A stretch of 64,000 nucleotides of DNA from the IMG/VR virus record IMGVR_UViG_3300024348_000028, positions 1,844 through 65,843 of that record. One strand, written 5' to 3'. The notes under the pieces were generated by a model that saw only the letters and a program-made list of their open reading frames with translations, did no database searches and had not been told where the DNA came from. The stretch is from a virus. Lineage: Duplodnaviria > Caudoviricetes. The translations under genes were made by a program, and so were the position numbers. Of the stretch, positions 1 to 64,000 are shown in pieces (position 1 is the first letter of the stretch; each line of letters begins with the position of its first letter).

Positions 1-154
1 CATCATAATCAATAAAAGGATATCCATCATTAGAAGTACCTCCTCTATAATAAGCAGAAGGTCCATCAATAATATACTTATTTCTGGCAACCTTCGTAAC
101 TACTCTAGGCTGTCCATACCTTGATATAATTTTAAATGTTTCATTAATTTTCAT
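1..154 (-). CDS. hypothetical protein, runs off the window edge (MKINETFKIISRYGQPRVVTKV...)
   Basis: ATG at 154 overlaps the deaminase stop (ATGA); open frame to position 1. Confidence 0.55.
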   Translation of the reverse strand, partial: MKINETFKIISRYGQPRVVTKVARNKYIIDGPSAYYRGGTSNDGYPFIDYD

Positions 155-504
155 AGTTCAACAAGAATCCCTTCTTCATTAGTATAATAAATTTTATCAA
201 ACATATTAGTACACCAAGGCATACAATACTTGCATGGCCTCGACATTCCAATATGACCAGTCTTACTAAACCTAGTATTAACAAGAATAAGTTTATCCAT
301 ACTACATTGAATTTTTCTTACTGCATCTAACTCAGAGTGAAGATAAGGTAACATATAACCAAGCTCAACAGTCTTTGGATGTGTTTTCCAGTTATTAGTG
401 CCAACAGCAATTACTTTATTTTTTCTAATAACCAAAGAAATATGAGCACGATCTCTTTGAACTGTTTCAGAAATTTTACGAGAGAGTTCTATCCAATGAT
501 TCAT
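151..504 (-). CDS. zinc-dependent cytidine/dCMP deaminase-family protein
   Basis: HSE and PCKYC motifs (HxE...PCxxC); coupled to thyX. Confidence 0.8.
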   Translation of the reverse strand: MNHWIELSRKISETVQRDRAHISLVIRKNKVIAVGTNNWKTHPKTVELGYMLPYLHSELDAVRKIQCSMDKLILVNTRFSKTGHIGMSRPCKYCMPWCTNMFDKIYYTNEEGILVEL

Positions 505-1135
505 TTACTAATGCGCTCCAGCTTATTGGGAATAAATTATTACAAATTGAACCAACAGCTTTAGCATACACTCTCACTTCTGCCTGTGCCGTATCGTGTG
601 ACCGAAGCATAGCCATCCTGAGCCACGCATACAACGAACCTGTCCAGATCCACTCGGTGTACATGGCCTGCGGCAGAACAGCCCGCGCTTGCTCAGGACA
701 CACGCCACGCTCAAGTAGTCTATCGTACATGATCAAGGCAGCCGAACACATGTTTTTATAATCAAGCATTATTGATGGATCAGTAATAACTTCATCAGAT
801 GAACCTTGCTTTTTATTTTCAGCACGCATTCTAAACGCATCTGGAATCCAACAATCTGGAGTAAAGTCAACATAACGACGGCTAATTTCATTCCAAGCAA
901 AACCAACCTGATGCTTTGCTAATTGCCGTGCGATAAAAACAGGAGCCTTAAATCTCATAGAAATACTTGTATGAGAGAAAGGACTCCAATGCTTATGCTT
1001 TGCTAAGAACTTAATAAGTTTATCGTTTTGTTCTGGAGAATAGTTTTCAGCAAGTTTATCAAAAGAAACTCTGGCTGCATTAACAACAGAAGCATCAGTA
1101 CCCATATGATCAATATATTCTACTAACTTATCCAT
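476..1135 (-). CDS. thyX: FAD-dependent thymidylate synthase ThyX
   Basis: VNAARVSF, HWSPF, RQLAKHQVGFAWNEISRRY, EQARAVLP; AAGGAG RBS upstream of ATG 1135. Confidence 0.95.
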   Translation of the reverse strand: MDKLVEYIDHMGTDASVVNAARVSFDKLAENYSPEQNDKLIKFLAKHKHWSPFSHTSISMRFKAPVFIARQLAKHQVGFAWNEISRRYVDFTPDCWIPDAFRMRAENKKQGSSDEVITDPSIMLDYKNMCSAALIMYDRLLERGVCPEQARAVLPQAMYTEWIWTGSLYAWLRMAMLRSHDTAQAEVRVYAKAVGSICNNLFPISWSALVNESLDRTLS

Positions 1136-1153
1136 AATTAAATCTCCTTTTAA

Positions 1154-1236
1154 ATCGTTGGGGTGGATTTGCACCACCATCTTTATACACGCTTGGGGTA
1201 AATGTATACTGTTCTACTAATTTAAACTACCAAAGA
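1154..1236 (-). ncRNA. tRNA-like element (pseudo-tRNA) with enlarged anticodon arm
   Basis: acceptor TCTTTGG/CCAACGA (one mismatch), D-arm GTTT/GAAC, T-arm GGTGG-TGCAAAT-CCACC; no canonical 7-nt anticodon loop. Confidence 0.5.
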
Positions 1237-1239
1237 CAT

Positions 1240-1617
1240 TTACTTGGGTTTATTAACACCAAGTACAAAATAACCATCAGAGCTTTTATCAGCCCATTCT
1301 TTGGTTACATACATGGAAACGATCTGCGAATCGTCTTCCCATAATTTTCCATTCATAACATCAAACACAGCCTTAGTGTAATTATCCAAGTCTGCTCTTG
1401 GATGACTACGCTCTGTTTTCTTTGGCCTCTTTATATAGAGTTCTAGAGTAATAGCTAATGGGCCAGAAAGTAATTCTCTTTCTGTTCCAATTACTTCATA
1501 TACTTTTGAAGCAGCTTGTTCTCTAAATTCTTTATAAGGACCAGAGTAGTAAGCTCCCCACTTACCCACTCTTGGCCTAGAAGCAGCGACTGGTGATATT
1601 TCAAACTTCCATTCCAT
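1240..1617 (-). CDS. rusA: RusA-family Holliday junction resolvase
   Basis: RPR near the N-terminus; DLDNYTKAVFD and WEDDSQIV catalytic motifs. Confidence 0.9.
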   Translation of the reverse strand: MEWKFEISPVAASRPRVGKWGAYYSGPYKEFREQAASKVYEVIGTERELLSGPLAITLELYIKRPKKTERSHPRADLDNYTKAVFDVMNGKLWEDDSQIVSMYVTKEWADKSSDGYFVLGVNKPK

Positions 1618-2147
1618 TAAAACGGAATGTCATCGTCTGTAACTTCTTCTGTCTCTGTAGTTGATGCAGACTTAGTGTTGGTATTAGCACCAACAAAACC
1701 ACCTTCTACTGGTGCAAAACCACTACCAGAACCACCACCAAGGTTATTCTTTTCAATGATTTGAACACCGTTCAGATATAGACTGAGAGAGTTATCACGA
1801 CTCAGAACCATTGGCTGAAGCTTTAAGCGAACCTTATCGCCACCAAAAGCAACAACTTCTGTTTCCTTTGCAAGAGCATCTACACAAGGGAACTTAATCT
1901 TGTCGATGTGATTCTTGCTCTTAAACTTTACATACTTAACGCCATCCTTATCTACCATGCCATTGATCTTCTTTGCTCCACTCTTCTTAAGAATGTCTGC
2001 AAGAGTCTTCTGCAAATCCTTATCAGCAATAACAGTAATATTGTGATTGGCAGAGTTTTCTCCAAAGTTAGTATCTGGCTTAAGTAGATTACTCCACTTA
2101 ACTTCAAGAGTATCAGTTACTAGCGGTGGCAACTTCGTTGACTTCAT
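1617..2147 (-). CDS. T7 gp2.5-like single-stranded DNA-binding protein
   Basis: SLYLNGVQII motif, acidic tail ending DDDIPF, position in replication module. Confidence 0.85.
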   Translation of the reverse strand: MKSTKLPPLVTDTLEVKWSNLLKPDTNFGENSANHNITVIADKDLQKTLADILKKSGAKKINGMVDKDGVKYVKFKSKNHIDKIKFPCVDALAKETEVVAFGGDKVRLKLQPMVLSRDNSLSLYLNGVQIIEKNNLGGGSGSGFAPVEGGFVGANTNTKSASTTETEEVTDDDIPF

Positions 2148-2322
2148 TTGAATTCTCCTTATTTAGATTTGTAGTAGCAGTAGTCTGAGCGGCAATAAGA
2201 CGAGTAACTTGTTCATTAATATTAGTCGTAATTCCAGCTAGAACTGTGCTAATATTTGAAAGATACTCAATTACGCTTACTCCAGTTACAGCTGGACCGT
2301 TATTTGTAGTTTCTGTATTCAT
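2113..2322 (-). CDS. hypothetical protein
   Basis: strong AAGGAGG RBS; ORF packed between neighbours. Confidence 0.6.
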   Translation of the reverse strand: MNTETTNNGPAVTGVSVIEYLSNISTVLAGITTNINEQVTRLIAAQTTATTNLNKENSNEVNEVATASN

Positions 2323-2349
2323 TGTTATACTTCCTCCTTTCTGATAGTA

Positions 2350-2369
2350 CCTATCATTAGCCCCAACTA
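2350..2369 (-). promoter_or_regulatory. candidate phage-RNAP promoter (TAGTTGGGGCTAATGATAGG)
   Basis: near-identical copy at 9270-9290; at a gene boundary upstream of the SSB/RusA/ThyX block. Confidence 0.45.
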
Positions 2370-2690
2370 TCAGGGCCAGTCGTTATAGAAAACCTTACCA
2401 TTTCCGTCCTTGTCAAGAACTTCAACGGCATTGGCCTCGTATGCAGATAATAGACGAAGACCAAGTTCAGACATATCAAGGTCTTTCCATTTGCTTTTAA
2501 TACATTGTTCAATATTATGCTTCCTCCAACTTTCATCAGTAACAAGACCATCAACGGTTGGATAAAGATCATTTTCACTAAATGGTTGAGTTAGTGGAAG
2601 CCACATTCTAACAGTAAACTTAGGAGTAACAAACTTAAACATTTCTTCAGTAAGCACAGCAAACTTCTTTTGTTCCATATTATACCTCAC
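2370..2690 (-). CDS. hypothetical protein
   Basis: ORF tiling between neighbours. Confidence 0.6.
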   Translation of the reverse strand: MRYNMEQKKFAVLTEEMFKFVTPKFTVRMWLPLTQPFSENDLYPTVDGLVTDESWRKHNIEQCIKSKWKDLDMSELGLRLLSAYEANAVEVLDKDGNGKVFYNDWP

Positions 2691-3346
2691 ATATTCATAA
2701 GTTCAAGATAAGGATGACCATCAATTACAACGCCACAAGAGATGACTGGCTTCTTAATTAGGTTTTTACCATAAGCCATTTCATATCTATCCTTGTCTAC
2801 ACCGCACCCAACATCCATGCCAAAGATCCTACGATCAGGGCCACAAATCCAATTGATGCCAGCAATAGAATGGTGATGTCCCATGACAATGGGGAATGCT
2901 GACATCTTAGCCGTATTAAAAGCTGGATATTGAGAAGAAGACCCAGTACCGTGTTGATAGCGAACGCCGTCAATAATATGAGCATACATCCACTCCCATT
3001 TAGTTGTTGTGTAAACTCCATTATAGTCTTTCAGATAAAAATCTGGAATACCCATATTTGAAGCTAATCTATAAACTCTTTCGTCGTGATTACCAATACA
3101 AACCTTTAACTCTGGAAACTCTTTTTCCCATTGCTTAATACAAATTGAAGCCTTCTTATATTCAGTAACAGCACCCTCGTTTTCAGGATGCTTTGCATGA
3201 AACGAAATACAATGGTGATCAACAACATCACCCATATGAACTACTTCATTACACTTGTACTTATCACGAATCTTTTTAACAAATGTAAAATAATTCTTGT
3301 GAACCGCAGGAAAATGCGTGTCACCTATAACTAAAACTCTAGACAT
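2687..3346 (-). CDS. calcineurin-like metallophosphoesterase
   Basis: GDTH, GDVVD, GNHD, HG and GHHH motifs. Confidence 0.9.
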   Translation of the reverse strand: MSRVLVIGDTHFPAVHKNYFTFVKKIRDKYKCNEVVHMGDVVDHHCISFHAKHPENEGAVTEYKKASICIKQWEKEFPELKVCIGNHDERVYRLASNMGIPDFYLKDYNGVYTTTKWEWMYAHIIDGVRYQHGTGSSSQYPAFNTAKMSAFPIVMGHHHSIAGINWICGPDRRIFGMDVGCGVDKDRYEMAYGKNLIKKPVISCGVVIDGHPYLELMNM

Positions 3347-3348
3347 TA

Positions 3349-3591
3349 TTAATCCTCATTTATATAGATGTTTATGTTCATATCAGTTTGTTCTGGAACA
3401 TTTTTTAACATCATTTCACTATGACAGTTATCTAAAAATATAGCTGAAAATCTACCAGTTGGAAACCACAGGTTTATGGTTTTTTTGAGTTGGTCAGACA
3501 AAGCCAAATCAACCACACGCTTAACAGCATCTTCCATGTCACCTTCATTTTGTACCTTTATAATCTTTCTTTTCTTTTTCTTTTTTGACAT
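3349..3591 (-). CDS. hypothetical protein
   Basis: AAGGA RBS immediately after the RNAP stop. Confidence 0.55.
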   Translation of the reverse strand: MSKKKKKRKIIKVQNEGDMEDAVKRVVDLALSDQLKKTINLWFPTGRFSAIFLDNCHSEMMLKNVPEQTDMNINIYINED

Positions 3592-3599
3592 ATAATTCC

Positions 3600-6095
3600 T
3601 TAATGAAAGAAATACTCTGCTTCAAGAACAGAAGAAATATTTAAAGATCCAATTGCAGGTGTGCTTGGAAGTTCAACTCCTAATGAATTCTCAATTTCTA
3701 ACTTTAGTTTTTCAAGCAAGGGTTCTTTATGCATAGTATAAAATTCTTCTCTTGTATACTGACGCATCAATGGAACATATGGAGCAGCACACCCATATGA
3801 ATCATGGACAAAACTAAAATTAGTAATACCAGCCGTAAGCATTTTATCCATAGTCATCCACATATGACTTGCATCAAGACTGTGGATATAATTTGGACTT
3901 ACTGCCAAGTTAACTTGAGTATCATCAATCTGACTTGAATCTGTAGAACCAAAATGAAGTTCTTTCATATTGAACAATTTTGCAATTGATCTCCTTGTTA
4001 GAATTTCATAATACTGATGGACAACTTTAAAACCACATGGAGTAGTCCACTCAAGATTCTTACCCATATTGCTTGCTATATCAGCAATTTGCTTTAGCCA
4101 TACCTTACCATAATTTGCATTAGTTAAAGTATTTTTTAAGCACTTGTCAATATAAGTAGCCAGCTCCATAACTGCACCAGCAATACGATCTTTGTTAACC
4201 CAATCTAAATGTCCTTCAGTCTTACAGTATCTTCGAATACCGTAGAATGTAACACCATATGGATCTGTCATAACAGCTCTCTTGCATACTGATCTTGGAA
4301 TTTTGTTATCCCAATGATTTAAAAATAACTGTGCCCAATCCTTCGTATCTGGATCTGCATTGTCATCTTTAGAATCCTTTGACATTGAATTAGTCATAGA
4401 ATCAGCAACAAAACCATATAAATCCTGTGGATCTTTATGTCCAGTAAGATTTACTTTATAAGCAAGATCAACATCACGCATAATAGCAGCCCAATGTTGA
4501 ACACCATTACATGAACCATCAATTTGAATTGGTAGTTGAGTAAAACCATCTGTTCTACAAAGTTCAAAGATTGCAGCTAGTCTTTGAAAACTAGGGTTCT
4601 TTTTCTTTTTGTCACTAACCCAAAACCATCGTGTTTCAAATGGATCTTTTGCAGTATCTTGAATAAGATCAAGATTATCATCAACCCATTTAATACGATC
4701 TGCAAATGGTAACTTATCTTGATCAAACAAATTAGCAAGATGAACCTTTAACCAGTATCTACCGTTTTCAGTTTGCTTTATTGGTTTAGCAAAGTGAATT
4801 AAACTACGATCAAAATCTGAACTCTGTGGTGACAATAAATCACAAGCAGTATAAGCACGACCTCTAAAGTCACAGGTATAGATGTGATAAAAGAAACCCC
4901 ACTTCATCAAATCATTTGCAACCTTAAGCCTCACCAACATACGACCACGGGATCGTTCTTCTTTATACCAAGAAGACCAAGACTCTTCTTTACGCTGACA
5001 CCACTTAGCCTTTTCTTCTTTTGTTCCAGTTTCAGGATAATCCTCACCAAAATCAAAAGCATCAAAGTTATACGCTGGAAGATTAGCTTCCCTTGTATTA
5101 TTGTGGAACATTGCATTCATTACTGCATAGACTTTATAATTAATAGCCCACTCAGTATGCATCAATGCGTTCAATCCACGAACAACCATTTCACTAGGAG
5201 TGGAGTTTTTTTGAACTACAGTCTCATCCCAATGAACATCTCTAAACTTCTGAACAACTGGTTTACGAATCCAAGGCATTAAGTTACCACCAGATGAAGT
5301 AACAGTATGTTCAGCAGGAGGAACAATCATAGGACGATACAATAGACTTGCTCTTGAGATCAAATCCTTGTGTCTATTATGAAGTTCCTGAAGAAGTTCA
5401 TCAGTAAAACTTACAACAACTCTTTCATACCAACGATTACCAATACGCTTTCTAAAGTTTCTGATGATAATGATATTACTCATCTCAGCAATGCGAAGCA
5501 TATGATGACCAAAATCTTCGCGTTGCTTTCTAGTAAATTGCTTTTTGTTGATGCAATTCATTTTACCAGAAAAAGCACGGCATCGCTTAACAGTCCAATT
5601 CTTTTGGTAATGAGACTGCTTTAACCAATCATCTCTAAAATCTTTCTTAGCTGCTTGATATGAAACAATATCAATAGCCATGTTAGAAATCTGATGTGCC
5701 ATATGCTGTGCAGATGGTAAAGGTAGGCTATGAATATCTCCATCCTTACCATCCATTTTACGATCCCAAGTATTTGAGTTAAACCACTCAAGCATTAAAC
5801 ATCGGATAGTAATGTCAGCCATCTTACCAGCACCAACAGCAAACAAAGGATATGCCCAATCAGGAGTCTTACGATTCTTTGAAACCATATCAATCCACTC
5901 TTGATAGAATGGAGTGAGATGAATAACACAACTATCTAATAGACCCTGTTCAGGATATCCTTCGTCAGGCGATCTGTTATACTCTTCCCAATATCTATTG
6001 TTGGAAAGATTTAACATTTCTTCTTCAAGCATTGCTTGATAGTTTTTTCTACTCTCCTGAACTTCTGGCTTTAGTAAATCCCATAACTCAGGCAT
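3600..6095 (-). CDS. T7-like single-subunit DNA-directed RNA polymerase
   Basis: DFRGRAY, motif A IDGSCNGVQH, motif B RSVCKRAVMTDPYG, PNYIHSLDASH, motif C VHDSY; AGGAGG RBS. Confidence 0.97.
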   Translation of the reverse strand: MPELWDLLKPEVQESRKNYQAMLEEEMLNLSNNRYWEEYNRSPDEGYPEQGLLDSCVIHLTPFYQEWIDMVSKNRKTPDWAYPLFAVGAGKMADITIRCLMLEWFNSNTWDRKMDGKDGDIHSLPLPSAQHMAHQISNMAIDIVSYQAAKKDFRDDWLKQSHYQKNWTVKRCRAFSGKMNCINKKQFTRKQREDFGHHMLRIAEMSNIIIIRNFRKRIGNRWYERVVVSFTDELLQELHNRHKDLISRASLLYRPMIVPPAEHTVTSSGGNLMPWIRKPVVQKFRDVHWDETVVQKNSTPSEMVVRGLNALMHTEWAINYKVYAVMNAMFHNNTREANLPAYNFDAFDFGEDYPETGTKEEKAKWCQRKEESWSSWYKEERSRGRMLVRLKVANDLMKWGFFYHIYTCDFRGRAYTACDLLSPQSSDFDRSLIHFAKPIKQTENGRYWLKVHLANLFDQDKLPFADRIKWVDDNLDLIQDTAKDPFETRWFWVSDKKKKNPSFQRLAAIFELCRTDGFTQLPIQIDGSCNGVQHWAAIMRDVDLAYKVNLTGHKDPQDLYGFVADSMTNSMSKDSKDDNADPDTKDWAQLFLNHWDNKIPRSVCKRAVMTDPYGVTFYGIRRYCKTEGHLDWVNKDRIAGAVMELATYIDKCLKNTLTNANYGKVWLKQIADIASNMGKNLEWTTPCGFKVVHQYYEILTRRSIAKLFNMKELHFGSTDSSQIDDTQVNLAVSPNYIHSLDASHMWMTMDKMLTAGITNFSFVHDSYGCAAPYVPLMRQYTREEFYTMHKEPLLEKLKLEIENSLGVELPSTPAIGSLNISSVLEAEYFFH

Positions 6096-6107
6096 AGCAA
6101 CCTCCTA

Positions 6108-6497
6108 TCAAAGAATTTCAATATGCTTTTTGATAAATTTAGCAATATCCTTAAAAGTATACTGCTTATCATAATCTCCATCATTCAAACCAGACAGATT
6201 AATACCGTCAACCCAACCCTTATTGCTTGACATTCCAGCCCACTCTTTAACAACAACAGGAAGATAGTCAGTTTGATTACCGTATTGAAAGCAAGCAAAG
6301 TTTTTGTTTCCATTATATTTTGGATTAGTAATCTTGATAGACTTCTTTTTCTTTTGCTTACGATCCTTGTCATATAAATCACAAAGAACTCCAAGACAAC
6401 AGAAACAATCATTATCATTTCTAAGGGCACACTTACCCTGCTTATAGTCACCAGATTCAAGAGCCTTAATCCACATATTTGCAATCTTTTTATCCAT
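6108..6497 (-). CDS. conserved phage hypothetical protein
   Basis: W..ALESG.YKQG and CCLGVLCD pattern seen in small phage proteins. Confidence 0.7.
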   Translation of the reverse strand: MDKKIANMWIKALESGDYKQGKCALRNDNDCFCCLGVLCDLYDKDRKQKKKKSIKITNPKYNGNKNFACFQYGNQTDYLPVVVKEWAGMSSNKGWVDGINLSGLNDGDYDKQYTFKDIAKFIKKHIEIL

Positions 6498-6551
6498 ATA
6501 TCACCTTCATAATGCGTTATAGGTATGCGCATCCCACCATCAAATTAATGA

Positions 6552-7559
6552 TTAGACAAGAGTGAGAGCGTGACGGAAAACCTTCATAGTATCATCCTGA
6601 GTAAGTCCTGCAAGGTTATCCCATGCACGATTCTCAGGCTTTGCCACGCGACCTCTAGCAGCAGTACGATGCTGTATAAACTTGCTAACAGCATTAGCAG
6701 CCATCCAGATACTAGCTCTACTCTTAGTCTCATCCCTTTCACGGTCAAAGGTTTCAGACCAATTAGACACAGCCTTTAGAGCATTGTCGTAATTATTCTG
6801 TTCATGTCCATTGCTTGGATTAGAAACAATAGGAGCCTCAATCATACCCCAAACATCCATCCAGAACTTCTGAATATCATTCTTGGTAAGTTCACGGCTT
6901 GCAAGAGTATTAACAGTCTCACGGAAGAACTTACCACTAGACTTGAATTCACGAAGTGCTTCACGCATTGCATCCTTCTTGTCTTCCATAGTAGAACCCT
7001 TGTGAGTAATTCTAAACATATTCTTTCCACGGCGAGCCTTGGCAATTGCCATGCTAAGAGTATTCTGACAAACAATACGAACACTTGTTGGCAAGGCAGA
7101 GAAAGCAATACTACCATCATGGCTATTGATTAGACCCATGTATTCCGTAACAGTATCGCCACTAGAGCCAGCAACATCAAAGGTATCACCACGAAGAAGA
7201 AGAACAACCTTGCGACCATTCTTAAGACTAAGCGCAGACTCAACCTTAACATCATTACTAAGTTCATAAGCCATCTCAAAGTGTTCCTTGTTCTGAATCA
7301 CCTGATAATCAGCTGACTGAACACTAAGAATTTCTTTCGTGTCTTCACGAATAAGAGCAGCGTAATCAGTACTAAACACATCATCACAGTCAGGAATACT
7401 AGCCTTAATGAAAGAAGACTTGTAAACATTCCAGTCAAGACCAGCAGCACTAAGTGCATCATTTGGCGACATATCAGAATCAACAACAGTACCAAGACGA
7501 TGCCAAGCAGCAACGCGGTTAAACACAGCAGTATCCTTTTCCATAATCTCGTGAGCCAT
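6552..7559 (-). CDS. DUF932 (LGT_TIGR03299-like) phage/plasmid protein
   Basis: MAHEI, AWHRLG, AGLDW, INSHDGS, RIVCQNTL. Confidence 0.9.
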   Translation of the reverse strand: MAHEIMEKDTAVFNRVAAWHRLGTVVDSDMSPNDALSAAGLDWNVYKSSFIKASIPDCDDVFSTDYAALIREDTKEILSVQSADYQVIQNKEHFEMAYELSNDVKVESALSLKNGRKVVLLLRGDTFDVAGSSGDTVTEYMGLINSHDGSIAFSALPTSVRIVCQNTLSMAIAKARRGKNMFRITHKGSTMEDKKDAMREALREFKSSGKFFRETVNTLASRELTKNDIQKFWMDVWGMIEAPIVSNPSNGHEQNNYDNALKAVSNWSETFDRERDETKSRASIWMAANAVSKFIQHRTAARGRVAKPENRAWDNLAGLTQDDTMKVFRHALTLV

Positions 7560-7738
7560 TATAGCACACCTTTCTGCATCAACAGATGCTAATTAGTAAT
7601 CAGAACGATCACGAACTTTGAAATCTTCTTTAATACGATCTCTTTTTTGTTTGCCCCAACCTTTATTTTGTTCTTTCTTTTTATATTTATATCTGTCTTT
7701 ATCTTTGTTTCTACTTTGTTTCATATAAACTCCAATAG

Positions 7739-7811
7739 TGAGGCTACGGAGATTCGAACTCCGGTCAAGAGGATGAAAGCCTCCTATCCTAGACCACTAG
7801 ACGATAGCCCC
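7739..7811 (-). tRNA. tRNA-Glu(TTC)
   Basis: cloverleaf GGGGCTA...TAGCCTC, anticodon loop CT-TTC-AT, T-loop TTCGAAT. Confidence 0.9.
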
Positions 7812-7815
7812 AACA

Positions 7816-7888
7816 TGACCAAGGTGGGATTCGAACCCACACTACAAACATTTTAAGTGTCTTGACTCTGCCGTTGGTCTACTTGGCC
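7816..7888 (-). tRNA. tRNA-Leu(TAA), short variable loop
   Basis: GGCCAAG/CTTGGTC acceptor, AGACA-CTTAAAA-TGTTT anticodon arm, GTGGG-TTCGAAT-CCCAC T-arm. Confidence 0.85.
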
Positions 7889-7895
7889 GCAGTAT

Positions 7896-8075
7896 TTAAA
7901 TCTTACCATCAAACAAATCATCAAGCTTCTTAATAATTTTATCTTGTTTTTTTGCAGTAGTTTTCTTTTTATTCTTTTTCTTACCAAAAATTTCTTCGTA
8001 ATTCTTATCGTACTGCTCTTTGTTAATAGGACGATATCGACTACCTTTACCACCCTGCCATTGTCCACTACCCAT
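7896..8075 (-). CDS. small basic hypothetical protein (MGSGQWQGGKGSRYRP...)
   Basis: AAGGAG RBS; GKGS..RP....Y..NYE.IF pattern common in phages. Confidence 0.6.
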   Translation of the reverse strand: MGSGQWQGGKGSRYRPINKEQYDKNYEEIFGKKKNKKKTTAKKQDKIIKKLDDLFDGKI

Positions 8076-8102
8076 TATATCACATCTCCTTGCGCTTGTC
8101 AA
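8074..8102 (-). promoter_or_regulatory. consensus sigma70 promoter with extended -10
   Basis: TTGACA-17 nt-TATAAT with TG upstream of the -10; points toward two tRNAs, DUF932 and the RNAP gene. Confidence 0.85.
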
Positions 8103-8247
8103 GCTTCTTTACTTCGTAATTATCTGGATGAACAGTATGACTTCTACGCCACTTATCGGCCTCTTTATCAGATTCCCAATAAGCAATGTCGTTTTTATTT
8201 TCCATCATCCAATCTTTTAAATTTTTACACCATAGACCATATTTCAT
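8080..8247 (-). CDS. small hypothetical protein (55 aa, MKYGLWCKNLKDW...)
   Basis: manual translation; fills the gap after tRNA-Arg. Confidence 0.5.
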   Translation of the reverse strand: MKYGLWCKNLKDWMMENKNDIAYWESDKEADKWRRSHTVHPDNYEVKKLDKRKEM

Positions 8248-8251
8248 AAAG

Positions 8252-8325
8252 CGTTCCTGAATGGAATCGAACCATTAGCCTTAGCATTAGAAGTGCCACG
8301 CTCTATCCAATTGAGCTACAGGAAC
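8252..8325 (-). tRNA. tRNA-Arg(TCT)
   Basis: GTTCCTG/CAGGAAC acceptor, TAGCTCAATTGGATAGAGC D-arm, CT-TCT-AA loop. Confidence 0.92.
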
Positions 8326-8332
8326 ACATAAA

Positions 8333-8728
8333 TCAATTACCCTTGTATGGAGGAGTAGACTGAACAAAACCATTCAACTCCTTCATAACGGATTGATAAA
8401 TTGTAGTCACAGCATTGCAAAGACGCTCATCAATAGTAGACTTAATCAGATCATTAATATAACGCATATCGTTACTATTAATAGGACTATTGTTCTGCTT
8501 AAGTTCTTCAAGCTTATCACCAACAACATCGTTAACCATAGTCTCGACTTCAGAAAGAATATCTTCCTTCATGTCTGAGATATTAGAATCACACATCTGC
8601 TCAGTCTCATAACGAATGTTATCAATCTCATCCTTAAAATCACTACGCTCGGTTTCAATCTTTTCATCAATAAGATCACCGACAGTATCCTTAATCAGTT
8701 CATCAAGCTGTTCTGCAAAAGTACTCAT
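8333..8728 (-). CDS. acidic helical hypothetical protein
   Basis: 131-aa ORF with AAGGA RBS. Confidence 0.65.
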   Translation of the reverse strand: MSTFAEQLDELIKDTVGDLIDEKIETERSDFKDEIDNIRYETEQMCDSNISDMKEDILSEVETMVNDVVGDKLEELKQNNSPINSNDMRYINDLIKSTIDERLCNAVTTIYQSVMKELNGFVQSTPPYKGN

Positions 8729-8769
8729 TACACTTTCCTTTCAAATAGAATTAAATAACGAAACAATAG

Positions 8770-8843
8770 TAGGGGTGGTGGGACTCGAACCCACATGTAC
8801 GCGATTATAAGTCACGGCCTTCCTCCAGTTCAGGCACACCCCA
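8770..8843 (-). tRNA. tRNA-Ile(TAT)
   Basis: CGTGA-CTTATAA-TCGCG anticodon arm, GTGGG-TTCGAGT-CCCAC T-arm; T1:T72 mismatch. Confidence 0.75.
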
Positions 8844-8848
8844 GTAAA

Positions 8849-9181
8849 TCAAGGCTCTCTAGCATTATCTTTAGCGTACTTGTGACATGCTTCGGAAATG
8901 TTGATAGCGAACGCCGAATCAAAGGATTCTATTGGCTTGACTATTGCATTTTCATCAGCATCGTATTCAATAATAGACACATCTGATACATCAACATCAC
9001 CAAGTTCCCATTCCCAATCTTCATGGACACCTGTAGCACCATAGTAATCATACCAACCAATACCATTATCTACATGATACCAGAATTCAAGGGATCTAAA
9101 GTTAACTAAGTAATCAACACAATTAATATTAATATTGATTTCTTCATAGTCTCTAAATAACTCTTTCATAAGATTCTCCAT
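8849..9181 (-). CDS. acidic hypothetical protein
   Basis: ORF filling the space between two tRNAs. Confidence 0.6.
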   Translation of the reverse strand: MENLMKELFRDYEEINININCVDYLVNFRSLEFWYHVDNGIGWYDYYGATGVHEDWEWELGDVDVSDVSIIEYDADENAIVKPIESFDSAFAINISEACHKYAKDNAREP

Positions 9182-9184
9182 AAG

Positions 9185-9257
9185 TGCCCCCTGTAGGGAT
9201 CGAACCTACGACCTATTGATTAAAAGTCAACTGCTCTACCAACTGAGCTAAGAGGGC
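9185..9257 (-). tRNA. tRNA-Lys(TTT)
   Basis: GCCCTCT/AGGGGGC acceptor, TAGCTCAGTTGGTAGAGC, GTTGA-CTTTTAA-TCAAT. Confidence 0.95.
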
Positions 9258-9269
9258 GAGTATTGTGGT

Positions 9270-9295
9270 CCCTATCAGTAGCCCCAACTTTAGGG
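9270..9295 (-). promoter_or_regulatory. candidate phage-RNAP promoter (CCCTAAAGTTGGGGCTACTGATAGGG)
   Basis: repeat of the 2350 motif; ends in ATAGGG like T7-type start sites; directly upstream of the tRNA cluster. Confidence 0.45.
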
Positions 9296-9783
9296 ATAGA
9301 AACCAATCAGATTACCGTCTTTATTCTCAAGCCAAGCCTTAAAATTAAAAGCGTCTGACTCATCTTCAAAGGCATCAATAACCTCGACATTATTCGAACC
9401 GTTACCATAAGAACGGCGGACCTCATACCATCCAGTATTAACCTTCATAACATAGTAATTAATCATTGATCATTTCCTTCATGTCAAACATAAAATCTTC
9501 GGGGGACTTACCAAGAAGATAATAGTGGTGCGGCATAAACTGAGCAACATCTTCCCAAACAAGAGCATCATCAAGTAACATCATATCTAGACGATGAACC
9601 CAATCAACATACTTGATATCCATCATCTGAACCTTCTTCCTTAAAAGCATTAAGCAAATTAAAATATGCCTCTCCCCTTTCAGTTACACTATAATAATCA
9701 ACACCATCCTCATCCCAACTAACAGAAACAAGATCATTAATAACAAGCCAATCAAGAGCATCATTAAGTTCAGCTTCAGACAT

Positions 9784-10170
9784 TTACCACCATCCTCTCA
9801 GATGAAGATTGTTATCAAGACAAACATTAAAAAACTTAAGAAGGTTACGAACCTCATCAACAGTATGAGCATAATCAATCTGCTTTGTATTATAAAACAG
9901 TTCATTCAGAAGTTCCTGTGCTTTAGTATCATCAGGATTCTCAGTAAAGAACAAGGCAAACTGATCAGCAAGTTTACGAAGATCGTCAAAAGGAATAACC
10001 TGTTGATAAAGAGTAACCTCATCACCAGTCATCCATTGAACAAGAGACTCGTAGACCTTACCACGAAAACTAGTAGTATCGGTATGCAACATACCACCAC
10101 AAAGCTTAATCCCAGCAAACAACTCGGGATCAGCATTCTTGGTTTCCATTGCATAGATATCAAGACCCAC
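9784..10170 (-). CDS. hypothetical phage protein (GTG start, MGLDIYA...)
   Basis: MGLD...SFRGKVY...WW pattern; GGAG RBS. Confidence 0.65.
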   Translation of the reverse strand: MGLDIYAMETKNADPELFAGIKLCGGMLHTDTTSFRGKVYESLVQWMTGDEVTLYQQVIPFDDLRKLADQFALFFTENPDDTKAQELLNELFYNTKQIDYAHTVDEVRNLLKFFNVCLDNNLHLRGWW

Positions 10171-10363
10171 TATAGTTCTCCCAAAAATATTGGTACAGTT
10201 CATTACCAAACTCATCATCTTCTGTCGGCTCAATATGAGAGCCATAGATATCCTCAATGTGATCAATCTCAACATGAGGAGCACCATCAGGGTCTTCAAT
10301 ATGACTCAGGTGAGCAACATACTCATCACCCATATATTCAAACTTATATTGACTGTTATCCAT
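10160..10363 (-). CDS. acidic hypothetical protein
   Basis: overlap-coupled early ORF. Confidence 0.55.
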   Translation of the reverse strand: MDNSQYKFEYMGDEYVAHLSHIEDPDGAPHVEIDHIEDIYGSHIEPTEDDEFGNELYQYFWENYSGS

Positions 10364-10565
10364 TCTTAATCTTCCTTGAAAAGTCTGCCTTCCATTGGTC
10401 CGCAATGCTAGGATACTGAATATTATTACGCATGATAGGAGCATACACATCCAACTTACCATCAAAGTGATCCTTCTGTGTCTGATTCCACGAATCATAC
10501 AGATCACCCCAACGATAGTGCTTACCATTCAACTTCTTATTAGCCTTCAACTTAAGCAGTCCCAT
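10356..10565 (-). CDS. hypothetical protein
   Basis: AAGGAG RBS, coupled ORF. Confidence 0.55.
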   Translation of the reverse strand: MGLLKLKANKKLNGKHYRWGDLYDSWNQTQKDHFDGKLDVYAPIMRNNIQYPSIADQWKADFSRKIKNG

Positions 10566-10797
10566 CGGTATTCTCCTTATATTGCTTGAGATCATACTCC
10601 AACTTATGAATTTTATCAAGTGCAACTTCAAGGTTACGCTTATAGAAATCAATAGAGTCTAGAATATTTGACAAGCATCCAACATACTCTTCTCCAACAC
10701 CATTAATACCATAAACCTTACGGAATACAGCAGGATTAACATTTCGTGGATTGTCATTAGAAAGACTATTAAACACATGGTATTCAAACAAGAGCAT
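10552..10797 (-). CDS. hypothetical protein
   Basis: AAGGA RBS, coupled ORF. Confidence 0.55.
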   Translation of the reverse strand: MLLFEYHVFNSLSNDNPRNVNPAVFRKVYGINGVGEEYVGCLSNILDSIDFYKRNLEVALDKIHKLEYDLKQYKENTDGTA

Positions 10798-11146
10798 AGA
10801 TATCCTTTGTATTGATCTTAGATTCTGCCGAGAACATAACAGCAACTTCAGTATAAGTAACCATAACAGATTCCTGACCAAGTTGCTTACAAAGTGTATT
10901 GATTAGAGCCTGAACACAAGCATCAACTTCTTCCTGTTTGTCATAGGTAATACTAACCTTCCACCATTCATCACATTGAACCTTGGTGTCACTCATCTTA
11001 TAGAATCCCTGTCCTTCAACAACAGAACATCCACCAAAGTGAGTAGACACATACCAAACAAAGGTTTCAAAGATAGACTGAGCAACATCAGTCTTAGCAT
11101 ACTGATTGTCATGCTTAGGAATAATCACACTAGTTTCAGTCGGCAT
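10784..11146 (-). CDS. putative SAM-lyase-like / DUF3574-like (PII-like fold) early protein
   Basis: FGG.SVVEGQGFYK...DE...LGQESVMV pattern; AAGGAG RBS. Confidence 0.5.
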   Translation of the reverse strand: MPTETSVIIPKHDNQYAKTDVAQSIFETFVWYVSTHFGGCSVVEGQGFYKMSDTKVQCDEWWKVSITYDKQEEVDACVQALINTLCKQLGQESVMVTYTEVAVMFSAESKINTKDIYALV

Positions 11147-11651
11147 TCTCAATCTCCTTTACTTCATAGAAACCATCATCATTTTCAACAAGTTCATACT
11201 CACCATCATCAAACATCTCTTGAATACCAAACATCTCAACCAACTCAGCAGGAATAGGTTCATTATTGATCTCATACGATTCCTCGTAGATACCATCAAG
11301 ATCAGTACCGTACTTACCAACAAAACCCATACCGGGTTCATAGAAGTAAGCAGTAATATACCAACCATCCTGAATCATAGCCGCATAAACATTCTCAGGA
11401 GGACACCAAGCAGACTCAAAAGAAATCTCAAGATAATCATTACCAGTCCTACCATCAGGGAACTTCATCCAAGAAATACCAGATGCTTCCCACTTGGTAG
11501 ACCACTTATCAATAGCCTTGTTATATTCCCATTCACCGATAGGAATAATATGCTCAAAGAACATATCAAGAACAAGAGCATCCCTAAGACCATTAATCTT
11601 ATTAGGATCAGAGTGCTTTGCAACAACAGTATTCATACACCAATTAGGCAT
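11136..11651 (-). CDS. DUF1281/YubB ferredoxin-like phage protein
   Basis: MPNWC.N, WSTKW, FESAWCPP, YEPGMGFVG motifs. Confidence 0.8.
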   Translation of the reverse strand: MPNWCMNTVVAKHSDPNKINGLRDALVLDMFFEHIIPIGEWEYNKAIDKWSTKWEASGISWMKFPDGRTGNDYLEISFESAWCPPENVYAAMIQDGWYITAYFYEPGMGFVGKYGTDLDGIYEESYEINNEPIPAELVEMFGIQEMFDDGEYELVENDDGFYEVKEIENAD

Positions 11652-11856
11652 TTGCGTTATCTCCAAGATAGGGTTCAAGATCATCACGGTGAACACACAC
11701 AACATCAGCACCAACAACACCAAACATTGCTTGCATTGCTGCACGATTAGCGTCATACTTAGTATCGTGATAACTGAGAGTACGCCACTTGCGATCATCA
11801 GCAGTACGATACACTACCCACCAATCCATATAAGTATTAGGTGCACTAGTTTCCAT
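11644..11856 (-). CDS. hypothetical protein
   Basis: GAGGA RBS, coupled ORF. Confidence 0.55.
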   Translation of the reverse strand: METSAPNTYMDWWVVYRTADDRKWRTLSYHDTKYDANRAAMQAMFGVVGADVVCVHRDDLEPYLGDNANA

Positions 11857-11951
11857 TTAGATTCCTCTTATCCTTGTAATAAAGAAACAAGATCACGGGG
11901 GACAGTACACAAAGAACAATAACCTTTATGTACCAACTGATAATAACAAAC

Positions 11952-12221
11952 TCATCCATTGTTAGTTTGTCCGTCATTATTGACATAATCACATTGTACA
12001 TAATCACATTGTGTAACCATGTCATAATATAGCGCACTAACACAAGACATTTTAGAAGTAAGCATAATCATTTTTGAGTTATAATGAAACTCATCATCTA
12101 CTACTTCTCTTTCAAATTCAACTTTCTTTATATCATCTGCAAGACTAATCATTTTATCTCGCAAACAAGCAAGAACAGTTTCAAATTGTTCCCCACTAAG
12201 TGTAGTTTCACGATTCTTCAT
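11952..12221 (-). CDS. hypothetical protein
   Basis: AAGGA RBS. Confidence 0.55.
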   Translation of the reverse strand: MKNRETTLSGEQFETVLACLRDKMISLADDIKKVEFEREVVDDEFHYNSKMIMLTSKMSCVSALYYDMVTQCDYVQCDYVNNDGQTNNG

Positions 12222-12348
12222 TTGATTCCTTTGCTTGAATAATAGCGATTATTGCTTGCTCCAACACACACAACAAATCACAACATCCCGCATAACATTT
12301 ACAAGACTTTTGTTCTTCCATTATAGTCCTCCTAAAAAAAGAAAAGAA

Positions 12349-12502
12349 CAGAGTAAGTTCAATCGTGGGGTGGAATCGAACCACCCAATGCTTATAATTT
12401 GTTACAGCAAACTAGGAAAGTAATCTTGGTATTATTCTAGTGTCTGTAAACACTAGCGATTATTTCCAGCATTTCATCTCCGACACGATTGAAGATACTC
12501 TG
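12349..12502 (-). ncRNA. structured RNA candidate with tRNA-like acceptor and T-arm domain
   Basis: terminal stem CAGAGTA..TTCAATCGTG / CACGATTGAA..TACTCTG stacked on GGGTGG-TTCGATT-CCACCC; internal helices AATGCT/AGCATT, GGAAATAATC/GATTACTTTCC, CTAGTGT/ACACTAG, TAGTTTG/CAAATTA. Confidence 0.55.
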
Positions 12503-12671
12503 CAAGTGTATCGTAGGGGATTCTCCCGAAAGAGAATCCCGTGGCGAACCACTTGCCTACCTAGGTTATGGACTGCAAGTATACCTAGTACCCTACATGT
12601 GTCTCCTTTGTATAGGTGTAGTTGCTATACAACATATGTGGTTATCTAATAGGCTACCACGCGAAATGCCT

Positions 12672-13986
12672 AAAGATATCCATAAGATATTTCACCTATG
12701 GATACCCGATCTGTTCCTATATATTATTCAGATGGAACAACTCTGGTATGCACTACTCTGCATAACTGAGTTGACAATAGTTATTGTATTGTTGCCTTGG
12801 GTTATCATCCTGCTGCAACCGCAGAAATGAATCACCAATACAACAACCATCATCAATAAGACTCCAATAGTATCAGTCAATACTATTGGACGCACTATGC
12901 CTAACTTCTATTTATACTCGCATAGTCGAGTTGTTAGAAACATTCCCATGATATTATATTTCTACCATGAGAATGTAGAGAGTTACGTGACAACTCACAA
13001 GAAACACTCCCATGATATTTCTACCATGAGAATGCGGGAGAGATCAGTTATCCAAGTTTGTTTACATTGTGCAATGCAACACAAGTAATAACAATACAAG
13101 TAACAACAACTAAAGCAATTGCAAGAAGCTCAAACATTCTCAAACCTCTGAACCTTCTTCATCAGAGCACGATTCAACATCTGCTCGATTTCAAGACTTG
13201 CCTGCAAATCCTTAACAGTATCCTGCAAAGACTTGACAGTATAGCGAAGTTCCTTCAACTCAGTATCAGTCAGATCAACACCTGCAATGTCCTTCCAGTT
13301 CATACTGTTTTCCTTTATAGTTTCAGGTTCAATAACCTTGGGGTCATACCAACGCTCACCACAACACTCACAGAAATCTGTACTAAACCATTCTTGCTTC
13401 TTTAGTTCAGCCCAAGCATCATCTACAGATTCAGCACGAACAACAAACTCAACCGGGCCTTCATAATAGCCGCCGCTATTGTTCTGAACAAACTTATAGG
13501 TGTTCATGTGCAAACCTTTCCCGGCATAGCCGGATAAGAGAGTGTGGTTTATGTCTACAGTTATTCCATAAGGAATAGTTAGAGTCCTTACACAAGACCC
13601 AACATTACAAGGTTCACCACAAACCCTAGTTACTTCTACAATCCCAAGGCACACAAAGAGGGTGCTACTTGTTGCAGAGATAGTAACTATTCAACTAAAA
13701 GATATCCATAGGATATTTCACCCATGAATACCAATATCAGGGAGGATTCTCTGGTTTGTCGTATCTGGTGAATAGAGTAACGCGGTCCGTGCATATAAGA
13801 ACCATTGATTATTGAGGGGTCGTTATTTGCACCACATAGCGAGTCTATCCAATACGGGTCGCTTCCACAATCCTGCCTAGTTACTTGGGGTAACAACTCC
13901 TGCCCGTCTATTCTCCAATACTGAAATGGAGGGCATGACCTACAGTACAGGGAAAGATATCCAATGGTTATTCACCAATGGATACC
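12672..13986. repeat. family of five ~35-nt palindromic repeats (12672-12706, 12936-12975, 13000-13034, 13698-13732, 13953-13986)
   Basis: AAAGATATCCA...TTCACC.ATG.ATACC x3 and AGAAACA.TCCCATGATAT...TTCTACCATGAGAATG x2. Confidence 0.75.
13130..13507 (-). CDS. hypothetical protein with QNNSGG...CECCGERW motif and coiled-coil tail (possible internal start MNWKD)
   Basis: AAAGG RBS; Cys cluster typical of a small phage family. Confidence 0.6.
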   Translation of the reverse strand: MNTYKFVQNNSGGYYEGPVEFVVRAESVDDAWAELKKQEWFSTDFCECCGERWYDPKVIEPETIKENSMNWKDIAGVDLTDTELKELRYTVKSLQDTVKDLQASLEIEQMLNRALMKKVQRFENV

Positions 13987-13991
13987 AAAGA

Positions 13992-14162
13992 TTACTTTAG
14001 TACCCAAGAAACAAGCCGACCAGTCTGGATATCAATAATGGTGATATCCTTACGGCTTTTGAGACTCCTGATAACTTTCAGGCAATCATCATAAGAACCG
14101 CAAAACAAGGTCTTATCAACATAACAACCATTGATAAAACGAATCACTGAAAACTGTTCCAT
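13992..14162 (-). CDS. small early hypothetical protein (56 aa, MEQFSVIRF...)
   Basis: manual translation; AAAGGA RBS. Confidence 0.55.
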   Translation of the reverse strand: MEQFSVIRFINGCYVDKTLFCGSYDDCLKVIRSLKSRKDITIIDIQTGRLVSWVLK

Positions 14163-14174
14163 GTTGGATTCCTT

Positions 14175-14399
14175 TCAGCGAATCACAATCATCTTATCCT
14201 TCGCATTCCACGACACAGGGGCCGCCTTGTCGATCAGGCGGATAGCCAATACCACACGCTTGCCGCTCACCTCATTAGGCTGTACACCATACTTGACAGA
14301 CAGGAAGGATCGAACGCGGGTAATAAACTCCGCGATACCCTTGCGACTACCGGACAGACTCACCCATTCCTTGCGCCAGTCGATACGATGGTGATCCAT
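14175..14399 (-). CDS. early hypothetical protein (MDHHRIDW...)
   Basis: GGAG RBS; GC-rich codons. Confidence 0.6.
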   Translation of the reverse strand: MDHHRIDWRKEWVSLSGSRKGIAEFITRVRSFLSVKYGVQPNEVSGKRVVLAIRLIDKAAPVSWNAKDKMIVIR

Positions 14400-14469
14400 A
14401 GTGTCTCCATTTCTCCCATGAAAGGGATAAACCCCGGTATTACTACCGGGGAGAATCCATGCCATTGGA

Positions 14470-14754
14470 TTAGAGGCCAAGGTCGATAGACACAGACATA
14501 GCCTCGGCCAACTTGCGGGCATTGCGAGTATCGGCATTCTCCACACTAGCGGGAATCGAAGCCTCCACGAAAGTCTGCCACACAATCTGATTCGTGGTGA
14601 TCGTGCAGCCGAACAGAGATTCAATCTTGCCACGAATCACGGTAGCGTTGCGCTTACCCTTGTTCGACAGAATCCCAGCCTTCACCAGCGCATTGAACAC
14701 CTTCACGACACAGGCACGCTGATCGGCAATCGACAGACTGTTCCACTTGTTCAT
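14470..14754 (-). CDS. probable first early gene, hypothetical (MNKWNSLS...)
   Basis: AAGGA RBS; GC-rich codons. Confidence 0.6.
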   Translation of the reverse strand: MNKWNSLSIADQRACVVKVFNALVKAGILSNKGKRNATVIRGKIESLFGCTITTNQIVWQTFVEASIPASVENADTRNARKLAEAMSVSIDLGL

Positions 14755-14799
14755 TCGGAATCCTTGCCCATTCCGGGCGGTTATAGTAACCCTATGCAC

Positions 14800-15540
14800 C
14801 AGACCATCTGATGCATGGGATTCGATACCCTACCATAGCAGGATACCGAATCCCCCCCGAACGGGTTGCCAAGGATTCCTGATATTCACGCTGTATCTTT
14901 CGGGAACCATGCGGGTGCATGGACTCGGTACTCGACCATCGCTAGAAAAGAGCAGGAATCCACCCATTCGGGGAGGATCGGAAATAGATTGATTAGCCGT
15001 AGAATTGCATGGTAGCGGATTACACCGATACATTACCATGCACGCCCATTTCGGGCGGCCTTGACCGATCCACACACACTAGCGGACCCCCGATCATGCA
15101 GGGACCATTGCGCCTTCCGGGCACTAGTGGCAGAACCTCGGCCAACCATCCAATCGCGTGGATGGAGAAACCGCGTAGGCGATACCCTCGACCTCGCATC
15201 GTGTGCATCACGCAGGGGATAACTGTTACCTTGTTGCCGCCCAACTAGCGCGGAGTCCAACATAGAGTACTGGTTTCACCACCCATGATGCCCTTGCGGG
15301 TCATTAGAGATCGTTGAATGTCGCATTTGCGCCCCACCCCCGCACAACTCGGGGGACACCCCATCATAGCGGATACCCAATTCCCCACTAACCCATTCCG
15401 GGTGTTTGTCGTTATCGGCCCCGTGGGTGTAGGCCGTCCGATAACCTGCACAGGGCCGTGTCCGATAACGCGAGGGGGGCACGGGGGGACGCGCGCGGGG
15501 GATTTAGGGGGATACCCTCTTATAAATTTTTGACCCCTAA
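14800..15540. other. GC-rich non-coding region, probable genome terminus/junction
   Basis: lies between the last late gene/tRNA and the first early gene; sharp GC-to-AT switch near 15520; short repeats and G-runs. Confidence 0.55.
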
Positions 15541-15554
15541 GCCGATTTTCCAAA

Positions 15555-15627
15555 CTCTCCCAGATGGACTTGAACCAACGACCCGAGAGTTAACAGCTCT
15601 CTGCTCTACCGACTGAGCTATAGGAGA
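15555..15627 (-). tRNA. tRNA-Asn(GTT)
   Basis: TCTCCTA/TGGGAGA acceptor, TAGCTCAGTCGGTAGAGC, GAGAG-CTGTTAA-CTCTC. Confidence 0.92.
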
Positions 15628-15783
15628 ATGTACCCCACAGGTATCTGGGGCTACCGTAGGGGATTGTATTATTCAATTTATATCGAAATCGACCGGGATC
15701 ATAGTGTAGTGTTATTTTGTATTGATTACAATGAATCCCCTTAGATCCCTTTCGGGAACTAAAGGTATAAATACAAATATTTT

Positions 15784-15844
15784 AAAAACTATAGAATTCC
15801 CATAGGAGTATCTTAAGGATACCCCTATGGGAAATATCTATAGC
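15784..15844 (-). terminator. long hairpin followed by a T-run after the giant gene (terminator or RNase III site)
   Basis: CTATAGA..TTCCCATAGGGGTATC-CTTAA-GATACTCCTATGGGAA.TCTATAG then TTTTT. Confidence 0.6.
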
Positions 15845-15857
15845 TCCAACTATTTGT

Positions 15858-18800
15858 TTACTGATTATTGGACATGTCTTTCAATAGGTTGGCCAAGTCT
15901 GTAGATACACCTTTATTATTGGTATATGTTATTGGTCTTTGTATTGAATTCTTTCTATCTTGTAAGAACTTGTTGGTTTCTTCTAGGTATCTAGCTCTAT
16001 TATCCTTTAGTTTGTTTTCGATTTCTCTAGACTGAACTGGGACAATATTATGATTACTAGCAACATTCTCAGGTTTATTAATATACTTATTCTTTCCTTT
16101 TTGGATAAGCTTAAGGTATTTATTTAATGAGTTGTTTTCATCAATTACTTCTAGTTCTTGTAATAACCTAGCTGGTACTGCAACTGGGCTTTTATTGAAT
16201 GTAATGTTATAAGGAATAATATCACCGAACTTGGCAATCATTTCTTCCTTAGACATTTCACCACCCTTAGCTAATAATTCCTTACCAGAACCCATTGCCT
16301 TGCTTACATAAGCATTGAGTACACTAAAGGCTGGAGGAGAAACTGGGTTTGAGAATCCCTTGTAGGTTCCTCCAGTTAGTTCTGAGAAGGTAGCTAGCGT
16401 TCCTGAGAATAGGCCGGATAGAGAACCAAAGACTGGGAGTGTACTGGCCATTCTAAATACTGATGTACTTGGGTCTTTTAACTCTTCCTTAATATCTTTA
16501 ACATCTCTGCCATTTAACCAATCTATTATAAGTTCAGACATATATGTTAAAGCTGAGTATAGAATAACTATTTCAGCTAGAACAACTGTTGGTTTCTTTA
16601 GCTGTAGGTTTTCAAGTACACCGCTTTTGAATGATTGTGACCATTGCAATAGCGATCTAATAAATCTACCAATACCAGTTTTAGAGGTAATTGAAATATC
16701 TTTATTTAATCCTCTTGATTCTGAAATTAAACCATCAGTTGAGATCTGTGTTTCAAGTGCGTATACAAAATCACTAAAGGCTTCATCTAATACTTCTTTT
16801 GGAATAGGACCAATGGGGCCAGTCATATAAGCATCTACCTTTGCTTGTAGTGCTGTTAGATTAAAGACTCCATTCTTGTTAGTTCCTGTTTGTTCCATGA
16901 TATACTTTAGTGCCTTTAACTTATCAGCATCTAGTAATCTAAATCTCATAAAAGTTAAAGCATGATCCCAGTTACCACCAAACCCAGCTTCTCTAGCTAG
17001 TTTCTTTTGAAGAGCTGCTAATTGTCTATCTGCCTTTTCTGAAGTAATAGATAATGCTTGTAGTCTTTCTAGTTCTGCTTTATTGGCTGGATTTTCCATT
17101 AATGCCAACAGTCTTAAAGCAGCTCCGCTTACAATATACTTAGCATTTCTTTGTGTAAATCTTCCTAGTGCAAAGTGTTTTGAAATACCAGTAATATACT
17201 TTACTGAACCAACTTCTACACCAAGATTACCTATTGTTTCAAGAGCAGCTGTTAGTTTATTGCTATCTTCTCTTGTCTTAGTCAATCTTTTCCACCAACT
17301 ATCATTTAAAGATGGAACACCTGAAACGGAGTTTGTTTGTAAATATCTATCTTCAATTTCAGAAAGATAACTACGAATTCCGTGTACGGTTAAGAATGCT
17401 TGTTGTTTTAATGCTTCTGATGGTCTTCTATCTAAGAACATCTTAAATACACCAAACGCATTATTTATAGTTTCTTTAATACCAACTTCTGGTAGTGCTG
17501 TAATAACATTGATAAAGGATTCAGCAGTGCTGCGAAGACCCCAACCTTGACCTGATGTTGCTCTTAGAATACCACCAGCAGATCTACTAAGTTGTTCTCC
17601 TGTTTCACCGTATGCAGACATAATGCGGGGATTTCTACCAGCATATTCAGCATAATCTTCAGCTAGTCTTTTCATACCACCTTGAAGATCTTTCTGTAGT
17701 GATTCATTTGATCCAGCCATTCTCATTAGTAGTTTACTGGCTGCATCAAATAGTTCATAGATACGAACACCCTTTACACCAAGCATTCTATCTAGTTCTG
17801 CTTGTACCAATAATTCAAAGCCTCTATGATTAATTAGATTATCATAAGCAGCTAGTGGATTGGTTCTGATAATATCTTTTATTAGAGGACTATTAAATAC
17901 TTCCTTCCAATCAAGATTCTTAACAGCAAATCCTTGATTATCTCCACCCTTACCAAATAATTGTAAGAATGCGTTATCACCCATTTCTGGCTTTTGAATA
18001 TATCTATGGTAATTACCTTCTCTTAATTTAAAGGCTAGTAGTTCTTCCATCATAACTTGAAGAACTGGTTTTGTATTACCAAAGTTAGCCTTCCATTGAT
18101 CTGCAATGTGAGTAGTAACTCCATCTACTGTTTCCATATATCTAGCCAAATCTCTTGGACTTAGATCGTCTACCTTTTCTGGAATAGCGCAGATTACAAT
18201 TTGACCTGTTGCTGGATCTTCATAAGAGAAGAACTTAGTATCAGCTTCTCTTCTAATTTCAGGAATCTTCTTAAGATCAGTACCGGGAGCATATCGTCTA
18301 TTACCAGCCTTAGCCTCTAGTCTTGAAAGAGTATCAGCATCAAAACCAGTCTCTCCAATATGTAGTTGATCTCTACCTTCCTTACCACGGCTTGTTAATG
18401 GGTTTGATTCTGTATCCCATAACCAACCCATAGCAAGCATAATACTACGATCTAATGTTTCATCGTTTCTAATAGTATCTTTTCTTACTCTAACCATTTC
18501 ATCAACGATTTGAGTACGATCATTCTTAGTTACTTTATCACGATCAAATGTTAGTGCAAAGTAGTTTTCAGCTGGAACTGGATTACCAGCGTCATCCTTA
18601 ATACTAATCCATTCAGTAGAATTTTCTAGATCTAGGATGAACTTATTTCTACGAATTGTTTCATCTCTTAGATTCTTTGCTGAAGTAAAGACAGCATCAA
18701 TGTATGCTGGTTGAGCAGATGAGTTAATAGCAAGAACTGCTGTTTGAATATCTGCTCTTTGTAGTGGTCGTTTAGTTGATACTAAAGATTTAACAATTTC

Positions 18801-21800
18801 TAGTTCAACTGCTTGCATTACTCGTAGATCTCCTGTTTGAATAGCAAGATCTCTGTTTAATGTAATCAAAGCTCTCTTTGATCTTTGAACCTGATTAGCA
18901 ACGCCTTCCCAAGTTTTAAATGCGTGTGTACCAGACTTTACTAACTGGTGTGTCATTACTTTTCCGTTTTCTGCCATTGAAGAAAGCCATCGTAGTAGGT
19001 TGTTCATACTACGAAGAGTTTTGCCTTCACCAGTAGCAAATGAGGTAAGACCAGACATCCAACTTAGTGTTTTTCTAAATGCGTTTCTATTTGTCTTTTC
19101 AGATCCTCTAAACAAACTAGCAATCCAGTTAGTAGATCTAAATACTTCTGTATGCTCTGTTGCTAGGTTATTTAAGAAGTTAATTAAGATACCTTGTGTT
19201 GGTGGTAGCTTTTCTGGTTCTATATCAATTAGTACACCTAAACCTAAATCTCTTTTAGCGGATTCAATATCTACTTTTACTTTTGCTCCAGCATAAGTTT
19301 GTGCTGCATAACTACCCTTTTTCATTCTAACTTTATCAGGATAGTTTAGTGTAATGTTATCTGCACTAAATACAAAGTCATGTGGAGATGGTGGTCTAGT
19401 AAATTCTGGTAAATCTGTGCCATATCTTGCGTTATAAGACGCAATAGCTTGATCAGTCTTTGCTTTTGCAAAGTCTAGAATTTGATCCATAGTCTTTACT
19501 GAGATTTGTTCAGTTGGAGTACTTCTTGCATCTAGTTCTTTTGCAATTTCAATATCATAGTATGACCAGAAAATATTATTAATTGTTTCAAATCTAGTAC
19601 CAAACTTTTCTTGATTAATATTAGAAATTGTTGAATAGATGTTATATACTTTATCTAAGAAGTGTAAGAATTGATCTGGAATTGTTTCGATCTTCTTACC
19701 AAGATTTTCTCTTAATCCAGAAGTAATTCTATGGAAGTTAAGTAGTAGAATCTTAACAAACTTAGGATCTGTTCCAGAGTTTCTAAGTAAAGATTCTCCA
19801 GCCATCATCTGAGCATCAAACTTATCTACATCATTAAGAACAACTGTTTCAGCTTTTCCTGCTTTAATCTTTGGATCAGTAGCTGGTGTTCTACCAGTCT
19901 TTGGGTCCATATCAACAGGAAGTTTTTCTGGATTAACTACTGGCTTATCTATAATAACTTTTGGATCGTCAGCTACAGGAGGTTCTGTTGGTTTTCTTAT
20001 TACTGGTAGTCTACTAGTTGTATCAAGCGTTGTTTCTTTCTTAACTACACCTTCTTTAGTTGGAACAACAGCTACAGTTTTTTCTTTTTTCATAAAGCTA
20101 ACTAAATCAATATTTTGTTCTTTTAAAATATCAATTAGTGTTGTTTCTGGTGTTTCAGATTCTTTTACAATAGAAATTAAAATATCTTTTTCTAAACCAA
20201 AATCAGAAAATCGTTCTTCTGGTGTTGCTTCTAAAGCAGAGATAATATCTGGTTTATCTAAAACTAAAGTTAATGTTCTAGTAGTACTTTTAACCTTTGT
20301 TGTACTTACAAAAATTGGTTCAGTTTTATCTGCTGATACAGTTACTTTATCTTCTGGTAATAGTACAGAACCACCTTTAATTGAATCATCTTTAGTTTCA
20401 CCAGAAACAAACATAACAGTTTCTCCAACTTCAGTTTTAACTTCTGGCATTGCTACTGGAAGTTCAGTTGTTTGTTTTGAAACAGCGGCTTCAATATTAG
20501 TTCTAATTTTTCTAGATGCTTCTAGTTTTGCTCTAGCTTCTTCTAATGAAACAACCTTTGGTTTTTCTTCACCACTAAGAATAGCATCAGACTTTTTGGC
20601 AATTATTGCTTTTGCTGTTTCTGTAATATTTTCAGTTAAAGATGTTGGTCTTACTTCGTCATTAACAAGTTTAATTTCCCCATCAATTTGCTGTACTTGT
20701 TTTCTTAAAGCAGCCTTAGCATTCATTACTTGTTTATCAGTAATTCCAAGTAGTTTTGCAATACCCTTATCAGTTATTTCTGGATTATTTTGTTTAGCAA
20801 TTAGATACTTAGAAACTATATCCTTTACACTTGGAGATAGTGTTGTTTGTGTAACAATAGAAAGAACATTTTCTGCTTGTTCTTTAGAAATTGGTTTACT
20901 ACTTTCAACCGCTATTCTTGCATCAGGAATATCAATCTCTTTTCCATCTTCTCTAACAAGACCATAAGAAACTTTTTGTGCTTTGCGCTTTTGTTTTACC
21001 GCAGCTTCTTTTGCTACATTATTAGCAAAACCAAAAGCATAATTAAACTTTTCTTTTTCTGTAGTCATCTGAGACAAGGCAGCATTAACCTTATCTCTAT
21101 TCATAAGAATTTTTTCAATGACTTTTTGTACTAGGTCTTCTACAGATTCTGTTTTAATACCACTCCAGTTATCTTTTAAATACTTTCTAATACTAGCACC
21201 AAGTTTTGTTTTTGCTGTTACTTTTAGACCGGATACTCCAGCTTCTCTTTCTTTTTTAGTAGATACTGTTTTAGTTACAACCTCTCCAATCATAGTTACA
21301 AAGGTATCAGCATCTTTAATTTGACCGATGTCTTCTGTTATGTATGTATCAGGAATTTTAACTTCTTCTTGTTTTTCTGGAATCTTTGCCATAAGTTTTT
21401 CACGAAGAGCGTTAAACTTTGTTTCTTGATTAGCAACAAGCTTAGGGTTTCCTTCTCTAACTATAACTGTACCGCGAGAAACAATCTTTCCATCTTTACG
21501 AACAACTGGAGCAATAGTTTTTACTATATATGGTTCTTCGCTTGCTTGACCTTCAACATATGGTTCAAACATAAGTACTTCAACTTCACTTTGTCCATCA
21601 AGATAAGGTTTACCAGTTAAGTCATCAATATATTCTCCTTCTTTAAGAGAAGCCTTAACTTGTTCCATTTGTGACTTAAATTTTTTTGGTTTCTCTGGTA
21701 CTTCTACAACCTTTTCAACTAGCTTTCTTTCTTTCTTAATCTTCTTTTTCTTTTCATCAACAAGAAGACCAGATAGTGCTTTAGCAAATCCATCAATATC

Positions 21801-24800
21801 TGGATTTTCTTTTGCTGCGTTTAATAGCTGTGCTTCAAATGCTTTATCTGTTTCAAGACGCTGGAAAACTGGTTGTAGGCTAAATACCTTACCTACTTCT
21901 GTGTCTTTCATGTAAGTTTCTAGTAAATACTTAATAATACTATTTTCGGTAGTTGTGTCTAATAAAGCATTTATAAGAGTATCAAAATCTTTAATACCAT
22001 GTGGTTGGTTTGGGTTTCTAGATAATTTGGTTACTATTATATTATCATTAAATACAAATTCTCTTGCAAATCTTTCTTCAATACCGGATAGAATTAAGTT
22101 TTCTGTGCTTTGATATAACTTGTGATCAATAGTAATTCCAGTATACTCTGCAATATTATTTAATACATCCTCAAAGAAAGTAAACTGAGTTAGGTATTGT
22201 CCAGCTATAGTTTGTGTTGTTTCGTATGCTTTATCTACAAAGAAACTACCAATTTTATTTTGTAAAACTTCAGTAGCTTCTTTATCGTTTTTAATTCGTT
22301 TTAAAAAGTCTACAATACTATTAACATTCCTATACATTTCAGCCATAGTAATGTTTTCTTCAAACAAAGATGGTAAAACAAAGGCAATAGATTTTGCTTT
22401 ATATCTATCTGAAAGATCGGATAATTCTATAAAGTTTTTTATAAAGTCTGATGTGTCGTTTGTAGTGAGTTTTTCTCCTGTTGGAACAAACATTTTATAG
22501 TAATTTGCTTGTAATAGTTCTTGTACTTTATCTGGAATTAACCAATAAGATAATGCTAGTAAGTTTGTATAATAATCATCTTTATATGTAATAACATCTT
22601 TTATTAAATCTTTAATATCAGAGTCTACAAAATTACTTAAGCTTTCTACCTGTTCTCTACTTAATGTACCATCGTATAATCTTGTTAATAACTTTCGTTG
22701 TACTTCTCTTACACTAGTAGCATCTAAAGTTGTTTCTGCAATTATATCAGCAAGTAATTTAGATGGTTTATCAACCGATGCTTTTTCCATTAAAGTTTCA
22801 AAAATAGAATCTATATAACTAGTGTAAGAAATACCATCAAAAGTTTTTCCAAGATTTTGTGCTAATCTTGTTTGAACTTGGAATGAGTGTAATCCTAAAG
22901 AAGCTGCATTAGTAACAGTTCTATAATCAATTTCATCAGCTGTTTCAATTAAACCATTAATAATATTATCTAGATCATTAAATTCTGATTTTCTTATAAT
23001 ATTAGATAGTTTACCCCATACATCTTTAATAAACTTAAAGAATGGACTCATTACTCTTGTAAGTAAGCTTTGGTTTTCTAGTTTAGAAATAGCCTCAACT
23101 GATTTAGAGTATACAAGGCTTTCAAACATATTAGCAAAAAATTCTGCTACATTTCCAAAAGAATAAACAAAATTACCGTTTAAATTTCCCTTTTCAAATA
23201 CTGCGTTATCAAGATCAGTAAAGAATCTTACTAAATCAAAATCTACATAATCTGAGTATGCTTTATATAATTCTATTTGTTGATCAATATCTAATACGAA
23301 TGAGTAGATATGACCCAATTCGTGTAAAGCAACTTTAGTTATTAGATGTGCTGTTTGGTTTGGTGTTAAAGAACCAGCTTCAGCTCCTTTTAATATTTCA
23401 TTAACAAATACAGAAAAACCAAATTTAACTTCTCTTACACCAGCATCCTGTAGTGCTTCACCATAGACACCACTTTCACCAATTCTTTCTAAATAAGTTA
23501 CTAGTTTAGTTGGATTTAGTTTTAGATTAGCAATAGCAGAAGCAATTAACTTTACTGTTTTTTCTTTAAGTTCTTTTGCAGCTTTAATATCAGTATGTGG
23601 GAAACTATTATCAAAATATTTTTGTAATACTTTTTCAAAATAATTTATAAGCTTTTCATGTTCTGGTGAAATTTTCTTAGCAAAAGAAATATCTGTAAAT
23701 GCTTTTTGTGCTTTCTTTGTTTGAGCAGCATTTAATGATCTTGGTTTAGTCTTTCGATTAGCAAGAATAGCATTTTCTTTTTGCTTTAGTTTTCTAACTA
23801 ATGGAGAATCTGTGTCTTTAACCTTTAGTGTTTCAGTTGGTTTTTCTTTACCAAAAAGATATTCACTTAATGCTTTTCTAAACTTTCTATTAAGATTCTT
23901 TTCTTCGTTAATACGACGATCAAAATCTTCTCTTGAAACATCTTTATATTTTTCAGCTAGTTCTAAGAATTGAGTTTTCTTTTCATTGCTTAAAGTAGAG
24001 AAGCCTTTGTTTTCTTTTCCAATTAGATCTCGTTCTAGTTTTTGTAAATCAGCAATGTGTCGATTTAAGTTTATTTCTTGATCTGTAAACCAAGTAGAGT
24101 CTTTGGCTGTTCTTCCACTTTCTTTTAATTGCTTAAGAACATCTAAAGATCTTGTTGCAAGTTCTTTTATTTTTCTAATCTTCAAATAAGGTTTTGGTTC
24201 AGCTTGAATAGTTTTAATATCTTCAGCTGTTGCTACAACTCTTAACCAATCCTTTTCATCTTTTATTTGATTAGCATCAATAGATCTCTTACCGTAATCT
24301 AAAGTACTTTCTCCAGTAACCTTATTAAAGATTGGAGACTCTGGAGCAGAACCCAGCTTACCTGCTCTACCGTCTTCTTTAATTGTAGCAGAGTCAGCTG
24401 CTTTTTCAGCATCGCTAGCAATTCGTTCTAGTCTAGTAGGAGCTTCCCCAGTAACTGGAGGTAATCCTTCTACCTCAACAGCTCTAATCTTAGCTTCATC
24501 TAAACTTAGTTTTGGTATTTCATAGATACCATCTTCTCTTCTAATATATACATTTTCAATAGTGTTTTGTTTTGCTGTTTCATCTATCTTTCTAATTTCG
24601 TCTTCTCTAAACTTATACTTAGTACCTTCAATATCAAGGTCTATTGTTCTAACGCCTTCTACTGCTGGTACGGCTGTAATTGGATCTACTTTAGTTTCTT
24701 CAACAGCTAATGTAGCAGTTTCAATGATAGCATCTTTTGTAAGTGGGGTTGGGCTGGTAACAACAGCATCAGTTCCTTCTGGTGTTTCTAAACGAGCAAC

Positions 24801-26486
24801 GCCAGTTTCATCTGTTTTCTTAAATAGTTTATTCTTTAATTTACCAAGTCCCTGAGTTGCGCCGTATAAACTTGTTCCAAATAGGAAACCTACAGTACCA
24901 GCAATAGCTAATTCTTTTTTAGAATACTCAAATTCATGGTCTGTTTGAAGACCAGTCATTGACATAGCTATTCTTGTTGTTTGGTCCTTTGCGCTTGCAA
25001 TTGTATTTAATACAGCACCGGAACCACCGATATAACTAAGTCTTTTTAAATGACCCATCTTTTGCATAAAGCTTGGTAGTTCACCTGTTGCAAAGGCGGT
25101 ACTAATACTAAGTCCCTTTTGTATAGTCTGTAATGATTTTTGTAATCTAATTGCTTTATTAGTATAACCAGCTGCCTTTAGTGCTGCAAGTCCACCCTTT
25201 GCTGCTGTTCCAAAACCAGCAGTAGCTACTGTGGCTGCAATACCAATTCCAAGGTCTGGATCGTTAATTGCTGTAGTAAAGAAATCGGCAGCAAAACCAA
25301 TAACATCACCAGCAAAGTTATCAAATAATATACTATCTTTTTGGTATGCTTCTACTTTTTCTTTAAGAGTTGATTTAAATACCTTATCCTGTAATATAAA
25401 TAAAGCATGATCCTTATTGTTTGTTCCAATAAAATCAATACCATCAACACCCTTTTTTGATAAAGTTTCTTTTACTTCTTTTGGTAGATTAAGTTGATTA
25501 AACCACTTTGCTCCATCAAAGTTTGGATCTTTTTTATCAATAAGCGTTTTAAGATCGTCCGCAATTGATCCAACTCCCTGTTCAAAAATATCAAAGCCGC
25601 TGTTATATTTTGCTAAAGATAATTGAATTGCTGATTGTTTAGCATATTCATCGTCTAAGTTATTTTTATATAGTGGGTTGTCAAATGCGGTATCAACCAA
25701 AGCACCAACAAGAGCGTTACCAGATAGATAACCACCTTCAGCTTGTGTAGATAACATCCATCTACTAATTGAACCAGCATCTATAAATGCTTTGTTTCTT
25801 TCCTTAAACTGCTCTAGTGTCATTGGTTCTGGTACTACATGTGATGGAATTTCTTTACCATCATACTTAATATCTACACCACCACTAGATGACCATGCTA
25901 GCTTGCCTTCTGCTGTTTTTGGAACACCTTCTTCATAGTAAGCAACTGGTTCATTATCATTACCAAGATTTACTTTAACAGCTTGCTTTGCTGCTTTAAT
26001 TTGATTTAAATAATCATTATAATCCTTTTCAACCTGATCCATGTTTTCAATTAATGGATTTTGAATCTTGAAATAAGGACCACTCCAATAGCCTCTCTTT
26101 GCTCTCTCTAAAGCAAATCTATCTACATCTCTGCCCAAGAAACCAGAACCAGCTCCTCCAGTTAATAAATAGTTTGCTTTTCTAAATTCCCAAAAATCAT
26201 CATTGTTTGGTTTTTTAGTTGACCAATTTTCCTTTGAACTAATAGCCTGTAGATTAGTATCAGGCATTACACCATAACGCTCTGCTTCAGCTCCTTCTAG
26301 TGTATTAAAAGTAAATGGGGCTGTTAAGGTTTGCCAGTTATTAAAGAAAGATCTACCAAACATTACTGGAGCAGTTGCTGTAAAGTAAAGTTCTGGTAGT
26401 TCTTGTTCTGGTTTATAGTTAACACTTGGACCTAGTTGAAAATTAAAATTATTTAAACCATCAATGTTGATTTTTTCTGTACTCAT
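15858..26486 (-). CDS. giant (3542 aa) internal virion/ejectosome-like polyvalent protein with zincin HExxH and ECF sigma-like domain
   Basis: last and largest of the internal-virion-like cluster; hydrophobic Gly/Ala segments near both ends; HELGH...EFFA; EDLVQKV...IAKLLGIT. Confidence 0.75.
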   Translation of the reverse strand: MSTEKINIDGLNNFNFQLGPSVNYKPEQELPELYFTATAPVMFGRSFFNNWQTLTAPFTFNTLEGAEAERYGVMPDTNLQAISSKENWSTKKPNNDDFWEFRKANYLLTGGAGSGFLGRDVDRFALERAKRGYWSGPYFKIQNPLIENMDQVEKDYNDYLNQIKAAKQAVKVNLGNDNEPVAYYEEGVPKTAEGKLAWSSSGGVDIKYDGKEIPSHVVPEPMTLEQFKERNKAFIDAGSISRWMLSTQAEGGYLSGNALVGALVDTAFDNPLYKNNLDDEYAKQSAIQLSLAKYNSGFDIFEQGVGSIADDLKTLIDKKDPNFDGAKWFNQLNLPKEVKETLSKKGVDGIDFIGTNNKDHALFILQDKVFKSTLKEKVEAYQKDSILFDNFAGDVIGFAADFFTTAINDPDLGIGIAATVATAGFGTAAKGGLAALKAAGYTNKAIRLQKSLQTIQKGLSISTAFATGELPSFMQKMGHLKRLSYIGGSGAVLNTIASAKDQTTRIAMSMTGLQTDHEFEYSKKELAIAGTVGFLFGTSLYGATQGLGKLKNKLFKKTDETGVARLETPEGTDAVVTSPTPLTKDAIIETATLAVEETKVDPITAVPAVEGVRTIDLDIEGTKYKFREDEIRKIDETAKQNTIENVYIRREDGIYEIPKLSLDEAKIRAVEVEGLPPVTGEAPTRLERIASDAEKAADSATIKEDGRAGKLGSAPESPIFNKVTGESTLDYGKRSIDANQIKDEKDWLRVVATAEDIKTIQAEPKPYLKIRKIKELATRSLDVLKQLKESGRTAKDSTWFTDQEINLNRHIADLQKLERDLIGKENKGFSTLSNEKKTQFLELAEKYKDVSREDFDRRINEEKNLNRKFRKALSEYLFGKEKPTETLKVKDTDSPLVRKLKQKENAILANRKTKPRSLNAAQTKKAQKAFTDISFAKKISPEHEKLINYFEKVLQKYFDNSFPHTDIKAAKELKEKTVKLIASAIANLKLNPTKLVTYLERIGESGVYGEALQDAGVREVKFGFSVFVNEILKGAEAGSLTPNQTAHLITKVALHELGHIYSFVLDIDQQIELYKAYSDYVDFDLVRFFTDLDNAVFEKGNLNGNFVYSFGNVAEFFANMFESLVYSKSVEAISKLENQSLLTRVMSPFFKFIKDVWGKLSNIIRKSEFNDLDNIINGLIETADEIDYRTVTNAASLGLHSFQVQTRLAQNLGKTFDGISYTSYIDSIFETLMEKASVDKPSKLLADIIAETTLDATSVREVQRKLLTRLYDGTLSREQVESLSNFVDSDIKDLIKDVITYKDDYYTNLLALSYWLIPDKVQELLQANYYKMFVPTGEKLTTNDTSDFIKNFIELSDLSDRYKAKSIAFVLPSLFEENITMAEMYRNVNSIVDFLKRIKNDKEATEVLQNKIGSFFVDKAYETTQTIAGQYLTQFTFFEDVLNNIAEYTGITIDHKLYQSTENLILSGIEERFAREFVFNDNIIVTKLSRNPNQPHGIKDFDTLINALLDTTTENSIIKYLLETYMKDTEVGKVFSLQPVFQRLETDKAFEAQLLNAAKENPDIDGFAKALSGLLVDEKKKKIKKERKLVEKVVEVPEKPKKFKSQMEQVKASLKEGEYIDDLTGKPYLDGQSEVEVLMFEPYVEGQASEEPYIVKTIAPVVRKDGKIVSRGTVIVREGNPKLVANQETKFNALREKLMAKIPEKQEEVKIPDTYITEDIGQIKDADTFVTMIGEVVTKTVSTKKEREAGVSGLKVTAKTKLGASIRKYLKDNWSGIKTESVEDLVQKVIEKILMNRDKVNAALSQMTTEKEKFNYAFGFANNVAKEAAVKQKRKAQKVSYGLVREDGKEIDIPDARIAVESSKPISKEQAENVLSIVTQTTLSPSVKDIVSKYLIAKQNNPEITDKGIAKLLGITDKQVMNAKAALRKQVQQIDGEIKLVNDEVRPTSLTENITETAKAIIAKKSDAILSGEEKPKVVSLEEARAKLEASRKIRTNIEAAVSKQTTELPVAMPEVKTEVGETVMFVSGETKDDSIKGGSVLLPEDKVTVSADKTEPIFVSTTKVKSTTRTLTLVLDKPDIISALEATPEERFSDFGLEKDILISIVKESETPETTLIDILKEQNIDLVSFMKKEKTVAVVPTKEGVVKKETTLDTTSRLPVIRKPTEPPVADDPKVIIDKPVVNPEKLPVDMDPKTGRTPATDPKIKAGKAETVVLNDVDKFDAQMMAGESLLRNSGTDPKFVKILLLNFHRITSGLRENLGKKIETIPDQFLHFLDKVYNIYSTISNINQEKFGTRFETINNIFWSYYDIEIAKELDARSTPTEQISVKTMDQILDFAKAKTDQAIASYNARYGTDLPEFTRPPSPHDFVFSADNITLNYPDKVRMKKGSYAAQTYAGAKVKVDIESAKRDLGLGVLIDIEPEKLPPTQGILINFLNNLATEHTEVFRSTNWIASLFRGSEKTNRNAFRKTLSWMSGLTSFATGEGKTLRSMNNLLRWLSSMAENGKVMTHQLVKSGTHAFKTWEGVANQVQRSKRALITLNRDLAIQTGDLRVMQAVELEIVKSLVSTKRPLQRADIQTAVLAINSSAQPAYIDAVFTSAKNLRDETIRRNKFILDLENSTEWISIKDDAGNPVPAENYFALTFDRDKVTKNDRTQIVDEMVRVRKDTIRNDETLDRSIMLAMGWLWDTESNPLTSRGKEGRDQLHIGETGFDADTLSRLEAKAGNRRYAPGTDLKKIPEIRREADTKFFSYEDPATGQIVICAIPEKVDDLSPRDLARYMETVDGVTTHIADQWKANFGNTKPVLQVMMEELLAFKLREGNYHRYIQKPEMGDNAFLQLFGKGGDNQGFAVKNLDWKEVFNSPLIKDIIRTNPLAAYDNLINHRGFELLVQAELDRMLGVKGVRIYELFDAASKLLMRMAGSNESLQKDLQGGMKRLAEDYAEYAGRNPRIMSAYGETGEQLSRSAGGILRATSGQGWGLRSTAESFINVITALPEVGIKETINNAFGVFKMFLDRRPSEALKQQAFLTVHGIRSYLSEIEDRYLQTNSVSGVPSLNDSWWKRLTKTREDSNKLTAALETIGNLGVEVGSVKYITGISKHFALGRFTQRNAKYIVSGAALRLLALMENPANKAELERLQALSITSEKADRQLAALQKKLAREAGFGGNWDHALTFMRFRLLDADKLKALKYIMEQTGTNKNGVFNLTALQAKVDAYMTGPIGPIPKEVLDEAFSDFVYALETQISTDGLISESRGLNKDISITSKTGIGRFIRSLLQWSQSFKSGVLENLQLKKPTVVLAEIVILYSALTYMSELIIDWLNGRDVKDIKEELKDPSTSVFRMASTLPVFGSLSGLFSGTLATFSELTGGTYKGFSNPVSPPAFSVLNAYVSKAMGSGKELLAKGGEMSKEEMIAKFGDIIPYNITFNKSPVAVPARLLQELEVIDENNSLNKYLKLIQKGKNKYINKPENVASNHNIVPVQSREIENKLKDNRARYLEETNKFLQDRKNSIQRPITYTNNKGVSTDLANLLKDMSNNQ

Positions 26487-26527
26487 ATGTTACCTTTCTG
26501 GGAACTTGTGTGCCATGAATAAGTATA

Positions 26528-29500
26528 TTATTTAGACCAAAGATCAGCTTCAGCTTTTCTTCGTCTTGCTAAACCTTTTGATTTTTTACCACCAGTCTTA
26601 TTATAAAGTAATAATGCTGTTGGTACATCTTTAAAATTATCTACTGAAGATACGGCTTTAGTTAATGTTTCAAAACCTTTACGACCATAGAAATTTTGAC
26701 CGTTCTTCATATTATAAGCAAATGAAATTAATGCTGCTTGTTGATTAGGATTCATTTCATTCCAAGTTGGAATTGTCTCAGACAATCTAGGAATAATCTT
26801 AGTATCTACAAAATCTTGCATTAGATTATCTGCTTCTTCTTTAGAAATTTTATCTCCCTTTTTAACTGGAGTTCCATTTCTATAAGTAGTTGTGCCTTTA
26901 CCTATTGTCCATACTTTTCCGGTATCATCCCAATAAGCTTCTGTCTTCATTCCTTCAAACTCAGAGATTAAATTAATATATGGTTTTTCACCAACAGAAC
27001 CGGGAGATGTTTCTTTCTGTGTTTTTTCTCCAGTAAAGAAATCTCTAATCATTCCAATTGCTCCACCATACTTGAAATTAGGATCACTAGTAAATGTTTG
27101 TTCTTTTACTACTGGTACTTTTTCCCAAGATAGTGTATCATAGTTCCATTCCATCTTTGTTTGTGGAGTGGTTTCTTGTTTTTTTATCTCTGCTTGTTCA
27201 ATAGCCTGTGCCATTAACTTGGTTGGTGTAATTGTAATTCTATCTTGAATACCTTTTAAGATATCGTTATTACTAGAATCTATTGGTGGTAAATTTGGAA
27301 CGTTTGTTTGTGCGTTATTTAAAAACTGTTTTGTAGATAGAGTTACATCTGCTAAAGTAACAATAAATTGTTTTCCTTTTGCTTTTTCAAATAACGCAGC
27401 AGATGTTTCATCTGTTAATAGGGCTGAATATAATTCAACAGCTTGTTGCTGATTTAACCCCATATTTTGTTGTGCGTTCTTGACCAAGAAAGGCATCTCG
27501 GATTGTAATGCCATTCTAAATTCTGCAATTGTATCCATACTAGAATCTTGACCAACAAAAATAGAATCTTTACTAGTATTTCTATTTGGTGTTTTTAATA
27601 AACTATCTTTAATTTCACCAACTAATTCATCTTTAGTTTTTGGTGCAACAAAGTAATCAATCTGATTCTGTACAGTTTTTGGACTAGTTGTTAGTTTAAT
27701 CTGATTTGGGTTTGTTCCACTTTGTAGACTATTTGCCCATACATTAAAATCAGAAGCAGGACCATAAATATCTATTGCTCCGCTTTCGTCTTTAATATCA
27801 GAAAAGAATGACATAGACTGTCCATTTACTGGGTTAATAAATGAACGCCCATTTTTCATTTCAATTGGTATTACTGTTGAGTCTGTTAATAGCTCTCCTA
27901 CTCCATCTTTATTATATAGTGGAATGCTTGTTAAAACCATATCTACTCTGGCTTCACCCATAGTTTTATTTCTATAGGCTCCTTTTGATTCAGATAGGTT
28001 TGGAGTCCAGCCCCATTGATCTGCTGTTGGAATTGCTTCCATAGCGGCATAAAAAGATCTTTGAATTTCTTCTTCGGTTTGTGGTCTTACTCCACCATTA
28101 AACTTAGTCAATACTTGGTCGCTAGATGCAAAAGCAAGCTTATAAATAGTTGCCTTATTTGGACCAGCGTCATAAGTTTGACCAGTACTTGGATTAGTTC
28201 TTTCAATACGAATTGTAGACACTAATCGCTGTAGTTTGTCTACTGGGAATAAGGTTCTTTGTTGAAAAAATGATTCGTCAATACTACTAGCAATAACTCC
28301 TGTATAGCCACTAACATCACCTTCTAAATTAGTCATTGCTAGTTGAGAAGCATAACCAAGTTTCAATTCCCCAGTTGAGCCATCATTTAAAGATTCTTTT
28401 ATTGACTTTGGTAATAGTTGGTTTTGTTTTAATTGCTGTAAAGTTCTTTTTGTTGGCTCTGGTCTAAAAATAGAATTTGGAGATACTAAGCCAGTACGAG
28501 TAAATCTTGGATTATTGTTTGCATCTACACCTTTGATTGTATAGGTAGATGGTGTTAATAAAGAAGATACAATAATATTTTGAGATACTTTTTCTCGCTC
28601 ATCCTTGTTTAACTCTTGGTCTGGTGTAATATAAAAAGATAAACCAGACATATAGGCTTCTCTAATATCTCTATTTTCTCTTAGAGTTTGGTTTAAATTA
28701 TCTTGTGTAATATTTAATCCAGATGTTTTTAATTGATCAATAAAGAAGGATGAATATGAGTTTTCTAATGAAGTATACTTACTACCAATACCACTAACAC
28801 CAGCCTGTTGACTTAATGATGTTCGTGTTGACATTGCTTTTGTTAGTGCACCCATTGTTTCTAGGTTTGTTTTACTAACAAGTTGTAATACTTCACCACT
28901 TGATTTATTTGTATTTCTTGAAAGATATCTAATAATTCTAAGTCTATTCATTCCCTCTTCAGAAATATTACTATCTTGAGTTTGCATATACTCAAAAGAT
29001 TCGTCACTAATTTGTGGAGCAATGTGATAAAACATATCAAATGTTTTTGGATTTTCTGTTCCTAAAGAAGGAGCTGAAGCTAGAGCAGTAGCAAGTCTTT
29101 TAAATTGATCTGGTACTTGAATACCTGCTTGCGGGTAATATTCTTGAACATATTGTGCATATTGTTGTTTTCTAATATCTTCAGGAAGTTCCATAAATCT
29201 ATTATTATCAACTAATGTAATTCCAGTATTTGGGTCTTGCTGAATAATTAAACTTTTATCTTGAAGTAAATCTGCTTGTTCTTTTGGCAATAGGATTTGT
29301 TTTAATCCCGGTTCATTTTGATCTACTACTTGATTGTATTTCTTTTGTGCATCTGTTGGTTGAATTTTACCAAGCTTGCCGTTATTAAAAGCATTTGCTA
29401 GATTCATTTGTTCATTCATAGTTAGCAAAGCATCTCTTTGAACTCTTTCTCCTGCTTCTGCTAATGACTTATAACCTCTTCTGGCGTTATCAATTACATC

Positions 29501-30025
29501 AAACCACCTACTACCAAAACCATCATACTTAAATGATTCATTTGATTTATAGTTTCCATTTGCATCTTTAACAAATAAAGGATTTTCAAATTCAAATACA
29601 CTATTTATTTTTTCGGCAGCTTCATTTTGTTGCTTATAAAAACCATCTTGTATATTGTTTATGCCGTTTACTGCATCATCTGATGCAAAGTCAGAAGGCA
29701 GTCCTTGTTGCTTTTTGTTTGAGTATGAGTCATATACTTTAGTTTCTGCATCATAAATAATATCAGAAATTTCAGCACCCTTTTTTTGAATATTATATTC
29801 TAATACTCTTGGAAGGATATTACCAGCTACCTCAAATGCTTTTGCTCCAACACCATACCAATCAAAAGCACTAGTATCAATACCACCAATCATTTCTCTT
29901 GGAGCGGCCATAGATACTTCACCTTCTTTTACAAAGGTAGCTCCTGCAATTTGTTCCTGAACTTTTGGTGCTTGTATATTTACTTGGTCTGGATTAATTA
30001 TAAAATTATTTGGTGTTGGGGGCAT
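26528..30025 (-). CDS. internal virion protein with C-terminal GH24 lysozyme domain
   Basis: FEG...AYWDDTGKVWTIGKG, NQQAALISFAYN, GLARRRKAE at the C-terminus. Confidence 0.85.
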   Translation of the reverse strand: MPPTPNNFIINPDQVNIQAPKVQEQIAGATFVKEGEVSMAAPREMIGGIDTSAFDWYGVGAKAFEVAGNILPRVLEYNIQKKGAEISDIIYDAETKVYDSYSNKKQQGLPSDFASDDAVNGINNIQDGFYKQQNEAAEKINSVFEFENPLFVKDANGNYKSNESFKYDGFGSRWFDVIDNARRGYKSLAEAGERVQRDALLTMNEQMNLANAFNNGKLGKIQPTDAQKKYNQVVDQNEPGLKQILLPKEQADLLQDKSLIIQQDPNTGITLVDNNRFMELPEDIRKQQYAQYVQEYYPQAGIQVPDQFKRLATALASAPSLGTENPKTFDMFYHIAPQISDESFEYMQTQDSNISEEGMNRLRIIRYLSRNTNKSSGEVLQLVSKTNLETMGALTKAMSTRTSLSQQAGVSGIGSKYTSLENSYSSFFIDQLKTSGLNITQDNLNQTLRENRDIREAYMSGLSFYITPDQELNKDEREKVSQNIIVSSLLTPSTYTIKGVDANNNPRFTRTGLVSPNSIFRPEPTKRTLQQLKQNQLLPKSIKESLNDGSTGELKLGYASQLAMTNLEGDVSGYTGVIASSIDESFFQQRTLFPVDKLQRLVSTIRIERTNPSTGQTYDAGPNKATIYKLAFASSDQVLTKFNGGVRPQTEEEIQRSFYAAMEAIPTADQWGWTPNLSESKGAYRNKTMGEARVDMVLTSIPLYNKDGVGELLTDSTVIPIEMKNGRSFINPVNGQSMSFFSDIKDESGAIDIYGPASDFNVWANSLQSGTNPNQIKLTTSPKTVQNQIDYFVAPKTKDELVGEIKDSLLKTPNRNTSKDSIFVGQDSSMDTIAEFRMALQSEMPFLVKNAQQNMGLNQQQAVELYSALLTDETSAALFEKAKGKQFIVTLADVTLSTKQFLNNAQTNVPNLPPIDSSNNDILKGIQDRITITPTKLMAQAIEQAEIKKQETTPQTKMEWNYDTLSWEKVPVVKEQTFTSDPNFKYGGAIGMIRDFFTGEKTQKETSPGSVGEKPYINLISEFEGMKTEAYWDDTGKVWTIGKGTTTYRNGTPVKKGDKISKEEADNLMQDFVDTKIIPRLSETIPTWNEMNPNQQAALISFAYNMKNGQNFYGRKGFETLTKAVSSVDNFKDVPTALLLYNKTGGKKSKGLARRRKAEADLWSK

Positions 30026-31061
30026 TTACATCTCCTTGAAATAAATCTTTATATTGATTTAAAGCCATATATAAAGTTTTCATTATATCCTTTTCGTTTT
30101 TTACACGACCGCTGTTAATTTCTCCCATCATACCTCTCTCAATTAGAGTTTGATATTCTGGTTTTGCAAACATAGAAAAAGCCTCATTCCACTTATCTGG
30201 TGTTAATGAACCAGTTTCAAGCATATTGGCAGCAACACCTTCTGATGCTTTATTGTCTAAGTTTATTTTAGCTCGTTGATTTGCAACATTAGTTTTAACA
30301 AAGTTTTTAATAAACTCTGGTGCTAGCTCATCAACCATAAGTTGTTCATCTGTATTTGGAGTTCCATATGGATCTTGTGGAAACACTTGAGATCTATCTT
30401 CCAAATCAAAAGCTGGAGTAAAAGCACCATCTTTATTTGCTACACCAAAGCGTCCGTTTATTGCATTAGATACATCTAAAAGATTCATTCTTTCTAGTTT
30501 TAATAAATCTTCAATATGAGCATCTTCTGATACATCGGGATCTAATTCTTTAGGAGTCAGTTGTTTAAGTCTTTTACTAAGATCATCTTTATAAACTTGC
30601 TTTGCTTTATTAAGATTAATATCTGCGTTTCTAGTTGAGAAGTTTTGAAGATCATCTTTAAATTCTTCTACCATCCACTTTGGCCATCTTGAAACTTTAT
30701 CTCTTAAGAAATGTTCTTTTTCAGTTGGACTTTGAAACATTTCCATTTCTCTTTCTGTTCTAGAAATAAGTTCTTCTTTAGCTTTGGATTCTCCGTCTGG
30801 GTGTAACTCAAGATACTTTTTCCAATACTGTTCTTTTATTTTATCTGTTGGTAATGGAAGTTCTTTTGTTGCTTGTAACCAAGTATTAAAAAACTCTTGT
30901 TTATTATTTGGGTACATTTGTTTAATACTGGCTTCAATTTTTTCTAGTTTGTTTTTAGTTTGGTCAGCTCTTATATCTGAAAATCTTTTACTATTAGTTT
31001 TTCCAGTATAAGTTGTACCTTCAGCTATTTGTTGTAGTTTGTTTAATTTATCAGTATTCAT
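30006..31061 (-). CDS. putative internal virion protein
   Basis: position between the gp14-like and lysozyme-bearing genes. Confidence 0.55.
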   Translation of the reverse strand: MNTDKLNKLQQIAEGTTYTGKTNSKRFSDIRADQTKNKLEKIEASIKQMYPNNKQEFFNTWLQATKELPLPTDKIKEQYWKKYLELHPDGESKAKEELISRTEREMEMFQSPTEKEHFLRDKVSRWPKWMVEEFKDDLQNFSTRNADINLNKAKQVYKDDLSKRLKQLTPKELDPDVSEDAHIEDLLKLERMNLLDVSNAINGRFGVANKDGAFTPAFDLEDRSQVFPQDPYGTPNTDEQLMVDELAPEFIKNFVKTNVANQRAKINLDNKASEGVAANMLETGSLTPDKWNEAFSMFAKPEYQTLIERGMMGEINSGRVKNEKDIMKTLYMALNQYKDLFQGDVNAPNTK

Positions 31062-31072
31062 TTTATCTCTCT

Positions 31073-31810
31073 TTATGCTGCGCCCATAGCACTTCCACCG
31101 ATAGATGAAGCATTGCCCCAATCAGTTATACTCTCACCAAGACTACCACTAGGACCGCCACCACTACCTTTACCGTATAATAGACCAGCTGTAATACCAG
31201 CTTGTAGGCCACTAAGAGCACCGCTAGCAAGAATCTGTCCAGTATTGTTTGCACTAATCATTCCATCATAACCGGGTAAATAAGTCTGTAGTTCTTGATA
31301 ATTAAAATCTCTTTGTGCTAGTTTATTTTGATAACTAGTTTGAATATCTCTCATTTGATTCATTCTATTTACTCTGAGATTTGCCATATTAACTGTAGCG
31401 TTTTCAAGATTTTGTCTTAATAATGCTCTGGCTGTTCCTGAAGATGCTGATATATTTCTACCGCTTACACTAGATAGTAATGCTGAGTTTACTTGGTTTG
31501 TTTGTTTACTAAATTGACCTTTTGCATTATCATAACCAAGTTCTGTATAAACTTCTTGAATTGCTCGTTCGCTAAGCGCGGTTCTTTCAATTGCTTTATT
31601 ATTAATTGCTTTAGCTAAATTAGCTTTTTCAATATTACGATTATTTGCTTGAATTTGAGATTTTCTTTGGAAATTAGCGTTTTGTGCAATTAATTGTTGT
31701 TGCATTGCTTGGGCTTGTGCTTGATTAGAAGCACCCAAACCCTGCATTAAGCTTTGACCAATAGACAAAGCAGCCATTCCACCACCAACTGCTAATGTTG
31801 CATATGACAT
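31073..31810 (-). CDS. T7 gp14-like internal virion protein
   Basis: Ala/Gln-rich with hydrophobic ends; SGRNISASSGTA motif like the gp14 family. Confidence 0.65.
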   Translation of the reverse strand: MSYATLAVGGGMAALSIGQSLMQGLGASNQAQAQAMQQQLIAQNANFQRKSQIQANNRNIEKANLAKAINNKAIERTALSERAIQEVYTELGYDNAKGQFSKQTNQVNSALLSSVSGRNISASSGTARALLRQNLENATVNMANLRVNRMNQMRDIQTSYQNKLAQRDFNYQELQTYLPGYDGMISANNTGQILASGALSGLQAGITAGLLYGKGSGGGPSGSLGESITDWGNASSIGGSAMGAA

Positions 31811-31812
31811 TA

Positions 31813-32271
31813 TTAATTTCCTTTATCAATAAGTATTGTATTCTTTTTTATTTTTTCTGTCTGTAGTTTTTCAATTTCACTTGTAAATTCTTTTTCAGCT
31901 TCTTCAACACTAGTTTTGTTTGTGTGTATTAGCGTAGTCCAATATGTATCAGCATGGGCTATTCCAGCTCTCTTTGCACCCCGTATAGCAGGGATAACAT
32001 GATAACCAGTAAAGCGTTGTGGACCATCGTTTGTAGTGACTGTTATATCACCACTTATAATACAGATATTATCTATATTTGAAAAAGCACCAGTAATTAG
32101 AGTACCTGCTGGTATAAAAATTGTTCTTGAATACATAGATCCAAATATAAGACCTTCTGTTTGTAGAAATACTTGTGGCATATCTGAAGCAATTTTTTCC
32201 AACTCAGTTACTTTTTGATTATTAATTCTTTGTAGTTCTTCTTTATCAACTATTGGGAGTATATCTGTCAC
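31813..32271 (-). CDS. cupin-fold phage protein
   Basis: MYSRTIFIPAGTLITG, ISGDITV, GAKRAG.A..DTYWTT.H pattern. Confidence 0.6.
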   Translation of the reverse strand: MTDILPIVDKEELQRINNQKVTELEKIASDMPQVFLQTEGLIFGSMYSRTIFIPAGTLITGAFSNIDNICIISGDITVTTNDGPQRFTGYHVIPAIRGAKRAGIAHADTYWTTLIHTNKTSVEEAEKEFTSEIEKLQTEKIKKNTILIDKGN

Positions 32272-33956
32272 CTTCTAAATCTCCTTTTTATGATGCTTGG
32301 ATATAGTTTTTGGTTAATATTTGGATTGCCATTAACTATTAAAGCACCACTTACTCTTTCTCCAAGTAATCCTAAAGATCTTTTATTACTCATCCAATCT
32401 TTAATCTGCTGTTTATATTCTTCTTTTTTATTCTTTTGTATTTGAGAATCAGCATCAATTGATAAAGAATCTTGCCAATAGGCTACAGCACTAGCTAAAA
32501 TATCTACTCTATCGTCATGCTTAAGACTTCCACGACGCTCTGTTATTCTTGTTATTTGTTTTTGATTTTCTTGATTCTTAATAGCTTTGGTATTAAAAAT
32601 TAATTTATGTACTGCCATTATTGGTTCAAGAACTCTAATAATTCTTTGCTCTTTATTTCCAGTAACTTTAAAATCTTCTATTGCTACTTGTCCACAGATC
32701 TCAGAAACGACTGGCCTTAGTAAATTACAATACATAGCATCACCAAAGTTAGCTTCAACTCTAATTAGATTAATATCATATTGATAAGCTAACTTAGCAA
32801 TCTTCTTTAATAAGGCTTCTTCGTATCCTCCTTGCAAACCAAGCAATTCATGTACGATGACATAGCCATTGACAAATGACGCAATGCAAATAGCCGTTTC
32901 ATCTGATCCACGGCCACTAGGGTCAATAAACATTGCAGTCTGCATATACGGTATAAAATTAGGGCTAATCCATTGTGGTTCATATAGTAGATCTCCTGAA
33001 ATACCAAACGATTCAATTTGTTTCTTTGGAGTACGCTTTTCCCAAGTAATCTTTTCAGGGAATACTTCAGGATTAACATCAATAACTATTAAATCTTCTA
33101 ACTTAAGGGGATACTTAGCTCTATCACTAAGGGTAGGATCTAATTTGTAGTGAAGTGCAAATAATCTTGGACCAATCTTAGCTTCTCTAGACTTAAGTAC
33201 ATCTATAGGGAATCTCTCTGGTTGTGTTGATTCTCCTACTTCTAGCTCCAACTTTAGGATATATTCTGCACAGTTATCTATTTCACCCGGAACATCTGGA
33301 TTTGGCATAACTGCTGGAAACTTTATAATAGGATAAGAGTTAGATAATTTAAGATAAATACTATCTGTTGATTGATATGTTCCTAGAATACGAATACAAC
33401 CATCTGGTGTATTGTTTCTAATTTGTTCTAACTCAGCCAACTTATTTAAAAGTTTTTCTCTTGCTGAAGGAGTATCTGCGTTTTCTTCAATCTCAACATC
33501 GTCTACAATAATATCGTCGGCGTGGCTACCAGTTATCTGACCAGTAATACCTCTAGCATAGCAAGATAAATCCTGACCGAATACTGTACGACAACCAATA
33601 TTAAAACCGAATGCACTATCTTTATCAAACTCTTTTGGTTTAAGATGGTTGCAGTATGGAACAACTTCTAGGATTTGTCTTACCTGAGCAATAAAGTTAA
33701 TTGCTCTTAAAGTTGTTGCAGAGATAACCATAATAGTTCTATCTGGATTTGTTAGTAATCTCCAACTAGCAAAGCAAGCATTGATTACAGATTTACCTGC
33801 ACCACGACCAGCCTGTAATTGGAAGTCTCTTGGTCCAGTTTGCATTAGATCTGCCATAGCGTATTGTAATGGTGTTGGCTCTCCAAGACCTAAGTACTTA
33901 AAACAGGCCCATAGGTGGTTTCTAAAGTCTTCAACCATTTCTTGTGGTGCTTGCAT
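32268..33956 (-). CDS. terminase large subunit (T7 gp19-like)
   Basis: QAGRGAGKS Walker A, GQITGSHADDIIVDDVE, IDPSGRGSDETA, HDDRVD. Confidence 0.96.
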   Translation of the reverse strand: MQAPQEMVEDFRNHLWACFKYLGLGEPTPLQYAMADLMQTGPRDFQLQAGRGAGKSVINACFASWRLLTNPDRTIMVISATTLRAINFIAQVRQILEVVPYCNHLKPKEFDKDSAFGFNIGCRTVFGQDLSCYARGITGQITGSHADDIIVDDVEIEENADTPSAREKLLNKLAELEQIRNNTPDGCIRILGTYQSTDSIYLKLSNSYPIIKFPAVMPNPDVPGEIDNCAEYILKLELEVGESTQPERFPIDVLKSREAKIGPRLFALHYKLDPTLSDRAKYPLKLEDLIVIDVNPEVFPEKITWEKRTPKKQIESFGISGDLLYEPQWISPNFIPYMQTAMFIDPSGRGSDETAICIASFVNGYVIVHELLGLQGGYEEALLKKIAKLAYQYDINLIRVEANFGDAMYCNLLRPVVSEICGQVAIEDFKVTGNKEQRIIRVLEPIMAVHKLIFNTKAIKNQENQKQITRITERRGSLKHDDRVDILASAVAYWQDSLSIDADSQIQKNKKEEYKQQIKDWMSNKRSLGLLGERVSGALIVNGNPNINQKLYPSIIKRRFRR

Positions 33957-34005
33957 ACATCCTCCATAATAAGAACTACAACAATTATGTCATAGTTCCT
34001 TGTTA

Positions 34006-34236
34006 TCAGCCATTGGCTGCTTTAAATTTAAATGGAGCCTTGGAAGCCATCTTAGCTTCTAGCTCATCTAGCGTAGCATGGGAGATACCATCCAGTACCT
34101 CCCTATTGTCGTTTATAAGCCCTCTGATGACCGTATAAAGCCCCGGAGTACATCGGGTGGGGTCATCTAGGTCTAAGAGCAGCTGGCTCAGTAAACGGTC
34201 GTTAAGGCGTTTAATGAGATCATTGTTATCGGACAT
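34006..34236 (-). CDS. putative terminase small subunit (gp18-like)
   Basis: size, position directly upstream of TerL, TP.....I...INDN pattern. Confidence 0.6.
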   Translation of the reverse strand: MSDNNDLIKRLNDRLLSQLLLDLDDPTRCTPGLYTVIRGLINDNREVLDGISHATLDELEAKMASKAPFKFKAANG

Positions 34237-34238
34237 AT

Positions 34239-34349
34239 TCAGCCTTTGATCCAAGTCTTGATCTTATCAACACTTACAATATGACCAGCTACATAACCAG
34301 CAAATAACATAAAGCAACCAAACCAAACACTTCCTAAAAATGATTCCAT
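34239..34349 (-). CDS. small membrane protein (36 aa)
   Basis: AAGGAG RBS; single hydrophobic helix. Confidence 0.5.
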   Translation of the reverse strand: MESFLGSVWFGCFMLFAGYVAGHIVSVDKIKTWIKG

Positions 34350-34350
34350 A

Positions 34351-34512
34351 TTATTCTCCTTCTACAAAAGATTTATTAACATAAGACCACCCAGTACTTA
34401 CTGGGGAATCTTCAGATAGTTCTACTAACTCAAAGTTTCCACCTAAATCAATAAAACCAATTATAACATTTATTACTTTATTTGTTTCTTTATTAACTAT
34501 TGCATATCTCAT
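34351..34512 (-). CDS. small tail-fibre-associated protein (MRYAIVNK...GWSY...F)
   Basis: manual translation; ATGA coupling to the Gly-rich gene. Confidence 0.55.
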   Translation of the reverse strand: MRYAIVNKETNKVINVIIGFIDLGGNFELVELSEDSPVSTGWSYVNKSFVEGE

Positions 34513-35540
34513 AATAGTGTGATTATTTTACAATAACCATTTCCTCCTCTTCCTCCAGCCCCACCAGTAGCGTTTCCACCACCTATGTTTCCACAAGCAC
34601 CGCCACCGCCTCCTCCACCACCTCGCCATCCTTCACCACCAGCACCCGCTACTAAAGCACCAGCAGAAGAGTTAGACCTAGCTCCTCCTCCACCGCCACC
34701 GTAACCAGCACCTTCTTGGGCATTGAATAAAAGATTATCATTTGTATAACCAGTTGATCCATAGTAACCTGTTGTCATAATATCATATGGAGCAGATCCA
34801 CCATCAATATAGGTTGTGCTTGTATCTGGGAATGTTCCGGCAGTTCCGGCAGTTCCGTTGGCGTTTCCTGATCTACCACCACCGCCACCACCGCTAGTGT
34901 CTGGATTAGAGCCTAAAGCTCCCTGTGCTCCGTTAAACGCGGTTCCTGCTGTTATGGATATCCCACCGCCTCCACCGCCACCCGGACCAGTTAGACCCGG
35001 AATAGCGGGATTTGTAGCAGCAGCAGTAATAGATGAAGCACCACCAGCACCAGAAACAAAACCGTTAAAGCCTCTAGTTGCTCCACCGGACGCAGCAGCA
35101 GTAGTACCACCAACTCCAGCTAAACCAGCTCTAGCATAAAAACCATATACAGTTGGGTTATTAAAGTTAGCAGCAAAACCCGGTGGCCTACCAAAAACAC
35201 TTTCTCCACCGTTAGACCCGGTATTTCCGTTTGTGTTTGCTCCACCAGAACCACCGTTTCCACCAGCTCCAATAAGAACTTCACAAAGATCTGGTAAAAG
35301 AGAAGCTGGATAAAACATCCAACCACCAGAGCCACCAGAGCCACCACCCCCACCTGAAGCAGCAGATGTTCTATTTTGTCTTCCATGACCACCACCACCT
35401 CCACCTCCCGCTCCAACCATATATACCCAAACTAATTTAGCACCTTTTGGTTTTCTCCAGAATCCAGTAGAATCAAATTCTTGAATATTAATACCCTCAT
35501 TTGGGCTTTGAGAAGGAAAACCAAAAAAGCCTAAGTTCAT
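34509..35540 (-). CDS. glycine-rich tail fibre/receptor-binding-type protein
   Basis: F.STG.W.KP.GAK.V.V.MVGAGGGGG start and GGNGYCKI end. Confidence 0.75.
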   Translation of the reverse strand: MNLGFFGFPSQSPNEGINIQEFDSTGFWRKPKGAKLVWVYMVGAGGGGGGGHGRQNRTSAASGGGGGSGGSGGWMFYPASLLPDLCEVLIGAGGNGGSGGANTNGNTGSNGGESVFGRPPGFAANFNNPTVYGFYARAGLAGVGGTTAAASGGATRGFNGFVSGAGGASSITAAATNPAIPGLTGPGGGGGGGISITAGTAFNGAQGALGSNPDTSGGGGGGRSGNANGTAGTAGTFPDTSTTYIDGGSAPYDIMTTGYYGSTGYTNDNLLFNAQEGAGYGGGGGGARSNSSAGALVAGAGGEGWRGGGGGGGGACGNIGGGNATGGAGGRGGNGYCKIITLL

Positions 35541-35962
35541 AGTGTACCGCTTTCGACAACAATATTAAAAGTTTCTGAAATATTTGTAGATGCATACAAG
35601 TTTGTTGCATTGCTACTGACTGTACCGGGCAATACTAAACCAACTAGTTCAGGTACTTCTGCTCTAAATGGTGGAGTAGTACCAGCAGTTGCTGTAATAG
35701 CAGGAATAACTCTTTCAACCAATAATCTTTTTGTAGTTCCACCGTCTGTTGAAATGAATATTCTTACTGCATTAGCCAATGTTGTTGCTGTACCACAAAT
35801 AGTAATTCTTAAAATTCTTTTACCAATTCCAGCAGCAGATGCTGAAGATGGACCTGCACATATTAGTGTGGTTGTGGATGGTGCTGTTCTACTAGTGTCG
35901 GCTGTAGTTACTTGAGAAACTTCAATAACTGGAGTAGAAACATATTGTGCTGTTGTAGCCAT
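35537..35962 (-). CDS. putative tail-associated structural protein
   Basis: Thr/Ala-rich beta-type protein in the fibre cluster. Confidence 0.6.
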   Translation of the reverse strand: MATTAQYVSTPVIEVSQVTTADTSRTAPSTTTLICAGPSSASAAGIGKRILRITICGTATTLANAVRIFISTDGGTTKRLLVERVIPAITATAGTTPPFRAEVPELVGLVLPGTVSSNATNLYASTNISETFNIVVESGTL

Positions 35963-37231
35963 TTAAATTATTCCTTTATCAAATAATAAGTAATCTAATC
36001 TTGGTTGTATATTTAATGCTTCAATAGATTTATTTACCCATTGAGATGTTGATGAATCATAACTTAATAAATCATTATTAGTAACACTAGTAATTGTAAC
36101 ATCACCAAAGTCATCAATAACAGAATAAGAAACACCGCCACCACCAATATTTGCAGTATTTCTAAATAAACCTGATGCAATAAACTTAGCATTACTTGTG
36201 TTATCTAAAGCAGTTGCGTTTCCTCTTACAATTAAATAACCAAGAAATACACCTTGAGTTGCTGTTGAATCATTTTCAGAGAAAGTTTCATATTGAATAT
36301 TTGCTTGAGCTGATTCAATCGAATTATATAACTGCCTTCCATAATAAGAACCCATAACTAAAGGTTGATTTGGAAGAGCAAATAATCTTTGTACTGTGTA
36401 TTGACCACCAGATACCGAGTTTAAAGTACCTGTTCCATCATCCCATTTAGTTGGATCTATTGCTGAATTAACAACTGTAGTAAACCCACCAGAACCATTT
36501 CTATACCAACGATATACGGTTGTTACTGGATTTGCATTTGTATCTGTAACAATATTAGGATTATTTGGATCTGTTGGATAGTTTCTACCAAGTGCATACG
36601 ATTTACCAGTACTTTTATTTACTTGAAGATTAGCACCATTTGCTGATATTTCATATCCAGATAATTTTAATGGACCGAATGCTCTAATAAACGGGTCCAT
36701 TTGAGATGGTTGTCCATATGAAACATGTGGATATGCTTTTGCAATATTAATAGTTGCTCTATCTGGATGTACTAAAGCACCTAGTGGAATCTGTGCTTCA
36801 TATTGTGTATCTGTCCAGCTATTTGATTGTTGTACAATAGTACCACTAGAGTTTATTGAAATCCAAGTTTCATCAGTACTTGCTAAGTTTGTTAAAGTAA
36901 TTCCTGTTTGTGCTGCCCAAGTTACATTTGTTACAGTTGGGTTTGGCATTGCAGTAAGAGTAGCCCCAGTACTAACGATCATGCCAGCACCAGCAGTAAG
37001 GTCAAATTTACTAGGATCACTAGCGTTAATACTAACTAGACCACCATATAGAATGCCTGTTTGTAAGTTCTCTATAAGACGATCATTTGGAACTCCATCC
37101 CAATTACCATAAAAGTTAACAGCAGTTACATCTCCAGTAGTGGTTGTATAATTACCAGAAGAATCTATAAGATCTACTGGTGGGTGGTTTATAGAAAAAC
37201 CAGCTCTTCCATTAAATTTTTGAATAGCCAT
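35963..37231 (-). CDS. putative tail fibre/structural protein
   Basis: DVTITS...DLLSYDSSTSQWVN fibre repeat near the C-terminus. Confidence 0.65.
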   Translation of the reverse strand: MAIQKFNGRAGFSINHPPVDLIDSSGNYTTTTGDVTAVNFYGNWDGVPNDRLIENLQTGILYGGLVSINASDPSKFDLTAGAGMIVSTGATLTAMPNPTVTNVTWAAQTGITLTNLASTDETWISINSSGTIVQQSNSWTDTQYEAQIPLGALVHPDRATINIAKAYPHVSYGQPSQMDPFIRAFGPLKLSGYEISANGANLQVNKSTGKSYALGRNYPTDPNNPNIVTDTNANPVTTVYRWYRNGSGGFTTVVNSAIDPTKWDDGTGTLNSVSGGQYTVQRLFALPNQPLVMGSYYGRQLYNSIESAQANIQYETFSENDSTATQGVFLGYLIVRGNATALDNTSNAKFIASGLFRNTANIGGGGVSYSVIDDFGDVTITSVTNNDLLSYDSSTSQWVNKSIEALNIQPRLDYLLFDKGII

Positions 37232-37241
37232 ATATTATTCC

Positions 37242-37982
37242 TTATTCAATTGCAATATAACCAGTACTCCACTGTTTATCAATACCAAGTGTACATAAAG
37301 CGGTAACTCTATGAAACATTCTTGATGTTAATAAAGGAGCAACACGCAATTCAAACATTTTATCTACAGAATCATAAACAACGCTATAGACTGCAAAATC
37401 AGAAACTGAAGTATATGTATTTCCATACTCTACAAAATTAACTGAAGGTGTTTGAGTTATACCATATGCTTCATAGTCGTGATTTAAAGCTGCTAATATT
37501 TTTGTAATTTTTCTTTTTGTTAGTTTTGTTGGTAAGGTAGAACCAGTAGTATTTCCTACTTCTGTTTGAATAGTAAACTCAATACAACCAATAACATTAT
37601 AATCATTGGTTGCTAGGTTTCCTTCATATAAAGGAAATTGCATTATAGGAACAACTGTTGTGCTTCCAGTTAATAGGTTTGCGGTTACAATTTTAGAGGT
37701 TGTATCTATCTTTATTGTATTAATAACAGGTTCGTTTATTTCTGGTTCATTTATTGTTGGAGTTGTCCCAAATATTAAACTACCAGATCCAGATTCATCT
37801 GTAATAATTGCCGCTAGTTCTGCTGAAGTAGTAGCACCAAACTGACCCAAAGAGTTTTCTTTATTAGCAAATCCAGAAAGATTTTCTTCTTTAAGATTAT
37901 GTATTACTCCAGTAGTATTTCTTTTTAGAATACCACGGTCTGCTGAGTGTTGTCCAATATCAATCGGTCTTTTTCCCGGCAT
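37242..37982 (-). CDS. putative tail fibre/structural protein (start MPGKRP)
   Basis: LGQFGATTSAELAAIITDESGSGSLIFGTTP fibre-type segment; AAAGG RBS. Confidence 0.6.
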   Translation of the reverse strand: MPGKRPIDIGQHSADRGILKRNTTGVIHNLKEENLSGFANKENSLGQFGATTSAELAAIITDESGSGSLIFGTTPTINEPEINEPVINTIKIDTTSKIVTANLLTGSTTVVPIMQFPLYEGNLATNDYNVIGCIEFTIQTEVGNTTGSTLPTKLTKRKITKILAALNHDYEAYGITQTPSVNFVEYGNTYTSVSDFAVYSVVYDSVDKMFELRVAPLLTSRMFHRVTALCTLGIDKQWSTGYIAIE

Positions 37983-38439
37983 TGTTATTTTCCTTTCTCC
38001 ATGCAGCATCGAATTCAGGATCGCTAAGTCGCCTAGCTGCAATCCACTCTCTAATACCCTCTGGTTTAGATTCATCTAATACCGATTGAGCTAGAGCAGC
38101 TTCTTTCTTTTTATTACTTGGTATCCATCCTATGGCAAGACGGATAGCTTGGCCTATACCTGTCTGCCACAGAATGATTACAATACCAATAAAGATAATA
38201 GAGATAAATCCATATTGAATTAAAGAAGCCCACCAAGGGGTAATATCTTTAACTCCACTAATGGCATCTGCTATATCTTTTGTTTCACCTAAAATAATTT
38301 CCGCGTGTTTATGAGCAATAGTTATATCTTGAGTATCAAGAATTTTAATTGCGTTTTCTTGAACTATATGGTTACTAGTAGATATCTGATTAACAGATGA
38401 GCAACCACATAGTAACAACATAGTTAAGAATTTTTTCAT
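37960..38439 (-). CDS. membrane lipoprotein (possible lysis/spanin-like)
   Basis: signal peptide with LLCGC lipobox and one downstream TM helix. Confidence 0.55.
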   Translation of the reverse strand: MKKFLTMLLLCGCSSVNQISTSNHIVQENAIKILDTQDITIAHKHAEIILGETKDIADAISGVKDITPWWASLIQYGFISIIFIGIVIILWQTGIGQAIRLAIGWIPSNKKKEAALAQSVLDESKPEGIREWIAARRLSDPEFDAAWRKENNNAGKKTD

Positions 38440-38696
38440 AGACTTCTTTCTAATACCTCAATACGATGTCTTAGTTCTTTAAGATCACCCATCATAACAA
38501 TTATGCTTTTACCTTGTTCAATATCTGTTTTAACAAGATCTTTTGCAATATCTCGTAATACAATTAATTCTTCTATATTACGATCTATCATAGCATCTCT
38601 TTTTCCTAATTTAAGAATAACGGTAACTACACCAACAGTCAGAATAGCCAACTGCATCATAGCTACATAAATACCAATATTATTTTGATCTGACAT
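38436..38696 (-). CDS. TM plus coiled-coil protein (possible holin-like)
   Basis: N-terminal hydrophobic helix and C-terminal heptads. Confidence 0.5.
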   Translation of the reverse strand: MSDQNNIGIYVAMMQLAILTVGVVTVILKLGKRDAMIDRNIEELIVLRDIAKDLVKTDIEQGKSIIVMMGDLKELRHRIEVLERSL

Positions 38697-38708
38697 GATA
38701 TAGTTCCT

Positions 38709-41700
38709 TTATGAAGCGGTCATGTACGTTATGTTAAAAGTTAACCAAGTAGTAGTATTTGCAAGCATTTGAGCAAATGTTGCAGATGCTAGTCCTGTTT
38801 GTAAAGTAGTAAAACGAAGTCTTCCATTTGTATCTATTTTTAACATAACAGTACCATAATTATTCGCAACACCAGAAAATACAACTCCAGCAGCCAAACC
38901 AACAACCATTTGTACTGGTGCTGGTAAACCCAATAACTGGTATTCGGATTCCGAAAATGTTTTAGCGACGCTTGCTCTTACAGCACCGCTTAATGTTATA
39001 AATCTTCCTTGTTTTATATATCTAGTTTGTGGAAAATTAGTTGTATCGTATTGTTCATATCCCGTATTAAATCTAAAACCAGTAGTAGCTGATGCAGCTT
39101 GAGCTGAAACTGATGTTTCTGAATAAGCTAATGGGACTTCCCCATACAGCGGTGGGTTGGCAAATACAACTACACCACTAGAGTTAATAGTCATATCTGC
39201 GGTAGTACCACCAGAAGCATCATAATCACCACGGAATTGTAAAGTACCAGTACTTTGAATTACATCTGTTTCAACTGTTGGAGATATTAGTTTCTTTGCA
39301 GATCCTATAGTAACATTGTCATTAAATGTGGTTGCTGCATTAAATGTGTTTGCTGTATTAAATGAATTTTGATTACTAGTGTTTGTTACAAAATTTGCTA
39401 TAGGAGTACTACCAGCATAATTTAATGTATAATTACTAGTACTTGTAATAGCGTCGGTGAATGCCCATCCTGATGACCAAATAGCATCTGTTGTACTAGC
39501 ATAACCAATATAAATACTAGATAAATTAATTCTAGGATAAGACCAAACTGTTGTTGTTTCTCCAAGAAGAATTACTGGTTTATTAGTTGTTGTGTTATAA
39601 CCAAGTCTAACTACATTAAATGGACATTTTCCTGTAATTTCAACACCACTACTATGCCATTGTGTAGCAGATGCGTAATGATAGGCACTAATTTTTACTT
39701 GCCAAGATGCTGATGGATCATAATTAGCTCCATCAATAGTAATATTTAGCATTGTGTTAATGTTAGCATTACTTGCATTTTGCCAGTTTGTTGTTGGAAG
39801 GGCTATTTCTACTATTCCAGTTTTATTTCCCGATAAATAGCCATAGTTAGCAACATCTCTATAATGAATAGTATTAACTGATGCGGTTTGAGTAACAAGT
39901 GGTTTATTATAGATATGTAAACCATTTAATGGACTGTTAGTATTAATACCAATATTACCAGCAGAATCAATACGCATTCGTTCTGTCATGCTACTAGCTG
40001 TAGATCCATTTGGTGTTGTATTAAAAGCAAGAGCTGTTCCATTAGCAGTAGTAGACCAATTTTCAGTAGTTACAATATCCATACCACCAGTTTGTGCGGT
40101 AAAAGCACTTCCATTATAACCAAGACCGCGAATAGAGCCAAGTAAATTACCACTTACAACTGCTGTTGGGCTTGCTTTTGAACCTTTTGCTCTAAAAGAT
40201 CTAATAGCATTTCCAGCATCAGTATCGCCATAGTGATATAGACCAATAGCAGAATCTGTTCCTGCTGTTACTGTTTCTAGTTTTAAACCGTTTGGAAACG
40301 ATGCATTAGTAACTTTTGTACTAGAGCCTATTACTACAGTACTGGTGGGTGTAAAAGCTATTGTTGGATCTGTTGGTACACTTTGGTTATCAGCATTAAC
40401 ACTAGCAATAGTAGAAATATTTAAACCACCAGTGTTATCGCTTTTTAAAACAGCACCAGCTAAACCAAATGTTCTATATGTATTGTTGTTTGTGCCAGCA
40501 CCACAGTTAAAAGCAATAAAAGGAGCACCACTTTGTACTTCAGCCCCAATTACTGAGCCATAACCAGCAGCATTGCTGTGACCAAACTCATATTGATTTC
40601 CGGGTTGTCTTGTACCAATTTGTGGTGAGTATTGTGGACTTAAGTTTGCTACTTGTAGTTTTGCTACTGGACTTGTAGTACCAATACCAACATTTCCAGA
40701 AGAATCAATACGCATTCGTTCTGTATTACTAGTACCAAGCAGCAAAGAAGACGCTTCTCCCTGCATTAAATACGCTGCTCCACCAGCATCAACTCGCAAC
40801 TGCAAACCATCTTCTATAGAGCTTCCTGTTGTAGAATTAGTCAACTGAATACGAGCGGTTGCTGCTGATGCAAGATGCGTGTGCAACAAATTTGATGTGC
40901 TGTTTGTTCCAATACCAACATTACCAGTAGAATCAATCCGCATTCGCTCTGTGTCATTTGTTCCAAAACGCATGTAACCATTTTCTGCATTCCAAATCAC
41001 CGTATTGGTACTATCAAGTGAAAACAAAAAACCATCCGTTGAAGATGATCCGCTGGTGCTATTTGCTAATTGGAAAGTAGGTGCAGTTGAATCGAAAATT
41101 GAAAGCGTGCGAGTCGTTGGAGTCATCCCGATGCCAACGCGCCCAGAAGAATCAATAGTAACTTTTTCTGTAACTCCAATACGAATTTTAAAATCGCTTG
41201 CTCTTAAGTCCATTGTATCATAGGTACTATCAGATCTATTATAACTTTGAAGAACTGTGCTACCTGCGCCATTTCCGGGTACAATTTCTAAACCTTCTGA
41301 ACCAGCATTTGAAACAACAAGTTTGTGTTGTGGGCTTGTAGTACCAATACCAACACGATTATTAGTAGCATCAACAAATAATGTATTTGTGTCTACAGTC
41401 AGATTACTACTTAGTGTCATAGCACCGCTAAATGTTTTATTTCCAGCAACGGTTTCATTACCAGAAAGACCAACATAATTAGCTAAGGTTGTAGTGCTAA
41501 CTTGATTCCAAGCACTTCCATCATAAATCTTAAAAGAAGTATTTGCAGAATCATACCAAATAGAACCAGCAATTGGGTTTGTTGGGGAACTAGAACCATA
41601 TGTTGCTGTAGCTCTTCCGGTAAGGTTTCCATATTGGTCGATTGCATTTACTTCAGTATTACTTGAATTTTTAAATGCAATGATTTTTTGTGTTGAAGCA

Positions 41701-42932
41701 CCCTTGAAGGTTGGTACTGTTGCAGAATCTGCGTTAACAGTAAATGTACCAGTCAAGCTTAATACTGATGTTGTGTTACCAGTTAGATTAAGAACACCAG
41801 TTTGCGTTATATTACCAGTTTGTGATAGATTTCCAGCTAATGTTAGTACTGTTGGGCTAGTGCCGCTAGGAGTAATTGTAAAGTTTGCTGTGCTATCTTT
41901 AGTTCCATTAGCACCAGCATATACAATTCTACCCTGAGCGTGACCATTAAAGATGGTGTTTGTACTGGTCGTTACTGCATTAGTTACATAATCATCAATA
42001 GCGTTTACTGCTGTAATGATATCAGAACCATTAGCAACAATAGTACCAGTTACAGTACCAGCACCAACTTTTGTCTGTAGTGCTGAGATATTACTTGTTT
42101 GTGTTGTGTTGGTAGACTCTACAGAGGTTACTCTAGATTCTACAGAAGTTGTTCTTGTGTCTAAACCATTTACGGCTGCTGATAGGTTAGATGCTGAATA
42201 TGTTCCAGTAAGACTGGTAGATGGACTTACTCTTGTATTTAGTGTATTAATGCTAGATGTTTGTGATGTATTTAATGATTCAATAGCATCAAGTCTACCG
42301 TTTTGTGTTGTATTCATATCAACAGCTGATGTAATTTGGTTTTGTAAATTTGTATCAGCTGTGTCAATATAGGATTTAACAGTAGTTGAAATAGCACCAA
42401 TTCTTCCTTCAACCCAACTTCTTGTTGACCACTTGTAACCAAAGTTATAATCTAGGTCTGTAGCGGTAACAAACTCATAATTCATTCTATCAAGAATTTC
42501 TTGAACAACGCTTATTAATTGAGATGTTTGAAGATTTAATTGGCTAGCGGTAAGTCTAGTACCATCAACCCAATTAACTAATGATTCACTGGTAATGCTC
42601 TTTCTTCTTATAGCAATAACAGCACCATTTGTAATTGCTGGTACTGCAACAATTGTTCCACCAACAGTAGTGTATGATGGAAGGCTTGCTGAGAAAGCAG
42701 TAATCTTTTTACCTGTTTCGTCAACGGTATAATTAGCAGCAGGAACTACATAAATTTTTCTAAAATCTTCTTGTGTTAAAACAGTTCCGCTTGGTGCAGT
42801 AAAAACTCTTTCAACTTCTAGTTGATCTTTATGAGAAATTCCTGTTATAGTTGGTATTTGTGAGTAAGATAAACCTGTTGATGAATCCCAAGTTCCACTT
42901 ACATTAGTTTTTAATAAAGCATTAGTAGGCAT
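38709..42932 (-). CDS. tail fibre protein (T7 gp17-like N-terminal anchor)
   Basis: IRRKS..LVNWVDGTRLTASQLN anchor, coiled coil, repeated ERMRIDS.GNVGIGT units. Confidence 0.88.
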   Translation of the reverse strand: MPTNALLKTNVSGTWDSSTGLSYSQIPTITGISHKDQLEVERVFTAPSGTVLTQEDFRKIYVVPAANYTVDETGKKITAFSASLPSYTTVGGTIVAVPAITNGAVIAIRRKSITSESLVNWVDGTRLTASQLNLQTSQLISVVQEILDRMNYEFVTATDLDYNFGYKWSTRSWVEGRIGAISTTVKSYIDTADTNLQNQITSAVDMNTTQNGRLDAIESLNTSQTSSINTLNTRVSPSTSLTGTYSASNLSAAVNGLDTRTTSVESRVTSVESTNTTQTSNISALQTKVGAGTVTGTIVANGSDIITAVNAIDDYVTNAVTTSTNTIFNGHAQGRIVYAGANGTKDSTANFTITPSGTSPTVLTLAGNLSQTGNITQTGVLNLTGNTTSVLSLTGTFTVNADSATVPTFKGASTQKIIAFKNSSNTEVNAIDQYGNLTGRATATYGSSSPTNPIAGSIWYDSANTSFKIYDGSAWNQVSTTTLANYVGLSGNETVAGNKTFSGAMTLSSNLTVDTNTLFVDATNNRVGIGTTSPQHKLVVSNAGSEGLEIVPGNGAGSTVLQSYNRSDSTYDTMDLRASDFKIRIGVTEKVTIDSSGRVGIGMTPTTRTLSIFDSTAPTFQLANSTSGSSSTDGFLFSLDSTNTVIWNAENGYMRFGTNDTERMRIDSTGNVGIGTNSTSNLLHTHLASAATARIQLTNSTTGSSIEDGLQLRVDAGGAAYLMQGEASSLLLGTSNTERMRIDSSGNVGIGTTSPVAKLQVANLSPQYSPQIGTRQPGNQYEFGHSNAAGYGSVIGAEVQSGAPFIAFNCGAGTNNNTYRTFGLAGAVLKSDNTGGLNISTIASVNADNQSVPTDPTIAFTPTSTVVIGSSTKVTNASFPNGLKLETVTAGTDSAIGLYHYGDTDAGNAIRSFRAKGSKASPTAVVSGNLLGSIRGLGYNGSAFTAQTGGMDIVTTENWSTTANGTALAFNTTPNGSTASSMTERMRIDSAGNIGINTNSPLNGLHIYNKPLVTQTASVNTIHYRDVANYGYLSGNKTGIVEIALPTTNWQNASNANINTMLNITIDGANYDPSASWQVKISAYHYASATQWHSSGVEITGKCPFNVVRLGYNTTTNKPVILLGETTTVWSYPRINLSSIYIGYASTTDAIWSSGWAFTDAITSTSNYTLNYAGSTPIANFVTNTSNQNSFNTANTFNAATTFNDNVTIGSAKKLISPTVETDVIQSTGTLQFRGDYDASGGTTADMTINSSGVVVFANPPLYGEVPLAYSETSVSAQAASATTGFRFNTGYEQYDTTNFPQTRYIKQGRFITLSGAVRASVAKTFSESEYQLLGLPAPVQMVVGLAAGVVFSGVANNYGTVMLKIDTNGRLRFTTLQTGLASATFAQMLANTTTWLTFNITYMTAS

Positions 42933-42947
42933 TTATTTAGGCTCCTA

Positions 42948-45900
42948 TTAGGTATTTAAGGAAGTATATGTTTGAGTAAACTTACCTTTAAGTTCCATGT
43001 TAATTATATTTACTGGTGTTGGATAATCAGAAACTATTTGAATTCTTGTTGTATCAGAGAATCCAAATACTTTTGCAACAAACTCTCCACTCTTTTCTGT
43101 ATTCTCAATACTAAGAGTATCTAAGTTATTGTTAGTTACCAAAGCAGAGAATTTAGATTGAATAACAGACTTTCCTCTTCTTGTTGCAATAATATCATAA
43201 TTACCAGTATCGGCGTGTCTTAATGCAAGTGTTTTTAGATTTAGAACACCATCAATAACATTGTTATTTTGATCTCTTACAAACTGTGTACTTAGTTCTA
43301 CATTCATAGTAAACTTAGTACCAATATATAATCTAGCTTGGTTAACTGCATAATTACCATTTACAGTAAAGATGTAACCAATTCCATTAGCATTAGCTAC
43401 ATAATCTGGTTTAATAACAGTATATTTTCTTTCTCCCCATCTTGAGTCACTAGGGTCTGTTATTAACAGAACTTTACTTGGATCAAAGGAGTAGGGGAAT
43501 ACAATATTAAATCTTGTTTCGTTAGTAGATGTGTTATAAGAACAGTTAGAGTTTACATATAGATTCATTAAAGAATAATTATCTAACTTTGGAATTCCCT
43601 TATCTTGTTTTTGTAGATAAGTTCTTTGAATATAGTATTCATATTTTGAACCATCTTGGGATTTCTTTTTAATAACTACATGTAAATAGTTATCATATAC
43701 TTGACTAGATTCAATTTCATTTCCTGTTTCTAGAATATATCTATAAAAAGCATTTTGTAATACTTTATCACCAGAGAATCTGTTAGTATATAGATATAGA
43801 TAGTTTGGATTATCATCATCTACGGTTACAATAGTATTTTGAGCGGGGCATGAACAAGTTGCTCTATAGTTTGTTGGTAGATAGTCACCACAATGACTTG
43901 AGATTTCTTGAGCTGTGCTCAAAGATGATCCCTGTTGTGTCATATACATATACAATCTACGCTTATCAAAGAAGTAAATTAATGAACCCATTAAAATTGG
44001 CTCTGTTAATTTAGCTGTAGCATAGAAAGATGTGGGAGCAATCTGTGCGGTAAGGGGTGTAATTTGATTTTCAGAACCCCTCAATTCAAACTGAATGTCA
44101 CCCTTAGTATTAACAAATAAGAAATCACTAAAGGGAGTAATAGATGAAATTTCAGCATATGTTTTAGAAGATGCTCTAATATCTATTGGATCTGATGACA
44201 CAATGTTACTAGGATCTGCTAAGAATAGGTCTTCATAAATACCTAATTGAGTTGAAAAGATAACATCTTCGGCAGCAAAATAAAGTCTATCTCTAAATGT
44301 TGAAATAGCATTTATTTTGACTTGTCTTGCTGTTTTTTTATCAGCTGATAAGAATACACTTGGTCCGGGATTAGAATATCTATTACCAGTTGTTTTGGGT
44401 TCCCATGCAATTGGAGCAAATACCCAGTCACTATTTATGCCTGTTGGTGCTTCATTAAATGTAAGCTTTTGTGGCATTCTTCGCTCATCAATAACAGAGT
44501 ATAAATCTGGAGAACGAACCTTTTGTGTATAGGGTCTACCTTTACCGTTTATTCTATTAGAGCCGTCTTTATAAGAGATAGATTCTGGAAAATTAACAAT
44601 TCTATAATAACCAGAAGTTTGACTTAAGTATGGTCCTGCTGTATAATAAATTTTACCTCTACCATTAAGTGCGTTTTGTGATTGTAGTGGATGATCAGCA
44701 TCATATAATGCAGCAAGCATTGTTTTTGCTGAATCATCAACAGTATACGCACCAACAAAGTTTCCGTTATTTGCGTATACCTCAGTTGCTTCTGGTGGGA
44801 ATCTAATTTCACTAAAGTCTGCGAAAGACTGCCCAAGCCAAGGTTGTGTTGAGTCCTTGTAGATAAAGTCTTCTACTGGAACAAAGACACCCCATAAAAT
44901 AGCCCACGATGTGTTGGCTACTGTATCTGCTGCAAGAGTTGGGCTAATGTAATTAACATCTACAGTCATACACTCGTAACCAATGTTTTTTGCTGTTGCA
45001 TCTGCTGTAGTTTTTGCTTTTAAGGTAGCACTTACAAAATTAACTTTAACAGTAAGAGTTGTACCCGATGCTGCTGTAATAGTGCCAGTAAAATAGTTAT
45101 CAGCATCAATCCAAACAAGAACATTTTGATTAACTGCAATTTGTGATGGAATAGCGGCAGAAGTTGTTAAAGAAATAGAACTATTTAAAAGAGCGTTTCC
45201 AGTAATAGATGTTGATGTTGTTTGTTTAAATGCTGCTGGTGTATCTGCAAACTTTAGCGTATTAGCGTCACTATTAAAGATAGCAGTTACTGTTCCGGTT
45301 AAATACTTTGAGTTTGTGGCTGAATTACTAGCAGAAGAATTATAAAACAATACTGTTTGATTTAATATTGAAGTATCTGGAATAACAGTAGCACATGTAA
45401 AGGGATCTGGAACAGCATTTCCTGTTATAGAAATTGTAGCAGTACTTGAAGATGCGTTTGTTTCAAGGCTTCCTGTTGTTCCTGATACTCTACTAGATGT
45501 ATAATAAGTTACTTTTTTACCTTTAGTATCTGGTAAGGAACTATCTTCAGCACCATTTAATGTAAATAAAAACCCATTATCACTAGAGGTAAATCCAGCT
45601 TTAACTAAAGTATTTAATACAATAATACTAGAACCAACAGTAGTTGCTTTTAGAATATCTCTTGCTTTATAAGAATTACTACTACCATAAGTAATATATG
45701 CTCTAGTTGAAGTAGAAACAATAGCTGTTCCTTGTTCGTTTGTTGCCGTTGTTGGTGTGATATCTTCCCAAGTATTTGCATTAATTTTAAATACATAGAA
45801 TAAAACTGAATTAGCAACACTAGCTTTATAATCAATACCAATTAAAAATCTATTATTTTCATTAATAGTAAACCAATACCACCAGAAATCTTTATTAGCG

Positions 45901-46172
45901 TCTTGCGCTAGGTTTTCAACACATCTAAATAAATCTAAACGATTTGAATCAGCGGTTGAGTTATTTCCTGTAAAAGTAATCTGTGGAAGAATTTCAAATC
46001 CGGGTCTTTTTTCAAAAGATCTTTCTAATGATAATAAGGCATTATCCATAACTTCTGCTTCTAACGGAAGTCTTTTGCTTGGTGCTTGTGTTGATACACC
46101 ACTAGATAAACTTAAAATAGGAATTCTAGTACTAGCCTTGGCTCCGGGTGGTCTTCTTTTCATTGGGGGCAT
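42948..46172 (-). CDS. tail tubular protein B / nozzle (gp12-like) with insertion
   Basis: GVSTQAP..R, KRPG, FRDRL, DPID motifs; follows tubular A. Confidence 0.85.
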   Translation of the reverse strand: MPPMKRRPPGAKASTRIPILSLSSGVSTQAPSKRLPLEAEVMDNALLSLERSFEKRPGFEILPQITFTGNNSTADSNRLDLFRCVENLAQDANKDFWWYWFTINENNRFLIGIDYKASVANSVLFYVFKINANTWEDITPTTATNEQGTAIVSTSTRAYITYGSSNSYKARDILKATTVGSSIIVLNTLVKAGFTSSDNGFLFTLNGAEDSSLPDTKGKKVTYYTSSRVSGTTGSLETNASSSTATISITGNAVPDPFTCATVIPDTSILNQTVLFYNSSASNSATNSKYLTGTVTAIFNSDANTLKFADTPAAFKQTTSTSITGNALLNSSISLTTSAAIPSQIAVNQNVLVWIDADNYFTGTITAASGTTLTVKVNFVSATLKAKTTADATAKNIGYECMTVDVNYISPTLAADTVANTSWAILWGVFVPVEDFIYKDSTQPWLGQSFADFSEIRFPPEATEVYANNGNFVGAYTVDDSAKTMLAALYDADHPLQSQNALNGRGKIYYTAGPYLSQTSGYYRIVNFPESISYKDGSNRINGKGRPYTQKVRSPDLYSVIDERRMPQKLTFNEAPTGINSDWVFAPIAWEPKTTGNRYSNPGPSVFLSADKKTARQVKINAISTFRDRLYFAAEDVIFSTQLGIYEDLFLADPSNIVSSDPIDIRASSKTYAEISSITPFSDFLFVNTKGDIQFELRGSENQITPLTAQIAPTSFYATAKLTEPILMGSLIYFFDKRRLYMYMTQQGSSLSTAQEISSHCGDYLPTNYRATCSCPAQNTIVTVDDDNPNYLYLYTNRFSGDKVLQNAFYRYILETGNEIESSQVYDNYLHVVIKKKSQDGSKYEYYIQRTYLQKQDKGIPKLDNYSLMNLYVNSNCSYNTSTNETRFNIVFPYSFDPSKVLLITDPSDSRWGERKYTVIKPDYVANANGIGYIFTVNGNYAVNQARLYIGTKFTMNVELSTQFVRDQNNNVIDGVLNLKTLALRHADTGNYDIIATRRGKSVIQSKFSALVTNNNLDTLSIENTEKSGEFVAKVFGFSDTTRIQIVSDYPTPVNIINMELKGKFTQTYTSLNT

Positions 46173-46840
46173 TATCTATTTCCTCTCCAGTAACGGTATC
46201 TTGATGGATCATAAGTATAAGGATTTCTGAATACAGCACCACGAACATTTGCATCTCCACTTTGGAAGATGTTTCTTTTCTTATCGTTAATGTCAGATGC
46301 TCTACCTTTTAAATGAAACATTTGTTCATTATATTCAAGGTATCTATCAGCTTCTCCATCGCCTTGAGTAATGATTTGATATTGTCTCATAGCACTAGCC
46401 ATAATAGCTCTTTGAACTGGAGTGTCAAGATGTTCCCATCTTAGTTTTTTAATTACTTCAACATAGTAATCACCACTAATCCAAATATCTGTTTCATCTG
46501 TATAGTTATATAGTCTTGGCGGACTATCACTAAATAGTTTAGCTGTTATTTGAATACCATCAGTATTTAAATGCCATGATATTAGTTCTGCTGAAATAAT
46601 ACCCTCTTCATCAGAGTCAGCGGAATCAAAGATAATTTTACCAGATGAGTCTGGATTAAACTTTCGTACTAGTTTATTATTAGCTAGACCTCTCATTTGC
46701 ATGTCTAGACTTGCTTGTTCAAGAATTGTCTCAGCAATTCCAGTATCAATACCTGAGTTGTTATTTAGGTCGGCTACTAGAGATTCGCCAGCCGTTAATA
46801 ACATTTGATTAATTGCTTGTAGCTTTGTTATAAAACCCAT
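46172..46840 (-). CDS. tail tubular protein A / adaptor (gp11-like)
   Basis: TKLQAINQML..AGES.V motif; follows capsid. Confidence 0.88.
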   Translation of the reverse strand: MGFITKLQAINQMLLTAGESLVADLNNNSGIDTGIAETILEQASLDMQMRGLANNKLVRKFNPDSSGKIIFDSADSDEEGIISAELISWHLNTDGIQITAKLFSDSPPRLYNYTDETDIWISGDYYVEVIKKLRWEHLDTPVQRAIMASAMRQYQIITQGDGEADRYLEYNEQMFHLKGRASDINDKKRNIFQSGDANVRGAVFRNPYTYDPSRYRYWRGNR

Positions 46841-46851
46841 ATAGCCTCCTT

Positions 46852-46900
46852 AAAAAAGAAAAAATAAACCACCCGACTCCCATTTAAGGGAGCCGGGGGT
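46852..46900 (-). terminator. T-phi-like terminator after the capsid gene
   Basis: ACCCCCGGCTCCC-TTAAAT-GGGAGTCGGGTGGT then TTATTTTTTCTTTTTT. Confidence 0.8.
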
Positions 46901-46970
46901 AGATGTAAGATCACCTCCTGTCAAACATGTTTAAACAAATAAACGATATTAACAGTAAGATTAATCATTA

Positions 46971-48290
46971 TCAGGCAGTTACTTTGTATTCTGCGCTGAA
47001 ACCGTTAGTTAGGTTGTCAGTTTTAGCAGTGCCAGTTACGCCCCAACCGTTAAGGTGGTTGCGTAGACCTTCACGACCAGTTGCAACTATTGGAGTACCG
47101 CCAGTTGGGGTAGTACCAGAGATTAGAGCCTTGCATAGTTCTGGACGAATAATACCAGTACCCTTCATCATGCTAGCTACGGTGAACTGAGTATTTCGAC
47201 GGACATCCTGTACGGTGTCAACCTTCATACCCTGTAGTGATAGACCAGCTACTGCTTCGGTCTGGAATAGGAATCCATAAACGCTGAATGCACTAAAACC
47301 AGTACCGTTAGCACTATCAAATGCAGTAGAAGCAAAGTTAAGATTGTACTTGCTTGAACCGATTTGAGTGGTTGCGGAAGCTGCTAGATTGGTCTTTGGA
47401 ATGTGATTGCTCTTAACAATCTTTACGCCCATATAATCTAGTGCATCGCCCATCATGTTCATACCAGAGCCAATACCCATACCAGCGTTATAATCGTCGC
47501 TGGCGGTGAATAGTGGAGTACTTGCATAAGTACCGTTTCCGTATGCAGTAATTGCAGTAGAACTCTTTGGAATACCAAGAGAACGGATTAGCTGGAATAC
47601 CTTTGGTGTTACTACGCAATAAACATTACCAACAGGTAAGTCGTTTTCTTGGCAGGCAACAAGGTAATTTTCAATTTCTTTTAGAATAGCTAAACATTCG
47701 GTTTCAGATACTGAATCGCTTGTTTTAACTGAAGTTGAAATTATACCGGGAGCTTGGAAAGCATTGCTAGTAAAATCACTGCCGCGTGGATCGCTAGCTA
47801 GAGAATCTACTGCACAGGCTGCAAGTAGAGATACTGCTAGTTGTCTATCGCGGGTATTAGCAAGTTGTAGACCAGCTTGACGAGCTAGCTCGCTGCGGTA
47901 ATCCCATTGGGTTACTAGAAGATCTACATTGTCGCATTCAAAGTGAGCGGCCATTGGACGCTTATCAAGATTTACCTTGAAAGTTGTGCTGGTAGCATCA
48001 CCACCAATTAGTTCTTCGCCTGCATCCCAAGATGGATTTAGGGCGATAGTACCAGTAACTGGGAATTCGTAAGAATAACCACCAGTTAGTGACTTGGTAG
48101 TAATCATGTTTTCAAACATGTTGTATTGATCGTAAGCGTGAATTACTTCACCACTCCATAGTGGTAGCCATAGCTTGTTAGCACCAGCTGCGCCACCATT
48201 TGGTGCGCCGCTAACATCGTTTTGTGAATCACGCATTACTAGTGCATCGTAACCTAAATTACCTGATCCTGTTGAATTGGCTTGTGCCAT
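46971..48290 (-). CDS. major capsid protein (gp10-like)
   Basis: LWLPLWSGEV..AY, FPVTG, DYRSELARQAG.QLA..RDR, KSNHIP, GIIRPELC. Confidence 0.92.
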   Translation of the reverse strand: MAQANSTGSGNLGYDALVMRDSQNDVSGAPNGGAAGANKLWLPLWSGEVIHAYDQYNMFENMITTKSLTGGYSYEFPVTGTIALNPSWDAGEELIGGDATSTTFKVNLDKRPMAAHFECDNVDLLVTQWDYRSELARQAGLQLANTRDRQLAVSLLAACAVDSLASDPRGSDFTSNAFQAPGIISTSVKTSDSVSETECLAILKEIENYLVACQENDLPVGNVYCVVTPKVFQLIRSLGIPKSSTAITAYGNGTYASTPLFTASDDYNAGMGIGSGMNMMGDALDYMGVKIVKSNHIPKTNLAASATTQIGSSKYNLNFASTAFDSANGTGFSAFSVYGFLFQTEAVAGLSLQGMKVDTVQDVRRNTQFTVASMMKGTGIIRPELCKALISGTTPTGGTPIVATGREGLRNHLNGWGVTGTAKTDNLTNGFSAEYKVTA

Positions 48291-48458
48291 AGTTAAAGTC
48301 TCCTTATTAGTTTAAGTTAATTAGTAATTAATAAAATAGAACAAGTGACAAATCTTAAACTAACATTAAAACCGATTTTTCCAAAAGGAGTCTCTTTAAT
48401 GTTTGTTTTGTTATATTGACATCCATTACCATAAGGGGGATTTTCTTTATAACTAAAC

Positions 48459-49433
48459 TTAGTTTGGAAGACGGGTAATATCCGTCATCATTATGCGCTG
48501 TTCTACGGCCTGACGGAATTTGGTATCATTCCCATATCTTGGGTTGCCTCTGTCAGCATAGAATTCGCGCTTTGTCTTATAGGGTTGAAGTGCCTGCTTT
48601 GTTGAGGCCACATTGACCTGCTTTTTATTAGCTGGCATTTCCTTACCCTTAGCTGTATTTACGGTAGCTTTTTCATACTTAGCTTGCAGACCAAGTAATG
48701 CAATTTCCCAACTTGGGCTAGCTAGGTTTGCATTAATTTCTGCTTGCTGTTGAGCACTCATTGTTTTTGCAGCCCATACAAAAAGAGATGAAAGCTTTTC
48801 TTTTCCACCGACAACATCAGCAGCCTTACCAAAGGCTTCTCGGGATCTTGCTCGTTGTCCCTCTACATAATCTCCAATCATTCTATCAGTAAATCCAGTC
48901 TTAGTTTTAATTTCTGAAACTGTTTCATCAGATAGTTTATTACTAACAGCAACTTCCATAGACCACTTAGACCAATCTTCTTCAGAAATAACAGATGATG
49001 TTGGCTTTACTGTTTCTTCTTGTTTTTTGATTTCTGGAATTCTAAGTTCTTCTGGAATTTTTTCAATTTGTGGTTCTGGATCTACTTGAGAATTTGAACC
49101 TTCTGAGACTGGCTCTGTATAATTAGGATTTACAGCACCAGTTTTTTCATATGTTTTCTTAAGATCAGAAATTTCTTGTCTTGCTTTAGTATATTCTTTT
49201 TGGGCATTCTTTAGTGAATCAAACCAAGAATTACTATCCTTAAAGTTTTTTGGAATTTCAAGACCTTGGTTTTTAACATATGCTTCAAATGCAACACGCT
49301 CTCTTGCAACTTGAACATCTTCTGGACTAGAGACTAGAGATTTTTCAACCTTGTTAGCTTGAACATCAGCCTCAGCTACTGCTGGTGGTTGTTGATATTC
49401 AAATTGTTGAGTCTCATTTGTTTCTTCTGTCAT
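48459..49433 (-). CDS. capsid scaffolding protein (gp9-like)
   Basis: acidic; VVGGKE....WA, PRYG.D..FR..VEQR C-terminus; precedes capsid. Confidence 0.85.
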   Translation of the reverse strand: MTEETNETQQFEYQQPPAVAEADVQANKVEKSLVSSPEDVQVARERVAFEAYVKNQGLEIPKNFKDSNSWFDSLKNAQKEYTKARQEISDLKKTYEKTGAVNPNYTEPVSEGSNSQVDPEPQIEKIPEELRIPEIKKQEETVKPTSSVISEEDWSKWSMEVAVSNKLSDETVSEIKTKTGFTDRMIGDYVEGQRARSREAFGKAADVVGGKEKLSSLFVWAAKTMSAQQQAEINANLASPSWEIALLGLQAKYEKATVNTAKGKEMPANKKQVNVASTKQALQPYKTKREFYADRGNPRYGNDTKFRQAVEQRIMMTDITRLPN

Positions 49434-49442
49434 ACATGCTCC

Positions 49443-49679
49443 TTAGTTATTGTCTTTACGACGATTTGTGCGTCGGGGTACTACTCTAAGATTTCTTAGA
49501 CTATTAGTACCACCTTTAGATAACGCCTTCTTGTGATCGACATCTTTGCCATCACCCTTACGAACACGGCCTTGTTTTTCTAATTTACGGCGAGCCGTTA
49601 CTCTTAGAGATCTGCGCTTACGATAAGCAGCAGTACCGTGATATTTAGCATATTCTTTTTTATAGTTTCTTTTAATCAT
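49443..49679 (-). CDS. small HNH endonuclease
   Basis: KGDGKDVDHKKALSKGGTN...NLRV....NR. Confidence 0.85.
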   Translation of the reverse strand: MIKRNYKKEYAKYHGTAAYRKRRSLRVTARRKLEKQGRVRKGDGKDVDHKKALSKGGTNSLRNLRVVPRRTNRRKDNN

Positions 49680-50233
49680 GGTTGTATAGTATTTGGACCA
49701 GATGGTAGTTTATTATCTAGTACAAATGTATCCTTATTTGTTGAACTTGACTTAATAAATCGTTTCCATAAAGTTATATTTGTTGGAGCAGCAATCCAAG
49801 ATGATGATGCTCCAGATGAACTTGTTTGGATTCTTTTAATATTTTTTATGTCAATTGGAAGTAATTCACCATTCTTAACTCTTATTTCTACAATGTATTC
49901 TGAGTCTGTATTTAAACCTACTGATGTTCCAGCATAGTTTATTACATTAAAATTAGATACAAACCCAGTATCATATACAATCTGAGCAACTACAACATTA
50001 GATGGTAATTGTGTTGTTGTGTTTGGACTAGCACCAAATGAAATATAATCAATGTCTAAATTCTTAACATAATCTGGAATAGTAATACTAAGAGCTGTTG
50101 TGCTATATAAAGTATTTGTATTTCCAGAAATACCACCTACACCAGATGTGTTTGAATTATAAGGCAGTAAATTACATACTGGCAATATATAAAAAAATTC
50201 ATTGTTTACGACCGCGTTTAAATAATTAGACAT
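49676..50233 (-). CDS. hypothetical protein, paralog of 50243..50914
   Basis: shared YLNA, FYILPVCNL, IDYISF, NITLWK, SSTNK blocks. Confidence 0.75.
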   Translation of the reverse strand: MSNYLNAVVNNEFFYILPVCNLLPYNSNTSGVGGISGNTNTLYSTTALSITIPDYVKNLDIDYISFGASPNTTTQLPSNVVVAQIVYDTGFVSNFNVINYAGTSVGLNTDSEYIVEIRVKNGELLPIDIKNIKRIQTSSSGASSSWIAAPTNITLWKRFIKSSSTNKDTFVLDNKLPSGPNTIQP

Positions 50234-50242
50234 TATTAATCC

Positions 50243-50914
50243 TTATGGAATAAAGTTTGGGTTGATATATTCATTACAACCAGCTGGCAATGAATCTGTT
50301 TTTACAAATATGTTTTTATTTGTAGAAGAAGTGTTTAAAAACTTTTTCCATAAAGTAATATTATATGGACGAGCTTTGTTATTTTTATCTGGAGACTCTG
50401 TTGGAGCTGGAATAAAATCTATATATGTTTCAACAATATCTCGTATTGAATATAAATTATTAAAATCAATACGAATTAATTTACCGTTTTCAGATTTTAC
50501 TTGTATATAATATTTAGCTTCTTCTGTTAAATTATAAGAATTACCGTTTCCATCAATAAATGGATTCGCCCCGTCTTTAATTTCATAAACCAAATTAAAA
50601 ACAACTTCATTAACATCTTGTCCAGCTGTTGTTGCAGCACCAGATGGTGTAGAACTAAATGAAATATAATCAATTCCTATTTGTTTAATATAATTTGGAA
50701 TTACTATTTCATTAAAGTTATCATTATATTGACCAAGATTTTGACCACCAGTTGTTCCTATAGCATATCCAGTAGTAGTCCATTCAGTTATAAATTCTTG
50801 ATCTGATAGATAATCATTTGCTTCAAGTGGAACTGATGGATTAATAGATAAATTACATACTGGAAGAATATAAAACTTTTCTGATTGAACTAAAGCATTT
50901 AAATAATCACTCAT
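50243..50914 (-). CDS. hypothetical protein, paralog of 49676..50233
   Basis: same shared blocks as 49676..50233. Confidence 0.75.
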   Translation of the reverse strand: MSDYLNALVQSEKFYILPVCNLSINPSVPLEANDYLSDQEFITEWTTTGYAIGTTGGQNLGQYNDNFNEIVIPNYIKQIGIDYISFSSTPSGAATTAGQDVNEVVFNLVYEIKDGANPFIDGNGNSYNLTEEAKYYIQVKSENGKLIRIDFNNLYSIRDIVETYIDFIPAPTESPDKNNKARPYNITLWKKFLNTSSTNKNIFVKTDSLPAGCNEYINPNFIP

Positions 50915-51082
50915 AGTTCACCATCCTTTAGTTTTTTCAGTAGTTTATGATACTTCATTCTTATATGTTTTAACGCTTTTTTAAACTCTTCATCTTTGAG
51001 GAAGCTGTCGTATTCTTCTTTGATTCTGCTTGTTTCCCCGTCATTCTCGTTGTTGTTCCGCAATTGCATTTGAATTTAGTCT

Positions 51083-51304
51083 TCATTTCCAAGACACCCT
51101 TTTTGATGAGTTTTTTCTTCGTGTACCTTTTTTATTACACATTGATTTAGTAGGACGGCAAGCAGGATATCCCTTACGCTTGTCTTTAGAACCAGATCTA
51201 CCACAAGGCTTACCAGTCTTGCAGTCTACCCAACCTTTACCTTTATTACGACTAAACCAACCATGTAATCCTTTTTTCTTTTCTAAAGAAAACTTACTTG
51301 CCAC
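51083..51304 (-). CDS. small basic Cys-containing protein
   Basis: WF....KGWVDCKTGKPCGR...YPACRP pattern; GTG start. Confidence 0.7.
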   Translation of the reverse strand: MASKFSLEKKKGLHGWFSRNKGKGWVDCKTGKPCGRSGSKDKRKGYPACRPTKSMCNKKGTRRKNSSKRVSWK

Positions 51305-51443
51305 GGCGAACTCGCTTTGCTAGAAACCCCTTACCCTTACGACATTGAACAGCAGCACCGCTAGCATAGGCACTAGGCCATACTTTGTAAGCAGCCTTAG
51401 CTGCTTTAGCACAAGCATCTAATGGTTTCTTTTTCTTTTTCAT
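51294..51443 (-). CDS. small basic protein (DAC..AKAAYKVWPSAYASGAAVQCRK)
   Basis: manual translation; ATGA coupling. Confidence 0.7.
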   Translation of the reverse strand: MKKKKKPLDACAKAAKAAYKVWPSAYASGAAVQCRKGKGFLAKRVRRGK

Positions 51444-51571
51444 TTTTTCTTTTTTTTCTTAGCGTATTTAGGAAGTGATTTTATTGAGCCAGTTTTTTTA
51501 GCCCATTTTTTAGCAAGTTTAGGTTGCGTAGCAAACATAAACTTTGCTTGTTGTTTTGATTTAAAAGGCAT
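51440..51571 (-). CDS. small basic protein (MPFKSKQQAKFMFA...)
   Basis: manual translation; TAATG coupling. Confidence 0.7.
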   Translation of the reverse strand: MPFKSKQQAKFMFATQPKLAKKWAKKTGSIKSLPKYAKKKKKK

Positions 51572-51870
51572 TATTTCTTACACTTTCTTCCCTTAGGGCA
51601 ACTTGCTTTAGAACCACCGGGACCAGCCCATAGATTCTTGCAAGCCCAATACTTTGCGGTAAGTTTATTTGTTGCTGATGAACAATTATGTCTTGCTTTA
51701 AAAGATTTACGAGCTTTAGCTGAATAATTATGACCATATCCAGTAGCACCATAATGAATAATCTTTTCTTGTCCATTAGCACATGCTTTTACAACACGCT
51801 TTTTATTTGGGTTAGGAGATTTTCGTGGTTTATTGCATGGCATACTAGCTTTATTTAGTTTTCTTTTCAT
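51571..51870 (-). CDS. small basic protein (KIIHYG...ARKSFKARHNC...AKYWAC..LW)
   Basis: motif common in aquatic phage small proteins; ATGA coupling to the portal. Confidence 0.75.
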   Translation of the reverse strand: MKRKLNKASMPCNKPRKSPNPNKKRVVKACANGQEKIIHYGATGYGHNYSAKARKSFKARHNCSSATNKLTAKYWACKNLWAGPGGSKASCPKGRKCKK

Positions 51871-53442
51871 AGTTGAATACCTAATTGTTGGGCCATAGCA
51901 GCAATACCTTGACCTCCATTTTGTTGTAGGTCTTGTTGTGCTGCTTGTGTGGCTGTGTTTATAACGCCATTAGAAGCTGCTTGGCTGGCTTGTTGTTGGA
52001 TTGCTTGCTGTTGCATTGCTGCTCTTTCCTGAGCAATCTGATCTTCGCTCTTAACCCACATTCTTGGATCAAAACCAAGAGATGAAATTAAAGCTTTTGA
52101 ATAAGCATCCCATTTAAAAGTTTGTAATGCTTCTTGTGGTAAGTTTCTAACCATATCACCCATTTGCATTAACTTCTGTAAATCAGAGTCTCTTGATAAT
52201 GCTTGTAGTCCTGTTACAATCTCAACATTTAAAGTACCGTCTTTTTCAAAGAATTGTTCATTCATTCTTTCATCCATGTCACCGTTTGAAAGCATTACAA
52301 AGACTGTTCTTTTTACAATTGGTTCCATAAGATCTCTGGCAATAGCAGAGAAAGCACCACCAAGTACTGTTTCTAATTCAGAGCCAATCATTCTTACGGC
52401 TGTTGCTGTTACACGATCACCAGTAGGAATAGCACCGCGTGTCATTAAGAAAGCTTCAGCAACTTCTGTACGCATTTCTTGAACAGCAGCCTGAGTAGAT
52501 GCAATTTGTGGGTTTAATGTATTTGCTGGACTTACACAAAATATATCTGCTTGTCTTGCTGGAATAAATGAACCATTACTAGATGATGCTATGTCATCAA
52601 TTTCAGTTAAACCACTTGGATCTACACCAATCCAGAATGTTGATCCAGCAGCCATACCTTCAATATGGGCCTGTGTATAGTTTTCTAGGCTTGTTAGATC
52701 TCCAAGGATATCTTCGCAATGGGATCTACCATAGTTTTCACCAACAATACCATACCATCTTAGTGGAATAATAGGAATAACTGAATAATCACCAGTAGAG
52801 AATACCTCTCCATTTTCTACCAATCCATGTTTTTTCATCTTCATCTAAAGTATACTGACAATACAATGTCTTATAACCTTTTCTTGTTTCAAGATTTCCA
52901 CCATTAGATTGTTCTATGTATTCTTCAACTGGATCAATAGGAACATACTCAAGATAAATAACTTCTATTACTTTACCATGAACATTTCGTTGTATTACAT
53001 ACTGATCAATTCTTAAGTTTCTAAATGAAAACTCATCATCCATTACAACCATTACATCACCTACAATTATAAGATGTTGTAGTGCTTGGAAGATAGTATC
53101 TCTTAAGTTGTTAGATACAATTTTATTATATACTTGGAAACTAAGAGTTTCAAGATATGATTTAATTTCCGGTGTTGGTTCTGCTCCATTTTTCAAACCA
53201 AACTTAAAGAATGGAGAGTCGTTTAATGGCATAAGGGCAGATAACATTCTGCTTGCCATTGCTGTTACACCACGACTTGCTATAGATGAGTATGGTTGTG
53301 GGAGGTTTGCGTCTTCAGCCCAACCTCTTGGTGGCAGAACAGAAGGAATAGTTAGGCTAGCACACTTTCTAGCAATGTCGATTCGGTACTGTCTTCTACC
53401 ATCTAGTGTTCTAAAGCGTTCAGCTAATGTTTGTTCTGCCAT
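51867..53442 (-). CDS. portal (head-tail connector, gp8-like), interrupted by a frameshift near 52820
   Basis: N-part: CASLTIP, YSSIASRGV...ASRMLSALMP...FFK; C-part: GENYGRS, DRVTATAVR..ELE..LGGAFS, IVTGLQAL.R; two overlapping frames. Confidence 0.9.
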
Positions 53443-53454
53443 GTTTATCACCTA

Positions 53455-53796
53455 TTAACCTTGTGGTCTTTGTAAATAACTGTCAAGACCTTGATATAAT
53501 GAACCATAAGTATCTTGAAGTTTCTTAACTTCATCTCCACTTAATCCAACATCTTTTGCTTTAACTTCACTAGCTATTTCACTTTCTGCTGCCTGTTGTT
53601 GTTCAACAGAAAGTCTTTCAGCATCTTTCATAGCCTGAAGTTGTGCTTGTTCATTTTCTTTTCGAAGTTTTTCGTACTCTAAAAGATTCTTTTGTCTTGT
53701 TGTTTCTGCTTCTTTAGCAATTTCAGCTTGCTTTGTAAGCATAGAATCATATTCGGCAGCTGACATACCGCCTTGAATTGAAGGTGCTCCACCCAT
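53455..53796 (-). CDS. small virion protein (gp7.3-like position)
   Basis: MGG.P start, coiled coil, directly upstream of portal; AAGGAG RBS. Confidence 0.6.
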   Translation of the reverse strand: MGGAPSIQGGMSAAEYDSMLTKQAEIAKEAETTRQKNLLEYEKLRKENEQAQLQAMKDAERLSVEQQQAAESEIASEVKAKDVGLSGDEVKKLQDTYGSLYQGLDSYLQRPQG

Positions 53797-53806
53797 ATGT
53801 ATCTCC

Positions 53807-55255
53807 TTATGCTGGTCTTGAAATAAATGTTGCTCTTGGTGTTGAAGTACCAGAGAACGATGTTGTTCTATCTAATTGGTTATTTAATAAATCTCTTCTA
53901 ATTTGCTGTGCATCTAAATCACTTAGTGAGTGTTGTGCACCAGAAACACTAGTTTTACTTTTAATAGTACTAAGAATTGAATCAAGACCACTAAGAGTAG
54001 AAGCCTTAGTTTTATTCATTGTATCCCAATTAATCTTAGCTGATTGAATTGCTTTTTCAAGTTCATTATAAGCAGAAGAATAAGAATTATAAACAAGTTG
54101 TCCGGTTTTTTTAGCTGTGTCTACATAACCAGATTTAATATTATTAAAACTAACTGTTTGTGGTTGACCTCTGTAACCTGAACTTAAACCTGCTGTATTA
54201 GTATATTCAGATAAATTTTTAAACATGGATGTTTCTTGTGCTTTTGCATCAGCTATTAATGCTTTATACCCAGACAAATCTATAATAGAAAGATATGGGT
54301 TTTTTAAATTAGATTGTAAAAGAGTTTCTTCTTTTGTTTTAAGATCATTTAGTTTTGTTAAAAAAGAACTTTCAACATCATTTTCTTTTACTTTTAATCC
54401 CTCTAAGAAATTAACTTTATATCTTTCTTTTTCAATAGAAATTGGATCTACTGTAATTCTAGTATCGTTTGGGTTGTTTCCAAATTGAACTGGTTTTATA
54501 AAGTTTTGTATATAACTAGTACTATCTTTATTAATTAAATCACTAAATAATGAATTAATTCCAATTGTGTTAAGGCGATCTTGTGTGATTGTATTGTAGT
54601 TATTTTTATTACTTTTTTTATCGTATTGATCAGGAGAGTGAAAATAAGCTGCTCTATTTTCTGCCATTGTTTTTAATACATACATTTCCTGATCTGTAAA
54701 AGTAGCTTGATTTTTTCTTGTTTGTTGATTATATATAGTTGGATTTGTTAACAATTTATTAAATTGATCTTCTGTTATAGATACTGGTTTTGTAACAAAT
54801 CCTCCTTGCCAATTTCTAGGACCAAAAGATTCAAATGTTTGCATTGTTTGAGCTAGTCCAGCTTGTCCAGCTTTTTCTAATAAACCACCTTTTATAAACA
54901 AGTTGTTTATATCAGAAACTTGTTGAATACCAAATTTAGTTTTTTCAACCATATTTTCTTGGTATGTTTTTCCAGCAGAAGAAATATCGCTTATTGAAGT
55001 AACTAATTTATCTGTTATAGTTGGTTCAATTGATTTTGCTTGTTGCTGTAAAGATCTTAATTGAGCAACTTCTCTACTAGTAAATTTTTGCTTTGGTTGG
55101 GTAGTTGTTTGTTTATATCCACCAGAGTAGTTAGATTCTGAAATAGCACTAGCTCTTTTTGTTGCAGAATATTTTTCAATATTAGCTGATCTTTGTTGTG
55201 CTATATCAGAAGCTCTTTTCATAATATCTGTTAAATACGATGAGAAATTAGACAT
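53807..55255 (-). CDS. hypothetical protein (482 aa), possibly structural
   Basis: long ORF with AAGGAG RBS; no recognisable motif. Confidence 0.7.
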   Translation of the reverse strand: MSNFSSYLTDIMKRASDIAQQRSANIEKYSATKRASAISESNYSGGYKQTTTQPKQKFTSREVAQLRSLQQQAKSIEPTITDKLVTSISDISSAGKTYQENMVEKTKFGIQQVSDINNLFIKGGLLEKAGQAGLAQTMQTFESFGPRNWQGGFVTKPVSITEDQFNKLLTNPTIYNQQTRKNQATFTDQEMYVLKTMAENRAAYFHSPDQYDKKSNKNNYNTITQDRLNTIGINSLFSDLINKDSTSYIQNFIKPVQFGNNPNDTRITVDPISIEKERYKVNFLEGLKVKENDVESSFLTKLNDLKTKEETLLQSNLKNPYLSIIDLSGYKALIADAKAQETSMFKNLSEYTNTAGLSSGYRGQPQTVSFNNIKSGYVDTAKKTGQLVYNSYSSAYNELEKAIQSAKINWDTMNKTKASTLSGLDSILSTIKSKTSVSGAQHSLSDLDAQQIRRDLLNNQLDRTTSFSGTSTPRATFISRPA

Positions 55256-55442
55256 TTAATCTCTCCTTTTGTTGTTTTTCAAACATACTTTTTAATTTAT
55301 TTACTACATCCATTTGACCAGCAGAAAATGCAGATTCCCTAGTAAAGTCTTCACTGCTTAAAGATGGATCGTAAACTAAAGGACGATACATCTTTTCTAG
55401 AATCTTTATCAGTTCCTCGTCTATCCTCGGGTACTTGTTCAT
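55248..55442 (-). CDS. T7 gp6.5-like small protein
   Basis: P.I.EELI..LE...AGQ.DVVN.LK pattern and position. Confidence 0.6.
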   Translation of the reverse strand: MNKYPRIDEELIKILEKMYRPLVYDPSLSSEDFTRESAFSAGQMDVVNKLKSMFEKQQKERLNV

Positions 55443-55610
55443 TTATTTTATCCACTTTTTCTGGTGTTACATTAATGGCGTTAATTTTATTTTCAAGTTC
55501 TTCAATTTTTTCTAATAGAGATTTAACTACTAAAATTAATTCTGATGTTGAAATAGTTGCACCAAGTTTTAGTCTAGTTGACATTTGTTCTTTTGAATAC
55601 ATATTTTACC

Positions 55611-57494
55611 TCAAGAAAGATCTACAATTTCGCAAGCCCCAGCTGTACAAGCCATAGCGTGTGATGCTTTTGTTGAATCTTCTTTTTCATAGTTTTGTAG
55701 TAATGACCAATCAACCTCAATCTTTGGAGTCATGTTATAGGTTCTTGCATCAATTTCTTCAAATGGTGCTTGAGCATAAACATGGTCTGATTTAGGAAGG
55801 AAAGAAATACCAGAAATTTCATTAAAGTTTTCATATACCCATTGACCGATTGATAAGAACTCATCATCACCATAAGATACAGTAATAGATGGCTTGTGGT
55901 GGCAATAGGATTGCTGATATGTATTCCATAGTTCTAGATGATCTAGAGCCTTTAGATTCTTTTGTGTAATAGAATCTGCTGGTGCTTTCTGAGCAAATGT
56001 AAAGATTGTTGTTGAATCTGGGTTTACAACACAATCTTCTGATTGAACACCAGAATCCTTTAGGAATGCACACATTGGATCTTTCTTATCCATACGAACT
56101 CTTCGGTAATAGAACTGGGCATATCTTGGATGAAGACCGCTGGCTGAATCAGCAAGGCAACTAGTAGTTCCTTCTGGCTTAATACAAGTAATTGACTTAC
56201 TTGGGTTAATACCAAGCTTTTCAGACCACTCTAAATTAACTTTTGTTGAGTGTTCTCTAAATGATTCAAGAGCATGGGCTAGTTTACCCATTCCTTTGGA
56301 GCCATTCATAAGCGCATTATCAAAGATACCAGTCATCGAAACTCCAAGTAGTCTTTCTTCTTCACAATTCTTTTGCCAATCGCTCGAAAGATATGGGAAG
56401 TTTGTAAACATACTTTGAACTGTACCAATAATGGTAGCTATTTCAATTTTCTTTTTAATAGAAACAACTGTATCTTCTGGCTTAAGTACAATAGTACTTA
56501 GGTTACAGAATTGATTTGGTCGTAGAATAATTTCTGAGCATGGGTTAGTACCATACTCAACATTTTCATTTCGACCTGCTTTAACTGCAATAGCTCTCAT
56601 AGCTTGTCTATTACAAATACCACGCTCACCTGAGTGGCTGTTGTATAATTCAGTCCACTCTTCTAGGAATTGCCCTAGTGATGGACGGCTATAGTATACG
56701 GCAGAGTTGTTAGCAAGTGCTCTATGGCCACTAGATGCCCACCAAGATCCGCTCTTACACTTAGCCATCTCTCTGTCTGATAGATCTGACAATGAGATCA
56801 TGGCTGATCTACGAACACCACCTACAATTACTGACTGTGCAATCTTGCAGCAAATGTCATGGCATTCTAGTGCTGTAAGGGATCTACCTTGAGCGGTATA
56901 GAATGTTTGTGTAATAAATCTAAAGACTTCTTCAAGAGGACCGGGGCCACTAGCGCGACCACCAAAGGTCTTTAACTTAGCACCAGATGGTCTTACCTTA
57001 CTGGTGTCCCACTTTGGATGGATACCTTCATAAAGATTGGTTATTAGATTAAATAGTGCATTGCACCATCCTTCTCTTGAGTCACCTACTTCAACAATCT
57101 TATTAAAATTCTTTTCAATTTTTGCTGGTACTTGTCCTAGTTTGCTAGTACATCGTTGTTCTACAGAGTAGCCAACGCCAGTACCACACATAAGAATATA
57201 CATAAGATTACTGAATGATTTAATTGAGTCTATTTCTAGATATGAGCAATTATATAATGCTGTATGGTCTTTATCAAGGGCTGGTCCTGCTGTCATTAGA
57301 CCACGCATACTTGGAAGTACTTCTAGATTTAGAATAGCTTCCTTAATATCTGGCCGTTCTAGAAGGACAGATGCCTTGCTAGAAAAGTAGTTCCACCAAC
57401 GGTCTACTGTTTCTTCCCAAGTTTCTCTACGACCCTCAGATTCAATCCAACGACTATAACGACTAAGTGCAATAAAATTTTGAAATGTATTCAT
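55611..57494 (-). CDS. nrdJ: class II (B12-dependent, monomeric) ribonucleotide reductase
   Basis: RYSRW..RRETW.ETV.R, YNCS, GGVRRSA, TNPCSEI, KPEGT, C-terminal CTAGAC; no beta subunit nearby. Confidence 0.92.
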   Translation of the reverse strand: MNTFQNFIALSRYSRWIESEGRRETWEETVDRWWNYFSSKASVLLERPDIKEAILNLEVLPSMRGLMTAGPALDKDHTALYNCSYLEIDSIKSFSNLMYILMCGTGVGYSVEQRCTSKLGQVPAKIEKNFNKIVEVGDSREGWCNALFNLITNLYEGIHPKWDTSKVRPSGAKLKTFGGRASGPGPLEEVFRFITQTFYTAQGRSLTALECHDICCKIAQSVIVGGVRRSAMISLSDLSDREMAKCKSGSWWASSGHRALANNSAVYYSRPSLGQFLEEWTELYNSHSGERGICNRQAMRAIAVKAGRNENVEYGTNPCSEIILRPNQFCNLSTIVLKPEDTVVSIKKKIEIATIIGTVQSMFTNFPYLSSDWQKNCEEERLLGVSMTGIFDNALMNGSKGMGKLAHALESFREHSTKVNLEWSEKLGINPSKSITCIKPEGTTSCLADSASGLHPRYAQFYYRRVRMDKKDPMCAFLKDSGVQSEDCVVNPDSTTIFTFAQKAPADSITQKNLKALDHLELWNTYQQSYCHHKPSITVSYGDDEFLSIGQWVYENFNEISGISFLPKSDHVYAQAPFEEIDARTYNMTPKIEVDWSLLQNYEKEDSTKASHAMACTAGACEIVDLS

Positions 57495-58090
57495 TATTTA
57501 ACTCCAGTTGATCCAAAACCACCAGTATTTCTTTTAGTATCTGAAAGTTGTCTTACTTGTTTTAATTGAGGCGTGAAGCAATCAATTATAAGCAATTGAG
57601 CAATTCTTTCACCTTTATTAATCGAAGCTCTTTTAGATTGGGATGTATTTCTAATTGGAACTAGAATTTCACCTCTATAATCTGAATCAATTAAACCAAC
57701 ACCATTTGCTAATGAAAGTGGTGTTTTAGATGCAAGACTAGATCTAATTAAAAGCAATCCACACTTTCCTTTTGGAATTTCAATACTAAGACCAGTTGGA
57801 ACTAAGTGGACATCTCCTGCTCTAAATAACAAAAATGACTCTTGAAAATTTGCAATTAAATCGTAAGCAGCAGCACCCTCAGTCTTTAGTTCTGGGGTAT
57901 AGTTATTACACTTTATATTAATAACTTGTTTTTGTTCTTGCTTTTTTCTTTTTGGAATAAAGTAAAAACTACTGGCTACATACGAACTTTTTTTATTTCC
58001 AGAAAAATACCTTTTAATAACTAACCAAAGATTCTGTGGTAGGTATACAACCCATCTTTTAATAAACATTTTAAAACTAAATTCACTCAT
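57494..58090 (-). CDS. dut: trimeric dUTPase
   Basis: AAAYDL, RSSL, GLIDSDYRGE, GERIAQL, R..GGFGSTG. Confidence 0.95.
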   Translation of the reverse strand: MSEFSFKMFIKRWVVYLPQNLWLVIKRYFSGNKKSSYVASSFYFIPKRKKQEQKQVINIKCNNYTPELKTEGAAAYDLIANFQESFLLFRAGDVHLVPTGLSIEIPKGKCGLLLIRSSLASKTPLSLANGVGLIDSDYRGEILVPIRNTSQSKRASINKGERIAQLLIIDCFTPQLKQVRQLSDTKRNTGGFGSTGVK

Positions 58091-58115
58091 TTGCCAACCT
58101 TTCTGAAAATATCTT

Positions 58116-58871
58116 TTAGCTCCAACAATTGGGAGTCCAAAGATTAATTTCTTTATCTACATTCTTTTGTGTGATTTTATTGACCGATAACGCACCATAA
58201 CGCAATATTCTTACACACCTAGCCATAGCTATGCAATAATCATAAGTATATCTATTTTTATTTCTATCTAAAGCTTGCTCATAAGTTGCTAAAACAGCCG
58301 CAGTTCTATTAGAAATAGAAACACTATCTATTATCTTAGATGCTTTGGCTGGTCCCATTTTCCAGATACCCGGAATATTGTCCGTAGTATCTCCTGTTAA
58401 CCATTGTAGGTGGAAGTTTCTATCGGCTTCTTCCTCAGACACTAGGACAGGCTCTGCTTCCTTGTCAGGGTTCCAATGCCATCCCGGCACACTACGGAGA
58501 TCCTTGTCGATTGTGACGGCTATACAGCCCCTAGATGGGCTAGAGGCAGCAATACCCATGAAGTCATCAGCCTCAATTTGATTACCTACTACAAACTTAT
58601 CACATACATTTTTAACAATTTGTTCTACTTCTAATCTACAATCAGGAGCATGGCTTCCGGTATCTCTATGGGCTTTATAGAGTTCCCATATTTTTCGCCT
58701 AAAGTTTTTAGACCGTGGGCATGAAAAAGCTAGGAGAACTTCGGTTACATTTGGCGGGGTCCAAGAGGATATGGCGTGTTCTGCCCATAGTTCAATATCC
58801 TCTAGACCCTCAGCCTCTGCCCTAAAAGCTAATCTATAAGCTATAATATCGCCATCCAAGATTGCTTTCAT
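58116..58871 (-). CDS. 5'-3' exonuclease (T7 gp6-like)
   Basis: DGDIIAY, NFR, YKAHR, EADD, DKDL, GDTTDNIPG. Confidence 0.93.
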   Translation of the reverse strand: MKAILDGDIIAYRLAFRAEAEGLEDIELWAEHAISSWTPPNVTEVLLAFSCPRSKNFRRKIWELYKAHRDTGSHAPDCRLEVEQIVKNVCDKFVVGNQIEADDFMGIAASSPSRGCIAVTIDKDLRSVPGWHWNPDKEAEPVLVSEEEADRNFHLQWLTGDTTDNIPGIWKMGPAKASKIIDSVSISNRTAAVLATYEQALDRNKNRYTYDYCIAMARCVRILRYGALSVNKITQKNVDKEINLWTPNCWS

Positions 58872-59599
58872 TCTTTACCTTCTTCTTCTTCAAGAGCTTT
58901 ATCAAGTAAATCCATTAATTCTTGGATTACCTTATCTTGATTAGGCTCTCTACCTTCTCTATTAGCTTTGCATAGTTCGCAATCACAATCAGCTCTACTT
59001 GTGTCCGCAATAAGATTTAACCAAGTAGGAATGTTCTTTAAACAATGCTTTTTAAATACATCTAAAGTACTATCGTTTGTAAGTTTATATTGAAATACTT
59101 CACCATAATCTTTGTGATTATTTTCAATATTGTTTGCCATTTCTTCGCTTGGATGACTACGCCACTCAGCCTGATCTTCAATAAGTTTTCTTTTACCTTG
59201 CTTAATAAAGATTGTTGTAGCACCATATTCTCTAGCCTTAGCTACTTCATTCATATAACGACAATCATCTACAATAACAACTCTTTCTTTCCAGATATCA
59301 TCCCTCTCAAGTAGAGTTTGTTCTTCTTTTCTAATTGCTTCTACAGCAGCAGTCCACTCATTTACCCAATGATCTGGATTCTTAATTCGCATAGATTCGC
59401 CTAATGTCTGGCAAAACTTTCTATACTCTTCTGAATTCTTATCCTTAGTTAGTCCTTTACTTTCAGCGGCTTTCTTAAGACCATAAGCAAATGGAACCAT
59501 CTTAGGAGTAAGGTTATTATTTAGACAATACTCAGCAATAATATTTGCCATTGTAGTCTTACCGACTCTTGCCTTACCGCCAATCATTACTATGATCAT
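58868..59599 (-). CDS. deoxynucleoside monophosphate kinase-like P-loop protein
   Basis: GKARVGKTT, FA..LK, Q.LG...R, DDCRYMNE, HPSE. Confidence 0.8.
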   Translation of the reverse strand: MIIVMIGGKARVGKTTMANIIAEYCLNNNLTPKMVPFAYGLKKAAESKGLTKDKNSEEYRKFCQTLGESMRIKNPDHWVNEWTAAVEAIRKEEQTLLERDDIWKERVVIVDDCRYMNEVAKAREYGATTIFIKQGKRKLIEDQAEWRSHPSEEMANNIENNHKDYGEVFQYKLTNDSTLDVFKKHCLKNIPTWLNLIADTSRADCDCELCKANREGREPNQDKVIQELMDLLDKALEEEEGKE

Positions 59600-60047
59600 G
59601 TTGTACCTCCTCTAGTAAAAGACTAGGAATGTTTCTGTTTTGTAGTTTGTAACCAAGATTACTATTTAACCAATCAACTGCTAGCGTACCACAATGGTGT
59701 GGCTTATACTTAATAAATCTACCAAAGAAAAACCAAAAGATTAACTTATACCAAGTACTTACTTTGTGTGTTTCTGTTACTTTTTTAATTTCTTCAATAC
59801 AAGTATCATAACTTCCCATGTACTTTTTGTAGATTAAAACCGCTCCTTTTTTCTCAAGGATATATGTAGTAAGTAATCTACATCTTTCACCATCTAAAAC
59901 CATAGGAGTTAAACTAGCAAAAGGTAAATCAAATATTAAAGCAACATGAGTTACTTTAGATCTTGTTAATAGTTTTATTAAAGTACTTCTAAACCAGCCT
60001 AAACCAGTAGTGTTATCATAAAATGCTAAATATATATCTGCTTTCAT
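59574..60047 (-). CDS. permuted papain-like (NlpC/P60 YiiX-type) protein
   Basis: LIKLLTRSKVTHVALI (His) precedes HHCGTL (Cys), ending IPSLL. Confidence 0.55.
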   Translation of the reverse strand: MKADIYLAFYDNTTGLGWFRSTLIKLLTRSKVTHVALIFDLPFASLTPMVLDGERCRLLTTYILEKKGAVLIYKKYMGSYDTCIEEIKKVTETHKVSTWYKLIFWFFFGRFIKYKPHHCGTLAVDWLNSNLGYKLQNRNIPSLLLEEVQHDHSNDWR

Positions 60048-61744
60048 TAATGTGTTTCACTCCAGTTAGAGCCAATAGAATAGTTTGCATCAATCCGTAT
60101 CTTAAGGCCCAACTTTTCGCCAGCCTCTGTAGCAGCTAGAGTTACGATCTTACCTACTTCATCAGCAATAGTTTTACTACATGAATATTGTAGTTCGTCG
60201 TGAACATAAGCAACTTGATAAACTTGATTACCAAACTTTTTCTTTAAATTAACATAGGCAATGCACATCCATAGTTTACTGACGATAGCACCTGAACCCT
60301 GTAGAAGTGTGTTTAGTGCAGCGTGTTCTGATCTTACTGGAACAGTACGACCATCTGGTAACTGTACACCCTTAGTCTTTGCTACAGAAAACTTTACTTC
60401 TTGTTGTACCTTGTCAAGAGCAGGAATTTCTTTTTGGAATTTAGATCTAATCTGACTACCAGCATTTCTATTACCACCAATAATTTTTCCTAGCTTTTCA
60501 TCTCCAGCTCCATAGCAATATGCATAGATAAAGGTCTTGGCAGCATCTCTGTTAGGAAGTCCTGCTGCTTTTTGATTATAGGTATGAATATCATCGTTTA
60601 AGATTTTATCACCATACTTACCGTTGTCATACTTTGCCATGAAATGAGATAGCATTCTCAATTCAAGACCTTGCAAGTCAGCACCAACTAGAACATGATC
60701 CTTTTGTACGGGGCAGAATAAAGCCCTAGCACGGGGATCTTTGCTAACCTGTGCCATGTTGGGTTGGCTGTGTGTGCAACGCCCTGTGGCGGCTCCCTGT
60801 GCGTTTACAAGCCCGTGAATCCGTCCATCCCTAGAGTGATGAGATCGTGTGTTCCAATCTTCTACTTGACCCATTAATTTAATACAATCAAAGTATTGAA
60901 CTAGTTTCTTTGCTTCAGGAAAGTCAAGCTTTGACAAAACTGCTTCATCAACCTTTGGATTTCCTTTGTCTGTGAGGGGTGCTTCCCATCCATACTTTTC
61001 AAATAGTCTACTTGCAATTTGCTGACGAGAACCGGGATTAAAAATTTCAATTTTATCTTTGAGGCGTTTATTTGTTTTTTGTGAATAACGCTCAATAATC
61101 TTGTCTGGAAAGATTTGACGCATCTCGTCTTCAATCTTAGCCCTTTCAATTAAGAGTTCACCAATTAGTTTATCACCAGCACTTGAGTTAAAACCAATAC
61201 CGGAAGTAGTTTGCTCTGCAAGAATCTTTGATACCAGATGCTCAAACTTAACTACACGGTCTGGAACCTTGCAATGGATTTGTTGATAGCGAAAGATATC
61301 TGCGGTAAGCATAACATCTTGCACACAGTAAGTTAACATTTCTTCTGAGAATGTTTCCCATCCACCTTGGTAATCAATCTTATCATTCTTGAGGAACTTG
61401 CCCCAAGACTGTAGAGAGTTATCTCCAAGCGGGTGGTCATTAATATCTGGATACATTAACTTTGATATGATGAGCGTGTCGTGATACTTAGTACACTTGA
61501 AGTCACCAACAATCTTACGAACAGCAGAAATATCAAAGAAAATATTATGGCCGATTATAATTGTTGCTTTATCTAAAAGACTTAGTAGGGCCATGATATT
61601 ATCTTTAGTAAACTTATAAGTAGTACCTGAATCAAGATCATGTGCTACGGCACAATGGATAGTGTCAGCTTCTTTGATGATCTTGTTACCATCAAGAGAA
61701 ACTTCATTCAAACCGTTTGCCTCAACATCAAGTACTAGTCTCAT
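60047..61744 (-). CDS. family A DNA polymerase with 3'-5' exonuclease (T7 gp5-like)
   Basis: DVEANG, GHNIFFD, YCVQDV, TGRCTH, DLQGLELR, RDAAKTFIYAYCYG, VHDE. Confidence 0.96.
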   Translation of the reverse strand: MRLVLDVEANGLNEVSLDGNKIIKEADTIHCAVAHDLDSGTTYKFTKDNIMALLSLLDKATIIIGHNIFFDISAVRKIVGDFKCTKYHDTLIISKLMYPDINDHPLGDNSLQSWGKFLKNDKIDYQGGWETFSEEMLTYCVQDVMLTADIFRYQQIHCKVPDRVVKFEHLVSKILAEQTTSGIGFNSSAGDKLIGELLIERAKIEDEMRQIFPDKIIERYSQKTNKRLKDKIEIFNPGSRQQIASRLFEKYGWEAPLTDKGNPKVDEAVLSKLDFPEAKKLVQYFDCIKLMGQVEDWNTRSHHSRDGRIHGLVNAQGAATGRCTHSQPNMAQVSKDPRARALFCPVQKDHVLVGADLQGLELRMLSHFMAKYDNGKYGDKILNDDIHTYNQKAAGLPNRDAAKTFIYAYCYGAGDEKLGKIIGGNRNAGSQIRSKFQKEIPALDKVQQEVKFSVAKTKGVQLPDGRTVPVRSEHAALNTLLQGSGAIVSKLWMCIAYVNLKKKFGNQVYQVAYVHDELQYSCSKTIADEVGKIVTLAATEAGEKLGLKIRIDANYSIGSNWSETH

Positions 61745-61754
61745 AGTATACTCC

Positions 61755-62810
61755 TTATTCAAAGAAATCGTTAAGCTGTCTGTTAACTCTTACGAATGTA
61801 GTTCTTTTTGGTAGATCCTTTAGTTTATCTGCGCCAACATAAGTACAGGCAGAACGAACACCACCAAGAATTGATTGCATTGTTTCTGAAACAGGGCCAG
61901 TATATGGTACATTGACAGTCTTACCTTCAGATGCTCTATAAGTAGCTACGCCACCAGAATACTTACCCATAGCAGTATCTGATGACATACCATAAAACTG
62001 TCTTGCAACTGGATTACCAGAATCATCAAACACAGTAGTACCACCAGCTTCATCACAACCAGCAAACATACCACCAACCATTACAAAATCTGCACCCGCT
62101 CCAAATGCCTTGGCAACATCTCCCGGACAAGTGCAACCACCATCCGATAGAACATAGCCATTGAGTCCGTGTGCGGCATCAGCACATTCTATGATACACG
62201 ACAGTTGCGGATAGCCAACACCAGCAACCTTTCTAGTTGTACATACTGAACCGGGACCAATACCAATCTTGATGATATTAGCACCAGCCAATAGTAAAGC
62301 CTCAGTCATTTCACGGGATACAACATTACCAGCAATAATTGCTTGATTAGGAAATAAACCTCTTACTGTTGAAACATACTTAACAAACTTTTCTGTATAT
62401 CCATTAGCAACATCAATACAGATAAATCTAATACTTGGATAAAGATTAATAATTTGTTGTGCCTTGTCGATTTCAGCAAAGTTATCCTTCCCCATGCCCA
62501 TAGTATAGATAATATTATTAGATAGATTACCAGCAAGAACATTTGCATCCTTCCATTCATTTACAGTATAATATTTATGTAGTGCCGTTAATGCATTAAA
62601 TCCTGCTAGTTCTTGTGCGACATCCCAATTACCAACAGTATCCATATTACTGGCTACAATTGGAGTACCAGACCATTGCATAAGTCCATTAGGTAGACTA
62701 AACTTAAAGGTTCTAGTCATTGATACTTCGCTTCGACTATTGAGAGTTGATCTCTTTGGTCGAATAAGTACATCTCTAAAATCAAGCTTAATATCTTCTT
62801 CTACTTTCAT
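61755..62810 (-). CDS. guaC: GMP reductase (long, E. coli-type)
   Basis: KLDFRDVLIRPKRSTL.SRSEV, CIDVANGY, GIGPGSVCTTR, FYGMSS, YRASEGK, LGGVRSACTYVGA; no CBS domains. Confidence 0.93.
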   Translation of the reverse strand: MKVEEDIKLDFRDVLIRPKRSTLNSRSEVSMTRTFKFSLPNGLMQWSGTPIVASNMDTVGNWDVAQELAGFNALTALHKYYTVNEWKDANVLAGNLSNNIIYTMGMGKDNFAEIDKAQQIINLYPSIRFICIDVANGYTEKFVKYVSTVRGLFPNQAIIAGNVVSREMTEALLLAGANIIKIGIGPGSVCTTRKVAGVGYPQLSCIIECADAAHGLNGYVLSDGGCTCPGDVAKAFGAGADFVMVGGMFAGCDEAGGTTVFDDSGNPVARQFYGMSSDTAMGKYSGGVATYRASEGKTVNVPYTGPVSETMQSILGGVRSACTYVGADKLKDLPKRTTFVRVNRQLNDFFE

Positions 62811-63850
62811 ACAAACTCCTTTGGAATTGATTCAGGATCGTTAGAAAAACTAATAAGGGATTCATCCATCCAACAAGTATTTACAAGATAACCAATAATG
62901 TGTTGCTTCATGTCTGCATATGAGCTGAATGAAACAATTTCTCTATTGTGCTTTATCTTAAAAATACCACATTGTTCTAGTACATCACCTTTATTAATAA
63001 TTACTTTAGTTGTTCCACTTAGATCAATAGCCTTCATTAAGGCATCTAAATCTAAGAAGTCAACCTTTCTCTTACGGCCAGTCGTTGTGCCGTATTCCTT
63101 ACCAGTAGCCCCAATTATTCCTCTCTCTGGGCATTCCAATAATGAGTTAGGGAATCGTGGATCTTCACCACTACGGGTATCGTATGCTTTAGCAACTCCA
63201 ATGACTTCACCAATTTCTCTGTGAGAGAAACCTAGAGAGCAAGCAGCATATGGAAGAGTTTCTGAACTTGTTGTAAATGGTGGAGTACCCTGATTCATAT
63301 CTAACCACATACCCTGAGCACCTTCACACAAGATATGTGATCTACTCTTGAAATGCATATTCCACAGTAAATCTGTAGTATTAGACGAAGCATAGGAATA
63401 GTACTCCTTAGCTAGCAAACCCTTTCGTAAAGCTCGGTCTGCATAGCAAGGAGCAATACCACAACCAGTTGTTCCCAACTTAGCTGCTAGGAATTGTTGA
63501 TCATATCTAATATGTTCTTGAGTAATAATATTAGCATGAGGATGAATCTTAAGATACTTCCGTGGATTAAATCCATTCTCTTCCATATACTTAATTTCTT
63601 CATTAAGTTTGATTGGATCTACAACACAGTTGGGTCCAATAATAGAAGTAACATCATGGAATACACCACTAGGAATCTGGTGGGTCTTATACTTTTTACC
63701 ATTTAGATAAACGGTATGTCCAGCATTTGGACCACCATTCCATCTACATACATAGTTGTATCTCTTCTTACGACTAAGAATACCAGATACAACCTTACCC
63801 TTACCTTCATCACCCCACGCCAATCCAAATACAATATCAGCTGTTAACAT
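62807..63850 (-). CDS. purA: adenylosuccinate synthetase (short form)
   Basis: WGDEGKGK, GGPNAGHT, GTTGCGI.P.Y.D, EGAQG, GTTTGRKR, NKGD. Confidence 0.92.
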   Translation of the reverse strand: MLTADIVFGLAWGDEGKGKVVSGILSRKKRYNYVCRWNGGPNAGHTVYLNGKKYKTHQIPSGVFHDVTSIIGPNCVVDPIKLNEEIKYMEENGFNPRKYLKIHPHANIITQEHIRYDQQFLAAKLGTTGCGIAPCYADRALRKGLLAKEYYSYASSNTTDLLWNMHFKSRSHILCEGAQGMWLDMNQGTPPFTTSSETLPYAACSLGFSHREIGEVIGVAKAYDTRSGEDPRFPNSLLECPERGIIGATGKEYGTTTGRKRKVDFLDLDALMKAIDLSGTTKVIINKGDVLEQCGIFKIKHNREIVSFSSYADMKQHIIGYLVNTCWMDESLISFSNDPESIPKEFV

Positions 63851-64000
63851 CAGTAGTTCCTTCTGCTGGATTATAAATAACTTGACCACCATCGTCAATT
63901 GCAAAACCAACTTCTTTCATTCTACCAGTCTTACGATCATAGAATAGTGCAGTAGCAATACCAGCGCGACCAGTTAGACGATTCTTGAGTACACGAATTA
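63837..64000 (-). CDS. C-terminus of T7 gp4-like primase/helicase (partial)
   Basis: manual translation IRVLKNRLTGRAGIATALFYDRKTGRMKE...; KNR.TG motif of DnaB-type helicases. Confidence 0.85.
   Translation of the reverse strand, partial: IRVLKNRLTGRAGIATALFYDRKTGRMKEVGFAIDDGGQVIYNPAEGTTDVNS

Follow-up and report, generated by a model that had tools for sequence, protein, structure and literature searches.

A module resembling an ECF-type (group IV) σ factor lies in the middle of P0001, a 3,542-residue protein encoded in the 64,000-nucleotide stretch of phage DNA analysed here (the window). It spans residues 1759–1948 and comprises a σ2-like four-helix domain, a linker and a σ4-like helix–turn–helix (HTH) domain, in ECF order. 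Sequence profiles and a predicted fold indicate that the module is very probably of σ ancestry. We tentatively favour, at slightly less than even confidence, the reading that it is a highly diverged ECF-type σ derivative, fixed mid-protein in a small clade of uncultured T7-like phages, which is probably virion-borne and engages host core RNA polymerase (RNAP). The domain architecture is new, and its function is putative.

The giant protein and its genome setting

The phage was originally predicted to be T7-like, and its gene content bears this out: we use the name because the genome encodes a T7-type RNAP, tail tubular proteins A and B, a Gp10A-like capsid protein, a T7 scaffold protein, a portal and a terminase. 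The features that frame the module, in coordinates of the window, are as follows.

3600..6095, minus strand: phage single-subunit (T7-type) RNAP, 831 aa (PHROG 414, E 9.2e-144)
15773..15857, strand not given: inverted repeat I1 with 40-nt arms, directly past the stop codon of the giant ORF
15858..26486, minus strand: giant ORF P0001, 3,542 aa with an ATG start, which carries the module (from the ORF list and translation)
26528..30025, minus strand: upstream neighbour, 1,165 aa, with a C-terminal phage lysozyme domain; a candidate ejection or core protein

The 3,542-residue ORF is present as claimed, and the strings that had been quoted from it are exact in its translation. They run from IRKYL, which starts at residue 1766, to AALRKQV, which ends at residue 1931; this corresponds to 20694–21191 in the window, inside the span of 20680–21210 originally given for the σ factor. 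The P0001 gene lies among the late genes, past the terminase and fibre genes and beside the gene for the lysozyme-bearing 1,165-residue protein (Pfam Phage_lysozyme, 2.6e-22, residues 1022–1159; PHROG endolysin families also match). Inverted repeat I1 is followed by a strongly conserved non-coding leader and then by a tRNA-Asn, and the repeat and leader region is near-invariant in the window and in the homologous loci L002 and L003. The conserved leader DNA covers about 14,560–15,857 in the window. The gene for the T7-type RNAP is located approximately 10 kb downstream of the giant gene, with the early region in between.

P0001 is matched over its whole length by no Pfam or PHROG family, and no σ, RNAP or internal-virion-protein family emerged when the complete sequence, the module segment and eight sub-segments were scanned against Pfam and PHROGs. 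An N4- or crAss-type polymerase in P0001 was considered and rejected, as there is no D.DGD motif and no Pfam or PHROG RNAP match. P0001 and its 1,165-residue neighbour are the sole large late proteins of this phage to which no structural role is assigned.

The late-gene position, the lysozyme-bearing neighbour and the polyvalent hallmarks described below lead us to infer packaging and ejection of the giant protein. In T7, the internal core or ejection proteins are gp14, gp15 and gp16. P0001 and its neighbour are likewise large late proteins, and the neighbour has a peptidoglycan hydrolase domain. In contrast to the T7 core proteins, however, P0001 has no detectable homology to them (PHROGs), and the giant gene and its neighbour lie past the terminase gene rather than between the genes for tail tube B and the fibre. 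P0001 is about 2.7 times the size of gp16.

The module and its σ ancestry

The module is divided into three parts.

20967..21212, minus strand: σ2-like domain, aa 1759–1840, four helices, with motifs EDLVQ and F..F.NN.A....KQKRK
20886..20966, minus strand: inter-domain linker, aa 1841–1867 (about 30 residues), KVSYGLV..EG..IDI.DA
20643..20885, minus strand: σ4-like HTH domain, aa 1868–1948, L..VKD....Y..AK.NNP...D..IA.LLG.T.K...NAKAAL.KQ

In size and order, the module is similar to ECF σ factors such as Escherichia coli σE (RpoE) and Bartonella RpoE (5uxx), in which σ2, linker and σ4 together span about 190 residues. It differs from them in being embedded (1759–1948 of 3,542) instead of forming a free-standing subunit of about 20–25 kDa, in lying under every curated HMM threshold, in having several consensus residues replaced and in having an unusually conserved linker. 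More than 1,500 residues of P0001 flank it on either side, an embedding unlike that of any σ known to us.

To compare the module with ECF σ factors, we used a profile of four homologous segments (A1; only four sequences, Neff 1.6). The ECF profile consisted of 33 bona fide ECF σ factors with a median pairwise identity of 21%, drawn from PF04542 matches in E. coli and five gammaproteobacterial genomes only; a search for homologues of E. coli RpoE was dropped as its source, as the best 120 were all orthologues of at least 86% identity and thus too uniform. Using hhalign, A1 matched the ECF profile with a probability of 93.0% (P 3.3e-7, score 45.9) over 132 colinear columns, with A1 columns 21–176 pairing with ECF columns 44–179 of 182 and both domains covered. 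The reversed A1 scored 13.7, 40 column shuffles had a mean of 12.1 and a maximum of 15.8, and 40 block shuffles had a mean of 19.5 and a maximum of 25.8; a probability of 50% was reached by none of the 80 shuffles. Probabilities against profiles of other HTH families were 0.3% (TetR) and 1.7% (GerE, of the LuxR/GerE type). Taken alone, each half is marginal: the σ2-like half matches with a probability of 49.7% (score 27.4) and the σ4-like half with 64.8% (score 29.8, ECF columns 129–179).

Single-family searches gave a different result. The check with Pfam Sigma70_r2 and r4_2 proposed in the original prediction, run here with r4 as well, returned nothing, even at E ≤ 10: neither PF04542 (region 2) nor PF08281 and PF04545 (region 4) matched P0001, the segment (aa 1733–1965) or any of the four A1 members. 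PF04542 also had 0 matches at E ≤ 10 in six frames of the phage genome; of 14 genomes used as a control, 11 were positive. Among PDB sequences, a search with A1 at E ≤ 10 turned up no σ, with only noise at E 0.3–0.4 (RFC4 and HemS). Nor was there a σ in an exhaustive HMMER search of 1.84 billion protein representatives, in which the three matches were P0002 (the cluster of the giant protein itself) and two generic HTH-repeat proteins; thus, no stand-alone relatives of the module were found. The HTH core of the σ4-like domain also matches generic HTH repeats in P0005 (six stretches) and P0006 (four). In the ESM Atlas, the closest clusters are hypothetical proteins of 163–209 aa (score 0.96–0.97), some of which carry a Sigma70_r2 or r4_2 annotation on 10–20% of their members.

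The AF2 model of the module has a pLDDT of 72.2 overall. In model numbering, the σ2-like domain forms helices 2–15, 24–37, 39–47 and 52–79 (pLDDT 57–76 in this half) and the σ4-like domain forms helices 110–120, 127–142, 148–155 and 159–186 (pLDDT 76–89), with low pLDDT at model residues 75–82. We searched 48,161 PDB representatives with this model in an unbiased manner (VIA-align). The top match is the σ2 domain of RpoE (5uxx_C; Z 7.9, 2.3 Å over 73 residues, 19% identity, using model residues 1–82), and region 2 of σE is matched with Z 6.7–7.2 (4lup and 2mao; for 4lup, Z 7.2 and 2.4 Å over 70 residues). As judged by their titles, 20 of the 50 matches listed name a σ factor or σ-like domain, and a further 7 are chains from transcription-initiation complexes. 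The σ-like domains of PhyR are also found (3t0y, Z 5.6; 2lfw, Z 5.8). All Z values are below 8, which according to the tool is common for helical models, and unrelated helical domains are close behind (Set2 SRI, 6.6; a phage connector protein, 6.5). The Foldseek comparison that had been suggested agrees in its ranking, with ECF σ entries in nine of the first ten places, all at E values of at least 0.06.

These results bear on the possibility that a helical, charged segment resembles σ factors by chance. Every sequence-HMM search was negative, structural Z values stay below 8 and the alignment contains four sequences, all of which would fit such a resemblance. We nevertheless consider it very unlikely: the two halves match independently and are correctly ordered and spaced, the hhalign score lies far beyond all 80 shuffles and the reversed control, the leading matches of the unbiased structure search are strongly enriched in σ factors, and the language-model neighbours include σ-annotated clusters.

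The residues conserved within A1 resemble those of ECF σ factors in part. Among the aligned ECF columns, 33 reach a consensus of 50% or more; A1 is identical in 11 of these and of the same class in 23. The Asp of regions 2.1–2.2 (85% of the ECF set) and the Asn of region 2.4 (67%) are invariant in A1, the I-A...L core of the σ4 HTH is kept, and the Gln of regions 2.1–2.2 (97%) is Q/Q/N/N across the four sequences. Other positions have changed: the region-2.2 Glu (70%) is K/K/S/N, the region-2.3 Trp (85%) is Y/Y/I/I, a Phe (59%) is Lys or Arg, and a σ4 Arg (79%) is Asn. KQKRK in the σ2-like domain and NAKAAL in the putative recognition helix are invariant. The linker is largely invariant in the four homologues (A1 columns K80, V81, S82, G84, V86, G90, I93, D94, D97 and A98), and the σ4-like domain terminates in an invariant DGEIKL.NDE.RPT. 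The claim of a complete group IV σ factor is upheld in its colinear σ2–linker–σ4 arrangement, by remote homology and predicted fold, but not by the family HMMs, which are silent, nor at the ECF-conserved residues that have changed.

Such losses (Glu to Lys, Ser or Asn; Trp to Tyr or Ile) might be expected of a non-initiating mimic or decoy, which would titrate a host anti-σ or block the σ surface of core RNAP, shutting down or re-routing host transcription before the phage RNAP is made. The anti-anti-σ PhyR is comparable, with a degenerate ECF-like domain pair that is used for protein–protein interaction; its domains are among the structural matches, the top match (5uxx) is an ECF σ with its anti-σ, and the phage encodes an RNAP of its own. 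We regard a decoy as decidedly unlikely. Unlike PhyR, the module is found in a viral context, with no receiver or other regulatory domain recognised beside it and no Pfam PhyR_sigma-like match in A1 at E ≤ 10, and nothing points to a particular host anti-σ.

Homologues of P0001 comprise P0002, P0003 and P0004, together with the loci L002 and L003/L004. Conservation in homologous giant proteins had been proposed as a check, and the module is indeed present in all four full-length or near-full-length homologues found. Its dN/dS of 0.26 against L003 (one pair) indicates purifying selection; by part, the values are 0.17 for the σ2-like domain, 0.49 for the linker (against L003) and 0.26 for the σ4-like domain. 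Beyond these homologues, tblastn with the first 3,000 aa of P0001 found no match in 50,697 phage records, a scan of metagenome contigs with A1 found none, a scan of viral contigs added only two, and a search with the C-terminal 1,143 aa of P0001 found only two fragments.

Selection and composition also bear on a module, of σ ancestry or of convergent shape, that never touches RNAP and is instead a DNA-binding or structural helical element, for example one that binds the end of the phage DNA inside the capsid or as it is ejected, or a spacer in a core protein. The σ4-like part resembles generic HTH repeats (P0005 and P0006), the region is basic (K+R 0.18, aa 1751–2000) with its invariant KQKRK, and σ family HMMs give no support. 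Yet the σ2-like half does not have a fold that binds DNA duplexes, and it is conserved better than the other half (dN/dS 0.17); the match is also specific to ECF over the LuxR/GerE and TetR profiles. Such an element appears rather unlikely.

Polyvalent-type features and engagement of RNA polymerase

Judged by its motifs and setting, the carrier looks like a polyvalent-type protein. Phage polyvalent proteins are described in Iyer et al. (2017; PMC5512222) as encoded near late genes and thought to be injected. Similar to these, the carrier is very large and multidomain, is encoded beside virion or late genes (P0001 has 3,542 aa) and has a zincin-type HExxH motif, and in P0004 there is an ART-PolyVal domain. 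Two regions of P0001 are relevant here.

23103..23351, minus strand: zincin-like metallopeptidase motifs, aa 1046–1128, with HELGH at 1055–1059 and AEFFANMFE at 1114–1122
21408..21764, minus strand: variable cassette immediately upstream of the module, about aa 1575–1693

HExxH occurs once in P0001, and both HELGH and AEFFANMFE are invariant in five homologues (alignment A2). The sole Pfam match of this segment is sub-threshold (ATLF, PF07737, E 0.24), and its AF2 model has a pLDDT of 48, from which no claim about the fold is drawn. At the cassette, BLAST blocks break at P0001 residues 1574 and 1700, where P0004 has about 260 unrelated residues; here, abutting the module, P0004 carries the ART-PolyVal domain (Pfam PF18760, E 3.8e-17, residues 620–823). 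No polyvalent-domain HMM passed in P0001, and one ESM Atlas neighbour cluster has LPD23 on 18% of its members.

In P0004, ART-PolyVal immediately precedes the module, at a site that an unrelated cassette occupies in P0001. This position fits an adaptor that targets RNAP and is not an initiation factor, docking the protein or a processed fragment of it on host RNAP so that neighbouring effector domains, such as this ART, can act on the polymerase, or holding RNAP at the DNA entry port. Precedents in the polyvalent-protein survey (PMC5512222) are Alt, a packaged ART of T4 that ADP-ribosylates host RNAP, and the ART and MPTase domains that accompany the virion RNAP module of N4. By contrast, P0001, P0002 and P0003 have no ART-PolyVal (Pfam) and no recognisable enzyme beside the module, and conservation of both domains together with the putative recognition helix (NAKAAL) seemingly goes beyond the needs of a pure core anchor. 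We consider an adaptor of this kind distinctly unlikely.

Contact with RNAP, which the adaptor shares with our preferred reading of a σ derivative, was assessed by co-folding the σ2-like part with the β′ clamp helices, as had been proposed. With E. coli β′ (RPOC_ECOLI 235–335) as a stand-in for that of the host, the score was 0.34 (runs of 0.34, 0.35 and 0.34) and that of the best of three controls was 0.00, a low pass graded as 'weak support'; at least 89% of contacts agree between runs and partner pLDDT is at least 65. Of 80 solved complexes used in calibration, 58 attained the mark, as did 2 of 110 mismatched pairs, and passes at or below 0.60 comprised only 7 of those 80 complexes and both passing mismatches; a pass as low as this is wrong more often than not, except where the pairing was already likely in advance. 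Because σ2–clamp complexes have already been solved, the pass may only reflect likeness to them. Overall, we place engagement of the RNAP core by the module at an even chance.

Promoter-specific initiation in the true sense is doubtful. σ70-type sites in the early region number 24, against 28.7 ± 4.8 in shuffles, and are not enriched. Clustered CCGRAATGGG motifs were considered as a bipartite promoter and rejected, as they look like small hairpins of structured RNA.

In the preferred model of a virion-borne σ derivative, the virion would carry the giant protein along with its internal or ejection proteins. As infection begins, the module would engage host core RNAP, with σ2 on the β′ clamp helices and σ4 on the flap and DNA. 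There, it may be an initiation factor, supplied ready-made, that acts on the leading, early end of the genome, or it may be a tether, keeping host RNAP near the entering DNA and the other effector domains of the protein. The embedded zincin-like domain might release the module by proteolysis, a step that we put forward as conjecture. Against this model stand the embedding of the module between flanks of over 1,500 residues and the presence of an RNAP encoded by the phage itself. The arrangement suggests that the phage may bring its own adaptor for host RNAP into the cell.

A more elaborate scheme, which we regard as unlikely, would have the ejected giant core protein deliver the ECF-type module such that host core RNAP, trapped where the DNA enters, starts transcription at the leading end, with the adjacent variable cassette using this docking to modify the polymerase. 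Initiation at the entry port would couple first transcription, and possibly internalisation of the genome, to the ejection machinery.

Relation to known routes of transcription takeover

To take over transcription, some phages inject a whole polymerase (N4), some inject polymerase-modifying enzymes (T4 Alt) and others make σ factors of their own after entry. If delivered in the virion, a σ-type module would represent a fourth route, in which a specificity subunit is present before any phage gene expression; it would be the σ-based counterpart of the injected N4 RNAP and would extend the repertoire of polyvalent proteins by a transcription-initiation domain. If the module binds RNAP, it would show how far a σ can diverge, to below all family HMM thresholds, with its architecture kept. 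The original prediction had noted no such case among T7-like phages, which is consistent with our literature searches of open-access text.

A parallel in layout is gp50 of coliphage N4, a virion RNAP that Iyer et al. (2017; PMC5512222) count as a polyvalent protein; like P0001, it is a giant phage protein of about 3,500 aa that has its transcription module mid-protein. P0001 for its part has zincin-like motifs, one homologue an ART and the neighbouring protein a lysozyme domain. In contrast to gp50, P0001 has no polymerase domain, the phage is T7-like and not N4-like, and its RNAP is encoded by a separate gene; since the transcription module of P0001 is σ-like, it would need the catalytic core of the host. 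The word 'sigma' is absent from the main text of that survey (PMC5512222). The clade described here is uncultured and distant from known phages (RNAP identity to those of cultured phages is at most 30%), so that the lineage is worth isolating.

T4 gp55 and phiEco32 gp36 are phage σ or σ-like factors that stand alone. Further examples, named in PMC7824862, are the group 2 σ factors of jumbo phages and T4 gp33. Stand-alone phage σ factors likewise supply a specificity factor for host core RNAP, but each is a small protein of its own, produced after infection to serve middle or late genes, whereas the module is part of a late-expressed giant protein and could act only late in the ongoing infection or when the next cell is infected. 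The weaker structural matches of the module include chains of phage initiation complexes (7s01_A, Z 6.6; 7d7d_F, Z 5.8; 9m7y_F, Z 5.8).

The sigma-like segment and its carrier family

A module derived from an ECF sigma factor, set within a giant phage protein of polyvalent type, makes up a new domain architecture. The module comprises a sigma2-like domain, a linker and a sigma4-like helix-turn-helix (HTH) domain, in the order of ECF (group IV) sigma factors.

15858–26486, minus strand: giant ORF of 3,542 codons (translation, P0001)
20694–21191, within the giant ORF: sigma-like segment, from IRKYL (starting at residue 1766) to AALRKQV (ending at residue 1931)

The strings in which the original prediction had read an ECF-type sigma factor are present in the translation at this site, and the plus-strand frame there has many stops; the segment was therefore placed correctly. 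When P0001 residues 1700–2000 were run against 5.8 billion proteins in a word-indexed search, four clusters matched.

Clusters matched, with length and identity over the segment
P0001 (own cluster): 3,542 aa, 100%
P0002: 3,469 aa, 80%
P0003: 3,393 aa, 52%
P0004 (8.6-kb metagenome contig): 2,662 aa, 44%

P0004 is probably N-terminally truncated, because its alignment begins only at P0001 residue 985. Among viral contigs, locus L002 carries a 98% relative, and L003/L004 (two loci of one contig) a relative close to P0002; the C-terminal 1,143 residues of P0001 matched two further fragments and no more. With so few clusters, contigs and fragments matched, the giant-protein family is small. BLAST delimits two conserved blocks (P0001 1–1613 and 1694–3542) with a variable cassette between them. 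The cassette of P0004 is an ART-PolyVal ADP-ribosyltransferase domain (PF18760, E 3.8e-17, residues 620–823) immediately before the sigma-like segment; this domain was not found in P0001, P0002 or P0003. The segment itself, aligned from the four homologues as A1 (P0001 residues 1759–1948), is kept in all four proteins, with a mean column identity of 74%. Its dN/dS against L003, from one sequence pair, is 0.26 (sigma2-like part 0.17, linker 0.49, sigma4-like part 0.26).

Relationship to ECF sigma factors

By ordinary family criteria the segment would not be recognised as a sigma factor, because the searches of Pfam, PHROGs, PDB sequences and protein representatives were negative. No Sigma70 family of Pfam (E ≤ 10) matched the whole of P0001, the segment or any of the four A1 members; PF04542, run against all six frames of the genome (E ≤ 10), gave zero matches and was positive in 11 of 14 control genomes; PHROGs gave no match for P0001; and the A1 profile found no sigma factor among 177,635 PDB sequences (E ≤ 10). 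An exhaustive search with A1 (hmmsearch, 1.84 billion representatives) returned P0002, two generic HTH-repeat proteins, which match A1 positions ~118–163 four to six times, and nothing else. For profile–profile comparison, the ECF profile was built from 33 sequences (median pairwise identity 21%): RpoE and FecI of Escherichia coli, plus 31 ECF-size open frames with PF04542 hits from five gammaproteobacterial genomes. Using hhalign, A1 aligned with it at a probability of 93.0% (P 3.3e-7, score 45.9) over 132 columns (A1 21–176 to ECF 44–179 of 182), colinearly across regions 2.1–2.4, the linker and regions 4.1–4.2.

Further hhalign comparisons (probability; score)
A1 N-terminal half with ECF: 49.7%; 27.4
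A1 C-terminal half with ECF: 64.8%; 29.8
Reversed A1 with ECF: 0.4%; 13.7
40 column shuffles: 0/40 at 50% probability; mean 12.1, maximum 15.8
40 ten-column block shuffles: 0/40 at 50% probability; mean 19.5, maximum 25.8
A1 with TetR (30 members): 0.3%; 14.8
A1 with LuxR/GerE (28 members): 1.7%; 20.8
ECF with LuxR/GerE: 94.1%; 54.2

Sigma4 and LuxR domains are kin, a relationship that hhalign does detect, as the last comparison demonstrates. ECF consensus reaches 50% or more in 33 of the aligned columns; A1 has the consensus residue in 11 of these and a residue of its class in 23. Residues kept include a D (85% in ECF sigmas), a Q (97%; Q/Q/N/N in A1) and, in region 2.4, the N (67%), whereas an E (70%; K/K/S/N), a W (85%; Y/Y/I/I) and one R of sigma4 (79%; N) are lost.

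The AF2 model of A1 (mean pLDDT 72.2; 57–76 in the sigma2-like half, 76–89 in the sigma4-like half) begins with four helices, continues through a linker of low confidence that includes a small hairpin, and ends in four to five helices. No PDB match from Foldseek reached E ≤ 0.001, yet ECF sigma entries, aligned over 176–192 columns, fill nine of the top ten rows, the best being RpoE (5uxx, E 0.06). In VIA-align, run without Foldseek on 48,161 representatives, ECF sigma2 domains rank first (5uxx_C, Z 7.9, 2.3 Å over 73 residues, 19% identity; ShbA, Z 7.3; sigmaE region 2, Z 6.7; SigK, Z 6.6), with all Z below 8, values common for helical models, and unrelated helical domains close behind (Set2 SRI, 6.6; a phage connector protein, 6.5). 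Judged by title, 20 of the 50 matches listed are sigma factors or sigma-like domains and another seven are chains of transcription-initiation complexes. The nearest ESM Atlas clusters are hypothetical proteins of 163–209 aa (scores 0.96–0.97), and some of them carry Sigma70_r2, r4_2 or GerE on 10–23% of their members. Sigma ancestry of the module is highly probable on four grounds taken together: its two halves match weakly but in the correct order and at the correct spacing, the match is specific to ECF sigmas over other HTH families, sigma factors are enriched among the hits of the unbiased fold search, and the language-model neighbours include sigma-annotated clusters. The segment originally noticed is confirmed as conserved and as ECF-like in profile and predicted fold.

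Genomic position and proposed action

The sequence spans bases 1844–65843 of a 65,843-bp IMG/VR virus record (completeness estimate 98%), and the minus strand holds all its recognised genes.

Genes in order of transcription
1: PurZ-like gene, dehydrogenase, DNA polymerase I, dNMP kinase, exonuclease, dUTPase-like gene, ribonucleotide reductase
2: portal, T7-type scaffold, Gp10A-like capsid, tail tubular A and B, fibre genes
3: terminase large subunit
4: 1,165-aa protein, phage lysozyme domain at its C terminus (Pfam, E 2.6e-22)
5: giant ORF
6: early region of ~8 kb, with few ORFs, six tRNAs and a Pistol ribozyme
7: T7-type single-subunit RNAP (PHROG 414, E 9.2e-144)

The phage is T7-like but distant: among 50,697 deposited phage records, no RNAP exceeds 30% identity to its own and no tail tube B exceeds 25%, and none of the records matches residues 1–3,000 of the giant protein. 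The assemblies behave like circular or terminally redundant genomes, because the giant gene is split over both ends of a related 64,012-bp contig with overlapping residues (L003/L004) and its junction with the early leader is unbroken in three assemblies. In T7 orientation, the giant gene is the final late gene ahead of the early leader, adjoining its lysozyme-bearing giant neighbour.

The internal proteins of T7 are packaged and ejected. The giant protein would be packaged and ejected in the manner of these proteins or of N4 gp50, and the module would encounter host core RNAP during DNA entry. N4 has a polymerase where P0001 has the sigma-like module; no polymerase signature was found in P0001.

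HExxH occurs once in P0001 (HELGH, 1055–1059), with AEFFANMFE 55 residues further on, and both are unchanged in five of five homologues. The assignment of a putative zincin peptidase stays at motif level, because the one Pfam signal, to the zincin family of anthrax lethal factor, falls below threshold (E 0.24) and the AF2 model of the segment (pLDDT 48) is of no use for fold. One ESM Atlas neighbour cluster has the polyvalent-associated domain LPD23 on 18% of members. In Iyer et al. 2017 (PMC5512222), phage polyvalent proteins are described as giant, multidomain, encoded near late genes, probably packaged and injected, and often processed by embedded zincin peptidases, a description that P0001 fits; the word 'sigma' is absent from the main text there. 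In a jumbo-phage survey (PMC7824862), phage sigmas are treated solely as stand-alone genes. Searches of open full text found no description of a virion or polyvalent protein with a sigma-like domain, in keeping with the claim that such a protein was undescribed.

With E. coli as stand-in host, co-folding of the sigma2-like part (A1 1–90) with the beta' clamp helices (235–335) scored 0.34 in three runs and 0.00 in three of three controls (partner pLDDT at least 65; contact agreement between runs at least 89%), a low pass classed as weak support that may reflect memory of solved sigma2–clamp complexes. Of 80 solved complexes, 58 attain the mark, as do 2 of 110 mismatched pairs; just seven of these solved complexes and both passing mismatches lie at 0.60 or below. 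This result, with its caveats, raises the predicted engagement of RNAP to about an even chance and no higher. The module may, as an adaptor, bring the adjacent effector cassette, such as the ADP-ribosyltransferase of P0004, to RNAP, may act as a decoy or may merely bind DNA; it seems unlikely that it is a true initiation factor. No cognate promoter was assignable in the promoter search. The original interpretation, a sigma factor or decoy delivered from the virion, is supported in part: the module resembles ECF sigmas and its gene is a late gene, delivery is conjectural, and the proposed function is plausible.

Early region and other features

7738–9257 and 15554–15628, minus strand: six tRNA genes (Glu-TTC, Leu-TAA, Arg-TCT, Ile-TAT, Lys-TTT, Asn-GTT)
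12672–12706, 13698–13732, 13953–13986 and 15817–15839: ~35-nt hairpin repeats between early ORFs (GGTATCCATAGG...CTTATGGATATC, coding strand)
12857–12931, minus strand: Pistol self-cleaving ribozyme (Rfam RF02679, 59.5 bits, gathering score 34.5, full-length model match)
~14760–15550, minus strand: GC-rich non-coding stretch in an AT-rich phage
15560–15857, minus strand: post-stop region of the giant gene (~300 nt), a 40-nt-arm hairpin and then an AT-rich leader before tRNA-Asn

The early region has no excess of sigma70-type sites (24 observed, 28.7 ± 4.8 expected). A perfect sigma70 consensus promoter (8074–8102, minus strand; TTGACA, 17 nt, TATAAT, extended-10 TG) lies within it, upstream of small ORFs and tRNAs. 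The tRNA genes are dispersed over the region, and two copies of the hairpin repeat are terminator-like by score.

GC content is 0.44 at 12–16 kb and 0.30–0.39 in other parts. The GC-rich stretch, which has CCGRAATGGG four times on the same strand and a repeated GGTATCC, is conserved in L002 and partly in L003; loops change and stems stay (for example, CCCGAAAGGG versus CCCTGTCGGG). It is probably a large structured RNA; Rfam at gathering thresholds gave no match within it. The CCGRAATGGG clusters were rejected as a promoter, since they look like RNA hairpins. The post-stop region, a candidate regulatory or terminal region, is nearly invariant in three phages whose giant proteins differ by 2–13%.

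The PurZ-like gene (62807–63910, minus strand; PHROG 1211, '2-aminooxy adenylosuccinate synthetase', E 1e-66) is followed, down to 55611, by the dehydrogenase to ribonucleotide reductase genes. PurZ is linked to 2-aminoadenine in place of adenine, and by analogy the phage may carry such a Z-genome. The portal gene consists of two overlapping ORFs (51867–53451, minus strand), 52789–53451 corresponding to PHROG 449 positions 3–220 and 51867–52844 to positions 236–517, through either a frameshift or an assembly error.
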